Source: a virus. From it: 39,123 nucleotides of DNA. Under the pieces are notes generated by a model, which had not been told where the DNA came from, made no database searches, and saw only the letters and a list, made by a program, of their open reading frames with translations. The stretch is from the IMG/VR virus record IMGVR_UViG_3300034069_001319, positions 1-39,123 of that record. One strand, given 5' to 3'. Below are positions 1 through 39,123 of this stretch, in pieces (the stretch's first letter is position 1; the number at the start of each line of letters is the position of its first letter). The position numbers and the translations under genes were made by a program.

Positions 1-141
1 AAGGCTGGTACCGTTTAAAAGAGATGCCGGCCAAATGGTTGATAAGGCAATACTTACAGTTTGTCCGGCCCAAGTTTGCATAAAACGACTTGGAATATTT
101 GCGGTTAGATAGCATAAATTCCCATTCGCAGGCGCTGATGA
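1..141. repeat. Terminal overlap copy 1 (identical to 38983..39123); circular closure of the contig
   Basis: Compared base by base: nt 1-141 (aaggctggtaccgtttaaaagag...ggcgctgatga) equal nt 38983-39123 exactly. The overlap runs in frame through a minus-strand ORF. Confidence 0.95.
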
Positions 142-405
142 TGTTGTCGCATTCAAATAATACGAACCTGTGAGTGTGCCTGCTACTTGCGAAATAACCC
201 AGGAGCCAGAACTAACCTTAGCTACATAGCCATCAAGGGTGCGCTGGACACCTGCATTAGTAACTGTGTAGGAGGTCGCGCCCTGATTGAAGTTCATACC
301 AGGATTTATCAACCCATTGGGCGGCAGACTGCCACCCCCTGAGCTACCGCTATAGGCGCGCAAAAGCGCGTCATTTTGAAAATTCAACGTATTTGCGCGT
401 GCCAT
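1..405 (-). CDS. N-terminal part of a wrap-around type-B tail-fibre/receptor-binding paralog. It continues in 38260..39123 and is about 376 aa on the circle.
   Basis: My translation from ATG at 405 gives MARANTLNFQNDALLRAYSGSSGGGSLPPNGLINPGMNFNQGATSYT... with no stop down to nt 1. It is in frame with ORF 38260..39063 through the 141-bp overlap. A GGGGA Shine-Dalgarno-like sequence lies about 8 nt upstream. Confidence 0.8.
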   Translation of the reverse strand, partial: MARANTLNFQNDALLRAYSGSSGGGSLPPNGLINPGMNFNQGATSYTVTNAGVQRTLDGYVAKVSSGSWVISQVAGTLTGSYYLNATTSSAPANGNLCYLTANIPSRFMQTWAGQTVSIALSTIWPASLLNGTSL

Positions 406-420
406 ATTTATTCCCCAATT

Positions 421-948
421 TTAAGTAACATTAAAAGTACCCCAACCGGAAAAAGCCATCCAAGCGGTTGAGCTAATGCCGACAAGATTTATGGAATCGC
501 CTGCTGATTGACTGACAGCATTACCAGCGGCGGCACTGACTTGTGTGCCAACCTGAATGGTGACATTTGAGGGTGCAACAATTGCGTAACCGCCGACAGT
601 TCCGCCAATTTGTATAATTGCGCCAAGTGTGGGTGTGGGAAGCGTGACCGTACTGGTGTTTGTCACCACATACCCGGAACCGCTAACGGCTGTGGTATTG
701 GCGCTGACTGTAGTCCAGGGCATGGCCATAGCTGTGGCTGCAATGTTTAGAGCACCTGAAGCATTGGTTAACTGTATGCCCGCCCCCGCGGTCAAGGTGA
801 CAGCCGTGGGCGCCGCCCCGCTGCCCGTCCCATAAGGGATTTGGTTGGCGCCAAGTGTTAAGCCTGTGGCGTTGGTTGCACTGGTTGCCAATAAAAGTTG
901 GTTTGCCGTTTGGTTAAACGTTTGACCACTCGGGTTAGTTTTTGCCAT
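421..948 (-). CDS. Small fibre-like protein carrying the type-A C-terminal tip domain (175 aa)
   Basis: Gly/Thr/Ala-rich beta-type sequence. The C-terminus (TLPTPTLGAIIQIGG...GDSINLVG...WGTFNVT) aligns with the C-termini of the 2111..2683 and 2709..4316 products. An AAGGAA RBS precedes the ATG. Confidence 0.7.
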   Translation of the reverse strand: MAKTNPSGQTFNQTANQLLLATSATNATGLTLGANQIPYGTGSGAAPTAVTLTAGAGIQLTNASGALNIAATAMAMPWTTVSANTTAVSGSGYVVTNTSTVTLPTPTLGAIIQIGGTVGGYAIVAPSNVTIQVGTQVSAAAGNAVSQSAGDSINLVGISSTAWMAFSGWGTFNVT

Positions 949-957
949 ATTCGTTCC

Positions 958-2061
958 TTAAATAACTGCGCTAAGGGTTAAATGGGCCATAAAGCCCCCG
1001 TTTGCGGCGGATATAGCCCCGCCAGAGGCATTTATCAAATTACAAGATTTTTGAGAAATGTTAGTAATCGTGCCTGAGTTAGCACTTAAATCAGTGCCGC
1101 TGGCATTAGACACGCGCCCACTTGCCCCATTAACCGAAATGCAAGCGACTTGAGGCGTGCTAAACATTTGTTCAAATTCATAAGTGCCGTAGTAATAACC
1201 GTTAGGCAACGCGCCGCCTATAAGTCCTGCTGCATAAGCGCTTGGAAATAGGACTGCCCCCACATTAGTAGTAGTCCCGGGACGCACCGAGTAGGCATAG
1301 GTTTTGCGGTAATAGAATTGGCAGCCATAAAGCTGATACCAAAAAGGCAAGCGCACAAATGCCGTTGGATTAGGGCTTATCTCTAGTTGTGATTGTGAAA
1401 AGCTAAACACATCATTTTGGCCAGGCGTAGCGCTTAGAGGCGTCCATGAGATTTCAAATGATAATTGCGTTGTGTTGGCAGGCGTTAAGCTTGAGATAGC
1501 GGTAATCAATTGTGCGTTGAGACTTGTAGTTGCCGTGGGTGTGAACGTTTTTGTGATAATAGCGGTTTGACCGGTGAAAGGGGTCGTTGTGTTGACGTTA
1601 TTGATATCAGTGGTGCCCGTACCTGCATAAACCGTTAAGGTCACGCCATTCATGCTTGAGAAGTTGCTACCAATGAAACAGCGCAGTTGCGCACTTAAGG
1701 TTTGGCTGTAAGAACCACGACAGTCCCACATAGTAATAGTTTGGCCAACTTTGATCAAACCTGTGCCGCTCGTGCGTTGTATGCTGAGATAAAAAGAATT
1801 GGCAATTGTGCCCACGGTTTGACTCACGGTCACATTGCATTGCGTGTAGATGTACCACTGGTCCAGTGTGTAGCTGCCAACAGGTGCGCTTGTCGTTCCG
1901 GCAAGTGTGTAAGGGCCTACCCGCTGGTCAATGGCTTTTGATCCATTGGTGAGTAAACTATGCCCATAGAGCCTACCTGGAACCATTTGCACGGTGTCCG
2001 AGACCGTTGAATCCCCAAGGCTTGCGGGTAATTTTTCATTGGTGGCGCAGGTAATGGTCAT
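958..2061 (-). CDS. Type-B tail-fibre/receptor-binding paralog (367 aa)
   Basis: Shares the N-proximal motif (LLTNGSKAIDQR), the central motif LYGCQFYYRKTYAYSVRPGT and the C-terminal HLTLSAVI with the 36910..38070 and wrap-around products. It lies in the tail-fibre cluster. Confidence 0.7.
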   Translation of the reverse strand: MTITCATNEKLPASLGDSTVSDTVQMVPGRLYGHSLLTNGSKAIDQRVGPYTLAGTTSAPVGSYTLDQWYIYTQCNVTVSQTVGTIANSFYLSIQRTSGTGLIKVGQTITMWDCRGSYSQTLSAQLRCFIGSNFSSMNGVTLTVYAGTGTTDINNVNTTTPFTGQTAIITKTFTPTATTSLNAQLITAISSLTPANTTQLSFEISWTPLSATPGQNDVFSFSQSQLEISPNPTAFVRLPFWYQLYGCQFYYRKTYAYSVRPGTTTNVGAVLFPSAYAAGLIGGALPNGYYYGTYEFEQMFSTPQVACISVNGASGRVSNASGTDLSANSGTITNISQKSCNLINASGGAISAANGGFMAHLTLSAVI

Positions 2062-2072
2062 GAATCATCCAT

Positions 2073-2098
2073 GAAAAAAGAGGTGAGTTAGACTCACC
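2073..2098 (-). terminator. Rho-independent terminator inside the tail-fibre cluster
   Basis: Minus-sense RNA reads GGUGAGU-cua-ACUCACC followed by UCUUUUUUC. That is a 7-bp stem (2082-2088 with 2092-2098), a tight 3-nt loop and a U-tract from the plus-strand A6 at 2074-2079. Confidence 0.6.
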
Positions 2099-2110
2099 CC
2101 AAAGCGAACT

Positions 2111-2683
2111 TTAGACAATGTCGAAATTACCGGTTGAGCTTTTGACTGAAAAAGTGTTGGTTCCCACACAATAAATATAGGCTGAATCTGAGGGCAGTTT
2201 ACTGGTTACAGTCCCCCCTGCAGCGGTTGAAGTGTCGCCTAGGAAGATGACTTGACCTGCGGCCGCTTGGATTACAAAAGGTGCACCTAGAGGTCCTGAG
2301 CCAATGATTTCATAGGGGTCGCCTGCAACCGCGTTAGATGGGAGCGTAAAAGTAAGCGAGGTTGTCCCGGTGGCAATATACGAGTTTTTTTTGACCATGG
2401 TGGTGTTGGAGCTTGCGGTGTTTGAGGTCATGCCGGGTGTGGGGGGCGTTGGCCCATTAATGAGGGTTTTGCCGGGTGTGGTGCTTGAGTCAACCGTAAT
2501 GCCATTAGCCCCGCCTACAATGGTCCAGGCTGTGGGGGCGCTTGCATTACCACCGGTAACGTTACCACCCAAATATTGACCTTGACCAAGCAAAACGGTG
2601 TCAATTTCTTTGGTGGAGCCTGCGTATGCTGCGCCAAAAGGCGACAAATGTTGGATAAAATTCGAGGCGTTATTTAAGGCCAT
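2111..2683 (-). CDS. Small fibre-like protein carrying the type-A C-terminal tip domain (190 aa)
   Basis: The C-terminus (TLPSNAVAGDPYEIIGSGPLG...VIFLGDTSTAAGG...GNFDIV) aligns with the other two type-A tips. Composition is Gly/Thr-rich. Confidence 0.7.
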   Translation of the reverse strand: MALNNASNFIQHLSPFGAAYAGSTKEIDTVLLGQGQYLGGNVTGGNASAPTAWTIVGGANGITVDSSTTPGKTLINGPTPPTPGMTSNTASSNTTMVKKNSYIATGTTSLTFTLPSNAVAGDPYEIIGSGPLGAPFVIQAAAGQVIFLGDTSTAAGGTVTSKLPSDSAYIYCVGTNTFSVKSSTGNFDIV

Positions 2684-2708
2684 ACATCAAACTCCCTTTC
2701 GATGAAAT

Positions 2709-4316
2709 TTAAGTTAAATCAATGTTACCCATGGCGGTTCTCGCCACAAAATCAGTTGGAAATGAATTGCTATCTACAGCGGTTACACTTAGGCCTAAGC
2801 AGTCGTTTTGCGTGGTCGAGGTGGCAGCCCCATTAATCCCGCGTGTGGTGTCTGTGCCTAGGAAGTGGATTTGCTGATTTGCATTTTGTGCAACCATCCA
2901 TCCAAGGGGATTATTGTAGCCTACAATCTCTAAAGTGTCCCCTAAAATTGCGTGCGTGGGCAGTGTCATAACGGTGACACCATTCGCATTGTTATAGGTG
3001 GTGTAAATACGCCCTGGTTGCAGTTGTGTATTTTGTGAGACGGGGGTTGTATTGCCTGCGCCATTGTTAATAATTTGCGGATAATGAATTTGCACATTAC
3101 CAGAGGTCAGCGAGTCGCAATCAATTACAGGCGTGATGTAATGGCCGCTTACGCTCGGGGCTGTGGGCGTCAAGAGACCAGGCGTTGTTTCTGATAAATA
3201 CAATTGACCAAGGCCTGTAAATTGCCCGCCCGTGGTGTAACCACTGGTGACCATATAGAAATTGTTGGCATCAACAACTTCCACGCACACGCCTTGTGCG
3301 CTTGCTTGTTCTAGGGTGCCGGCAGCAGTAGCCAGGGCGTACATTTTTGTAGCACTTACAAAGCACAAGGCTTGATCTTGCACAAACCCATGATTGGCTT
3401 GGGTTACAAGCCGTGCCACATTGCTGTGGTCTTGCACAATAATTGCATCTGGATTGATTTTGCCGCGCATGGATTGAATAAATCCAGATGTTGAGCTATC
3501 AGCAATGAGCACGGGTTTATTGATTTGCCCAGGCGTAAGATTAGGGGTCAAGCTCATTTGACCCTTTTGGCCCAAGAAATAGGTGCTGCCCGGTATCAAG
3601 TTGTTAAAGCAGGTGGCGCGTCCAATGCTTGAGACGACAAAGTTATCCGCATCAATAACTTGAGTGACGACGCCCACCGATTCAGCGGTGGCTAAACTTG
3701 TGCTATCGGCCAAGATATAGCCTGTGGCTGTTGGGGTAATGTATTGCTCGACTACAAAACCGTGATTTAATTGTTGTATTTGTGCGTTGATGGCGGCATT
3801 TTCCTGATTTAGGAAAATGTCTTGGGGGAGTACCGCGCGAATGCCTGTACCATCTGGGGTAAATTGCAAAACTTTGGATGCGCCTACATCTTGTATCTCG
3901 GTCGAGCGTACTTGTCGGTTTAATTTTGAAAGCTTTATGGAGCGGGCAAGTGTGAAAGCCACATCCTGGAGGGCCATGGTTTGCCGGTCAAAAGCGTGCT
4001 CGGTTTTGGTGGCTGAATAGGGTCCTTGTTGCAGATAGCGGATGGGTTGTAGGGCTTGGGTTTCGCGATCGATATAAAGCGCCCAACCATCATACAAGCT
4101 TGCGGCTCTAGCGCTTAGCGTAATCTGTGAGGGATTGGTGTTGCCTTGTCCTTGCAGGGTGTAATCAAAGCCCAATTGCAAGATAACTTCTTGCCCTGCA
4201 TTGCGTTCCACAAAAACAGAAACATCCTGGGGCTCAATGAAATTAAATTTACAAGGATAAGGGCCTAGGCCTTGCACAACGTAAATGGCATTAGTGATTT
4301 GTGTTTCAACAGTCAT
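2709..4316 (-). CDS. Tail fibre protein (535 aa) with two internal domain repeats and a type-A tip
   Basis: The N-terminus is a typical fibre anchor (YVVQGLGPYPCKFNFIEPQDVSVFV...DYTL...ITL...IDRETQALQP...FDRQTMALQD). Two tandem HGFV-initiated domains of about 100 aa follow. The C-terminus TLPTHAILGDTLEIVG...GNIDLT is the type-A tip. The gene follows the internal core genes directly. Confidence 0.8.
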   Translation of the reverse strand: MTVETQITNAIYVVQGLGPYPCKFNFIEPQDVSVFVERNAGQEVILQLGFDYTLQGQGNTNPSQITLSARAASLYDGWALYIDRETQALQPIRYLQQGPYSATKTEHAFDRQTMALQDVAFTLARSIKLSKLNRQVRSTEIQDVGASKVLQFTPDGTGIRAVLPQDIFLNQENAAINAQIQQLNHGFVVEQYITPTATGYILADSTSLATAESVGVVTQVIDADNFVVSSIGRATCFNNLIPGSTYFLGQKGQMSLTPNLTPGQINKPVLIADSSTSGFIQSMRGKINPDAIIVQDHSNVARLVTQANHGFVQDQALCFVSATKMYALATAAGTLEQASAQGVCVEVVDANNFYMVTSGYTTGGQFTGLGQLYLSETTPGLLTPTAPSVSGHYITPVIDCDSLTSGNVQIHYPQIINNGAGNTTPVSQNTQLQPGRIYTTYNNANGVTVMTLPTHAILGDTLEIVGYNNPLGWMVAQNANQQIHFLGTDTTRGINGAATSTTQNDCLGLSVTAVDSNSFPTDFVARTAMGNIDLT

Positions 4317-4328
4317 AAATAGGTCCCT

Positions 4329-7300
4329 CTATTGTCTTCGAGTCGAACGGTCGGGTGAAGGGGTAGCGCCTGCTTTTTCACTCAAGCCACGTACGGCCTG
4401 CTCCATGATATAACGAAAATACCAAACGCGAACCAAAGGCAGCATGTGAAAAGCGCGTGCCGCGTCATTGGTAGAATAGGGTTTATCTGGATCGTTATAC
4501 GCGCGCGTCACAGCCCTCACGGTTTGCGTGATGTCTTCCAGCAAACCGATGTTAGGGCCTACCAAGGCTGAGATGGGTCCGCGGGATTGATAACGTGTGC
4601 CTTCATCTTTACCCAGCAAGCCACCTGATAAAGCCTCAACCAAGCCCATCTTAGCGCCCATGTTGTAGCCTTCCATAAGAACGCCGGTTAAAGCTGCGCG
4701 GTCTATGGCTTCATAGGATAAATCGCGCCAGTTGTCATGTAAGGGGGCGAAGGGGTCACGCGCCTTGCTGGCGGCGGCATAAGACAGCAAACCAAAACTC
4801 ATGCGATTGACAAGCGTTCCCAAGACGGCGGCATCGCGTCTTTGCAGAAGGGGTATGGTTGTCTTGTTCAAAGCTGCAAATTGGAAGGTACGAATCTTAA
4901 GTAAGGTTTGCCCCAGCTTACGGTGCCCCCAGAAGGGTATGTCACCTTTGGTCGGCTTTATAATGGTTTGTGTCATGTCTTTATGAATGGCGCCCATGAA
5001 ATTTTTTTGCAGCCGCTTGTTGCCCCAATCATGTTTCCAAGGTAGATAGGCGCCCTCATAAATGTCGCCGCCAGCAGTGACATAGTTGTTGATGTAAGCT
5101 GCAAAGTCACGTTTGTCGAAACCCAATTTGGCTAACATTTCACGCCCGTGTGCATCAATTTTCCAGGCGCTTTTAGAAAACAGTCGGTCACCTGCATGCG
5201 CACGTTTGACAAATTCGCGTGCCTCCGGAGTCAGTGCTTTTAAATCAGCACCATTAAGCAAGCCAATGATATTGCGCATGTTGCCCGACATGCTCGTGCG
5301 GCCATAAATCTCTTCAAGTAACCGTCCTTGCAATTGCAAACCGGATAAGCGATGTACATCGTTGCCTGCAAATTTGACAAAGCGCTCAATAGCCGTGCGG
5401 TCGCCATAAAGTTGATGCAAATCATCGCCCAGATTACGGGTAAAGCCTAAAATGGAATCGGTGGCAATGTTCAAATCTTGCCAAAGCCTGGAGTCTAATT
5501 TTGGATCACTTAGGGCTTTCATCATGGGCGCAATGCCATCTTCAAAAAAAGCTTCTAAACCTCGTGTGAACATGACGCGGCCAACATCATCGAGGGCCGC
5601 TAAGGGCGTGCCGCCTAAGAGCCTAGCTGAAGTATAAGCATTCATGACATCAGCCAAACGCCGCCATCCGGGATGGTCAATGGCTTTATCAAATTGCCCG
5701 GTCATTAGCTCAAAAGAATCTTTAATGTAGCGTTGCGCACTCAAGTATTCTTTATCAAGCTTAACGGCCTGTTTGCCCGAGAGATGCGGGCGTAATTTGT
5801 CATATTCTGAACCTAGCTCTTTGTAAATGTTTTCAATCGACCCATAACCTGAAGACTTCAGAAACTCAGCCGTCGTTAAGTAGGGGCTTGTTGACATGTG
5901 GTGTCGGTACGACACTTCAAATGCATCATCTAACCAATAATCTTTGAATAGCTCATCATCAATCATGAACTCGCGCGCTTTGAAAGTCCCAGGCTTAAGG
6001 CTATCGGGGGCATATTTTTGATTAAATGCATGTCCGGTTTCCTGATGTAAATCAATATTCAAATAATTATCTAAAATTTCGGTTGCTTTGCGCGTCAAGC
6101 TATCGGGGTCGAGTTTAGCGAACACATGTTCAGCCGCTTGTGCTTCAAGGTGCGCCGCTTCTTTGATGAGCGCTTGCAATTCCGCAACTTCTGTTGCTTT
6201 TAGTTTAACTTTGTTCGCACCGCTTTTGACACCCAGTTTAGCCAAATAGTCTTGCGCATTTTCGCGTAAGAGACGCGCCTGATGCATCAAATCACTGCCT
6301 GTGCGGTTGTAGACTTTCTCACCACGCTTGATGCGCTCATTGACATCTTCTAAATGATTGACGATGCGCTCAATAGGTCCGGATACACCATCACGCGCAA
6401 GCGTCATGAATCGTTCGACTTGCACTTTCAATCTATTAATGATGCGTGGGGCGTAGGACTCAGCTGTGTGCGTTTTAGGGGCTTTGTCTGCAAAACCGAC
6501 TTCTATTCCGCGTTGAAAATTGCGGTCATAATTTTTGCGTAAATGGCCAGCTGCTGCTTGTACTTCGGGTATGGCATGCTTATCAAGACGTCTGTGGGCA
6601 TCCATTACCAAGCGTCCAAAGTCTTCACGCCCTAAAGGGGTCAAGCCTTCAGATGCAAGCCGTTCGCTGTATTTGATGTGCTCTTCCAGTGCGTCACGCA
6701 AAGCGGTTTTAAGAGGCGCGTTTTCAACTTCTATTAGTGTTTCCAATGCAGCATCGAGGGATTTGCCTTCCAAGTGTAGATTGCTCAAGAAATCGGTGTG
6801 ATAGATTTGTGGTCCGAGCCTTTGTATGGTCTCGAAATTAGAACGCGCGGCTTGTCCCTGGGGTGTCCAATCGAAAAGCGAATTGAATAAGAAGTCTTTT
6901 ACTTTATTTAAAATTCCAGGTTTTTGTTTGAGGTCGCCAACCCTCGCAGGGGCAACCGCTTGTGCGGTGACTGGGTCAAGCGTTCTATCTAAATCGCGAT
7001 AAAGGGCACCTGTTGTTGACTCAGTGTTTGGCACAGGATGCATGGGGCCCATGAAAGGTTGTGCGTGTGGATTGGTAAAGTCGCCCGTGCCCGCATCGAT
7101 GACCGCTTTATTGAAAGCGTCTTTTTGTGCTTTGGTGAGATAGCCCATAAGGCCGCCTAAGATGGCCCCGCCGGCTGCGGCATAAATAGTGTTATTGATG
7201 CTTTCCTGCGTTGAGCGGTCCAGTTGCGTTGCTTGCAAAATGCCTTCTTGTAAGGCTACTGTTGAGCCAATGGCGGTGGCACCGCCCGCGGCGCCTGCCA

Positions 7301-7751
7301 GCGCACGCAAGCTTGAACTTTGTATGGTTTTAAGTGCACTGGTGCTCGCAAAACTGCCCGGGATAAGCCAGGTTGGATCAAGCGAGCCGATAACCGTTGA
7401 GGTCACCAAATCACCTAGGCCAGACGCGCGTTGCAAAATGTCCGCATTCTCAGCTTCGCGCTCTAAGCGTTGTTTTCTTTGATTAATATCATCTACATTG
7501 CGCACACCAATGAATTTCTTGTAATGTTTTTCATAACCGGCTAAATGTTCATCAAGGTTTAACTCTGGGTCCATTTGGCCTGGCATTTGAAAATTCTGCA
7601 CAGCATTGAGGGTGCTGCCGAGAATATTATTGTTTTCCCAAGCGGCACGGATAATTTCGTCCCCTGTTGGGGGTGGGCGTTCATCTTTAAGGCGTGGAAA
7701 AGGGGTCACCGTTGTGAAGCCTAAAACATCCGGGGTTCCTAAAATAGGCAT
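4329..7751 (-). CDS. Large internal virion/ejection protein (T7 gp16-position, 1140 aa)
   Basis: Size and position: it is the last of three consecutive core-type genes after the nozzle gene. It is helical and charged. I could not see a lytic transglycosylase motif. Confidence 0.6.
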   Translation of the reverse strand: MPILGTPDVLGFTTVTPFPRLKDERPPPTGDEIIRAAWENNNILGSTLNAVQNFQMPGQMDPELNLDEHLAGYEKHYKKFIGVRNVDDINQRKQRLEREAENADILQRASGLGDLVTSTVIGSLDPTWLIPGSFASTSALKTIQSSSLRALAGAAGGATAIGSTVALQEGILQATQLDRSTQESINNTIYAAAGGAILGGLMGYLTKAQKDAFNKAVIDAGTGDFTNPHAQPFMGPMHPVPNTESTTGALYRDLDRTLDPVTAQAVAPARVGDLKQKPGILNKVKDFLFNSLFDWTPQGQAARSNFETIQRLGPQIYHTDFLSNLHLEGKSLDAALETLIEVENAPLKTALRDALEEHIKYSERLASEGLTPLGREDFGRLVMDAHRRLDKHAIPEVQAAAGHLRKNYDRNFQRGIEVGFADKAPKTHTAESYAPRIINRLKVQVERFMTLARDGVSGPIERIVNHLEDVNERIKRGEKVYNRTGSDLMHQARLLRENAQDYLAKLGVKSGANKVKLKATEVAELQALIKEAAHLEAQAAEHVFAKLDPDSLTRKATEILDNYLNIDLHQETGHAFNQKYAPDSLKPGTFKAREFMIDDELFKDYWLDDAFEVSYRHHMSTSPYLTTAEFLKSSGYGSIENIYKELGSEYDKLRPHLSGKQAVKLDKEYLSAQRYIKDSFELMTGQFDKAIDHPGWRRLADVMNAYTSARLLGGTPLAALDDVGRVMFTRGLEAFFEDGIAPMMKALSDPKLDSRLWQDLNIATDSILGFTRNLGDDLHQLYGDRTAIERFVKFAGNDVHRLSGLQLQGRLLEEIYGRTSMSGNMRNIIGLLNGADLKALTPEAREFVKRAHAGDRLFSKSAWKIDAHGREMLAKLGFDKRDFAAYINNYVTAGGDIYEGAYLPWKHDWGNKRLQKNFMGAIHKDMTQTIIKPTKGDIPFWGHRKLGQTLLKIRTFQFAALNKTTIPLLQRRDAAVLGTLVNRMSFGLLSYAAASKARDPFAPLHDNWRDLSYEAIDRAALTGVLMEGYNMGAKMGLVEALSGGLLGKDEGTRYQSRGPISALVGPNIGLLEDITQTVRAVTRAYNDPDKPYSTNDAARAFHMLPLVRVWYFRYIMEQAVRGLSEKAGATPSPDRSTRRQ

Positions 7752-9823
7752 TACTCACCCCCTTGATAGGTGCCTAGCGGGGAGTAGACATCGACACCCG
7801 CACCAATTAAATCGTTGCGCGCCTTGGTGCCTGCTTTCACCCCTGCAACCGCTTCTTTCAAACTCGGTGTCTGTTTCTTTATGGCGTTTGCCGCGAACAC
7901 GTTGGTGGGTTGCGGGTACCACCTAGCCGGTGTACCGGTTTGTGGGTCCATAAGAGGCGTTTTTATTCCGCGGTCGTTGTAATAATACAAGTAATAAGAC
8001 AGCTGTCCTAAGGGGGCGTTACGAGTAATGTCGTCGGTATCAAACATGATTTTGCGCGCACGACCCTCGATAACATATTCGGGCATTTGGCTCCCAAATA
8101 TATCGGTATCGAGCACGCGTTCATCATCGCGTTTGATGTGTTGTCGTTGTCCGTGGGTCACCGCACTTTTGTAGCCTGCGCCCAGTTGATGGCTGTCTGT
8201 GTTGCCAAATTCACGAGCATTAGAAGCCTGTTCAGGTTTAGCCAAAATTAAGCGCATGCCTTCAGGCAGCAGAGATGTGGCAGAACTTAAATCCTCAAGC
8301 GCAAAAGCGAATTGATTTTTGAGCGCAATGCCATTGCCGTTTTCACCCGGCATCACCCGATTGGGCGGCAATTCAATCCAAGGGCCGTCTGTGTTGATAG
8401 GGTTGGGTCCAAAGGTTTGCCCGAGCTGGGAGGCAACCGCATTAAGGGCTGTTTGCTCATCAACCCCATGGCCTGCAACCATTTTCTGGAACATGTCCAG
8501 CGCGCGATATTTTAAGTTTGGAGGCAATTGTGTAGCGCGGTCCGAATTAAACTTCCACCAGGTGGCCGGCATGCCCATCGATTCGGCCAATTTGTTTTCA
8601 AAGTTTGTGCCTAGATAGGCTTTATTGTTTTGTATCTCGCGCAGCCGTCCGTCATAAACTGCCTTATGTTCTGGCTGACTGACTTTATTGGCATATTCCA
8701 TGGCAGCGGCCGGTCCCAAAGAAGGGGATTGTGTGAAGTGTTCGAGACCCAGAGACAAGCGGTCAACAACTTTGCTATTTAAAGTGGCTAGAGCTTGCGG
8801 CGCACCTGTGTCTGGGTCGCGTAAACCTTTGTAGACTTCAAGCCAGGGGGCGGCCTCTTCTGGCTTGCCATAAAGGATGGCTTGCGTCATTTGAAAATTC
8901 ATACGCGAATTAGGTGTCTTGTATTGATTGACTAATTGCGCATATTGAAAGGGTGTTGGCGGTGCGCCATTATTGCCATTGACTATTTGCGCCTCTTTGT
9001 CATCATAGAAAGCATCAATATCGTTCCTGGAGTATTCTTGGTCTAAAGGTATGCCGCGTCGGTTTAATTCTTCCATACCAGCAAAATTATTGCCTTGTTT
9101 AACCAGGCTTTGACTTTGTTTAATCAACTGTTCTTTTTGACTGTGTATCAATTCTTTGTCAAATTTACCATCAATCAAATCTGCATGAACTTGATTGGGG
9201 TTAGAGCGCAATAAACCCTGCAATTGGGCCACGCGCACATCGCTTTTAAATTGTAGAACGGCTTCTTGCTTTTGATTTTCAGTCAAGACACCACTGCTCA
9301 AAATGGCTGAGATGCCTTGCGCTTGTGTGGTGTTAAAAAGCTCCGGATTGGTTTCGGTGGTATTTTGTAAAATGTTTAGCGTATTGCGCGTCTGAATGGC
9401 CGCATGCCCAATTTGCGCATTGCGCTCAATTTGCAAGCCTTCGGCTAACATTCTTCCGCGTTCTGCCGTAAACACGTCATTAAGGTGGGCACGGGCCACT
9501 TTATTTTGCGTGTTGTCTAAATAGGTTTGATGAATGGCACGCAGGCCCTCATCCAGTTTGGTTCTGTATTGCGGATTACTGGGGTCGATATTGAGCGCCA
9601 AATCATTTTGCAACTCGCTTGCGGCATTAAGCGCACCGGCTCGCGATTCGGCAACCTGTGCTTTGGCTTGTTCTAGTTCAAGCTTGTGACCAAATTGACT
9701 GGCGGCAGCCCCTAAGCCACTCAGAGCTTTAGGCCCGGCATTTAAGGCGTCAGGATTGAGGGTTTGTGCCCCAGTACTGTTTGATAATTGCGTATGCGCG
9801 CCTTCATGCCGTTGTATAGCCAT
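7751..9823 (-). CDS. Internal virion protein (T7 gp15-position, 690 aa)
   Basis: Synteny and size. The stop/start junction with the downstream gene overlaps as TAATG. Confidence 0.55.
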   Translation of the reverse strand: MAIQRHEGAHTQLSNSTGAQTLNPDALNAGPKALSGLGAAASQFGHKLELEQAKAQVAESRAGALNAASELQNDLALNIDPSNPQYRTKLDEGLRAIHQTYLDNTQNKVARAHLNDVFTAERGRMLAEGLQIERNAQIGHAAIQTRNTLNILQNTTETNPELFNTTQAQGISAILSSGVLTENQKQEAVLQFKSDVRVAQLQGLLRSNPNQVHADLIDGKFDKELIHSQKEQLIKQSQSLVKQGNNFAGMEELNRRGIPLDQEYSRNDIDAFYDDKEAQIVNGNNGAPPTPFQYAQLVNQYKTPNSRMNFQMTQAILYGKPEEAAPWLEVYKGLRDPDTGAPQALATLNSKVVDRLSLGLEHFTQSPSLGPAAAMEYANKVSQPEHKAVYDGRLREIQNNKAYLGTNFENKLAESMGMPATWWKFNSDRATQLPPNLKYRALDMFQKMVAGHGVDEQTALNAVASQLGQTFGPNPINTDGPWIELPPNRVMPGENGNGIALKNQFAFALEDLSSATSLLPEGMRLILAKPEQASNAREFGNTDSHQLGAGYKSAVTHGQRQHIKRDDERVLDTDIFGSQMPEYVIEGRARKIMFDTDDITRNAPLGQLSYYLYYYNDRGIKTPLMDPQTGTPARWYPQPTNVFAANAIKKQTPSLKEAVAGVKAGTKARNDLIGAGVDVYSPLGTYQGGE

Positions 9824-9832
9824 AAAATCCCT

Positions 9833-10315
9833 TTATAGTACGGTGCTTGTGCCCGAGTTTAAGCCGCCCGTTAGATTATTTAGGCCCACGCCTAGATTGC
9901 CTAAACCGGTCAGCAGACCACCCCCGGCATTTAAGACACCACCAATACGAGCATTTTTGCCTTGACGCCTGGAAGTCTTAGCGGCTTGCGCCATATTAGC
10001 GCTTTGAAGGTCGGCTTGATATTGCAACATTTGATTTTCCAAACTGCCCATACGTGCGGTTTCTTCCATCAACAAAAGCGGGCTTCCGGCAATATCAAAA
10101 CCTGATTTGGCAATCTGTGCGCGTTGCATCCCGAGCAGGCGATTGGTGCGCTCGGTGTTCTGCTCTATTGAGAATTGAGCTGCTCTCTGGCCTTGTTTGG
10201 CCTCATTGCGCGCCAATTGCGCATTGTAATTGTGTATGCCTCGTTGTCCTTCACCTTGGGCGAGTGCGCCGCCAACCGATGCAAGACTGCCTGCCATCAT
10301 CATCATTTCAGCCAT
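9833..10315 (-). CDS. Small internal virion protein (T7 gp14-position, about 160 aa), Gly/Leu-rich C-terminus
   Basis: I chose the ATG at 10315 (MAEMMMMAGS...), which has a GAGGA RBS 7 nt upstream and lies 4 nt after the upstream stop. The C-terminus is GGVLNAGGGLLTGLGNLGVGLNNLTGGL. Confidence 0.55.
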   Translation of the reverse strand: MAEMMMMAGSLASVGGALAQGEGQRGIHNYNAQLARNEAKQGQRAAQFSIEQNTERTNRLLGMQRAQIAKSGFDIAGSPLLLMEETARMGSLENQMLQYQADLQSANMAQAAKTSRRQGKNARIGGVLNAGGGLLTGLGNLGVGLNNLTGGLNSGTSTVL

Positions 10316-10745
10316 TGTAAATCCTCGCATAGCGTATATGATTACGCCCTAAAACATCGTATTGGCTCATTACACCTTCGGGCTTGAAACCTAAAAACTC
10401 CACAAACTTTTGACCCGTCTTAAAACCCTCTAGCACACTGGTTTGCACCCGGTGCTCGGTGGCATCTTCCAGTATGGCCTCAAGCGCTCGAACGACCAAT
10501 TTTGAACCCTTTTTTATGTCAGGGGTTACCAGCATCCAGGCTTCACTGACGCCCGTCCAGAGAGGGAGCAAACCCCAGCAAGCCAAAGCTCGATTGTGTA
10601 GGCACAAGGTCTGGGCAATGCGGCAATTGGTTTCTAGCAGGGCGCCATAACGGTAATCCAGCGCCCCCATGGTTTCGGCTTGAAAAGGGCTTAGTGTCAA
10701 ATCTACGGCGTGCGATGCCTTGAAGGTCTTAATCTTAAGTGTCAC
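10308..10745 (-). CDS. T7 gp13-position protein with a GNAT-acetyltransferase-like C-terminal signature (145 aa)
   Basis: It lies between the nozzle and core genes. The stretch ...HRVQTSVLEGFKTGQKFVEFLGFKPEGVMSQYDVLGRNHIRYARI resembles the GNAT beta-alpha-beta end pattern (N..a..f.e.lGF..EG). The start is GTG and overlaps the upstream gene by 11 nt, so it is uncertain. Confidence 0.4.
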   Translation of the reverse strand: MTLKIKTFKASHAVDLTLSPFQAETMGALDYRYGALLETNCRIAQTLCLHNRALACWGLLPLWTGVSEAWMLVTPDIKKGSKLVVRALEAILEDATEHRVQTSVLEGFKTGQKFVEFLGFKPEGVMSQYDVLGRNHIRYARIYNG

Positions 10746-12960
10746 TAATTTGTACCTTGCTCATCACAGACAAACAACTGAAAGGCAATGGACCGCTTAT
10801 CTCGAAAGAAACTTGGCGTATTCGGTCAAAACCTGCGGCCGTTTTGAATGTTTGCAAGCCTGAGAACAGTTCTTGAGCGGTGTCATAGTGAGTGAGGTTG
10901 GACCGAAGGGCAAAGCTGCTGCTTAAGTTCTGACCACGTACTTTACACTGCGCTAAGCTTGCTTCAATCAAATGTAAATTAAGCTCTGTGATGCGGCCAA
11001 ATTGGCCTTCGCTTGAGCCCAGTGCACTACCTGCCTCCCAATCAAGGGTTGCTAATTGTCCTTTATAAGGCAGCCCCAGCGTAATCTTGTAAGCCGCACG
11101 TTCTAAAGTAATACTGCCTTGATTTATGGTGTACTGGCCCAAGTCCGCGCCATCAGCCAAAACTTGCACGCTTACACCTTCCAGAAACTCTAAGTTGTTG
11201 ATTTGTGTTTGAGCAAGCCCCCAAGTATTGGGCGCAAGTTCAAGCCGTTTGGGCTTGCCAGTTACAATCACCTCGCTATCTGAAACAATATTTGTGATGG
11301 TCAAAAAATTGTCATCAGGCCGCAAAAACCCTTTTTTATTAGTTTGTAGAATTTGTATCAAATCACCGACTTTAGCATCTAAAAAAACAGGCGTAGGGGC
11401 AAGCGCCGTGAAGCCTAAATAGGTGTCACTGAGAGGTGTGAGTATCAAATTCGCGTTTTGTATGCGGTCAATTTTAGTTGCGCAATCTAATTGCACAGCA
11501 TCAAACATGTCATTGCGTAAAAAAAACGGGCTTAAACGCTCAATGGTTTGAATAGGCGTGCCGTGCAAGGTGCGTGTCACACAAAGCCAAAGTTGCGATT
11601 CGGCCCCGTTTTGAATGGTTGTAATGCTGTTTACAACACCGCCCACATCATGCCGATGCCAGGCACAGGTTGCTTGGTCTTTCTGATAAGTTAAACCAAT
11701 GAGTACCCCATCAACACGCAAACACCAAAGAATTTCATAGGGGAGAGTTTGCACGCAGAGTTGTTTGATGCCAGGGCCTGTGATGTGCTCGCTCAAAAGT
11801 GACAGTTCTTGCGATTCAAAACCGTCTTGGTCGAAACTATAGGCAATCTCACGTATTTTGCGCGCGCCTAATTGCACGGCAATAATGGATTTGTTCATAA
11901 CCACAGGCACAATAGGCTCAAAACCGTAGGCGATTTCTTCAACCGTACGCGCAGTTTCGGACGAGAGGGCTATATCTCTGAAATTAGAACTGGATACCGG
12001 CCACACGGCATTACTGGTGCCTGCAATCAAAACTTTGTGCGGTAGCAACCACTGAATGGCATTGTAAGAGCGACTGAGAAGCGGCAAGGCAAGCGCATCC
12101 CCAAAGTTCGCACCCGTGGCGAAGTTAAAATAATCACCAACCACTGAGCCGTAAATGGTCTGTGGTGCCGCAAGCGCGCCTGCATAAAACAGACGGTCCT
12201 CATAAAAACACAAAGTACTGGGATAACCGCTGGTGTCTGAGAAGACGCCTAATTGCCAATCAGTGGTTGTATTGGTGGGAAGCGTGTTACGAGCTGTGAT
12301 GTTTACACTTGTTGGGCTTGTAAAAGCTGTAATTACGCCATCACCGACTTGAGTGCCGGATGTCAATCTGAAAGCACGGCCTACATCAGTGGCTGCAAAC
12401 AGAGGGGCTGACGCAGTTAAAGTGATATTGGCGCCTGTGGCACTTGATGCCTGCAAAGTAATGGGACCCAGATTTACGTCTAACAAAGGCGCAAACGTAA
12501 AGGTGATAGGCTCCCAAACCCAATTGGTGTCGCTAAAGTGTGAAAGCTTCTGCGGGTTGTGATTGGCATGCGCAAAGAAGAGAACGTCATTGCTTTGGAT
12601 GAATTGCACAAACGGCAATTCCAGCTCGGTATAAGGGTGGCTTACCTCATAAATCGCCCCTTGATTTTCCAAAAAGCCATCTTGATTGAAGAAGCGTATA
12701 TAAAGAGGGCCCATCTCAAGCACGAAAGCAGTTTTGGCATTGAGCTGAAAAGGTATGAGGCGCACATTTGGATTTAAGGCTTTGGTTATCCCCTGATAAA
12801 GGGTGCCGGGTCGATAAGTAAAACCACCTAAAGGGAATACAACAATGTTCAACATGGTGGCCACACCATTGCGCAAACGATCGAAGTTTTTTTGCGCACT
12901 CACAAGCGGTGAGACTTCACCTGTACTGAAAGAGTTTTGAAAATAATTTTGTCGGGCCAT
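10735..12960 (-). CDS. Tail tubular protein B / nozzle (T7 gp12-like, about 741 aa)
   Basis: Size and position after the gp11-like gene. The N-terminus is FSTGEVSPLVSAQKNFDRLRNGVATMLNIVVFPLGGFTYRPGT. The ATG at 12960 overlaps the upstream TGA as TGATG. Confidence 0.65.
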   Translation of the reverse strand: MARQNYFQNSFSTGEVSPLVSAQKNFDRLRNGVATMLNIVVFPLGGFTYRPGTLYQGITKALNPNVRLIPFQLNAKTAFVLEMGPLYIRFFNQDGFLENQGAIYEVSHPYTELELPFVQFIQSNDVLFFAHANHNPQKLSHFSDTNWVWEPITFTFAPLLDVNLGPITLQASSATGANITLTASAPLFAATDVGRAFRLTSGTQVGDGVITAFTSPTSVNITARNTLPTNTTTDWQLGVFSDTSGYPSTLCFYEDRLFYAGALAAPQTIYGSVVGDYFNFATGANFGDALALPLLSRSYNAIQWLLPHKVLIAGTSNAVWPVSSSNFRDIALSSETARTVEEIAYGFEPIVPVVMNKSIIAVQLGARKIREIAYSFDQDGFESQELSLLSEHITGPGIKQLCVQTLPYEILWCLRVDGVLIGLTYQKDQATCAWHRHDVGGVVNSITTIQNGAESQLWLCVTRTLHGTPIQTIERLSPFFLRNDMFDAVQLDCATKIDRIQNANLILTPLSDTYLGFTALAPTPVFLDAKVGDLIQILQTNKKGFLRPDDNFLTITNIVSDSEVIVTGKPKRLELAPNTWGLAQTQINNLEFLEGVSVQVLADGADLGQYTINQGSITLERAAYKITLGLPYKGQLATLDWEAGSALGSSEGQFGRITELNLHLIEASLAQCKVRGQNLSSSFALRSNLTHYDTAQELFSGLQTFKTAAGFDRIRQVSFEISGPLPFSCLSVMSKVQISDT

Positions 12961-13616
12961 CAAATGCCCTCGATATATCCGCCGTCAAGGCGGCTAAAAA
13001 ATAAATCATCAGCATTGATGAATGGGCGTGTGCCATTGTCTTGGCTGTCAATGCGCTTAGCATCTCTAAGCAAAATTTCGAATTCTTGTTTTAAAGCTTG
13101 GCCCTTAGATTCCGCGCCACTGACCAAATATGCCGTTTGTGCGCCTATGAGGTGGGCTAGACAATCTAAGAATAATGGATCGAAAAGATTTGGATTATGC
13201 ACATCCGCTACATATTTAATGCGCACGTGATAAGCATTGCAAATAAGGTTGTTATGTTCAAGCTCATAAGGAATGCGGTAAGGATAAACAATATGAATCA
13301 AACGGATAAAGTCGGCTGGCAAAGCAAATTTACGCCGGGTGTAAGGGGGTCTGGTGTCATCAATAAAACGACTCGGGCCAAAAAGAGCGTGCCTTCGACT
13401 GGTGCCATTGGGTATATGATGCCCGTCAAATAAAGGCTCAATTTGATTGGTGAGGCTTGCAAAATGCCAATTGTGCAGGCGCAACAATTTGAGCCTGGAG
13501 GGCTCATAAATGGTATTTAACGCCTGCGCAATCGGGGATTCCTCATCATCTAAATCCACGGGGGCAACCCCAATCTTCAAAAGGGCGAGATTACAAATAT
13601 CGGCTTTTGAACTCAT
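12960..13616 (-). CDS. Tail tubular protein A / adaptor (T7 gp11-like, 218 aa)
   Basis: The N-terminus ADICNLALLKIGVAPVDLDDEESPIAQALNTIYEPSRLKLLRLHNWHFA parallels my recollection of T7 gp11 ([42 protein letters not shown]). Confidence 0.7.
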   Translation of the reverse strand: MSSKADICNLALLKIGVAPVDLDDEESPIAQALNTIYEPSRLKLLRLHNWHFASLTNQIEPLFDGHHIPNGTSRRHALFGPSRFIDDTRPPYTRRKFALPADFIRLIHIVYPYRIPYELEHNNLICNAYHVRIKYVADVHNPNLFDPLFLDCLAHLIGAQTAYLVSGAESKGQALKQEFEILLRDAKRIDSQDNGTRPFINADDLFFSRLDGGYIEGI

Positions 13617-13633
13617 AAAGTGCCCCCAGAGGT

Positions 13634-14221
13634 TTAAGTGTTGATGATGGTGAGGGGGAACGATACTTGGTCAGGGGCAACGGTCATGGTGCCTGCAGTA
13701 ATCTGCAAGGCAATGACCATAGTTCCACCTGGGTTTTCAGTTAAACCCGCATCCTGCCAAACAAAGTTGTTGATGGCGCCGGGTGCACGGTTTAAAAATG
13801 CCAATTCCACAGGGCTTGTGTGCGCGGCATCGATATCGGTGTCGGCAGCGGCATAAGCGGTTGCATTAGCAATGGTTCCAGGACCTGGGTTTACGGTGCC
13901 TGAAATTGGGTTTTTTGGGCTGACATCGCCATACAAAACACCCACATTGAAAGCAAGACCGGATGCGCCTGTAAGTGTTTGATCGAGCAAACCAATAGAA
14001 CGCACTTTATCCACGGTTTTCACAACAGCCAATTCTACAAAATCACCGGTAGCATAAGTCACAGGGGCAGGCGTCACCCCTTTGGGGTATGAGCCGCTAG
14101 CGTTTAAAGTGACATTAAATGATGTCAACTTACCATAACCTTCACTGGGTGAATTGCGTCGCGTGCGCCCTTGCGCATCAGGATAGACATTAGCAAGTTG
14201 GTCTGAATAATGAGTAGCCAT
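13634..14221 (-). CDS. Possible capsid decoration/cement or minor head protein (195 aa)
   Basis: Assigned on position only, directly downstream of the major capsid gene. The sequence is beta-rich. Confidence 0.35.
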   Translation of the reverse strand: MATHYSDQLANVYPDAQGRTRRNSPSEGYGKLTSFNVTLNASGSYPKGVTPAPVTYATGDFVELAVVKTVDKVRSIGLLDQTLTGASGLAFNVGVLYGDVSPKNPISGTVNPGPGTIANATAYAAADTDIDAAHTSPVELAFLNRAPGAINNFVWQDAGLTENPGGTMVIALQITAGTMTVAPDQVSFPLTIINT

Positions 14222-14235
14222 ATTTATCTCCTAAA

Positions 14236-15144
14236 TTAGACGGCGCAAGAAGCCACAACAACGGCGGACTCTTGTGTACGGCAAGCTTGAGCAATGCTCA
14301 TATCGCCATAAACCTGAATGCTGTAATGCTTAGTTGGCAGCTCACTGATGCGCGTTGACACATCTTTGCGAACACCAAACAGTACCCGGGGTTTTGAGTA
14401 GAAAATCACCTGTTCATTGCCCTGGGCATCACGCGGAATTTGCTCGGTCACGACTAATTTACAGCCAGACCAATTACTGATTTTGCCTTCATAAGCGCCT
14501 CTGACAATGTTGTAATTGGCGTCGGCCACATTTTTTTCCTGAATCAAATGAAACATTTGGTTGCTTGATAACAAGCAAATGCGCTCTTCGGTCATAGGTA
14601 CAAATGCTTGATTCAATAAGTTACAAGCTTGTGAAATTTTAGCGGTGCTCAAAGGCTGTGCGCCGGTGGTGCCACTGGTTGTGAAATTCACATCGATAAA
14701 TTGCGAAGCAGGCAATGTTAGCGGGGTGGCGCCATCGGGTCCGACGAAGTTTGTGCCCAATAAACCGCCGATAATTGACTGGTCAATTTTTAATTGCAAA
14801 CCATCGACCACGGCTTTTACATAACTTTGTTGGTAATCTGACAAACTACGCCATTGATCTTCGCGATCGAGCAAAATGCTTACGAAAGCATCGCGATTTT
14901 GAATGCGACGTTTAGTGAATTCAGGTTCTTGATAGGTGGTATCTGCGTGACGGATATCTTTCCACTCGCCAACGACTGAACCCATTTGGTTCCATTCGTA
15001 TTGTCCAAGGGTTAAAGGCACTTCGGTTACACACTGACGCAAAAGCGAGCCTTGCTGACGCAATAACTCTTGAATGTGTGTATTGAATTGGATTTGGAAC
15101 GCGGTCGTTAAAATAGGCAGGTTTTGATAGCCAACTTGTGACAT
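14236..15144 (-). CDS. Major capsid protein (302 aa from ATG 15144)
   Basis: Position after the scaffold gene, and size. The ATG at 15144 (MSQVGYQNLPILTT...) has a GGAG RBS 9 nt upstream. The longer ORF start at 15201 has none. Confidence 0.75.
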   Translation of the reverse strand: MSQVGYQNLPILTTAFQIQFNTHIQELLRQQGSLLRQCVTEVPLTLGQYEWNQMGSVVGEWKDIRHADTTYQEPEFTKRRIQNRDAFVSILLDREDQWRSLSDYQQSYVKAVVDGLQLKIDQSIIGGLLGTNFVGPDGATPLTLPASQFIDVNFTTSGTTGAQPLSTAKISQACNLLNQAFVPMTEERICLLSSNQMFHLIQEKNVADANYNIVRGAYEGKISNWSGCKLVVTEQIPRDAQGNEQVIFYSKPRVLFGVRKDVSTRISELPTKHYSIQVYGDMSIAQACRTQESAVVVASCAV

Positions 15145-15154
15145 GTTGCATACT

Positions 15155-15185
15155 CCGAAAAAGTTAAATCCATATAGTTTTTCGG
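15155..15185 (-). promoter_or_regulatory. Stem-loop in the capsid-gene leader that partly covers the RBS
   Basis: CCGAAAAA (15155-15162) pairs with TTTTTCGG (15178-15185): 8 bp with a 15-nt loop. In the mRNA the 3' arm ends in the GG of the GGAG Shine-Dalgarno sequence. Confidence 0.45.
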
Positions 15186-15273
15186 CAGCTTCTCTGGTCA
15201 CCCAGGACGGCCATCACGCGTAACGTGCGCTCCTCGGCCTGATTAACAGGCTTTTATCAATTGCAGGGGAAAA

Positions 15274-15444
15274 CTATCCCTTGTCTGCTGAGTTCTTAAC
15301 GGGTGTTTTAGGGGCTTTTGCTTGACCTAAAAAGACAACCCATTCAGTTAATGCTTGCGCGAAGCTCAAAGTGTCTGTTTTAGTCAGTCTTTGGCTGCCC
15401 GCAATCTTTAAACATTCTAGCGCAATTTCTTGATTTGTGTTCAT
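15274..15444 (-). CDS. Small ORF (56 aa) translationally coupled to the scaffold gene
   Basis: My translation is MNTNQEIALECLKIAGSQRLTKTDTLSFAQALTEWVVFLGQAKAPKTPVKNSADKG. Its ATG overlaps the scaffold TGA as ATGA. It falls below the ORF-track length cutoff. Confidence 0.4.
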   Translation of the reverse strand: MNTNQEIALECLKIAGSQRLTKTDTLSFAQALTEWVVFLGQAKAPKTPVKNSADKG

Positions 15445-16295
15445 TTAGGTTCCGCAAGCATATGCGCTTGCATCCATTGTTCTTTAAATTGTTTGTCATT
15501 GCCCATTTTTGTTAAAAATTCAGGGTCACGACGCATATTTTCAATAGTAATTTTAGCTTCACTTGGCGTTGTGCCCCAAGACTTAGAGGATGACAAAGCA
15601 ACGCCTCTATCCTCGGCGGACAGCTCGGCCATTTTGCCCAAAAACTGAATGAATTTAGGGCTCATGGAAAGGTCACTGTTAGACAATTCAGACAACACGT
15701 CCTCACCGCCTTGCTCGCGAAGGAAGTTTACAATGCCTTGCATGCGGGCGGGTTTGGCTGTGCCATAAACCTTATCGAGCTCGGCTTGTCCTGCTTGTAA
15801 CTTTGCATCGCGCTCACGAGCAATGGTTTCGCGTTGCGTATTGATAAGTTCGGCATATTTGCCATAAAGCGCTTGCGCATCTTTCTGCGGAATGTTGACG
15901 TCACTCATCGTTTTGCGAAACCAAGACTCATCTAAGCCTTCGGTGCTGATGTCTTCACTTAACATTAACTTGTAGGCATCGGGCGAGGATGGCACATTGA
16001 GTTTGGTGCGATAAGTTTCCAACTGCTCAGGGGTAAAATCTTCTAAGCGTTTACCAATAAGCGAGCGTTGATTTTCATAGGATTTTATAAACGCATCGGC
16101 TGATGAAAATTCTTTTAAATAGGCCTTGGCTCGATTTTCTACACTGAAAGCATTTTTCCAAGAATCATCATTAGTGGGTGCAAGACCGGGCTTTGATTCA
16201 TCAGTCGTGCTTAACAGACCTAGGCTTGGGGTATTGACGGGGCTTGAGTTTTCCGATGGTGTCTGTGTCTCTGTGGCGCTGGTATCTTCACTCAC
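15441..16295 (-). CDS. Scaffolding protein (284 aa)
   Basis: Acidic, helical, coiled-coil-like, and located between the portal and capsid genes. Confidence 0.65.
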   Translation of the reverse strand: MSEDTSATETQTPSENSSPVNTPSLGLLSTTDESKPGLAPTNDDSWKNAFSVENRAKAYLKEFSSADAFIKSYENQRSLIGKRLEDFTPEQLETYRTKLNVPSSPDAYKLMLSEDISTEGLDESWFRKTMSDVNIPQKDAQALYGKYAELINTQRETIARERDAKLQAGQAELDKVYGTAKPARMQGIVNFLREQGGEDVLSELSNSDLSMSPKFIQFLGKMAELSAEDRGVALSSSKSWGTTPSEAKITIENMRRDPEFLTKMGNDKQFKEQWMQAHMLAEPK

Positions 16296-16543
16296 TGTGA
16301 GTCATCCTCAAGGGTTGTGTAGGGATTTGCGAGCTTACGTTCATCACTGTTCACAAGGCGCTCAAGCTCTAAATAAACAAAACGCATGCCTTCATTGAAG
16401 GCCGATGCATGCGAATCACCAACTACATAAGTATGCTGGTCGCCATAACAAAAAGTCTTTAAATAATCAAAGAGTATTTGCCCAGGTGGTGTGGCTTTAA
16501 AATCTTTTAAAGCGTGAATAAGTTGTATTGGTTTTCCTTGCAA
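16292..16543 (-). CDS. Hypothetical protein (83 aa) between portal and scaffold
   Basis: Tightly packed ORF with a 4-nt overlap with the scaffold start. Confidence 0.5.
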   Translation of the reverse strand: MQGKPIQLIHALKDFKATPPGQILFDYLKTFCYGDQHTYVVGDSHASAFNEGMRFVYLELERLVNSDERKLANPYTTLEDDSQ

Positions 16544-16545
16544 AT

Positions 16546-18249
16546 CTATTGACCTCCCAAGTCTTCGCTCATACCGGCTAATTGTTCCATTTGATTGAGT
16601 CCTTGTTGCATTTGCGCGCTTTGTGCAGCCTGTGCTTGAGCTTCCGCTTCAGCCTCTCTTTCTGCATCTACATCACGCTTGTCACGCGTGAAACCTGCAA
16701 ACAAGGGATAAAGATTGGCAGTGCTACGCGCGCCTAATTTCCAATCAAATTCACGGGCAACTTCGGGGTCAATTTGCATGGCCCCTTGAATTTGCGCAAT
16801 AAATTGATTTAGCACATCGGCGCCTACTTGCCGTTGTGCCTGACTCATGGGGCCTGAATACTCAACAATCAAATCATGACCTCTTATAATTTCAGGCTCT
16901 TGAGGTAGTTCCCCTGCCGCTTTTAGTAATTCATAAACCCGATGGACGAGTGGACCTGCGTACTCATGCTCAAGGCGCGTGTTGGCAGGGGCTAGCTGTC
17001 TGATTTGTTCCATTTGTCGAATGCGGGCTTCAGTCGCCGTACTGCGGGGGTCGTCCATTTGGCTCAAGCGGTCCATAAAGTATGCGGCTCGGATACGAGA
17101 CCTCACCTGTTCTTCCATGGCAAGACCTGCATTCATGTCCCCGTTAATGGACATTTGGCTGACAGTAGGCCTACCCATGGAGTCCATACCGCCTACAATG
17201 GTGGCACCCGGTCTATGGTCCATCTGTACATCAGAATTGCTCATGACAAGGGTTACTGGATTGGTCATTTTTTCTTCCATGACCAAGTGATTCCAGTGCA
17301 TGCGCTGTACCATTTGCACATCGGAAAGCGTTAGAGAGGATTGCGAGAGACCGTAAACCTCATTGGTGTTTTTAATCCAACGCGCCACAATGTAGGGCAT
17401 GTGTTTATAACCGGACTCGCTCAAAATGTGATCGTCAGTCAAGCACTGATAACAAGAATAATATTTGTGCGCGCCCCAAGCGCGACCAAAAAAATTGCTT
17501 TCATCACTGGGATGCACAATATGCAAAAATTGCACTTCCTCAAAAGGATTGGCATCAAATTTCGCCCGCAGTTTAGGGCCTAGCTTATCTAAACCCCAAC
17601 GCTTAACGGCTTGTCGCACGGTGTAGGTAAAGCGCCTATAAACCGTGTCTACCTCACCTCTATCATTTTCAATCAAAAACAATTCGTGTAGCGGTATCGA
17701 TTGAAACCGAATGGCCTCTCCCGCTTCATGCCCAACATACAAACAGCCCGTGCCTAGGCCGACAATGCTCGATATGGTTTCAAAATTGGCAGTTTCGAAT
17801 CGAGTTTTAGGACTTTGAAAAGCTTTATAGATAATGTCTGAGCATTCTTTCAGGTAATTTTGTACTTCAGTTTTAGCGCCTAAATCGATAATGGTTGTGC
17901 GCCCGGCATTATCTAAGCGGCGTATTTTCATAAATTTAAGACTTAGCTCAAACCATCGTTGACTTGGATTGGTGATGCCTGTGTAGACGAAACTTGTGAG
18001 TTGCTGACAGGCAATGCGCCCCGTTGAGTCAACAACGCGCGGGTCTTTCGGCTTTCCTGGTGTGTGATGCCATTCGAAATGTTCGCTCGTTGGCAAAATG
18101 AAACGGCTAATGGCGTTCCAATGCGGTTCGAATGGGCGTCTTTTTTCGCGCAATATTTCAAACCAGCGACGATTTCTAGCGGCCAGGGTGTCCAGTGTTC
18201 GATTATTAGGTAAATTACGACTTGAAGATGTGTCAGCCACAATTTGCAT
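16546..18249 (-). CDS. Portal (head-to-tail connector, T7 gp8-type, 567 aa)
   Basis: The C-terminal region (TATEARIRQMEQIRQL...EYAGPLVHRVYELLKAAGELPQEPE) parallels T7 gp8 as I recall it (ERVTAEEIRYV...LQLPLVRVLLKQLQATQQIPELPKE). I chose the ATG at 18249 (MQIVADTSS), 1 nt after the upstream stop. Confidence 0.8.
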   Translation of the reverse strand: MQIVADTSSSRNLPNNRTLDTLAARNRRWFEILREKRRPFEPHWNAISRFILPTSEHFEWHHTPGKPKDPRVVDSTGRIACQQLTSFVYTGITNPSQRWFELSLKFMKIRRLDNAGRTTIIDLGAKTEVQNYLKECSDIIYKAFQSPKTRFETANFETISSIVGLGTGCLYVGHEAGEAIRFQSIPLHELFLIENDRGEVDTVYRRFTYTVRQAVKRWGLDKLGPKLRAKFDANPFEEVQFLHIVHPSDESNFFGRAWGAHKYYSCYQCLTDDHILSESGYKHMPYIVARWIKNTNEVYGLSQSSLTLSDVQMVQRMHWNHLVMEEKMTNPVTLVMSNSDVQMDHRPGATIVGGMDSMGRPTVSQMSINGDMNAGLAMEEQVRSRIRAAYFMDRLSQMDDPRSTATEARIRQMEQIRQLAPANTRLEHEYAGPLVHRVYELLKAAGELPQEPEIIRGHDLIVEYSGPMSQAQRQVGADVLNQFIAQIQGAMQIDPEVAREFDWKLGARSTANLYPLFAGFTRDKRDVDAEREAEAEAQAQAAQSAQMQQGLNQMEQLAGMSEDLGGQ

Positions 18250-18250
18250 T

Positions 18251-18526
18251 TCAAACCCCCAGTAAAGATTTGGTGGGGGCTTCAAGCCCAGGATTGGCGG
18301 CTTGCGAGGTGTTGACAGAGAGCAGGGTACTATTGCGACCAAATGCCAATTGCTGTTTGCGGCGCGTGGCAGCAGCGGCTTCGGCTGCTTGTGCATTGTT
18401 GTTGTAGGTAGGTGCGTTTAAAAGTGTTGGTGCTTTTGGTGCTTTAGCACCTAAGAGTCCACCTAAGCCCCCTAGGAGTCCGCCTACGGCTTTGCCTACG
18501 CCCTTGAAGATTTCAGCCATGCTCAT
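18251..18526 (-). CDS. Small Gly/Leu-rich protein (91 aa) between TerL and portal
   Basis: The N-terminus is GKAVGGLLGGLGGLLG and the C-terminus is RRKQQLAFGRNSTLLS...KSLLGV. No function is assigned. Confidence 0.5.
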   Translation of the reverse strand: MSMAEIFKGVGKAVGGLLGGLGGLLGAKAPKAPTLLNAPTYNNNAQAAEAAAATRRKQQLAFGRNSTLLSVNTSQAANPGLEAPTKSLLGV

Positions 18527-18535
18527 CCTTGAAGC

Positions 18536-19834
18536 TTAGTAGTTGACACTCATGATAGCCGAGCGGTCGCGCATTCTCAAGCTGTCTAGCTCAGAAAGCG
18601 TATAAGGCCTGACGCTATCGGGCACGCTTAAGGCAATATGTGAAAACGCATCAAAGGCATGGTCATGACCGCCGCGCTTATCAATTCTGTTGGACTCAAT
18701 GCCTAGGCGCTCATCGTAATGCACTTTGAAATTTGCTAGATGGTCGAGTCCGCGTTCACATTTAACCGCATCGAAGGCACAACGACTCATGTAGGCTTTA
18801 GCGGCTGCGATGCGGCTCCCGATGGTTGTGCGGTTTAACGAGCGCACGCGATAGCCAAGTTTTTGCCATTGTGAATCGTAGGACATGTTCGATGCCTTTT
18901 CTCGATTAGGCGCGTCATGGGGCAGCCACAGCTCACCGATGGCATAGTTTTTGGCACGTATCATATTGTGCAGGCCTGTAATACCGCCCTCATTGCCTTC
19001 GTGATAATCAATGAATCTATCTTCATATCGCGTTGACTGCATAAACCAGATAACCAAATTGCTGCCCACACCCAAATCGAAACCTAAGTGCACTGGGTAT
19101 TGGGGGTCATAGGGAACACGGGTAATGCGGCCATCATCACGGGCACGTTGCAGTTCGGCTCCCAGAAAAGCGCCCACAATACTGGCGTGTGGGTCAAGCA
19201 TGAATTCCTGATTGAACAAAGCATCGCCCATTTCGCGGCGGAATTCTTCTAGCTGCTTGAGGGTAAAAACGCCCGTTTTGTCGGCTGGAAAGCGCCAGGT
19301 TTTCCATTCAGGATCGGTGTGTTCGCGTTGGGTCAATTCCCAAAACCAGCTTTTGCCTTTGGTGGTGCCGATGAAAAGCGCGCGGCCTGGTTCGCGGCCT
19401 CGGTCATTGAGCATGGGTCTGAGCACTTCTTGCCACATCTTAGGCGGATGCTGTGCTGACTCATCACTGACCACGGCATCCAAATAGGTGCCTTTGACCT
19501 TGTCGGGGTCGGTTGCGCCATAGAGCTTGATTTGTCCGCCATTAGGGAAGTGCACAGTGAGCCTGGAGCGGTTAATTTTGATGCCTGGCAGATGCGCTGT
19601 GAAGTGTAGTAGATAGTCCCAAGCGGCGTTATAGGCATTCTCAAGGGTGGGTCCAATGAAAGCGCCCCTAGGGTGCCAGGACTTACAATTACAAATTTGC
19701 AAGATAAGCCAGTAGACCGCAAACATGGTTTTGGAGCATCGCCTGTGCGCTTCAATGGCTAGAAAGCGCTCAGGGGCCAGCAATATTTCCAGCATGAAGT
19801 CATAGGGGTCGTAGGGCAACTCGAAGCTTTTCAC
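18536..19834 (-). CDS. terL: Terminase large subunit (432 aa)
   Basis: Walker-A-like AHRRCSKT, Walker-B LDAVVSDE, and a C-terminal nuclease-like region (HLGFDLGVG...). It follows TerS with a 4-nt overlap. Confidence 0.85.
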   Translation of the reverse strand: MKSFELPYDPYDFMLEILLAPERFLAIEAHRRCSKTMFAVYWLILQICNCKSWHPRGAFIGPTLENAYNAAWDYLLHFTAHLPGIKINRSRLTVHFPNGGQIKLYGATDPDKVKGTYLDAVVSDESAQHPPKMWQEVLRPMLNDRGREPGRALFIGTTKGKSWFWELTQREHTDPEWKTWRFPADKTGVFTLKQLEEFRREMGDALFNQEFMLDPHASIVGAFLGAELQRARDDGRITRVPYDPQYPVHLGFDLGVGSNLVIWFMQSTRYEDRFIDYHEGNEGGITGLHNMIRAKNYAIGELWLPHDAPNREKASNMSYDSQWQKLGYRVRSLNRTTIGSRIAAAKAYMSRCAFDAVKCERGLDHLANFKVHYDERLGIESNRIDKRGGHDHAFDAFSHIALSVPDSVRPYTLSELDSLRMRDRSAIMSVNY

Positions 19835-20289
19835 TCAGTATCTTTGTTTTTTAAACGCTCAAGCTGGGGAATAGAAATCTTAAAGCCTTTGGCGTTTTCA
19901 TCATCGCTTGCTTCAAGCACGAGCCGCTCGTTGTACTTTTTGGGGTAAAGACGAGAAGCGCGCCACCTAATGATATCGAGGCCAACTTTAGCGGCCTTAG
20001 GGTCAAGTTGTCTGCTCATTAATTGATCGTAAATTTCGCTCGTCTTTTCAAACTCACATTCAGCCTGGGCCATCTTAGCGGTTGCCCACATCTTTTGATA
20101 TTTTGTGCTTTGCGCAATCCATGAACGGATGGCTTTGTAGGAGGGGAAGCGGGGGTCTTTGTCTTTTAGGAGTAATTGGCTTAAGTCTTTGCCGTTGGCA
20201 ATTTCACTCATCAGCTCTTCCATGATGGCGTCGTGCCGTTTGGCGGTGTCTTCCAATTTTTCGCGCTTGAAGCTGCGTGCCATAGTCAT
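19831..20289 (-). CDS. terS: Terminase small subunit (152 aa)
   Basis: The pattern FPSYKAIRSWIAQSTKYQKMWATAKMAQAECEFEKTSEI...DIIRWRASRLYPKKYNERL is typical of HTH-type small terminases. It lies directly upstream of terL. Confidence 0.75.
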   Translation of the reverse strand: MTMARSFKREKLEDTAKRHDAIMEELMSEIANGKDLSQLLLKDKDPRFPSYKAIRSWIAQSTKYQKMWATAKMAQAECEFEKTSEIYDQLMSRQLDPKAAKVGLDIIRWRASRLYPKKYNERLVLEASDDENAKGFKISIPQLERLKNKDTE

Positions 20290-20297
20290 CCTTGATA

Positions 20298-20645
20298 TTA
20301 AGCTATTGGACTAATCTTAAGACAACACAGGCCGTTTGTCACGATGTCATCCATGAGAATTAAGCGGACATCAATCAACTGGCTGTCATTTTGATACAGG
20401 TAGCCTTCTAGGGCGTCAAAAAGAACTTTACTTAAGTTGTGGCCATCGCGTCGGCGCCGGTCTGGAGGATAAAAGCGTACGCAGGCTTGAAGCTTGCCAT
20501 CCAGGGCTTGTATGTTTTGCGTCAAACACAGATAACCAATCGCACGCTTGTAGGCCTTGGCGCGCGCAGAGACTAAAACGCGGCCCTGAACGTAGCGCCA
20601 ATAGGCGTTAGCTGACGGGGGAAAGGGTAGCTTCAGCTCAATCAC
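20298..20645 (-). CDS. rusA: RusA-family Holliday junction resolvase
   Basis: LPFPPSANAYWRY..GRVLVSARAKAYK and PPDRRRRDGHNLSKVLFDALEG..YQNDSQL match E. coli RusA as I recall it (LPWPPSNNRYYR, PDRRRRDLDNLQKAAFDAL, LDDAQV). I prefer the GTG at 20645, which overlaps the upstream ORF end by 8 nt. The ORF track starts at GTG 20663. Confidence 0.85.
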   Translation of the reverse strand: MIELKLPFPPSANAYWRYVQGRVLVSARAKAYKRAIGYLCLTQNIQALDGKLQACVRFYPPDRRRRDGHNLSKVLFDALEGYLYQNDSQLIDVRLILMDDIVTNGLCCLKISPIA

Positions 20646-20787
20646 CGATAAACCAATAAGCACGCGCGCGTAGTACGCAATTCATGTGGTAAAAAAGCGC
20701 AGACTGCGACCCAAAAAACAAAATCGGATAAGGAAAATCAATTCCTGATTCTGTGGTGTAAAATACGCCTAGAGGTTTTTTTTCCAT
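20638..20787 (-). CDS. Small ORF (49 aa) upstream of and overlapping rusA
   Basis: An ATG at 20787 gives MEKKPLGVFYTTESGIDFPYPILFFGSQSALFYHMNCVLRARAYWFIGD. Confidence 0.35.
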   Translation of the reverse strand: MEKKPLGVFYTTESGIDFPYPILFFGSQSALFYHMNCVLRARAYWFIGD

Positions 20788-20799
20788 ACTGAGGTTCTC

Positions 20800-21456
20800 A
20801 TGGATGAGCATAAATCGCCTAAAATTTGCGTGACCCCCAATCACCGACGAAATTTGCGCTCACTGGCGCGCGAGGAACAAACACGGGTGCACAGATGGTC
20901 TGACAAAACCTATCAGGCGCAGACCTCCCCTGGGGCTGAAAATCGCAACATTCCCTCAAGCAGTGTGCCAACACCGCCTAGGCGTTTGCAAGCGCACACC
21001 CCGCTTGATGGTCGGGTGCCGGAGATTAGCTATTCTCAGGTTTTCCAAGCGGCGCCCACATCCAAAGCGCGCGTTGAGGTCATTCATCACGATGGCAAAG
21101 TCAAAATCAAAAGTTCGGACTTAGACCTGCATCAGTTTAAAATTGAGCAGCATAAAAAAGGCTGGGTGCTTTCTTTTGAAATATTTACAACGCCTAAAGG
21201 CACTCCGGAATCAACGCCTCAGGTCAGCCCTTCGCTACTTACCCGTGCATTAAGGAACTTATCACATGGAGCAACGCCCCCCACGTCCCCCAGTAACAGA
21301 CTCCGGGGGCCTGATAGACCGAGCCGAGGAGATAGCCGAGGGCTTGCGGGCGCAGGTCCAAAACTCGGGTGGCGCCCCAAGCCTGATGCGCCCACCGAAA
21401 CCGCAGACGCCCTACCTGCATCAGACGTACACGATCACGCTTTATCGCCGCATTGA
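20800..21456 (+). CDS. S/T-P-rich hypothetical protein (218 aa); the last 63 codons overlap the next ORF out of frame
   Basis: Plus-strand ORF. The first roughly 155 aa look protein-like (…VEVIHHDGKVKIKSSDLDLHQFKIEQHKKGWVLSFEIFTTPKGTPESTPQVSPSLL). The tail is R/P/G-rich. Confidence 0.5.
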   Translation: MDEHKSPKICVTPNHRRNLRSLAREEQTRVHRWSDKTYQAQTSPGAENRNIPSSSVPTPPRRLQAHTPLDGRVPEISYSQVFQAAPTSKARVEVIHHDGKVKIKSSDLDLHQFKIEQHKKGWVLSFEIFTTPKGTPESTPQVSPSLLTRALRNLSHGATPPTSPSNRLRGPDRPSRGDSRGLAGAGPKLGWRPKPDAPTETADALPASDVHDHALSPH

Positions 21457-21667
21457 AGGACAATTTCCGCAAACAGGGGTTACCGAGCGTCGGATAAATT
21501 TTCCCGATGGCACGGGCTATTTGCTGGTGGAGGGCGTCAATATCAACGTGGAGGATGTAGATATTTCGCTTGAGAGCGCAGCGCAGAATTGGACAATCAG
21601 TCTGCGGGGACGGAACAATTTGTCCCCGCGACCTTTAAGCCCGAGTAAACGCGCGCGTGCTGATTAG
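21266..21667 (+). CDS. S/T-P-rich hypothetical protein (133 aa), apparently related to the upstream ORF
   Basis: An AAGGAA RBS lies 8 nt upstream of the ATG. The domain VNINVEDVDISLESAAQNWTISLRG followed by LSPRPLSPSKRARAD parallels the upstream ORF's domain and its TP/SP tail. Confidence 0.6.
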   Translation: MEQRPPRPPVTDSGGLIDRAEEIAEGLRAQVQNSGGAPSLMRPPKPQTPYLHQTYTITLYRRIEGQFPQTGVTERRINFPDGTGYLLVEGVNINVEDVDISLESAAQNWTISLRGRNNLSPRPLSPSKRARAD

Positions 21668-22005
21668 CTTTTGGCTTTTTTATGGAAGAGGCTAATGAAA
21701 TGATTCCAAGCATCGATTACATCGGGGCCCATCTTCATAAAGTCAGCGAATAAATTTAAGCTTGTGGTGGTGATGGCAACGGGGTTACCAGACATGCCGG
21801 CTGCAGTGGTCGAGGCAACATCTGCGGCGACTTTGGCCAAATTTTGAAAATTGCTATTAGCAATCGGTGAATTTTGTATGGTTGTGGCAATTTCAGACAG
21901 GGTTTGTGCGCTACTGGTGGGCACAGGGCTTGCAAGCGTCAAGCTTGTTGTGGTGTCTGTGCTGGTTTGATTCTCAGTGGAAACGGTGTTGGTTGTATCA
22001 GTCAT
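21664..22005 (-). CDS. Hypothetical Thr/Ser-rich protein (113 aa)
   Basis: ORF only. Confidence 0.45.
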   Translation of the reverse strand: MTDTTNTVSTENQTSTDTTTSLTLASPVPTSSAQTLSEIATTIQNSPIANSNFQNLAKVAADVASTTAAGMSGNPVAITTTSLNLFADFMKMGPDVIDAWNHFISLFHKKAKS

Positions 22006-22113
22006 GTTGCATCCTTGTAAAAGAAAGAGTGCCCACAGCTTGGCTAATCCCGAGTGAGGTTTTAAGTTAAGATGTAGGCACTCACAGGATAACGCGAGGT
22101 TTAAGGAAAAGCC

Positions 22114-23085
22114 ATGGCCATCATCAGCATCATTGAGACCGTTTTTCAGTATCCGGCTGCCACCCTCATAAAAGATTTCAAAAGTTTGCGGGAGGGTTTA
22201 AAACCTTATCGCAATGTTTACCGTATTTTATGCGGAGCTGTAGGCTCAGCCTTAGGCGGTGTGGTGCCCACCCTTATTTGGCCTGGGGCCTCTCATTATG
22301 TGTCCGGGGTTTTGCAGGCAGTTTTGCCCATAGGGGGTGCCCCAAGTCTGATTACGGGCAATCTAGCCTTGGTCTATGTGGGATTTAGCTCAGGGCTGCT
22401 TTTTGGCAAATACAGCGCCCAGGCTTATTACTACCTCAGATACAAAGACACCAACAGCGGACATATTTTGTACCCGCATCTTTTGCGTCAAGCAGTTGTA
22501 GCTTATGAAGGAACCAAGCTTGGAAGCACAGTTTTGAGCTTCCGCATAGAAGGTATTTTTACGCATTTGGTGCAAGAAATAAAACGGGTGAAAGACAAGC
22601 ATCAGGGCAACCCACTTGAGCCTTTGAGTCTTTCCTGGACTAAAGCACAGCTAAAAGGGGTACTGCATGAATTTATGCAAGGCAATGAAGATTTATTTAA
22701 TTTTTATTACCGCATGGCGCACATGAGAGAAAATTATCTGCAATCCCGCCTGCAATCTCGCATTCAAGAAATAGAGCAATTGCTTGTGCAAGAAGTGCCA
22801 CACCCTAACACGCTTCATTTGCGCGCCCATGTCAGGCGGGCAACCATTAGCACAGCGGATTTAGCGCATCAGCACCCAAAACTTGCGCGTTACGTCACAC
22901 AGATAAAGCCGCAGACCTTGCCTATAACCAGTAGCGATGATTTAGAACATGTGAAAAGTTTGCTGTTGAGTAAATCACATCAGGTTCAAGATGCAACAAG
23001 GCTTGTGCCTGAGCCCTTGGTGAAGACGGAAGGTGCAACATTGCCTAAGCCGATAGGTACTCGTCGTTTAAGGATTGATGTTTAA
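22114..23085 (+). CDS. Hypothetical membrane protein (323 aa): N-terminal hydrophobic hairpin and helical C-terminal region
   Basis: Hydrophobic segments are CGAVGSALGGVVPTLIW and SLITGNLALVYVGFSSGLLFG. An AAGGAAAA RBS precedes the ATG. Confidence 0.55.
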   Translation: MAIISIIETVFQYPAATLIKDFKSLREGLKPYRNVYRILCGAVGSALGGVVPTLIWPGASHYVSGVLQAVLPIGGAPSLITGNLALVYVGFSSGLLFGKYSAQAYYYLRYKDTNSGHILYPHLLRQAVVAYEGTKLGSTVLSFRIEGIFTHLVQEIKRVKDKHQGNPLEPLSLSWTKAQLKGVLHEFMQGNEDLFNFYYRMAHMRENYLQSRLQSRIQEIEQLLVQEVPHPNTLHLRAHVRRATISTADLAHQHPKLARYVTQIKPQTLPITSSDDLEHVKSLLLSKSHQVQDATRLVPEPLVKTEGATLPKPIGTRRLRIDV

Positions 23086-23346
23086 TTTTTTAAGCATTTT
23101 TTGTCTATGTATGATTCTATCTTGTGTGAGTTTATCGTATTCATAAAACACTTGAATATCATCAAATATATATTTTTGTGTGATGCGTACACGGCCATTC
23201 GGTAAAAAAACTTCTTTGTATACATTCCAAGCTTTATAGCCTGTAGGTGTTTTTTCTTTAAAATAACGGTTCATGCGTTTGTAATAATCATCTTTAAGAA
23301 CATCTTTGAGTTTCATAATTAGTTTTACGCTTTTGTATTTTTGCAT
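23068..23346 (-). CDS. Hypothetical Lys-rich protein (92 aa), low-GC gene
   Basis: ATG at 23346 (MQKYKSVK...). The track start at 23352 is TTG. Confidence 0.45.
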   Translation of the reverse strand: MQKYKSVKLIMKLKDVLKDDYYKRMNRYFKEKTPTGYKAWNVYKEVFLPNGRVRITQKYIFDDIQVFYEYDKLTQDRIIHRQKMLKKLNINP

Positions 23347-23416
23347 TATCAATACTCGCGGGTTAATTAGTCTTTATAGCTGGTGCCCAAGCCTGGTTTT
23401 GGCAAGCCCGAGCGCT

Positions 23417-23749
23417 TTAAAGATTGTTATTTAGGTCATCACACTTGCGATAATCATTAAGCAACAATGAGTCTGGCATTTTGCGTAGTATCTTACCGTC
23501 CCTATCTACGTAAATGATACCCACCATAATGATGTCGCCATCCAGCGGGTTCTCGAAAAAGTAAAGCACATCAGCGTCGCCATAATGTTTTTCTGCTTTG
23601 AAGCATTGCGGTATGCAAGTCGGGTCTTCAATGTCATCAAGCAAATCCATCAGTCTATCCTTCCAGCTGCTTGCCATGACTTTTATATCAGCAAGCATAT
23701 TTTCGGTGCAGGCTTCTAGCGTTTGCAAGGTATTTTTCTGATCAGTCAT
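23417..23749 (-). CDS. Hypothetical acidic protein (110 aa)
   Basis: ORF only. It is rich in D/E and overlaps the upstream gene by 8 nt. Confidence 0.5.
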   Translation of the reverse strand: MTDQKNTLQTLEACTENMLADIKVMASSWKDRLMDLLDDIEDPTCIPQCFKAEKHYGDADVLYFFENPLDGDIIMVGIIYVDRDGKILRKMPDSLLLNDYRKCDDLNNNL

Positions 23750-24026
23750 TTTGTCTACTTAGTGGTATTTGAAACTCAATTTCTGCCTCTGCATCTATTT
23801 CGTCTATTTCTTCTTCGGTTAGACGCGTTTTGATGTAATTTTCGAATTTAGTAAATCCGGTTTTAGCGTCTTTATCTAAGTTTTCTTTTAAACAACCTAA
23901 GCCATACCCAGCGGCTGAACCGATATGCATATCGTACTCTTCAACAAGAACATCAAGCTGTGCGTTAAGCGCAGCCAGTAAACGTAGAGCTTTTGTGACG
24001 GCTTCGAGTTTAGCGGGTCTAAGCAT
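23742..24026 (-). CDS. Hypothetical acidic protein (94 aa)
   Basis: I chose the ATG at 24026 (MLRPAKLEAV...), because the track start at 24071 would overlap tRNA-Gln. Confidence 0.45.
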   Translation of the reverse strand: MLRPAKLEAVTKALRLLAALNAQLDVLVEEYDMHIGSAAGYGLGCLKENLDKDAKTGFTKFENYIKTRLTEEEIDEIDAEAEIEFQIPLSRQND

Positions 24027-24057
24027 TGTTATTACTGTTTCCTTTTCATTGCTACTC

Positions 24058-24132
24058 TGGCTCGGGGACAAGGGTTCGAACCTCGGTCTACGGGATCAAA
24101 ACCCGTTGCTCTACCAATTAAGCTATCCCCGA
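24058..24132 (-). tRNA. tRNA-Gln (anticodon UUG), CCA encoded
   Basis: Hand-folded cloverleaf. Acceptor TCGGGGA/TCCCCGA with U1:A72 and G73. D-arm GCTT-AATTGGTA-GAGC. Anticodon arm ACGGG-TTTTGAT-CCCGT. T-arm CGAGG-TTCGAAC-CCTTG. Total 75 nt. Confidence 0.9.
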
Positions 24133-24142
24133 ATGACGAATG

Positions 24143-24283
24143 CATTTCAGGCAGGATTCGAACCTGCAAAGACGTGGAAAACTGTTAACCTAGGTTCTTT
24201 GAGATGTACGTTACTTGTATCCACAAGCACAGTTTTTAGACTTTCGCCGTACATCGGCAACCTTACCATTCAGTCACTGAAGC
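24143..24283 (-). ncRNA. Aberrant tRNA-like element (141 nt): canonical T-arm plus a distant acceptor-like pairing
   Basis: The T-arm is GCAGG-TTCGAAT-CCTGC, followed by CTGAAAT-G. The 5' end GCTTCAG-TG-..AATGGTAA.. has U8/A14/GG-like features. The interior contains a perfect 8-bp stem, GATGTACG...CGTACATC. I could not fold it into a cloverleaf by hand. Confidence 0.35.
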
Positions 24284-24452
24284 GCCTCTTAAGTCTGACG
24301 CTTGTCATGTTGCAGGGTCAAGGGGTCAAGCCGCGATATGTTTTTTTCCATATCTTGCATATCTGGGCCTAAGTCCTTAAAAATAACTCATACCATGATA
24401 TGACTTATGCCTTAAAACAGGGCTTTTCTCACACCATGGTATTACTTAGCGA

Positions 24453-25061
24453 TTAAAAATTATAAACAAAACCTGCTTGCACACCCAGATGCTGGCGCGC
24501 TTTGATAGCTCCTAGTTTGTGCTTAATCGCAGGAGTATAGGTGGCGCTGATGCGAGCACTGAGCGGACTTGTGGCATTAAATTGCAAGCCAACTAAAGCA
24601 CTGGGGGCAAGCTTGGCATTATTGATGCTGGGCTGACCATTAAGCTTTTGCTTGAGCTTCAAGTGCGAGACACCAAGGCCCAGGAGCACATTACAATCGC
24701 CTTGTATGGGTGAGCTAAAGACGGCTCTCAAGTCAATTTTGTGAGTCAAGATGGGGGGTAGTTTGTAAACATTTGTAATTTGGACCTTACCCAGGGCTTG
24801 CGTGCTTGTCACATCTTTAAGTTTGTGCTTATGAGCGCTTAGAGGGATGGTGGCTTCAATGGCCCAGTCAGGGTGAACACGTGCGCCTAAGATGACCTGA
24901 GGCTTGATGCGGCTGTGTCCTTTAGTCTTCTCAGTATGTAGTTTAGCAACCGAGCCCTCGATACCTAGGTAGGGACCAATCTCGTAAGAGCCTGAAGGGC
25001 AGTAGGGGGCGGCATAGGCGCTTGTGCTAAGCAAAGCTAGAAGGGTCAATGCTTTTTTCAT
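24453..25061 (-). CDS. Secreted small beta-barrel outer-membrane protein (OmpX/Ail/Lom-like class)
   Basis: Signal peptide MKKALTLLALLSTSAYA|AP. Alternating amphipathic strands. The terminal strand is GVQAGFVYNF, ending in Phe. The start is ATG 25061, or 25070. Confidence 0.7.
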   Translation of the reverse strand: MKKALTLLALLSTSAYAAPYCPSGSYEIGPYLGIEGSVAKLHTEKTKGHSRIKPQVILGARVHPDWAIEATIPLSAHKHKLKDVTSTQALGKVQITNVYKLPPILTHKIDLRAVFSSPIQGDCNVLLGLGVSHLKLKQKLNGQPSINNAKLAPSALVGLQFNATSPLSARISATYTPAIKHKLGAIKARQHLGVQAGFVYNF

Positions 25062-25215
25062 GGGGTCCATCCAACAATTGATTTGGCTTGAGCTTAGCGC
25101 AGAATGCGAATTGATACCAGTTCCACACATTAAGTGATCACAAATGCCCTTTTTTCACAAAAACATGCAAGCACTGCAATGATTGTTCTTGCATTTATAT
25201 CCGATAAACGCAATA

Positions 25216-26226
25216 ATGCAAGCACAGTCAACAGAAAAGGTAGTGATCTTGGATACAAAGAATAAACGCCCAGGTGGTCTAGCACGTGCCAAAGCTTTGT
25301 CACCAAAAAGACGGCAAGAAATAGCCAAACAAGCGGCGCAGGCTAAATCGGACATAGCACGCAATGAGGCAACCGCTTTAGGTAATTTACGCATAGCTGA
25401 TAAAACAATCTCGTGTGTAGTCACACAAAACGGAACACGTTTAATCCGCGCCGCTAACATCTTCGAAACCTTTGGTCGCACACCCAGAGGATACAAAAAA
25501 CTGAATCGAACAATAATCAGACCGCCATTTATGGATGCTATCAATCTAGAACCATACATCAGCGCTAATTTGGAAGAACTTCTAAAGCCTGAGAAATTTA
25601 AAGACGTCAATGGTAAAAGCGCCATGGGTTATAAAGCCGAAGTTTTGCCTGAAATCTGTTTAACCTATTTGAAAGCTGAACGCGCTAAAGCATTAGCGCC
25701 AAGTCAAAAAAGAATGGCCGAACTTTCACATATTATTATTGCCGCCTTATCAACCGTTGGTATCATTGCTTTAGTTGATGAAGCCACAGGTTATCAAAAA
25801 GACCGGGCTAAAGACGCTTTAGCTAAAATTCTGGAAGCTTTCATAGATAAAGAATTACGCGATTGGGTAAAAACATTTCCGACCAGTTTTTATGAGGAAC
25901 TGTTTCGACTAAATGGCATGGAATTAACAGATGAAGCACTGCATAAAAAACCTATAAAATTCGCAAATATGACCAACAATATTGTTTATCAAAGATTAGC
26001 GCCAGGATTATTAGATGAGCTAAAACGCGTCTCTGCACGTAACGAAAAGGGTAATTTAAAACATCGCTATCATCAAAGATTAAGTAGTGAAACTGGATAC
26101 GTGAAATTGAAAGAACATTTAGCAAGCGTCATTTCAATCATGAAACTATCAGATGATTATCAAGATTTTAAAACTAAGCTAGAAAGATTGCACCCAAAAT
26201 GCCAAATAGAAACAAATGAAAATTAA
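25216..26226 (+). CDS. P63C-domain protein
   Basis: GIIALVDEATGYQKDRAKDALAKILEAFIDKELRDWVKTFPTSFYEELFRLNG...NIVYQRLAPGLLDELKR...HRYHQRLS matches the P63C domain pattern as I recall it. The N-terminus GGLARAKALSPKRRQEIAKQAA also fits. The start is ATG 25216, or TTG 25183. Confidence 0.75.
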   Translation: MQAQSTEKVVILDTKNKRPGGLARAKALSPKRRQEIAKQAAQAKSDIARNEATALGNLRIADKTISCVVTQNGTRLIRAANIFETFGRTPRGYKKLNRTIIRPPFMDAINLEPYISANLEELLKPEKFKDVNGKSAMGYKAEVLPEICLTYLKAERAKALAPSQKRMAELSHIIIAALSTVGIIALVDEATGYQKDRAKDALAKILEAFIDKELRDWVKTFPTSFYEELFRLNGMELTDEALHKKPIKFANMTNNIVYQRLAPGLLDELKRVSARNEKGNLKHRYHQRLSSETGYVKLKEHLASVISIMKLSDDYQDFKTKLERLHPKCQIETNEN

Positions 26227-26663
26227 ATGTGTGCTGCTTTATCGACCATTTCAGCCATAAAGTCGCTCAACTCATTAAATATCATATTAAGATTGCGAAA
26301 CTGCGACTCCAACCACTCTTTCGGCTGGCTGCCTGCCTTATGGATGAGGGCAAGCCGCCTGAAGTCATCCCGTAAGTTTTCAAGCTCAACCTGCATGTGA
26401 TTTAAGTCAGTCAAGCTATCTCGGCCTAGGGTGTCTTGGTAGGCAGGATTAACCATCTCGGTCACGGTAGCCTGCAAAATGTGCAAATCTTGCGCTCGCA
26501 CGGTACTTAAATCGTTCAGGAAAGCACGAAGCTCAAGCAAGATATTGGTGCGCTGCTTACCCGTGGCGTTATTGAGGCCTGCAAGTCTAATGTTTAGGGC
26601 TTTGGCCTGTTGTGCCTGAGCCAACAAAGTCTTAATTAAAGCCTGTAAGGGGGCGGCATTCAT
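26223..26663 (-). CDS. Hypothetical helical protein (about 146 aa)
   Basis: The ATG at 26663 overlaps the upstream TGA as ATGA. Confidence 0.5.
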   Translation of the reverse strand: MNAAPLQALIKTLLAQAQQAKALNIRLAGLNNATGKQRTNILLELRAFLNDLSTVRAQDLHILQATVTEMVNPAYQDTLGRDSLTDLNHMQVELENLRDDFRRLALIHKAGSQPKEWLESQFRNLNMIFNELSDFMAEMVDKAAHI

Positions 26664-27010
26664 GGACGCCAAACCCGTTTGGTGCTGGGAGGGCTTGGAA
26701 CCTCCGTTTGTTGGCGTCTAAGCCTTGTAAAGCGCATAGGAGCCGCAGGGCTCGACATCTGTGACATGGGCGGCGTTGGAGTGGGCGTGGGCGTCACAGA
26801 GCGCGGACTGCTCGGACTACGGCCGTAATGGTCCTCAGCCGCCCGATAGCCTGAATGAAAAGCCTCGCTTAAAGCACTAAGTATCCGCTGTCTAACCTGC
26901 TCTGACCAAGCCTGACCCTCCCCTTCTAGCAAGTCGTCAAGCGCACTCATGGCTTCATGCAGGGCCTCAATATAGGTATTAGGCTCAGGGCTTGGGCTTT
27001 GTAGTGACAT
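26660..27010 (-). CDS. Hypothetical protein with an S/T-P-rich tail (116 aa)
   Basis: ATG at 27010 with a GAGGAG RBS. The tail reads SPSSPRSVTPTPTPTPPMSQMSSPAAP. Confidence 0.5.
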   Translation of the reverse strand: MSLQSPSPEPNTYIEALHEAMSALDDLLEGEGQAWSEQVRQRILSALSEAFHSGYRAAEDHYGRSPSSPRSVTPTPTPTPPMSQMSSPAAPMRFTRLRRQQTEVPSPPSTKRVWRP

Positions 27011-27395
27011 CAGGTTTCTCCTCAACGGGTGCCTGACCAAGGCTTAAAAGTTTAGAGGCAGCCAAGAAGGCATCCATACTGGGGGCAATATTGCCGCTTT
27101 CAGGAGTTACATCACCCTCGGGTAAGGGGCTTAGCAAATCTTTGGGGCGCACATAAAGCTCACGGCCTTTAAACACAACTTTTGTCAAAGTTTCAGGGCT
27201 TATAGGCTGAGAGCGCGATTGCGGCTCTGGTGTCTGACTTCTGGATGCACTGCGTAGTTGTTGAGCGAGCTCACTTTGTAGCTCGTGCGTTTCGATGTGC
27301 AGCTCATAGGCAAGCAGCCGCTTTTTGGTGACTCGATTGCGGATAATGGGGGTGTCCGCCCTTTTGTGTGTTTGTGGCTTAGTTAGTTTGTCCAT
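26985..27395 (-). CDS. Hypothetical protein with S/T-P motifs (136 aa)
   Basis: ATG at 27395 with a perfect AAGGAGG RBS (MDKLTKPQTHKR...). Confidence 0.55.
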   Translation of the reverse strand: MDKLTKPQTHKRADTPIIRNRVTKKRLLAYELHIETHELQSELAQQLRSASRSQTPEPQSRSQPISPETLTKVVFKGRELYVRPKDLLSPLPEGDVTPESGNIAPSMDAFLAASKLLSLGQAPVEEKPDVTTKPKP

Positions 27396-27468
27396 GACGC
27401 CCTCCTTGGCCTTATGAGGCAGCCTGCTTGATTGTATGCTGAGATTGCAAATACGGCAAAGCATACGT

Positions 27469-27831
27469 TCAGCCAGGAAAGTTCTTGTGCATTCTATGGC
27501 GAATGTAGGCTTTAGCTGTGGCCTGCTCATTGCATTCTATGCGGCAATTAGGAAAAGCTTTGACATGACGAGCCCAAGCTTTAAGCCTACGCCTGAACTT
27601 CGAGACAATCTGTAAGGGGCTTAAGTTAACCAACTGCTTGTGATTTTGACTCAAATCTTCGACATATTGCAAAATTCTTGCGAAGTCATTGGGTGTAAGA
27701 TAAGGGTAAAAAGTCAGGCGACAAGGCTCAGGTGGCCCTTGCATACGACTGAACCGATTATCGATAACGTGGATGTAGCGTTGCGGGTCTTGACCCATAA
27801 TTTCTTCACCATCTAGGTAAATTCTGAACAT
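27469..27831 (-). CDS. Hypothetical protein (120 aa)
   Basis: ATG at 27831 (MFRIYLDGEE...) with an AAGGAAG RBS. The longer track ORF adds an unlikely hydrophobic extension. Confidence 0.5.
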   Translation of the reverse strand: MFRIYLDGEEIMGQDPQRYIHVIDNRFSRMQGPPEPCRLTFYPYLTPNDFARILQYVEDLSQNHKQLVNLSPLQIVSKFRRRLKAWARHVKAFPNCRIECNEQATAKAYIRHRMHKNFPG

Positions 27832-27852
27832 AGCTCTTGCTTCCTTAACTTT

Positions 27853-27865
27853 GCTAGTATATGCT
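27853..27865. promoter_or_regulatory. 13-mer GCTAGTATATGCT, the reverse complement of 34075..34087, in a divergent promoter region
   Basis: Exact 13/13 match read off both regions. It contains -10-like hexamers on both strands (TATACT, TAGTAT). A TATAAT on the minus strand is adjacent at 27868-27873. Confidence 0.5.
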
Positions 27866-27901
27866 ACATTATACAAGTAAACGCTACACAAGGAAACAGC
27901 T

Positions 27902-28516
27902 ATGAGTATAAGAAGCGATGAATTCACCAAATTTGGCTCCACGGAAATTGTGGACCCAGGTTATATCCGTGATGAAGCCTACATAACTCTAAAGGTTCTA
28001 GAGCAAGCTGGGGCCAAACCCATTTTAGATCCATCATACCTTACACGCCTTGAACAGGGCTTGGAGCTGGAGTATGACGGTGAAGATTGCTTTGAAATCT
28101 TTGACCCTATTAAAGATGCCATTGTCTGGCTTTTGCAGCGCAACAAGGGACGCTTGCGGTTCCATGTTTTAAAAGCTAAGTTTGAAAAACAATTTTGCGG
28201 TTTTCAATTGCCTTATGAGGATGACTTTCAATCAGCTATTGAATTGTTGTTTTTTGAAGATCGCAAACTAGAAGGCAATGATGGCTACTTCCATACCTGG
28301 CATGGCTGGATGGAACACTTGCTAGCTGAAGGCCAGACAAGCTATCCGGAAATCATTGAAACCGCCCGTGAGATGGGTGCTACCAAATATGACGCTTTGA
28401 AACATTTGGCTGAGACGCTCAAAGAAAGTCATTGGTGTGCCGAGCATATAGCACAAGCCCTTCGCAAAGCAGGCGCAGGTAGAACGCGCATCGCACAACT
28501 TAGCTGTGTTGCTTAA
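27902..28516 (+). CDS. Hypothetical protein (204 aa), possible HTH-like C-terminus
   Basis: ORF with a GGAAAC RBS-like sequence. The C-terminal helices are SYPEIIETAREMGATKYDALKHL and HIAQALRKAGAGRTRIAQL. Confidence 0.5.
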   Translation: MSIRSDEFTKFGSTEIVDPGYIRDEAYITLKVLEQAGAKPILDPSYLTRLEQGLELEYDGEDCFEIFDPIKDAIVWLLQRNKGRLRFHVLKAKFEKQFCGFQLPYEDDFQSAIELLFFEDRKLEGNDGYFHTWHGWMEHLLAEGQTSYPEIIETAREMGATKYDALKHLAETLKESHWCAEHIAQALRKAGAGRTRIAQLSCVA

Positions 28517-28527
28517 CTTATAGCTTT

Positions 28528-28543
28528 CCCCACAACCGTGGGG
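28528..28543. terminator. Hairpin between convergent genes (possible bidirectional terminator, no U-tract)
   Basis: CCCCAC-aacc-GTGGGG, a 6-bp GC-rich stem. Confidence 0.3.
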
Positions 28544-28566
28544 GTGTTCGCCTTAGTGCTAGAGTG

Positions 28567-29232
28567 TCAATCAGGCAGCGATGCGTAATAGCGTATCTCC
28601 TCACGCTGCATCTGCTTGTCGTACAACGTGTTTTGCTTCCAAATGCTCTCTTTGATGTATTTAAAAATATCAAAATTTGTGTTTTCAGTCTCACCCGCGC
28701 CAAATTGATAATATTTCCACAACTCACGTTTGGTTTTGGGCTCATGCTGTTTCACCCACTCATTAGCAGGCCTTGAGCCGCTTCTTATCCACATCATCAA
28801 CAGGTGCCGCTCGGCTAACTCCGTGTTGCAGGATTTCTGCAAGTCCTCAAGGGTTATCAAAGGCTCGTTTTGCGTCTCAGTTCGATTCTGCCGGCCATGC
28901 TTGGCTAAAAAATGAAACTGATTAGGTCGTGGGTTGTGCTTAAACTCCTCTTGCATACCCGATAAGACCACAAAGAGCGCGCGCACAATTTGCATGAAGG
29001 TCAAGTCCCCAATGGCTTGTGCCCAAAGCTTGGCTTTCAACTCAAACTCACTCTCTGGCCTATCAAAGCATTCATAGTCGCCAAAGTAGACCGCAAGCTT
29101 GATGAGCAGAAAGTGCATAAAAGCTAGTTGGTCAGATTCCTGATAATGGTCTAATTGCAAATTGCGTGCCCGCATGTCATTGAGCGTCGCTTGACTGTAA
29201 ATCTCACTTAGCTTGGAATCAAACTCACTCAT
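28567..29232 (-). CDS. Possible lambda-P-like replication (helicase-loading) protein (221 aa)
   Basis: It lies directly downstream of the initiator gene with an 8-nt overlap. KLWAQAIGDLTFMQIVRALFVV...NPRPNQFHFL resembles the lambda P stretch RRQWVLAF..ITTMEQVNAGMRVA..RPFLPSPGQFVAW as I recall it. Confidence 0.45.
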   Translation of the reverse strand: MSEFDSKLSEIYSQATLNDMRARNLQLDHYQESDQLAFMHFLLIKLAVYFGDYECFDRPESEFELKAKLWAQAIGDLTFMQIVRALFVVLSGMQEEFKHNPRPNQFHFLAKHGRQNRTETQNEPLITLEDLQKSCNTELAERHLLMMWIRSGSRPANEWVKQHEPKTKRELWKYYQFGAGETENTNFDIFKYIKESIWKQNTLYDKQMQREEIRYYASLPD

Positions 29233-30208
29233 GGGACAATTCTTTGTTTCTGTTTACTGGAGGTTTTAGCTCAATAGAGCCAAGAAGCTTCTGAATGCTT
29301 TGCAGGCCTGCCGATTCACGCTGCGCTCGCGAGCAAACTCTTGAGCTTTTCAGCTGCGAAATCTGTGCATCGGTCAGTATCGGGTCTAGGTATCTTTTCT
29401 TCCACAACCAATTCGAGCCGTAAATAGGCATACAAGGCAAGAACTTGTTAAGCCTAGCTACCCTAGCGTGCATGTCTTTTTGTGCCTCTATGGCGCTTAT
29501 CAGGGCCTCTAAGCTATGTGTCTTGAGGCTACGTGCCAAATGTTTACCTACGTTCTCCTCCCCCCCCTGGCTTGGATAGCTTTTGTTAAAGACTTCTGTG
29601 GCTTGTGACAGGCTTATTTCTTTTCCCTGATATGAAAAATTTTTACTACCACCGCGCTCACCCCTTTGGGGGGTAGGGGGGTTAGTTGTTGTTTTTGTTT
29701 TAGTTTTATTGTTGTTATTACTTATTCTTATTAGCGTGCGGTTTTCCGAATGCGGAATAACCGAATGCGGAAAACCGCTTTCCGGTAAAACCTCTTGTGC
29801 CCCTTGAGTTTGCAATAAACGAGGCAATAATGCTTTCATCAAATCTGGTGACTCAAAAACCAGGGTTATCCAAGCGCCAAAACGACCCTTTTGGCCACGG
29901 CTTTGATAACGATAAACATACCCGGCTGCTGACAATTCATTGATACCGCTCCGAGTCGCGCAAATACCATCTCGTGCTCGACTGGAAATTTCTTTCAAGC
30001 AAACATTCCAAGTTTTGACATTGTCTAGCAATACGAGAAGCAAGCCTTTAGCTTTAAAGCTTAGATGCGGACTTCTAACAGGCTCATGATGCAACTTGGC
30101 AAAAGTGTCTCGGTTGTATTTGAAGATGTTGATGCTGTCTTGCCTATCGTCTAATTGATCTACGTATTCGGCAATTTGTTGAAGGGTGTAGTTGTCGTTT
30201 GTTTCCAT
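29225..30208 (-). CDS. Replication initiator (winged-helix N-domain, lambda-O-like organisation, 327 aa)
   Basis: LSFKAKGLLLVLLDNVKTWNVCLKEISSRARDGICATRSGINELSAAGYVYRY...GRFGAWITLVFESP fits the HTH_36/Rep winged-helix pattern. The mid-gene linker holds repeats and an AT-rich tract. Confidence 0.65.
   Translation of the reverse strand: METNDNYTLQQIAEYVDQLDDRQDSINIFKYNRDTFAKLHHEPVRSPHLSFKAKGLLLVLLDNVKTWNVCLKEISSRARDGICATRSGINELSAAGYVYRYQSRGQKGRFGAWITLVFESPDLMKALLPRLLQTQGAQEVLPESGFPHSVIPHSENRTLIRISNNNNKTKTKTTTNPPTPQRGERGGSKNFSYQGKEISLSQATEVFNKSYPSQGGEENVGKHLARSLKTHSLEALISAIEAQKDMHARVARLNKFLPCMPIYGSNWLWKKRYLDPILTDAQISQLKSSRVCSRAQRESAGLQSIQKLLGSIELKPPVNRNKELSHE
29661..29790. promoter_or_regulatory. 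Candidate replication origin inside the initiator gene
   Basis: CCGAATGCGGAA occurs twice (29746-29757 and 29761-29772). An 11-bp inverted repeat GCGGTTTTCCG/CGGAAAACCGC lies at 29738-29748 and 29768-29778. An AT-rich tract of about 55 bp spans 29681-29735. CCCCTTTGGGGGGTAGGGGGG lies at 29661-29681. Confidence 0.5.
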
Positions 30209-30209
30209 G

Positions 30210-30428
30210 TTATTTAACTTCCTTGTTAGTCCTGCAGCTTCTTACTAGTTGCTTTATTTGTTCGACAGCCTCCTCTACAGAAAGCGTAGGGTCGTCATAG
30301 ATTTTGTCGAACCAAGCTTTTGGTACCAAAGTATATTGACTTGGGTCATAATCGATACTTTGTATGGATTCGTGTACAACCGTCACATTGCAGTTATCGT
30401 ATTCATCATCATGTTGTTTCGACATCAT
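30210..30428 (-). CDS. Hypothetical acidic protein (72 aa)
   Basis: ATG at 30428 with a GAAGGAG RBS (MMSKQHDDEYDN...). Confidence 0.5.
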   Translation of the reverse strand: MMSKQHDDEYDNCNVTVVHESIQSIDYDPSQYTLVPKAWFDKIYDDPTLSVEEAVEQIKQLVRSCRTNKEVK

Positions 30429-30491
30429 TACTCCTTCACTTGCAGCCCTGGTTCGCAAATCTTCTGCAGGCCGCAGATTGTAAATCCTAGC

Positions 30492-30510
30492 TAGATAATC
30501 AACTTATCTA
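30492..30510. promoter_or_regulatory. Palindrome TAGATAA-tcaac-TTATCTA upstream of the replication operon
   Basis: 7-bp inverted repeat with a 5-nt spacer, read from the sequence. Confidence 0.35.
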
Positions 30511-30544
30511 ATCCATTTCCTAAATTTCAGACAAAATAAACCCT

Positions 30545-30566
30545 GCCATAGGCTTAAGCCATAGGC
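30545..30566. repeat. Direct repeat GCCATAGGC x2 (13-nt period) around the palindrome GGCTTAAGCC
   Basis: GCCATAGGC lies at 30545-30553 and at 30558-30566. Confidence 0.6.
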
Positions 30567-30594
30567 ATAGATTTTAATTAGTTTTGTAACTTGG

Positions 30595-30625
30595 TTGACA
30601 CGTGATGTGGTTGTGGCTGTAGAAT
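30595..30625 (+). promoter_or_regulatory. Sigma70-like promoter: TTGACA, 19-nt spacer, TAGAAT
   Basis: A perfect -35 at 30595-30600 and TAGAAT at 30620-30625. The spacer is long. Transcription would run antisense to the minus-strand early genes. Confidence 0.4.
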
Positions 30626-30832
30626 GTAGCCATCGAGGGCAGCAGACGTTATTCATGATTTTTCCTATGGGTTATGGATGACTGAGCCATGTAAAGCGCT
30701 AACTTTGCATGACTCGCTGACCTCAAACCATAACAGAATGCTTGAACTCGATCTAGCTAAAATGAAAAAAAACTGAAAAAAGAAAAAACTAACATCTTAA
30801 TAACTGCTCATAACAGACCCCGATTATTGCAA

Positions 30833-30988
30833 TCATTTTTTATCTAATGCTCGCAATACTTTTTCAAATAATATTAATATGTACTTAACAAAGTAAAAGG
30901 CACAAGCAACAGGCCATATAATCTTAAGCGACAATGTAAAGAGCTCAAAGAAAGACGCATTGTTTATCCATATATTAAATGCTTGCAT
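30833..30988 (-). CDS. Small hydrophobic ORF (51 aa)
   Basis: My translation is MQAFNIWINNASFFELFTLSLKIIWPVACAFYFVKYILILFEKVLRALDKK. It starts 3 nt after the upstream stop. Confidence 0.35.
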   Translation of the reverse strand: MQAFNIWINNASFFELFTLSLKIIWPVACAFYFVKYILILFEKVLRALDKK

Positions 30989-30991
30989 TGC

Positions 30992-31234
30992 TTACTCCTG
31001 GCTATTTGTTTTTGTGTTAGGTCCTAAAATATAATAAGGGTCAAAATAGGGAGGTATTTTATCTATAGTGACAAATTGACCTAAACCTAAAATACCTTCA
31101 TGCAATGAAAAAGATACGTCCATTCGATACAAGCCATCTTTTAGATGCAATGTATTATTTGCATGTTTTATGACTTTTCTCAATTGAGCTTTAATCTCAT
31201 CACCATTAATCATAAAACAGGGTCTATTCTGCAT
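30992..31234 (-). CDS. Hypothetical protein (80 aa)
   Basis: ORF only; low GC. Confidence 0.45.
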   Translation of the reverse strand: MQNRPCFMINGDEIKAQLRKVIKHANNTLHLKDGLYRMDVSFSLHEGILGLGQFVTIDKIPPYFDPYYILGPNTKTNSQE

Positions 31235-31293
31235 TAAAAGTCTCCAACAGAAATTTTTGCACTAGTTATTGTCAGCATTCATTTTCCAACATC

Positions 31294-31662
31294 CTACAAA
31301 AAATCGAATAAACCAGGCCCACCAACTAAAAACCAATTTTCAGCATAATAAATAAAGTGTTGTACATCCCAACCACCCTGGGATGCTAAAGCATGAACAT
31401 GAGCGTATATTGTGTAATCTAAAAATTTTTTCATGGCCGATTCATTACGGCAAAAACAAATATCTGCTCGAAATGGTTGCTTATCAATACGCGCAAATGT
31501 AATGACATTATTATCATTAATGTTTTGACGGGCAAAGATAATACAATCATCATTCTTCGCTTGCGCCGGCAGATATACTTTGTCAATGTGCGGTTGCAAT
31601 ATATAGGTATGGTTAGGCTGTGCTATGATAATTGAGTCCATACCTTTGTCAATGTTAGTCAT
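31294..31662 (-). CDS. Hypothetical protein (122 aa)
   Basis: ORF only; low GC. Confidence 0.45.
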   Translation of the reverse strand: MTNIDKGMDSIIIAQPNHTYILQPHIDKVYLPAQAKNDDCIIFARQNINDNNVITFARIDKQPFRADICFCRNESAMKKFLDYTIYAHVHALASQGGWDVQHFIYYAENWFLVGGPGLFDFL

Positions 31663-31942
31663 CCTTCAATTTTTCATCCTTAGCCGCAAAATAAGCAAGC
31701 GCCATTAAGTTGTATAACAATTGCTGCACGCCTGCTAGTTTGTCAATTTCCTGCGTGCTGGATTCGTTTTTGTTGTCAGAAACAGTCATCAGAACGGCTT
31801 GCTGTAATGCAATAAAATCGTAATGTTTAACTATGAATTTATCAAATGCGTGACTTGCATTCGCACGCTCTGTTACTTCATCAAGCAGCTTTTTACCACC
31901 TGGCAACAATTCATCAAGTATGTCTTTCGCTATGTCTTTCAT
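31655..31942 (-). CDS. Hypothetical protein (95 aa)
   Basis: ORF only. Confidence 0.45.
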   Translation of the reverse strand: MKDIAKDILDELLPGGKKLLDEVTERANASHAFDKFIVKHYDFIALQQAVLMTVSDNKNESSTQEIDKLAGVQQLLYNLMALAYFAAKDEKLKDD

Positions 31943-31947
31943 GTGTA

Positions 31948-32739
31948 TTATTCCTGGCTATTGTCGTTTACAAACGCATTCCATAAATGCGTATAAATCA
32001 TCTGATGTGCAGCTTTTACTTGTGCTTCCCAAACAGCGCACGCTATTGGGTCTTTTTGGTCTAGTGTTTTGTAGGCTGTGAAAAACTGAAGCAATTGTGC
32101 GTTTAACTCATTAAGCCTTGCGTTTTGTCGATCATGTAATTGTTCTTTAACACGTGCTTCTTTTTTTGCTAATAATGGATTTTCACCTGCCTTAACCAAG
32201 GCGCGCCAAGCGTCCCGATTGACTCGTGCTTGACTTAAGCTAACCTCTGGATATACGCCCAAAGATGCGCACCGCACACGACCTGCATGCTTATATTTGA
32301 TGCGCCAATACTTACTACCTCGGGGGTGAATTTCCATGAACAAACCACCGCCATCGAAAAGTTTGTAAATACGTGCGCGGATAGGGGCTTCAGCTATAAC
32401 TTCTTCCCTTAAGACATTGATTCGCTTGTTTTGCGTTTGTTGTTTAGTCACTGGATTAGGCTGTGAAGCTATCTTTGGTTTTTCTGGTCTTGTGCTATAA
32501 GGCGATTTGACGCGCTCAACAGGTTTTAAAGTGCCATCTTGCAATAAACGTTCTAAATCGGCACGAGCCCAGGCAACATTGCGCGCTCCAAGATAGACAG
32601 GCTTTGGATAAATGCCTGTTTTGATACCCGCATACCAAGTTGTGCGCCCAACCGGGAACACGGCTTTTATAGGCGGGTTATTATTTTTATCACCTAAGAT
32701 TTCACGTATTTTGAAAAATGGTTTATCTGGTAGATACAT
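31948..32739 (-). CDS. AlpA-type HTH fused to an integrase arm-binding N-domain (DUF4102-like); no recombinase catalytic domain (263 aa)
   Basis: FFKIREILG...VGRTTWYAGIKTGIYPKPVYLGARNVAWARADLERLL fits the AlpA/HTH_17 pattern. KLFDGGGLFMEIHPRGSKYWRIKYKHAGRVRCASLGVYPEVSLSQARVNRDAWRALVKAGENP fits the P4-type integrase N-terminal arm-binding pattern. The protein ends about 65 aa later. Confidence 0.7.
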   Translation of the reverse strand: MYLPDKPFFKIREILGDKNNNPPIKAVFPVGRTTWYAGIKTGIYPKPVYLGARNVAWARADLERLLQDGTLKPVERVKSPYSTRPEKPKIASQPNPVTKQQTQNKRINVLREEVIAEAPIRARIYKLFDGGGLFMEIHPRGSKYWRIKYKHAGRVRCASLGVYPEVSLSQARVNRDAWRALVKAGENPLLAKKEARVKEQLHDRQNARLNELNAQLLQFFTAYKTLDQKDPIACAVWEAQVKAAHQMIYTHLWNAFVNDNSQE

Positions 32740-32741
32740 AG

Positions 32742-32939
32742 CTATAAGCTCTTTATTTCTGTTGTAAATGTTGCTAATTCTTTAATAACTTCATCGACCT
32801 GAGCATATGCCTTAATATATGCACCTTGCATCAGATGCTCACGAACTTCTTTAAATTGTTGCACAATTGGTTCGATGAATTCTATAAAATAACGATTCAA
32901 CTGCGCTTGGCTGCATTTTGCAGGCGGGGCTTCATGCAT
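32742..32939 (-). CDS. Hypothetical protein (65 aa)
   Basis: ORF only. Confidence 0.4.
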   Translation of the reverse strand: MHEAPPAKCSQAQLNRYFIEFIEPIVQQFKEVREHLMQGAYIKAYAQVDEVIKELATFTTEIKSL

Positions 32940-33438
32940 ATTTCACCATGGCTTGATAATAGAATTCATCCTTATCTTCATCTAGGCTCACGCAAATCCC
33001 TCCCTGAGGTACCCAGTTATCACGTATAGCCTCTTTTACGCTTAACTCAAATCGCTTGTAATCTAATGAGGTGATTGTTTTATAATCTATGACTTTTTTA
33101 CTTGCTTGCGCCTGACTTACATTGTGACTTACCGGTTTTGTCGGCATATTGCTTTGCAGGCCGTATGTTTCAATTGAGTCTTTCGTGTGTGTTTTGTTAT
33201 TAACAAATTCAACAAAAGCACTTGTAAACTCGTGAGAGCAAACATTTCGTTGTAAAACAGCTTTTTGACATAAGTTTACGCATATATAGCCATAATGCTT
33301 AAATTGCAAAGTTAATTCATGCAAACCTGGTCCGATGTTGTGTTTTCTAATGAGGTTTTCTATAAGGTCAAACAGTGGGGCTGCTTTTTCCATTGCGGCG
33401 GCATCATTATCTATGTCAAGTTTGATTAATTCTTTCAT
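32932..33438 (-). CDS. Hypothetical protein (168 aa) with a DUF1737-like C-terminus
   Basis: The C-terminus DYKRFELSVKEAIRDNWVPQGGICVSLDEDKDEFYYQAMVKY resembles the DUF1737 pattern (..GW.P.GG......y.QAM). Confidence 0.45.
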   Translation of the reverse strand: MKELIKLDIDNDAAAMEKAAPLFDLIENLIRKHNIGPGLHELTLQFKHYGYICVNLCQKAVLQRNVCSHEFTSAFVEFVNNKTHTKDSIETYGLQSNMPTKPVSHNVSQAQASKKVIDYKTITSLDYKRFELSVKEAIRDNWVPQGGICVSLDEDKDEFYYQAMVKYA

Positions 33439-33462
33439 TCATCGCATCCTTCATTTGTTTCA

Positions 33463-33657
33463 TTAGTCTTTTAAAAAACGGTCTAAGCAATCAACTAATT
33501 TGCGCCTTTGAAAAACACCCTGGCCACGTGGCCACAACACTTCAATATCCCAATACTTGCGCGGTATCATGCAGTGGGCTTGAGACACCACAACTTCAAG
33601 CTCATCGCGAGTCTCTTTGCGCAGATAATAAATGGTTCTAGAATTTCTAATTCCCAT
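33463..33657 (-). CDS. Hypothetical protein (64 aa)
   Basis: ATG at 33657 (MGIRNSRTIYYLRK...), with an 11-nt overlap with the upstream gene. Confidence 0.4.
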   Translation of the reverse strand: MGIRNSRTIYYLRKETRDELEVVVSQAHCMIPRKYWDIEVLWPRGQGVFQRRKLVDCLDRFLKD

Positions 33658-33868
33658 CGGTTTTGAGCTCTTGACTTGCAGCTTGTAGGGCATTGAGCTT
33701 CTCAAGCACATATTGCCGATAGCCAAAATTAAAATCTTTAAGCAAGTCAGCGATTAATATTAGCTTTTCATCGAGTGTTTTATGTGAAAGTTTACGTTTA
33801 TAGTTATTAGCAATCAAAAAATCATCTTTGATTCTATCTAGCAGAAAATCTTCAACCTTTTTTGCCAT
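33647..33868 (-). CDS. Hypothetical protein (73 aa)
   Basis: ORF only. Confidence 0.4.
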   Translation of the reverse strand: MAKKVEDFLLDRIKDDFLIANNYKRKLSHKTLDEKLILIADLLKDFNFGYRQYVLEKLNALQAASQELKTDGN

Positions 33869-34046
33869 TTTTAGCCCCTTTTGTAAGCTTTAACCCTTCA
33901 AGGATGAAAGTGCGTATGATATGCGCCCTGGAATAACGTAATCTTTTAGCCAATTTGCAGACCTCGGCATAATCACGCACATGCACTTCAAGGCCTAATT
34001 TTTGCCTCGGTAAGTCTATTGTTAATAATTCATTGTCAAAATTCAT
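33852..34046 (-). CDS. Ribbon-helix-helix (CopG/Arc-like) regulator candidate; first gene of the leftward early operon
   Basis: MNFDNELLTIDLPRQKLGLEVHVRDYAEVCKLAKRLRYSRAHIIRTFILEGL shows a beta strand followed by two helices with the S-R-x-x-I-I-R signature. An alternative ATG lies at 34061. Confidence 0.5.
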   Translation of the reverse strand: MNFDNELLTIDLPRQKLGLEVHVRDYAEVCKLAKRLRYSRAHIIRTFILEGLKLTKGAKNGKKG

Positions 34047-34055
34047 GGTGTTCTC

Positions 34056-34084
34056 TTGCATTATAAAAACCACCAGCATATACT
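34056..34084 (+). promoter_or_regulatory. Sigma70-like promoter for the rightward recombination operon: TTGCAT, 17 nt, TATACT
   Basis: The -35 lies at 34056-34061 and the -10 at 34079-34084. The -10 sits inside the conserved 13-mer at 34075-34087. An AAGGGA RBS and the ATG at 34114 follow. Confidence 0.45.
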
Positions 34085-34113
34085 AGCGACCTATAGAATA
34101 CAAGGGATCAGCT

Positions 34114-34347
34114 ATGTACACCATCAACCTACAAGAAGTCAGGCATTTGCACAAATTAAGCTTAGAGGCTTTAAACCAATTAGGCTTAATCCACCAAGAC
34201 CACGCTTTGAGCCCAGGGCTTTTGGAGCGTCACCTGCAAGCGGCTAAACACGCGCTTAATGCCTTGCTTGCAGACTTGGGCGTTTTTATTGCCATACTTA
34301 ATGATGATGAAAAGATGAGCCTACCAAAGGATGCAGAAGATGCATGA
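34114..34347 (+). CDS. Hypothetical protein (77 aa), first gene of the rightward operon
   Basis: ORF with an AAGGGA RBS. Confidence 0.5.
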   Translation: MYTINLQEVRHLHKLSLEALNQLGLIHQDHALSPGLLERHLQAAKHALNALLADLGVFIAILNDDEKMSLPKDAEDA

Positions 34348-34591
34348 TGAAAGCGTGTTGGTTGATGCTTTGAGGCGCGCGGAAACCATCGGTAACAGAC
34401 TTTTGCAACAAGATGCTATGCAAGGTGCAATGAAAACCTATCAGGACGAACTGGCAGCACTCTCAACGCTTTTGTGCATGAAAAGTGCAATGGGTGATCC
34501 AAAACGCTTTCCTGAGATGATTCACGACATTGTTATAAATGCTTTTCTCCTTGGTATTAACGCCGCAAACAAAAAAGGATTAGAATCATGA
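34331..34591 (+). CDS. Hypothetical protein (86 aa)
   Basis: ORF only. An alternative ATG lies at 34340. Confidence 0.45.
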   Translation: MQKMHDESVLVDALRRAETIGNRLLQQDAMQGAMKTYQDELAALSTLLCMKSAMGDPKRFPEMIHDIVINAFLLGINAANKKGLES

Positions 34592-35178
34592 ACGACATCA
34601 TATCTTTACTGCGTCAAATGCAACTTGCAATAAAATGCCCGAAAAAAAAGAAAAATGAGTATGCCGGATACATGTATCGCACTTGCGATGACATTATGGA
34701 AGCGGCCAATAAAGCCATCCCTGAAGCTTGCTCAGTCGGCGTCAGTGATGAGGTGGTCCTCATTGGTGAGCGCTATTATGTCAAAGCAACAGCATCTTTT
34801 CTGCATGCCGGACAAAGCATTGACCGCACAGGATACGCCCGCGAACCTCTCGTTAAAAAGGGTCAAGATGAGCCGCAAATCACCGGAACCGCAAGTTCTT
34901 ATGCCCGTAAGTTAGCTTTAAGCGGGCTTTTGATGCTTGATGATGGGGTAGATGATGACGCAACCAATATGCACATTGAGCCTATGACCCCACCGGGTAA
35001 GCCCATTGAGGGCCTAAGCGTTATTGAAAATCTGCGCAATGAAATAAAAATACGCCAAAATATCAATCCTAGTTACAAAAGGGCGGTTGAGGTGGTACTC
35101 ACTAAAAAAGATAAAAAGTTGAACGACTTAGATGAAGAAGGGTTAGAGTGGCTACTGAAATTAAGTCTTAAGGATTGA
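34588..35178 (+). CDS. erf: ERF-family single-strand annealing recombinase
   Basis: YMYRTCDDIMEAANKAI...VSDEVVLIGERYYVKATASF...QITGTASSYARKLALSGLLMLDDGVDDD closely parallels P22 Erf as I recall it (YKYRSCEDILEGVKPLL, SDEIVLIGDRYYVKATATI, QVTGATSSYARKY.LNGLFGIDD). Confidence 0.85.
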   Translation: MNDIISLLRQMQLAIKCPKKKKNEYAGYMYRTCDDIMEAANKAIPEACSVGVSDEVVLIGERYYVKATASFLHAGQSIDRTGYAREPLVKKGQDEPQITGTASSYARKLALSGLLMLDDGVDDDATNMHIEPMTPPGKPIEGLSVIENLRNEIKIRQNINPSYKRAVEVVLTKKDKKLNDLDEEGLEWLLKLSLKD

Positions 35179-35180
35179 GA

Positions 35181-35654
35181 ATGACCGTGCTTACTGAAGG
35201 GCTTGCCGATTTTACCATTGAATGGATTGAGCAGCATGTATCACGTGCGGGTAATCTGAGCATCAAGCTGAAACTAAAGCTCGTAAAAGATGACCAGACG
35301 ACAATCGCCTACGAGTATTTGTCTCATGGTTCACGCAAACGCCTACAAAGCTTTTGTGACTCTCTACAAGTGCCTTTGCCTGAAGGCCGGCTTGTAGATT
35401 GCGACAATCGCGCTTTGCTGCAACTAAAAGGGGCCACGGGAGTTGCGCGTATTCGCGTTGAGCAAAGTGATGGTTACCCTGAGCGTAATCGAGTATCTCT
35501 ATGGCTCAAACCTGAAAGCAAATCGGACAAGCATCAGCAAAGCCTAGACAACTTACAAAATCAAGTCGATTTTATAAAGAATAATCCGGTGCATAACAAG
35601 CACATAGAGGCAAATTCTGATATAGCTATTAATTTGGATGATGTGCCCTTTTAA
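35181..35654 (+). CDS. DUF669-like putative ssDNA-binding protein with an SSB-type C-terminal DDVPF tail
   Basis: ATG at 35181 with an AAGGA RBS. It ends ...INLDDVPF, resembling the bacterial SSB acidic tip DDDIPF. It follows erf directly. Confidence 0.5.
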   Translation: MTVLTEGLADFTIEWIEQHVSRAGNLSIKLKLKLVKDDQTTIAYEYLSHGSRKRLQSFCDSLQVPLPEGRLVDCDNRALLQLKGATGVARIRVEQSDGYPERNRVSLWLKPESKSDKHQQSLDNLQNQVDFIKNNPVHNKHIEANSDIAINLDDVPF

Positions 35655-35665
35655 GGACAAGTTGC

Positions 35666-35836
35666 ATGAATGATAAAATAAGACAAGCCTTGGATGCATT
35701 AGATGCTTTGTGCGTTGAGCTTGAAGCAGAAGAGGTCTGGTGGGCGGCAGCTAAGCTTGGTATTATTGAGGGAATTTTGCGGCAAGAATTGGCTGATGGT
35801 GAATCATGGATAGCGACAGCTACAGAGAAACTGTAG
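35666..35836 (+). CDS. Small ORF (56 aa)
   Basis: My translation is MNDKIRQALDALDALCVELEAEEVWWAAAKLGIIEGILRQELADGESWIATATEKL. Confidence 0.35.
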   Translation: MNDKIRQALDALDALCVELEAEEVWWAAAKLGIIEGILRQELADGESWIATATEKL

Positions 35837-35976
35837 AAATACTTATTTGTCTTTTTGTGTGCCTTATCCTCATCCTCGTCATGACAGCTTTCATGTTTTT
35901 ACATGGGACTGACAAGAAGCAATTATATAAACATCTAAAATTTGAAAGCCTTGAGAATGTGCAACACTCAAGTTAG
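35806..35976 (+). CDS. Small single-pass membrane ORF (56 aa)
   Basis: My translation is MDSDSYRETVEILICLFVCLILILVMTAFMFLHGTDKKQLYKHLKFESLENVQHSS. Confidence 0.35.
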   Translation: MDSDSYRETVEILICLFVCLILILVMTAFMFLHGTDKKQLYKHLKFESLENVQHSS

Positions 35977-36028
35977 CCTTATACCATCTTCCATGATAAC
36001 GTTACATCAATAAAAAAAGGAAAACAGC

Positions 36029-36373
36029 ATGCAAAAAAATGGCTTCAGTGATGATGAGCTTGCAAAAGTTTGGGAGTCTTTTAAAGCGTTTGCAAGCCTC
36101 GAAGAGTTTTTAGAATTCCATGAGTACGACAACGGTTGCGAGCCGCAAGAACTTGCTGAGAACCGTGCTTGGCTTTTGCAAATGACAAGTTTAGAGCGCT
36201 GGTTCTACCATGCTTTAAGTACCCTATCAAGCAATTGCTCTAATTTAGAGTACGAGACCCATCTGCACAAAAGCTGGACGTTTCGTCAGCTCTATCATTT
36301 AGCTAATGGTGCACACTTGGCAGATTTCATGGACGGCTGGGGCTTTGCTGAATGGAAAAAAAACGGTTTATAA
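36029..36373 (+). CDS. Hypothetical protein (114 aa)
   Basis: ORF with an AAAGGAAAA RBS region. Confidence 0.5.
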   Translation: MQKNGFSDDELAKVWESFKAFASLEEFLEFHEYDNGCEPQELAENRAWLLQMTSLERWFYHALSTLSSNCSNLEYETHLHKSWTFRQLYHLANGAHLADFMDGWGFAEWKKNGL

Positions 36374-36910
36374 TTTAGCCAGTCGATGAAGCCAACCGCC
36401 GTAGAACACACTTTGTGTTTTATCGCGCTCTACAATATGCGCATAGTATTTGGCGTTTAACACTTTGTAGGTACTCAGCAAATCAGTAGCTGCCCGTGCA
36501 TTGGTGGCCGCTATCGTCAAAGGCCCAAGCAGGCCATCTAAGCGCAATTTGAGGCGTGGATTAATTTGCATCAAAGCTTGTTGCAGCAGTATTACGGCTT
36601 CCATTGCGCCTAGATTTACAGCTTGGCAAAAAAGTAGGGTGCCAATGCGTTGCGCGGTTATTTTGTCGAGTTTCAGAGGCGTCCAAAAAACAGCCTTCAG
36701 TAAGTCATCGCGTTCAAGCTGTGTCATGGCTTGTAAATCATGGGCAGATATCTTGCCGTCGTGGTCAAAATCCCCGCTTAGAGCTGTTTGTGTTTGTAAA
36801 AAGCGCAGGGAAATCCCTGCACGGGTTACCCCGCCTTTATCAAACTTTTGCGTACTCCAACCACCTTCCAGCTCGTCAAGCACTTTTAGTGCGGTGTTGA
36901 AGTCAGCCAT
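36368..36910 (-). CDS. Endolysin: GH108 muramidase-type N-domain plus PG_binding_3-type C-domain
   Basis: FNTALKVLDELEGGWSTQKFDKGGVTRAGIS carries the EGG catalytic motif. ...LQQAL...LRLDGLLGPLTIAATN...FYGGWLHR follows. The ATG at 36910 overlaps the fibre gene stop as TGATG. Confidence 0.8.
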   Translation of the reverse strand: MADFNTALKVLDELEGGWSTQKFDKGGVTRAGISLRFLQTQTALSGDFDHDGKISAHDLQAMTQLERDDLLKAVFWTPLKLDKITAQRIGTLLFCQAVNLGAMEAVILLQQALMQINPRLKLRLDGLLGPLTIAATNARAATDLLSTYKVLNAKYYAHIVERDKTQSVFYGGWLHRLAKL

Positions 36911-38070
36911 CAAACAGGCGTCGCATCGAGTGTTAAATGAACTTGATGATTATTGTTGGTGTTCATGATCGTCAAGCCTTGTGAGTTAACGCTGACAATG
37001 CTTGTTTGACTTGTTGGGTTCGCATTGGTCAGTACATTGACCGTAGGGGCAAAATACATGGGCAGCCCGAAGCCAAAGTAATTAGTGGAGGGCACCACAA
37101 TTTGTGTGCTTGAACCGTCACTTGGGGCGTAGTTGTAAAAAGAAAAGGCATTGAGATAGATGTATCCGGGGCTTGAGGGCGTGGCGGTTGCTGGGTCGAC
37201 ATTAAGGTCTAAAGTCTTGCGATAAAATATCAAGCAAGCTCTATATTCGTCAAAATAATCGGGATAGGCATAGGTTTGCGGGCTCGTGCTCAATTGGCGC
37301 TTAGCAACGACAAAGCCATCCAGAGCGCCTGCTTGTCCGCTAGGTGTCCAAGTAAAACCAACATAAACTTGCGTGTAAGCGGCAGCCAAAACCTGCGGGA
37401 TTGTAAGAGTGAAATTTTGAAAACTGGTAGTTAGATTTAAGGTCTCAGTTGCCAGCACACTAGAGCTTGCAAAGCCTGTACCTAAATAGGACACAGCCGC
37501 CCCTTGGCTTGAAGTGCCACCAATGATTTGTGCGGTCAGCGTACCTGTAAAATCAGCAAGCTTTTGCGCTGCAAAGTTAAACACCAGCTCATTATCAATA
37601 AGTGAAACGGTAATTTCTGGCACCACTGTTTGACCGTAGTTAACTGGAGTGACGACACTGGAATTTGGTGTGCGCTGTATCTGGATGCCAGTAGCTGGAA
37701 TGTTGTCAGGCCCCATAACTTGCGAGACGCTAACAGGAGTCCCATTGGTCTGGATGGCCCAACAATCATCGACATATCGCGTAATGGCATTGGGTAGCGT
37801 GAACACAGCCGCTCCAGATGCGCCGCGTTGCGCAAACAGGCCACTGCCGTTAATCAAATAATTGCGATTGGTGCTTGCAGTACCATTGCCACTTGAACCT
37901 GCTTGCAGCGCTTGAAATTCAGCGACAAAAGCCGGGTCAAAACTGATGACTGGGGTGGTGGTGGGGCTTGTGACTGTAATTTGGTTTACGGTGCCTGTCA
38001 CTTGAGTGACCGTGCCCTCCCCTCCCCCGCCGGTCGTTGTGCCATCAACGGTAAATGCTGATGTTGTCAT
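36910..38070 (-). CDS. Type-B tail-fibre/receptor-binding paralog (386 aa)
   Basis: NYLINGSGLFAQRGASG, YRACLIFYRKTLDLNVDPAT and the C-terminal HQVHLTLDATPV align with the other two type-B proteins. Confidence 0.7.
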   Translation of the reverse strand: MTTSAFTVDGTTTGGGGEGTVTQVTGTVNQITVTSPTTTPVISFDPAFVAEFQALQAGSSGNGTASTNRNYLINGSGLFAQRGASGAAVFTLPNAITRYVDDCWAIQTNGTPVSVSQVMGPDNIPATGIQIQRTPNSSVVTPVNYGQTVVPEITVSLIDNELVFNFAAQKLADFTGTLTAQIIGGTSSQGAAVSYLGTGFASSSVLATETLNLTTSFQNFTLTIPQVLAAAYTQVYVGFTWTPSGQAGALDGFVVAKRQLSTSPQTYAYPDYFDEYRACLIFYRKTLDLNVDPATATPSSPGYIYLNAFSFYNYAPSDGSSTQIVVPSTNYFGFGLPMYFAPTVNVLTNANPTSQTSIVSVNSQGLTIMNTNNNHQVHLTLDATPV

Positions 38071-38249
38071 TTGGCGCTCCCTTTATTTGTGCTACTTAAA
38101 ATGGTTTGTTGCGCCTGATTGCCTAGAGCCAGCCAATGCAAATAGGCGCAATAGGCCGGATTGCGCTTGTCTTGCGGTATATATTGGCCTGTTTCCAGAT
38201 TCTGTATGCAAAATATGTGGTTCTGCTCATCAACTAATTGGGTATACAT
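38067..38249 (-). CDS. Small protein (60 aa) between two type-B fibre genes
   Basis: Its stop overlaps the downstream ATG as ATGA. No function is assigned. Confidence 0.45.
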   Translation of the reverse strand: MYTQLVDEQNHIFCIQNLETGQYIPQDKRNPAYCAYLHWLALGNQAQQTILSSTNKGSAK

Positions 38250-38259
38250 ATTTTATCCT

Positions 38260-39123
38260 TTAAGACAGTAATGTTGAATCTGCAATCCAGTGACCCATCA
38301 CATTAGGAATGTTGCCTACAAGTGTGCCTGATGTGTTGTTCTGCACATTGAACCCGCTGGGGGTGATGTTTGCGGCATACAAATTATTGCTGGTTCCGGA
38401 ATCTGTGACGGTTGACGTATTACCAGAATTATAAAAACTCGCGCTATTTAGCATGGAGTTTAAAACCGAATACATGCTGACACGCGGTGTATAAAGCTTA
38501 GGTACGGAAAACTGCACATTGCCATAGCTTTGGCCTGCTTGAATGGGGTTGCCTGAGTAACCCACAGCTGGATAGATTTGGTAGCCTGCGCTGTTATTGG
38601 TGGCAGGTGCCACACCCAGTGCATAAGTTTTTTCGATTAGCATCTGGCAGCGTTCATAATCCAGGCGATAGTCGAGTGGGGTGTAGACGGGCGCACTTGT
38701 GGGTCCGCAATACAAATTATTCAACTTCCAATTTTCAGCAGCTGAAACAGCGGCCACATATTGCATAACGAAAAAAATGGTGATTTGCGTGGTGGCGGCT
38801 GGAAGCGTGCCTAAACTTACTTGATAAGTTTGCACACCCGTAGCACTTGTGGGCACGCTAACGGTGGGTTGTAGTGCGCTTGCGCCATAGGTCGTATTGG
38901 TAAGGCTGCCCGCCCGATTACCACTGGTAATCAAGAGATTTGAATCGGTCGTACCCGTACCATAGTAGCCACCTACCGTGAAAAGGCTGGTACCGTTTAA
39001 AAGAGATGCCGGCCAAATGGTTGATAAGGCAATACTTACAGTTTGTCCGGCCCAAGTTTGCATAAAACGACTTGGAATATTTGCGGTTAGATAGCATAAA
39101 TTCCCATTCGCAGGCGCTGATGA
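38260..39123 (-). CDS. C-terminal part of the wrap-around type-B tail-fibre paralog (5' end at window nt 405)
   Basis: The reading frame stays open to the window end. DYERCQMLIEKTYALGVAPAT and the C-terminal GHWIADSTLLS align with the paralogs. Confidence 0.8.
   Translation of the reverse strand, partial: SSAPANGNLCYLTANIPSRFMQTWAGQTVSIALSTIWPASLLNGTSLFTVGGYYGTGTTDSNLLITSGNRAGSLTNTTYGASALQPTVSVPTSATGVQTYQVSLGTLPAATTQITIFFVMQYVAAVSAAENWKLNNLYCGPTSAPVYTPLDYRLDYERCQMLIEKTYALGVAPATNNSAGYQIYPAVGYSGNPIQAGQSYGNVQFSVPKLYTPRVSMYSVLNSMLNSASFYNSGNTSTVTDSGTSNNLYAANITPSGFNVQNNTSGTLVGNIPNVMGHWIADSTLLS
38983..39123. repeat. Terminal overlap copy 2 (identical to 1..141)
   Basis: Same as copy 1. The unique genome length is 38,982 bp. 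Confidence 0.95.

Follow-up and report, generated by a model that had tools for sequence, protein, structure and literature searches.

What use could a phage with no recombinase of its own have for the DNA-reading parts of an integration module? The question is raised by a single gene in the window, by which we mean the whole 39,123-nt stretch of viral DNA analyzed here (IMG/VR record IMGVR_UViG_3300034069_001319). The gene (31948-32739, minus strand; 263 aa plus stop) lies tightly packed in a minus-strand early operon. The original prediction was that its product joins an AlpA-type helix-turn-helix (HTH) at residues 8-65 to a tyrosine integrase arm-type DNA-binding domain at about residues 125-190, with the ORF stopping about 65 aa later, in a closed genome where the catalytic core is missing and no recombinase is encoded.

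The arm domain was recovered where it had been placed. Pfam Arm-DNA-bind_3 (PF13356) matches residues 122-195 (E=1e-19, 70.9 bits against a cut-off of 27), and a 397-position profile, built from 102 full-length P4-type integrases gathered by homology search, aligns its positions 3-97 with residues 110-204 of the fusion ORF (106.6 bits). Sequence matches in the PDB come from the HAI7 and HPI integrases, whose arm domains are represented by 3ju0 (E=3e-18), 3jtz and 3rmp. The same entries were returned by Foldseek for the AlphaFold2 (AF2) model of the domain (pLDDT >95), which superposes on 3ju0 with an rmsd of 0.7 Å and 43% identity over 79 aligned columns. In an alignment of 61 sequences, all 14 of the 14 invariant or near-invariant arm-domain positions are retained. 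Residues 110-204 (32128-32412, minus strand) thus comprise, by Pfam, profile, PDB and Foldseek, a complete P4-type arm-type DNA-binding domain together with the next helix.

For the HTH, the Pfam call was marginal: Phage_AlpA (PF05930) matches residues 31-62 with 21.3 bits against a cut-off of 21 when the full protein is scanned, and with 22.2 bits (E=1.3e-4) when the N-terminal 110 aa are scanned alone. We therefore built a separate AlpA profile from which the query was excluded, seeding it with a fragment of 8c3t and iterating on the ORFs of 80 IMG/VR P4-type integrase loci. This profile matched the fusion ORF firmly (38.2 bits, E=7e-11, residues 28-61), and the ORF was its sole match among 1,174 six-frame segments of the window. 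The PDB entry 8c3t itself, an AlpA family regulator, is matched weakly (E=0.11) over residues 23-67. The predicted domain is thus present, but its limits shift from 8-65 to about 23-67, and these three lines of evidence place an AlpA/Xis-type winged HTH at 32539-32673 (minus strand). AF2 is unsure of the N-terminus (pLDDT<50, residues 1-51), where the first 50 residues are modeled without confidence because no sequence aligns to them; a word-indexed search with the N-terminal 110 aa alone returned no candidates. Judged by sequence, both domain assignments, AlpA HTH and integrase arm domain, are sound.

Between the two domains lies a linker of about 40 aa (residues 68-109; 32413-32538, minus strand), in which Pro, Lys and Gln abound. 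It is basic, with a net charge of +7 over residues 71-109, and mostly devoid of predicted secondary structure in the AF2 model. Beyond the arm domain, a C-terminal segment (residues 205-263 plus stop; 31948-32127, minus strand) occupies the position that core-binding and catalytic domains would have; 67 aa separate the Pfam arm match from the end of the ORF, close to the length expected. Helix 188-227 extends from the arm domain in the model and then folds back on helix 231-261, with block-mean pLDDT of 86-97 over this two-helix stretch; within the C-terminal segment the block means are mostly 86-91, and the last three residues fall to 69. The hairpin matches no Pfam or PHROG family and shows no similarity to the integrase profile beyond position 97.

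Is this protein, then, an integrase? It has the arm domain (PF13356) of the P4 type. The central core-binding domain (Phage_int_M / SAM-like) finds no Pfam match in it, with the profile alignment ending at position 97 of 397, and the catalytic domain (PF00589; active site R-K-H-R-H/W-Y) is absent both from the protein and from the six frames of the genome. With these two defining domains absent, the fusion protein is not an integrase. Nor is it a typical AlpA/Xis protein: members of that family are small, single-domain and accompanied by a cognate integrase, whereas this one is a multi-domain protein of 263 aa without a partner integrase.

The absence of a recombinase holds for the genome as a whole. 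When every stop-to-stop segment of at least 20 aa in all six frames was searched with the integrase profile, all filters off, the fusion ORF was the only match, the next best having E=1.1. No frameshifted catalytic remnants are therefore present downstream (31000-31948) or elsewhere; such remnants, had they been found at this maximum sensitivity, were to have marked the gene as a pseudogene product. The remaining ORFs, down to a length of 90 aa, were scanned against Pfam and PHROG, and no tyrosine or serine recombinase and no transposase came to light. These ORFs include those for the portal, large and small terminase, major capsid, internal virion and tail proteins, a GH108 lysin, Erf, RusA, a replication initiator and a P63C protein, along with a weak match to a Lom/Ail-like outer-membrane beta-barrel. 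Repressor, integrase and partition genes were not detected in the phage genome. A 386-aa orphan ORF was considered as a cryptic recombinase and rejected, being Thr/Ser/Gly-rich with no PDB or Pfam match; by composition and position it looks like a tail fiber.

Bases 1-141 are identical to bases 38983-39123, and this exact 141-bp terminal duplication agrees with a complete genome, circularly assembled or terminally redundant, as had been supposed. It represents either direct terminal repeats or the overlap of a circular assembly, leaving a unique length of 38,982 bp. Resemblance of the structural genes to those of HTVC010P-like and epsilon15/phiV10-like podoviruses is limited to ~27% identity, and relatives of the portal protein are confined to the HTVC010P and epsilon15/phiV10 types at the same level. 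Megablast of 28000-36000 against 50,697 phage records gave no match, nor did scans of IMG/VR uncover relatives when the queries were the fusion protein, the portal protein, the replication initiator and the upstream 168-aa ORF. We note that this HTVC010P/epsilon15-like podovirus carries lambdoid-style accessory genes (24453-25130, minus strand; 25183-26226 and 34588-35178, plus strand; and RusA), a set made up of the weak Lom/Ail-like beta-barrel match, P63C, Erf and RusA.

We then asked how unusual the combination of domains is. The fusion protein forms a one-member cluster. A phmmer search of 1.84 billion representative proteins gave 13,188 matches at E<=0.001, and among the best 150 of these, which we inspected, none is full-length and none reaches the HTH; they cover query residues ~72-245 only, that is, the arm domain and its immediate flanks. 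One caveat here is that weaker matches to the N- or C-terminus alone would fall outside these 150. The 80 best IMG/VR arm-domain loci consist of 69 full integrases, 9 truncated ones and 2 that are disrupted or split, and an N-terminal HTH occurs in 0 of the 80. The unfamiliarity of the pairing, remarked on in the original prediction, is borne out by both surveys: the combination is rare, and what is new in it is how two familiar domains of a single known functional module are arranged.

Several candidate stand-alone arm proteins were discarded in the course of these surveys. H1 and H34, from phage records, are full or long integrases, and L082 and L086 are disrupted or split ones; L086, L043 and L011 serve, for contrast, as examples of truly truncated or split integrases. 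In L082 (4944-5540, an IMG/VR provirus), the integrase ends after the arm domain and is followed by sequence that translates to a twice-repeated peptide (TPTDVGKT...KRKHPHGRGED...ETPPRTWGRP), with alpA directly upstream. This arrangement suggests that a repetitive DNA element was inserted in the integrase.

Given that 11 of the 80 loci hold truncated or disrupted integrases, which are common in viral contigs, the gene might be a relic without function, in which the 5' part of a xis-int module is left over and stays open by chance in a lineage that lost integration. Its singleton status, the lack of a full-length relative among the matches listed, a C-terminal tail without relatives and the failure to find target sites in the genome are all in keeping with that idea. 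However, the ORF is intact at 263 aa and close-packed against both neighbors, with 2 nt between the upstream stop and its start and 5 nt between its end and the start of the next ORF. A ribosome-binding-like AAAGAG precedes its ATG, and no overlapping ORF longer than 53 aa competes with it. Catalytic and core-binding remnants are absent in every frame, and the arm domain retains both its high profile score and its full complement of conserved positions. GC3 is uniform at 0.33-0.37 across the four parts of the gene; because all parts are equal, the arm segment is compositionally unremarkable and does not have the look of a recent import. Moreover, the tail is predicted to be a regular helical hairpin, unlike the out-of-frame junk seen in P0179, P0231 and L082. 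These data argue against simple decay, and we consider a functionless relic unlikely. The suggestion that the gene is the remnant of a decayed integrase survives in one respect, namely that an integrase origin is likely.

How might such a gene have arisen? Homology to the arm domain begins at integrase profile position 3, which corresponds to residue L110 of the ORF, so the integrase N-terminus has been kept entire, and the fusion joint falls right at the integrase start. Among 51 related IMG/VR loci with upstream flank, 7 have a co-directional AlpA-like gene ~0.3 kb upstream of the integrase arm match; a downstream alpA is commoner, occurring at 26 loci. Two codons before L110 there is an out-of-frame ATG (32415-32417, minus strand; junction sequence AATGTCTTAAGG), at the site where the ancestral integrase start (M-x-L-T-D) would be expected. 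This ATG is weak evidence and may be a vestige of the fusion; it is suggestive that a one-base deletion from ATG-TCN-TTA-AGG would yield the present frame. Taken together, the point where homology sets in, integrase residue 3, and the alpA→int tandems seen in related loci make it probable that such a module gave rise to the gene through an in-frame fusion and the loss of its 3' part. In this scenario, a co-directional alpA→int pair would have fused in frame at the integrase start codon, the 3' two-thirds of the integrase would have been lost after the arm-domain helix, and the remainder would have been kept as a regulator.

Early-operon context gives no functional hint, since the neighboring genes are all orphans. 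PADLOC models matched neither the fusion ORF nor any of 8 neighboring ORFs, and the fusion protein is not a defence-system component.

More can be learned from arm domains found in other proteins. In 52 of 155 top matches, the arm domain is joined to at least 40 aa of sequence unrelated to integrases, with some of the tails looking like out-of-frame junk. The P0041 family has a conserved C-terminal tail common to 10 representatives, and a search with this tail family returned 6 short fragments only. On independent contigs, the P0041 and P0154 genes lie directly upstream of, and overlap, the gene of a full P4-type integrase. In the one P0041/L003 pair compared, the arm-only protein and the integrase have arm domains that are 49% identical. 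In L003, the arm-only gene (518-1015) and the integrase gene (1006-2247) form a conserved metagenome gene pair, as do their counterparts on the P0154 contigs; the P0041-type arm-only protein is ~150-165 aa long and its gene overlaps the start of the P4-type integrase gene. P0003, the closest arm-only protein other than truncated integrases, combines an arm domain with a coiled coil, and its gene belongs to a phage early region that also contains ERF and SSB. Arm domains also occur in tandem, with five in P0121 (839 aa) and three in P0125, and P0266 (L002 1699-2730) joins an HNH domain and two arm domains to a C-terminal AlpA-like HTH, next to an integrase gene and a xis-like gene.

The P0121 and P0125 arrays and the combination in P0266 indicate that the arm domain behaves as a reusable DNA-binding module outside recombinases. 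A literature search (DUF4102, Arm-DNA-bind_3, arm-only proteins) found no description of stand-alone arm-domain proteins or of an integrase partner of the P0041 kind. phrog_3423, tried as a marker of stand-alone arm proteins, was rejected as a plain arm-domain model; it scores far above the broad integrase family phrog_1 in P0003, P0041, P0066, P0144 and P0126, that is, in all arm-only proteins tested.

The make-up of P0266 invites the thought that the fusion protein is the DNA-targeting part of a homing-endonuclease-like selfish gene, whose nuclease was lost or never present. AP2 domains occur in phage HNH homing endonucleases, and the fold of the arm domain shows a weak resemblance to the DNA-binding repeats of AP2 (6sy0, E=0.12). 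However, a nuclease domain is absent both from the fusion protein and from the adjacent ORFs, and we regard such an origin as highly improbable.

Another alternative is that the protein acts in trans on the att sites or the integrase of a P4-type island, satellite or prophage resident in the host. It might compete for arm sites as a dominant negative and so block the recombination complex, force excision as a tethered recombination directionality factor (RDF), or recruit the host integrase, the act of piracy raised in the original prediction. Precisely this pair of domains reads accessory sites in P4-type att regions, and the phage has no integrase of its own. Besides, the P0041-family genes immediately upstream of P4-type integrases suggest that arm-only proteins may work alongside integrases, and P0266 adjoins an int and xis pair. 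An attP-like site on the phage would fit such a role, and the tRNA 3'-end-like fragment at 24143-24170 (minus strand) had been put forward as a substrate. This element has the form of a T-arm-like hairpin, and a genuine tRNA-Gln(UUG) gene (24058-24132, minus strand) lies just downstream of it. The hairpin reads GCAGGTTCGAATCCTGC, followed by CTGAAATG. No exact copy of a 25-mer of the fragment, spanning T-arm and acceptor strand, occurs in 185,579 species genomes (GTDB). Rfam offers only a sub-threshold YrlA-like match at 24074-24198 (21 bits against a gathering score of 69), and nothing resembling an arm-site array surrounds the element. On the first two grounds we rejected the fragment as attP; it may be a decayed second tRNA. 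These results weigh against action in trans, inasmuch as no attP-like site is evident; arm-type repeat arrays were likewise not found in the genome, and PADLOC provided no match. We consider trans action, which draws on indirect evidence throughout, quite doubtful. A more specific version, in which a single-chain mimic of excisionase plus arm domain would seize the att accessory sites of a resident P4-type island or satellite and so lock it into the chromosome as a defense against satellites or islands, force it out, or borrow its integrase so that the phage itself could integrate, strikes us as decidedly unlikely.

The second substrate proposed, the direct repeats at 30545-30566, fared no better. 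They consist of two exact copies of GCCATAGGC, arranged as GCCATAGGC-TTAA-GCCATAGGC. With one mismatch allowed, 17 sites were found (9.7 expected), scattered genome-wide and mostly within coding regions. On the coding (minus) strand, the pair forms part of a weak hairpin (ΔG -14.2 kcal/mol, z -1.7) with a U tract after it. The repeats lie in a 375-nt non-coding gap (30459-30832) that interrupts the array of early genes on the minus strand. Antisense to these genes, on the plus strand, the gap contains TTGACA (30595-30600) and TAGAAT (30620-30625) separated by a 19-nt spacer, and an A-rich run is present at 30759-30790. The gap could be an operon boundary, encode an antisense or small RNA, or serve as an origin. 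In the phage genome at large, no exact word of at least 13 nt occurs three or more times, and no candidate binding motif stood out by eye in the intergenic regions. Sequence alone allows no target-site proposal.

The location of this gap, between the fusion gene and the replication genes, bears on the possibility that the protein is an accessory factor for replication or recombination, binding at or near the phage origin or working with Erf or RusA instead of regulating transcription. The fusion gene and the replication-initiator gene share an orientation, the former lying 1.7 kb upstream, with erf across the divergent junction, and P0003 likewise comes from an early region containing ERF and SSB genes. 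However, an iteron-like array was not found in the genome, and the association with Erf amounts to two cases in which the gene orders differ. A role of this kind seems to us very unlikely.

What remains firm is that an intact early-operon protein joins two DNA-binding modules of the kind that read P4-type att accessory sites, in a chain for which recombination catalysis is impossible. We favor the view, with confidence that stands about midway between doubt and conviction, that it is a non-catalytic two-site DNA-binding protein, salvaged from a P4-type integration module and used as an early-expressed regulator. A single chain carries the AlpA/Xis HTH, the flexible basic linker of ~40 aa, the complete arm domain and the hairpin, and would be expressed from the early minus-strand operon of a podovirus-like, recombinase-less phage. 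We infer DNA binding, oligomerization, target and regulatory outcome alike. The protein would recognize a composite target in which an RDF-type site lies beside an arm-type site, and the C-terminal hairpin would probably mediate oligomerization. Once bound, it would bend or bridge DNA and thereby repress or activate transcription, or otherwise organize the DNA.

Known systems offer partial parallels to such a regulator. With P4-type integrases (CP4-57 / HPI / HAI7) the fusion protein shares the full arm domain from integrase residue 3, carried in residues 110-204. It differs from them in having neither Phage_int_M nor Phage_integrase, in the internal rather than N-terminal position of the arm domain, and in the unrelated hairpin that follows. 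With the AlpA / Vis / TorI / VefA family it shares, in residues ~23-67, the motif ...T.Y..IK.G.[FY]P.P..LG.R.VAW...[DE]. Characterized members of that family are single-domain proteins of ~60-100 aa encoded beside their integrase, whereas here the HTH is the N-terminal module of a 263-aa protein in an integrase-less genome. The stand-alone arm proteins (P0041, P0003, P0121, P0125, P0266) resemble the fusion protein in carrying the arm domain outside a recombinase, with a short non-integrase tail or an AlpA HTH. None, however, has its HTH-linker-arm order or its C-terminal tail, and the P0041 type has a cognate integrase next door.

Lambda Xis and the Int N-domain form a cooperative complex on attR, and P4 Vis and P2 Cox have dual roles as excisionases and regulators. 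The lambda Xis-Int and KplE1 TorI/IntS systems use the same two kinds of DNA-reading module at adjacent accessory sites, and the fusion protein resembles a single-chain version of them. In those systems each module has a protein to itself, and the arm domain is part of a recombinase that is active, whereas in the fusion protein they are covalently joined and non-catalytic. For KplE1, the RDF TorI and IntS are described as jointly repressing the intS promoter, which overlaps attL with their binding sites (PMC2951348). AlpA-family proteins are reported as RDFs or regulators (PMC3014918, PMC5148205, PMC7379572). XisF4 of Pf4 is described as both excisionase and regulator.

Tethering an excisionase-type HTH to an arm domain yields, in one chain, a natural counterpart of the accessory complex by which the direction of recombination is set. 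Were the protein to bind composite sites, it would offer a compact model for the cooperation of RDF and arm contacts; targets located in host islands or satellites would make it a new kind of interference between phage and mobile element; and should it be no more than a regulator or a relic, it would be a small example of domain salvage after the loss of lysogeny. The fusion also points to an under-described class of arm-only proteins. Arm-binding domains are usually treated as parts of recombinases, and the fusion protein and these arm-only proteins show that they circulate independently as well.

Follow-up and report, generated by a model that had tools for sequence, protein, structure and literature searches.

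The question raised by this locus is what a small tailed phage does with the array to which about one-sixth of its genome is devoted, an array of one anchored tail fibre and five anchor-less fibre-tip proteins. The window, that is, the whole stretch of 39,123 nt analysed here (IMG/VR record IMGVR_UViG_3300034069_001319), carries these genes on its minus strand in the order fibre, A2, terminator-like hairpin, B1, A1, B2, 60-aa ORF, B3, GH108 endolysin. The coordinates and gene order given in a preliminary description of the sequence were all confirmed, as was its count of six fibre-class genes; the share of the genome, put there at about 17%, came out somewhat lower, at 6,102 nt or 15.7% (16.4% for the whole span). 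With moderate confidence, the module is taken here to be a host-recognition apparatus in which several receptor-binding proteins are assembled non-covalently, its components being read from the following genes and elements.

2709..4316, minus strand: primary long fibre, 535 aa, with N-terminal anchor, middle repeats and C-terminal A knob
2111..2683, minus strand: A2, a 190-aa mini-fibre with N-terminal peptide MALNNASNF, one shaft motif and the A knob at aa ~86-190
2070..2100 (hairpin 2100..2080), minus strand: terminator-like hairpin followed by T6 between A2 and B1; 9-bp stem with 5 G-C pairs
958..2061, minus strand: B1, 367 aa, stand-alone and of receptor-binding type; N-terminal segment of ~18 aa, B domain at aa 19-365
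421..948, minus strand: A1, a 175-aa mini-fibre with the degenerate peptide MAKTNPSGQTFNQ, shaft motif and a divergent A knob at aa ~77-175
1..405, minus strand: 5' part of B2, codons 1-135, with N-terminal peptide MARANTLNF
38260..39123 (38982..38260 on the circle), minus strand: 3' part of B2; the joined protein has 375 aa and matches the family model at aa 19-372
38067..38249, minus strand: 60-aa ORF with IPQDKRNPAYCAYLHW, a small and conserved accessory gene after a stand-alone B gene
36910..38070, minus strand: B3, 386 aa; N-terminal segment of ~56 aa with a fibre-shaft motif (GTVTQVTGTVNQITV...TTPVISFD), B domain at aa 57-377
36368..36913, minus strand: endolysin (GH108 + PG_binding_3), the array's downstream boundary and not a member of it

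The last 141 bp of the window are an exact copy of its first 141 bp (bases 38983-39123 = 1-141), so the circle measures 38,982 bp. With one duplicate removed, the wrap-around gene B2 encodes 375 aa followed by a stop codon; joining the ends with both copies left in yields 422 aa. That such a gene exists, as had been proposed, is borne out by the joined protein, which fits the family model end to end, and by the relative L009, within whose contig the gene is uninterrupted. A Shine-Dalgarno-like sequence precedes every array gene except B1, and the composition of the array, GC3 included, is in line with that of the other structural genes.

Among the six array proteins, a virion-anchor domain (T7/Klebsiella-type) is present only in the 535-aa fibre; this anchor, residues 1-126, matches PHROG tail and tail-fibre families and, in the PDB, the N-terminus of the tailspike of Klebsiella phage Dpo31/Dpo36 (E 1e-6). 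It is followed by two copies of a middle repeat of ~115 aa (aa 174-287 and 298-415), which also precedes B domains in other proteins and whose profile found no match in PDB or Pfam, and by the C-terminal A knob (aa ~414-535), a homolog of the knobs of A2 and A1. In sequence-level comparison, no T4gp10-type XD2/XD3 docking domain was detected in the fibre or the A knob; hhalign of the middle-repeat and A profiles against T4 gp10 gave probabilities of 0.2-0.6%. A BLASTP resemblance of the A knob to gp10 was considered and rejected, as hhalign did not bear it out.

The knob common to A1, A2 and the end of the long fibre is an addition to the preliminary description. A2 and the fibre C-terminus are 34% identical over 114 aa (BLASTP, E 9e-9), and A1 is paralogous to A2 over its full length (L9_A2 against W_A1, 31% over 186 aa); A1 and A2 are each 49% identical to their L009 orthologs. 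The knob comprises ~105 aa, and because it is also the fibre's own distal domain, it may by itself serve as a receptor-binding tip. The shaft motif in A1 and A2 resembles the N-terminal region of Chlamydia Pgp3. Three matches of the knob, each weak, to CpaA (6o38; E 0.011, all four repeats in register), to XD1 of TSP4-N (residues 89-126; E ~0.07) and to residues 100-155 of T4 gp9 (hhalign, P 0.0055, probability 6.6%), weakly suggest one fold, the glycan-binding beta-sandwich of XD1, the T4 gp9 middle domain and CpaA-StcE.

The three ~370-aa B proteins had been described as paralogs and indeed are, albeit distant ones: by BLASTP, B1 and B2 are 27% identical over 307 aa (E 4e-8), B1 and B3 28% over 254 aa (E 3e-7), and B2 and B3 27% over 258 aa (E 6e-3). 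All match an independent HMM (length 350) made from 129 family members, none of them from the window, over HMM positions 9-349 (B1 1e-76, B3 2e-52, B2 3e-43). The three motifs by which they had been recognized proved to be the most conserved columns of the family; in 60 sequences including all three paralogs, there is no variation at N39, Q46 and D67, and conservation reaches 90% or more at N35, R47, W69, C247, K253, P261 and P303. The signature (N-x-L-x-N-G...Q-R at the start, D-R-W, C-x(5)-K, A-P-x-T and a terminal H-x-T-x-D-A strand) is present. An HMM search for this motif family, as had been suggested, recovered a large family of 1,778 cluster representatives (E<=1e-3). Only an exhaustive profile search revealed it; as a single-sequence query B1 recovered next to nothing, with no match by tblastn in GenBank phages and three in a word-indexed protein search. 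Pfam has no model for the family, B1, B2 and B3 being without Pfam match; it overlaps phrog_4492, phrog_25042 and phrog_27782, and B1 has matches to PHROG tail-fibre families. In 150 of 152 representatives, as in B1, B2 and B3, the domain is C-terminal (<=20 aa after it); elsewhere it is fused behind T7-type anchors (P0072, P0042, P0084, P0081) and, in other phages, behind collagen-like G-x-y runs.

An AlphaFold2 model of B1 made from the 60-sequence alignment reached a pLDDT of 90.2 and a pTM of 0.85, with residues 1-30 at low confidence (a three-sequence alignment gave a pLDDT of 42 and was unusable). In this predicted structure, a CBM-like beta-sandwich makes up the N-terminal half, and the second half is beta-rich. 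Fold matches in the PDB are to CBM16, CBM22, CBM61, the Fbs sugar-recognition domain and the meprin MAM domain (E 1e-4 to 2e-6); the best matches to the full-length structure (TM 0.6-0.73) prominently include predicted structures annotated as tail fibres, and named fibres of cultured phages, among them Ralstonia phiAp1 and Xanthomonas OP1h, compare at TM 0.57-0.63. The predicted fold of the N-terminal half, including the strand motif N-x-L-x-N-G-x-F, is matched by CBM4/9 'CenC-like', CBM16, CBM22 and CBM61, but B has in addition its beta-rich second half, in which a C...K...P signature is conserved. No Pfam CBM model was significant for B (stray hits to CBM_2 and CBM_15 at E 0.06-0.07 among the 60 members); the likeness to carbohydrate-binding modules is at the level of the predicted fold only, and sugar binding is putative. 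The B-type predicted fold is also common to p26 of the Xanthomonas phages Xp10/OP1/Xop411 (OP1h Q2PGC3, TM 0.57, E 8e-14), there the product of a single gene of a siphovirus; mass spectrometry has found p26 in virions of Xp10/Xop411, and the mutations that alter the host range of OP1 lie in the p26 gene, as duplications near its N-terminus (PMC2248197). The assignment of the B proteins to the receptor-binding type is supported by their full-length membership in a fibre-C-terminal family, the PHROG tail-fibre matches and the CBM-like predicted fold, from which they may be regarded as receptor-binding-type fibre domains.

The 60-aa ORF and its L009 counterpart match the same profile region of phrog_20370 (function unknown), and the ORF is 52% identical over 23 aa to a small ORF in L096. 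Its signature, [IV]-P-x-D-x-x-N-x-x-Y-x-x-Y-L-x-W, occurs four times in 1.2 Mb of six-frame translation, in all four cases directly after a stand-alone B gene.

L009 keeps the order fibre-A-B-A-B-small ORF-B-lysin, although its gp15 and gp16 are only 22-23% identical to those of the window; retention of the whole gene order despite such low identity of core virion proteins indicates that the array is maintained, and its presence in so distant a relative makes it probable that the phage recognises several sugars on the host surface. L014 keeps a B gene followed by a B3-type gene and the GH108 lysin, the endolysin being at the matching position in both relatives. The hairpin between A2 and B1 is absent from L009, where the two genes abut. 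A conserved N-terminus with a divergent C-terminus, the classic pattern, is seen in B3 only, the N-terminal 60 alignment columns being 40-43% identical between window and L009 and the remainder 0-33%. Close relatives were sought in IMG/VR, once with the gp16-like protein and once with the B3 alignment, and none was found; a single metagenome scan returned one locus, single-B and unrelated. The closest homologs of the window's tail tubular protein B include Ralstonia phages. An outer-membrane-protein-like gene examined as a clue to the host indicated none.

How anchor-less proteins might be held on the virion is suggested by an N-terminal peptide, M-A-T-N-N-[AS]-[ILV]-N, counted across 80 IMG/VR A-knob loci. 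Across these loci, which are phylogenetically non-independent, it begins 39 of the 77 genes lying directly after an A-knob gene (51%) and 8 of 681 others (1.2%), an enrichment of ~40-fold (odds ratio 86, p 8e-36). The peptide begins 22 of 59 A-family proteins, is conserved between contigs that are unrelated, and is common to adjacent genes with unlike C-terminal domains; the knob together with the peptide signature occurs in at least 286 IMG/VR contigs. A2 has the sole strict match in the whole window, and A1, B1 and B2 begin with degenerate forms of the class M-A-x-N-N-x-x-N. In L096, the peptide-bearing B gene comes after an A-knob gene, as was predicted. The suggestion that A and B form adaptor-plus-RBP units is supported, indirectly, by the enrichment and by L096, but the pairing is not obligate: the B domain occurs in just 4 of the 80 A-knob loci, and L008 and L010 have B without an A knob. 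Two stricter rules were also rejected. That a canonical knob is followed by a canonical peptide seemed plausible from the window and L009 but did not hold in the 80 loci (Fisher p 0.52); knobs and peptide-bearing genes are equal in number (1:1) in the window, L009 and several other loci but not in, for example, L025 and L039. The adjacency of peptide genes to knob genes could reflect membership in a fibre array and not contact of knob and peptide.

In the favoured reading, that of a non-covalently assembled host-recognition apparatus, trimers of the long fibre would attach to the tail in T7 fashion. In each of the five other proteins, a short N-terminal segment leads to a distal domain, either the A knob or the ~340-aa B domain, with a shaft motif between the two in A1, A2 and B3. 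Having no anchor, these proteins would dock on the fibre or on each other via their N-terminal peptides, with the A knobs, by their free distal faces, as the likeliest sockets; B3, with its own shaft-type N-terminus instead of a peptide, would be the exception. The low confidence of residues 1-30 in the monomer model of B1 is as expected of a segment that folds only on binding. The virion would display several glycan-binding heads, three B types in addition to the A knobs, which may widen or secure adsorption to the polysaccharides that a Gram-negative host presents as receptors, and the product of the 60-aa ORF would most likely help to assemble the B protein whose gene directly precedes it. 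Several results count against this model: no XD2/XD3 docking domain was detected at the sequence level, the two stricter rules on knob and peptide failed, only B3 shows the classic pattern of conservation, and the matches of the A knob to the XD1/gp9/CpaA fold are weak. In addition, B1 lies behind the terminator-like hairpin and has no obvious ribosome-binding site. Of the preliminary proposal of a multi-specificity adsorption apparatus or, alternatively, a reservoir, it is the former, as a working multi-component apparatus, that the conservation in L009 favours.

A more far-reaching version, put forward tentatively, is that these genes belong to a widespread and undescribed system of plugs and sockets, in which the C-terminal A knob, possibly an XD1/gp9-like beta-sandwich whose distal face is free, would be the socket and the peptide of the next protein the plug, with a small-protein helper dedicated to B. 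Such a system could let podoviruses chain heads together or branch them in any number, with no need of a T4gp10-type domain, and in the window phage three knobs would mount three CBM-like B heads.

Rather improbable is the idea that the heads are alternative tips competing for a limited number of docking sites, in which case fibres or virions would carry differing heads as a bet-hedging mix and not as one branched complex. The N-termini of four of the five accessory proteins do fall in one peptide class, near-identical peptides in adjacent genes elsewhere (three in L005) suggest a shared socket, and the hairpin after A2 could be what fixes the proportions in which the proteins are made. However, the peptides of the window have diverged (MALNNASN, MAKTNPSG, MARANTLN, MTITCATN) and the N-terminus of B3 is unrelated, which fits distinct sites better than one shared site; moreover, window and L009 alike have A knobs and B proteins in equal number, three of each.

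That some members are assembly factors, the A types and/or the 60-aa ORF acting as fibre chaperones and only the fibre and B being structural, is improbable. Fibre-assembly genes of the Tfa/gp38 type are typically of such a size (175-190 aa) and lie just downstream of fibre genes, so that A2 and A1 would qualify on both counts, and the small ORF follows a stand-alone B gene in every case. Yet A1 and A2 are built like fibres, with the Pgp3-like shaft motif and the fibre's own knob, that knob is C-terminal in every case, even in proteins of up to 1,092 aa, and no chaperone family (Tfa, gp38, gp57-like) in Pfam or PHROGs was matched by A1, A2 or the 60-aa ORF. Quite improbable is a role of the B proteins outside adsorption, be it as decoration fibres of capsid or neck or as soluble proteins that bind glycans once lysis has freed them. 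In its favour, the B proteins are devoid of an anchor domain, the end of B3 runs 4 nt into the endolysin gene, and CBM-like folds are found in more than receptor-binding proteins; but elsewhere the domain ends T7-type anchored fibres and is annotated as, or shown to be, tail fibre. Finally, the reservoir alternative of the preliminary description, silent cassettes of which one is in use and the others are donors for recombination or switching, is extremely improbable, for although three paralogs are clustered on one strand, they are just ~27% identical as proteins, all three domains are intact and full-length, every slot is kept in L009, and the module has at the DNA level no shared segments, no direct or inverted repeats besides the assembly overlap, no invertible segments and no DGR-like template/variable pair, unlike the Mu Gin/P1 Cin inversion systems and those of the DGR Mtd type.

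Of the known systems, the podophage dual-RBP system of E. coli phage G7C (gp66/gp63.1) and of the Klebsiella phages KP32, K11 and KP34 is alike in its anchored primary RBP, in anchor-less downstream secondary RBPs with short conserved N-terminal peptides and in receptor-binding parts that have strongly diverged between relatives (Latka et al. 2019, PMC6872550). It differs in having an XD2/XD3 branching domain, which was not detected in the window phage, one accessory protein where the window phage has five, and beta-helix depolymerase heads in place of predicted CBM-like beta-sandwiches and small knobs; the peptides described for it are also unlike M-A-T-N-N-[AS]-[ILV]-N. In CBA120 (Ackermannviridae), several RBPs (TSP1-4) are mounted on one anchored protein, as is proposed for the window phage; its TSP4-N has the architecture AD-XD1-XD2-XD3, docking being by XD2 and XD3 with XD1 regarded as a spacer (PMC8825819). 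The A knob weakly matches this XD1, the related CpaA repeats and T4 gp9, but in the window the XD1-like domain is terminal and no XD2/XD3 was found; further, CBA120 is a myovirus with beta-helix tailspikes and the window phage a podovirus. In Ralstonia podophage GP4, likewise a podovirus with three or more fibre types, three tail-fibre types are mounted via a ring of 93-aa Ig-like tail-fibre adapters (Zheng et al. 2023, cited in PMC11445570); no fibre of GP4 appeared among the best 50 PDB fold matches listed for B1. In K1-5 and SP6, secondary RBPs attach in a like manner, by N-terminal peptides of 7 to 11 residues, but the anchored protein there is a bare adaptor, whereas that of the window is a complete fibre, ending in a distal knob that belongs to it. 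The array is, then, a version of known multi-fibre systems and no separate sort of system.

Receptor-binding proteins determine the host range of phages, and their modular docking enables plug-and-play phage engineering. If the assembly model is true, a podovirus of ~39 kb mounts five accessory heads on one anchored fibre, exceeding the two heads of KP32 or K1-5 and the three fibre types of GP4, and branches without the T4gp10-type domain that defines known branched systems. Knob and peptide together would provide an easily recognised rule for annotating the fibres of uncultured environmental podoviruses, and possibly for re-targeting them, and a function would be at hand for a 1,778-cluster family for which Pfam has no model.

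The window is a podovirus genome that has been assembled as a circle: its first 141 nucleotides are an exact direct repeat of positions 38983-39123, as is typical of a circular contig assembled with an overlap, and the true genome length is therefore 38,982 bp. The junction of the circle is crossed by one of the genes treated below, B2. Among the structural genes, which are T7-like, are those for tail tubular proteins A and B, portal, major capsid protein and internal virion proteins, tail tubular protein B being 31-36% identical to its Pelagibacter and Ralstonia phage counterparts; neither a phage RNA polymerase nor a phage DNA polymerase is encoded in the window. Across 20800-36400 the T7-like virion module is joined to a backbone that is not T7-like, with the following features:

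34588-35178, ERF recombinase, non-structural half
31948-32739, Arm-DNA-binding/AlpA-like protein, non-structural half
29225-30208, DnaD-like replication initiator, non-structural half
25183-26226, P63C-domain protein, non-structural half
24453-25130, minus strand, 225-aa ORF with a weak match to the PF13505 outer-membrane beta-barrel (26.5 bits; cutoff 28.7)
24058-24132, minus strand, tRNA-Gln (anticodon TTG), non-structural half

GC content drops to 0.37-0.41 across 29-34 kb. The 225-aa ORF, relatives of which were not found in a scan of bacterial genomes, could be a moron gene, and its barrel-like sequence faintly suggests a Gram-negative host. A direct repeat of 25 nt (80% identical; 7701-7725, near the gp15/gp16 junction, and 11395-11419, inside the tail tubular B gene) and a 30-nt imperfect inverted repeat (73%; 27836-27865 and 34075-34104) bracketing the early region were also seen; either could be due to chance.

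The fibre array follows the order on the minus strand that had been given for it in the preliminary description:

2709-4316, minus strand, long fibre (535 aa)
2111-2683, minus strand, A2 (190 aa)
2062-2110, minus strand, terminator-like hairpin region directly upstream of B1
958-2061, minus strand, B1 (367 aa)
421-948, minus strand, A1 (175 aa)
405-1 and 38982-38260, minus strand, B2 (375 aa after removal of the duplicated 141 bp)
38067-38249, minus strand, small ORF (60 aa)
36910-38070, minus strand, B3 (386 aa)
36368-36913, minus strand, GH108 endolysin

Together the six fibre-class genes account for 15.7% of the genome, slightly less than the 17% or so first estimated. The base composition of the array is like that of the other structural genes, and a Shine-Dalgarno-like sequence precedes every array gene except B1, before which lies a 4-codon mini-ORF (ATGGATGATTCATGA) whose stop overlaps the B1 start codon. 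The hairpin may lower expression of B1-B3 relative to the fibre and A2; in L009, a 38.6-kb contig with the same array, the A2 and B1 genes abut and the hairpin is absent.

That B1, B2 and B3 are paralogs is borne out by pairwise identities of 27-28% over 250-300 aa and by a profile of 129 family members, from which the window and its close relatives were excluded, that matches each of them over the whole 350-position domain (E = 1e-76, 3e-43 and 2e-52, respectively); the motifs by which they were originally grouped are the most conserved columns of the family. There is no Pfam model for this B domain, and an exhaustive profile search yielded 1,778 cluster representatives at E<=1e-3. In 150 of the 152 best representatives the domain lies at the extreme C-terminus, preceded by at most 40 residues in 44 of these 152 and by more than 100 in 84. 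In the long proteins it sits behind elements of trimeric fibres: T7-type anchors, a middle repeat as in the fibre of the window, collagen-like G-x-y runs, and Mtd_N or DUF2793. B1 itself aligns with PHROG tail-fibre families over their C-terminal parts. Its AlphaFold2 model, computed from a 60-sequence alignment, is of high quality (pLDDT 90.2, pTM 0.85) outside the low-confidence residues 1-30, and about half of the protein resembles beta-sandwich carbohydrate-binding modules and related domains in the PDB (CBM16, CBM22, CBM61, the Fbs sugar-recognition domain, meprin MAM and the CBM-like Stig cyclases), the phage receptor-binding proteins CBA120 TSP4 and Kp7 gp52 being among the matches. Compared as a whole with predicted viral structures, B1 retrieves uncharacterised phage proteins and annotated tail fibres (TM 0.6-0.73 overall), with named fibres of cultured phages at 0.57-0.63; the hits include proteins of Ralstonia phiAp1, Burkholderia BcepSaruman and Xanthomonas OP1h, while Synechococcus S-N03 contributes three different ones. 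Mass spectrometry has shown the Xp10/Xop411 homolog of the OP1 fibre to be part of the virion, and host-range mutations of OP1 are located in that fibre gene (PMC2248197). Fusion contexts, PHROG matches, predicted fold and the Xp10/OP1 data together indicate that the B domain is a distal fibre domain of the receptor-binding type. The window has it three times, each time as a stand-alone protein with a short N-terminal segment (about 18 residues in B1 and B2, about 56 in B3), and these proteins are probably receptor-binding proteins of the virion.

Over their full length A1 and A2 are paralogous to one another. Both end in a knob of about 105 aa to which the C-terminal part of the long fibre is homologous. 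The knob was found on at least 286 IMG/VR contigs, in proteins of 110 to 1,092 aa whose genes are often in tandem, and it is always C-terminal (median of 0 residues after the knob in 122 genes). The largest array of A genes alone, five in succession (166, 197, 198, 212 and 197 aa), was seen in IMGVR_UViG_3300029908_000096. A knob-only profile weakly matches the glycan-binding repeats of the protease CpaA (E 0.011, all four repeats in register) and residues 89-126 of CBA120 TSP4-N (E ~0.07), and an hhalign comparison with residues 100-155 of T4 gp9 is likewise weak (P 0.0055, probability 6.6%). The XD1 domain comprises residues 80-178 of TSP4-N, and T4 gp9, gp10 XD1, CpaA and StcE are its structural homologs (PMC8825819); since CpaA and T4 gp9 are thus both related to XD1, the three matches converge on one fold, and the knob is tentatively read as an XD1/gp9-type beta-sandwich. 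On this reading it differs from the XD2/XD3 jelly-roll, the domain by which known branched complexes dock. Ahead of the knob, a shaft motif, GQ.LIGSTG..P.AATLTAG.GI.ITN, matches the Chlamydia plasmid virulence protein Pgp3 in its N-terminal region (PDB 4jdm, E 0.006):

A2, residues ~30-80, shaft motif
A1, residues ~30-70, shaft motif

The long fibre is anchored: its residues 1-126 align with PHROG tail-fibre N-termini and match the solved tailspike N-terminus of Klebsiella phages Dpo31/Dpo36 (E 1e-6). This anchor domain is absent from all of A1, A2, B1, B2 and B3, so that five proteins that have fibre-type distal domains but no anchor accompany the one anchored fibre. The two middle repeats of the fibre showed no resemblance to T4 gp10 or to PDB or Pfam entries.

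A start peptide recurs among the small proteins of such arrays. The start M-A-x-N-N-x-[IL]-N is frequent in the A family across unrelated contigs (strict pattern in 22 of 59 of its proteins), and it is shared by runs of two to four neighbouring genes with differing C-terminal domains on several podovirus contigs that are not related to each other. Sharing of the peptide by adjacent small fibre-like genes was noted in numerous podovirus contigs from the environment, among the IMG/VR loci L016-L095, L003, L005, L012, L013 and L096. The peptide class, with the consensus M-A-T-N-N-[AS]-[ILV]-N, marks genes downstream of A-knob genes: in 80 IMG/VR loci selected solely by presence of the knob, the strict form begins 39 of 77 genes directly downstream (51%), 16 of 65 two positions downstream (25%), 17 of 122 A-knob genes themselves (14%) and 8 of 681 other genes (1.2%), the odds ratio of directly downstream against other genes being 86 (p = 8e-36) for loci that are phylogenetically non-independent. 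If the peptide goes with an upstream knob, a stand-alone B protein elsewhere that bears the strict motif should follow an A-knob gene, and P0076 (MTINNAVNS) in L096 does so; the genes of L096 run from a 589-aa protein with a C-terminal A knob through a 193-aa A protein (MTTNNSVNG) and the B protein to a 54-aa ORF. The link is one of gene adjacency and could reflect no more than membership in fibre-gene arrays; knob and peptide showed no co-variation when tested for it. Within the window the strict peptide is found only at the start of A2, and a relaxed form at B2 and one unrelated gene. The N-termini of A1 (MAKTNPSG; MALINAID and MSLANAID in its orthologs) and B1 (MTITCATN, aligning from residue 1 with MTINNAVN of the L096 B protein) look like degenerate versions. 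B3 begins with a shaft-type motif unlike the peptide class and, alone among the paralogs, has an N-terminus that is clearly better conserved than the head.

A and B as obligate partners were considered and rejected, as the locus survey shows no fixed pairing. The suggestion that the paralogs are a silent reservoir is disfavoured by the kept array, the absence of repeats, the normal composition and the SD-like sites. L009, whose gp15/gp16 homologs are only 22-23% identical to those of the window, shows an identical succession of genes (knob-bearing fibre, A, B, A, B, small ORF, B, GH108), with the fibre, A2, B1 and A1 at 39-49% identity and B2 and B3 at only 24-25%, no closer than the paralogs are among themselves. 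In L007 the module is likewise present but truncated behind the B1-type gene, and in a third lineage, L014, a B gene precedes a B3-type gene and GH108. No DNA repeats were found within the fibre module. Conserved order, lack of repeats, and normal composition and Shine-Dalgarno sites speak against recent duplication, and the sequence data argue for six genes maintained for distinct functions.

The small ORF (54-78 aa), whose product carries the signature [IV]-P-x-D-x-x-N-x-x-Y-x-x-Y-L-x-W, is part of this conservation:

38067-38249 of the window, minus strand, small ORF
12730-12966 of L009, small ORF
9104-9268 of L096, small ORF

The products of the window and L009 match the same PHROG (phrog_20370, function unknown), and those of the window (60 aa) and L096 (54 aa) share 52% identity over 23 aa. 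A looser form, [IVL]-P-x-[DE]-x-x-N-x-x-[YF]-x-x-[YWF]-[LIQ]-x-W, has no more than four occurrences when 1.2 Mb are translated in six frames, in the window, L009, L096 and L097, each time directly after a stand-alone B gene; as L096 and L097 carry the same module, these represent three distinct arrays. Together with the L096 order and the homology of the ORFs, this recurrence makes A mini-fibre, B protein and small ORF a recurring unit, and the small protein may act as a dedicated helper of the B domain, aiding assembly of the B protein encoded upstream.

The logic of anchor, docking site and conserved peptide is like that of the anchor-branched receptor-binding protein systems of G7C, KP32 and CBA120 (PMC6872550, PMC8825819), but their defining T4gp10-type docking domain was not found in the window by sequence, and the heads are predicted to be CBM-like, in contrast to the beta-helix depolymerases of those systems. 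The array also recalls multi-fibre podophages such as GP4, and for a genome of 39 kb it has unusually many accessory proteins. We infer that the anchor-less proteins would dock non-covalently via their N-termini, most plausibly at the free distal faces of the A knobs; that all B proteins are mounted together is judged slightly less likely than not. Such docking would give a branched or chained apparatus with several glycan-binding heads on display.
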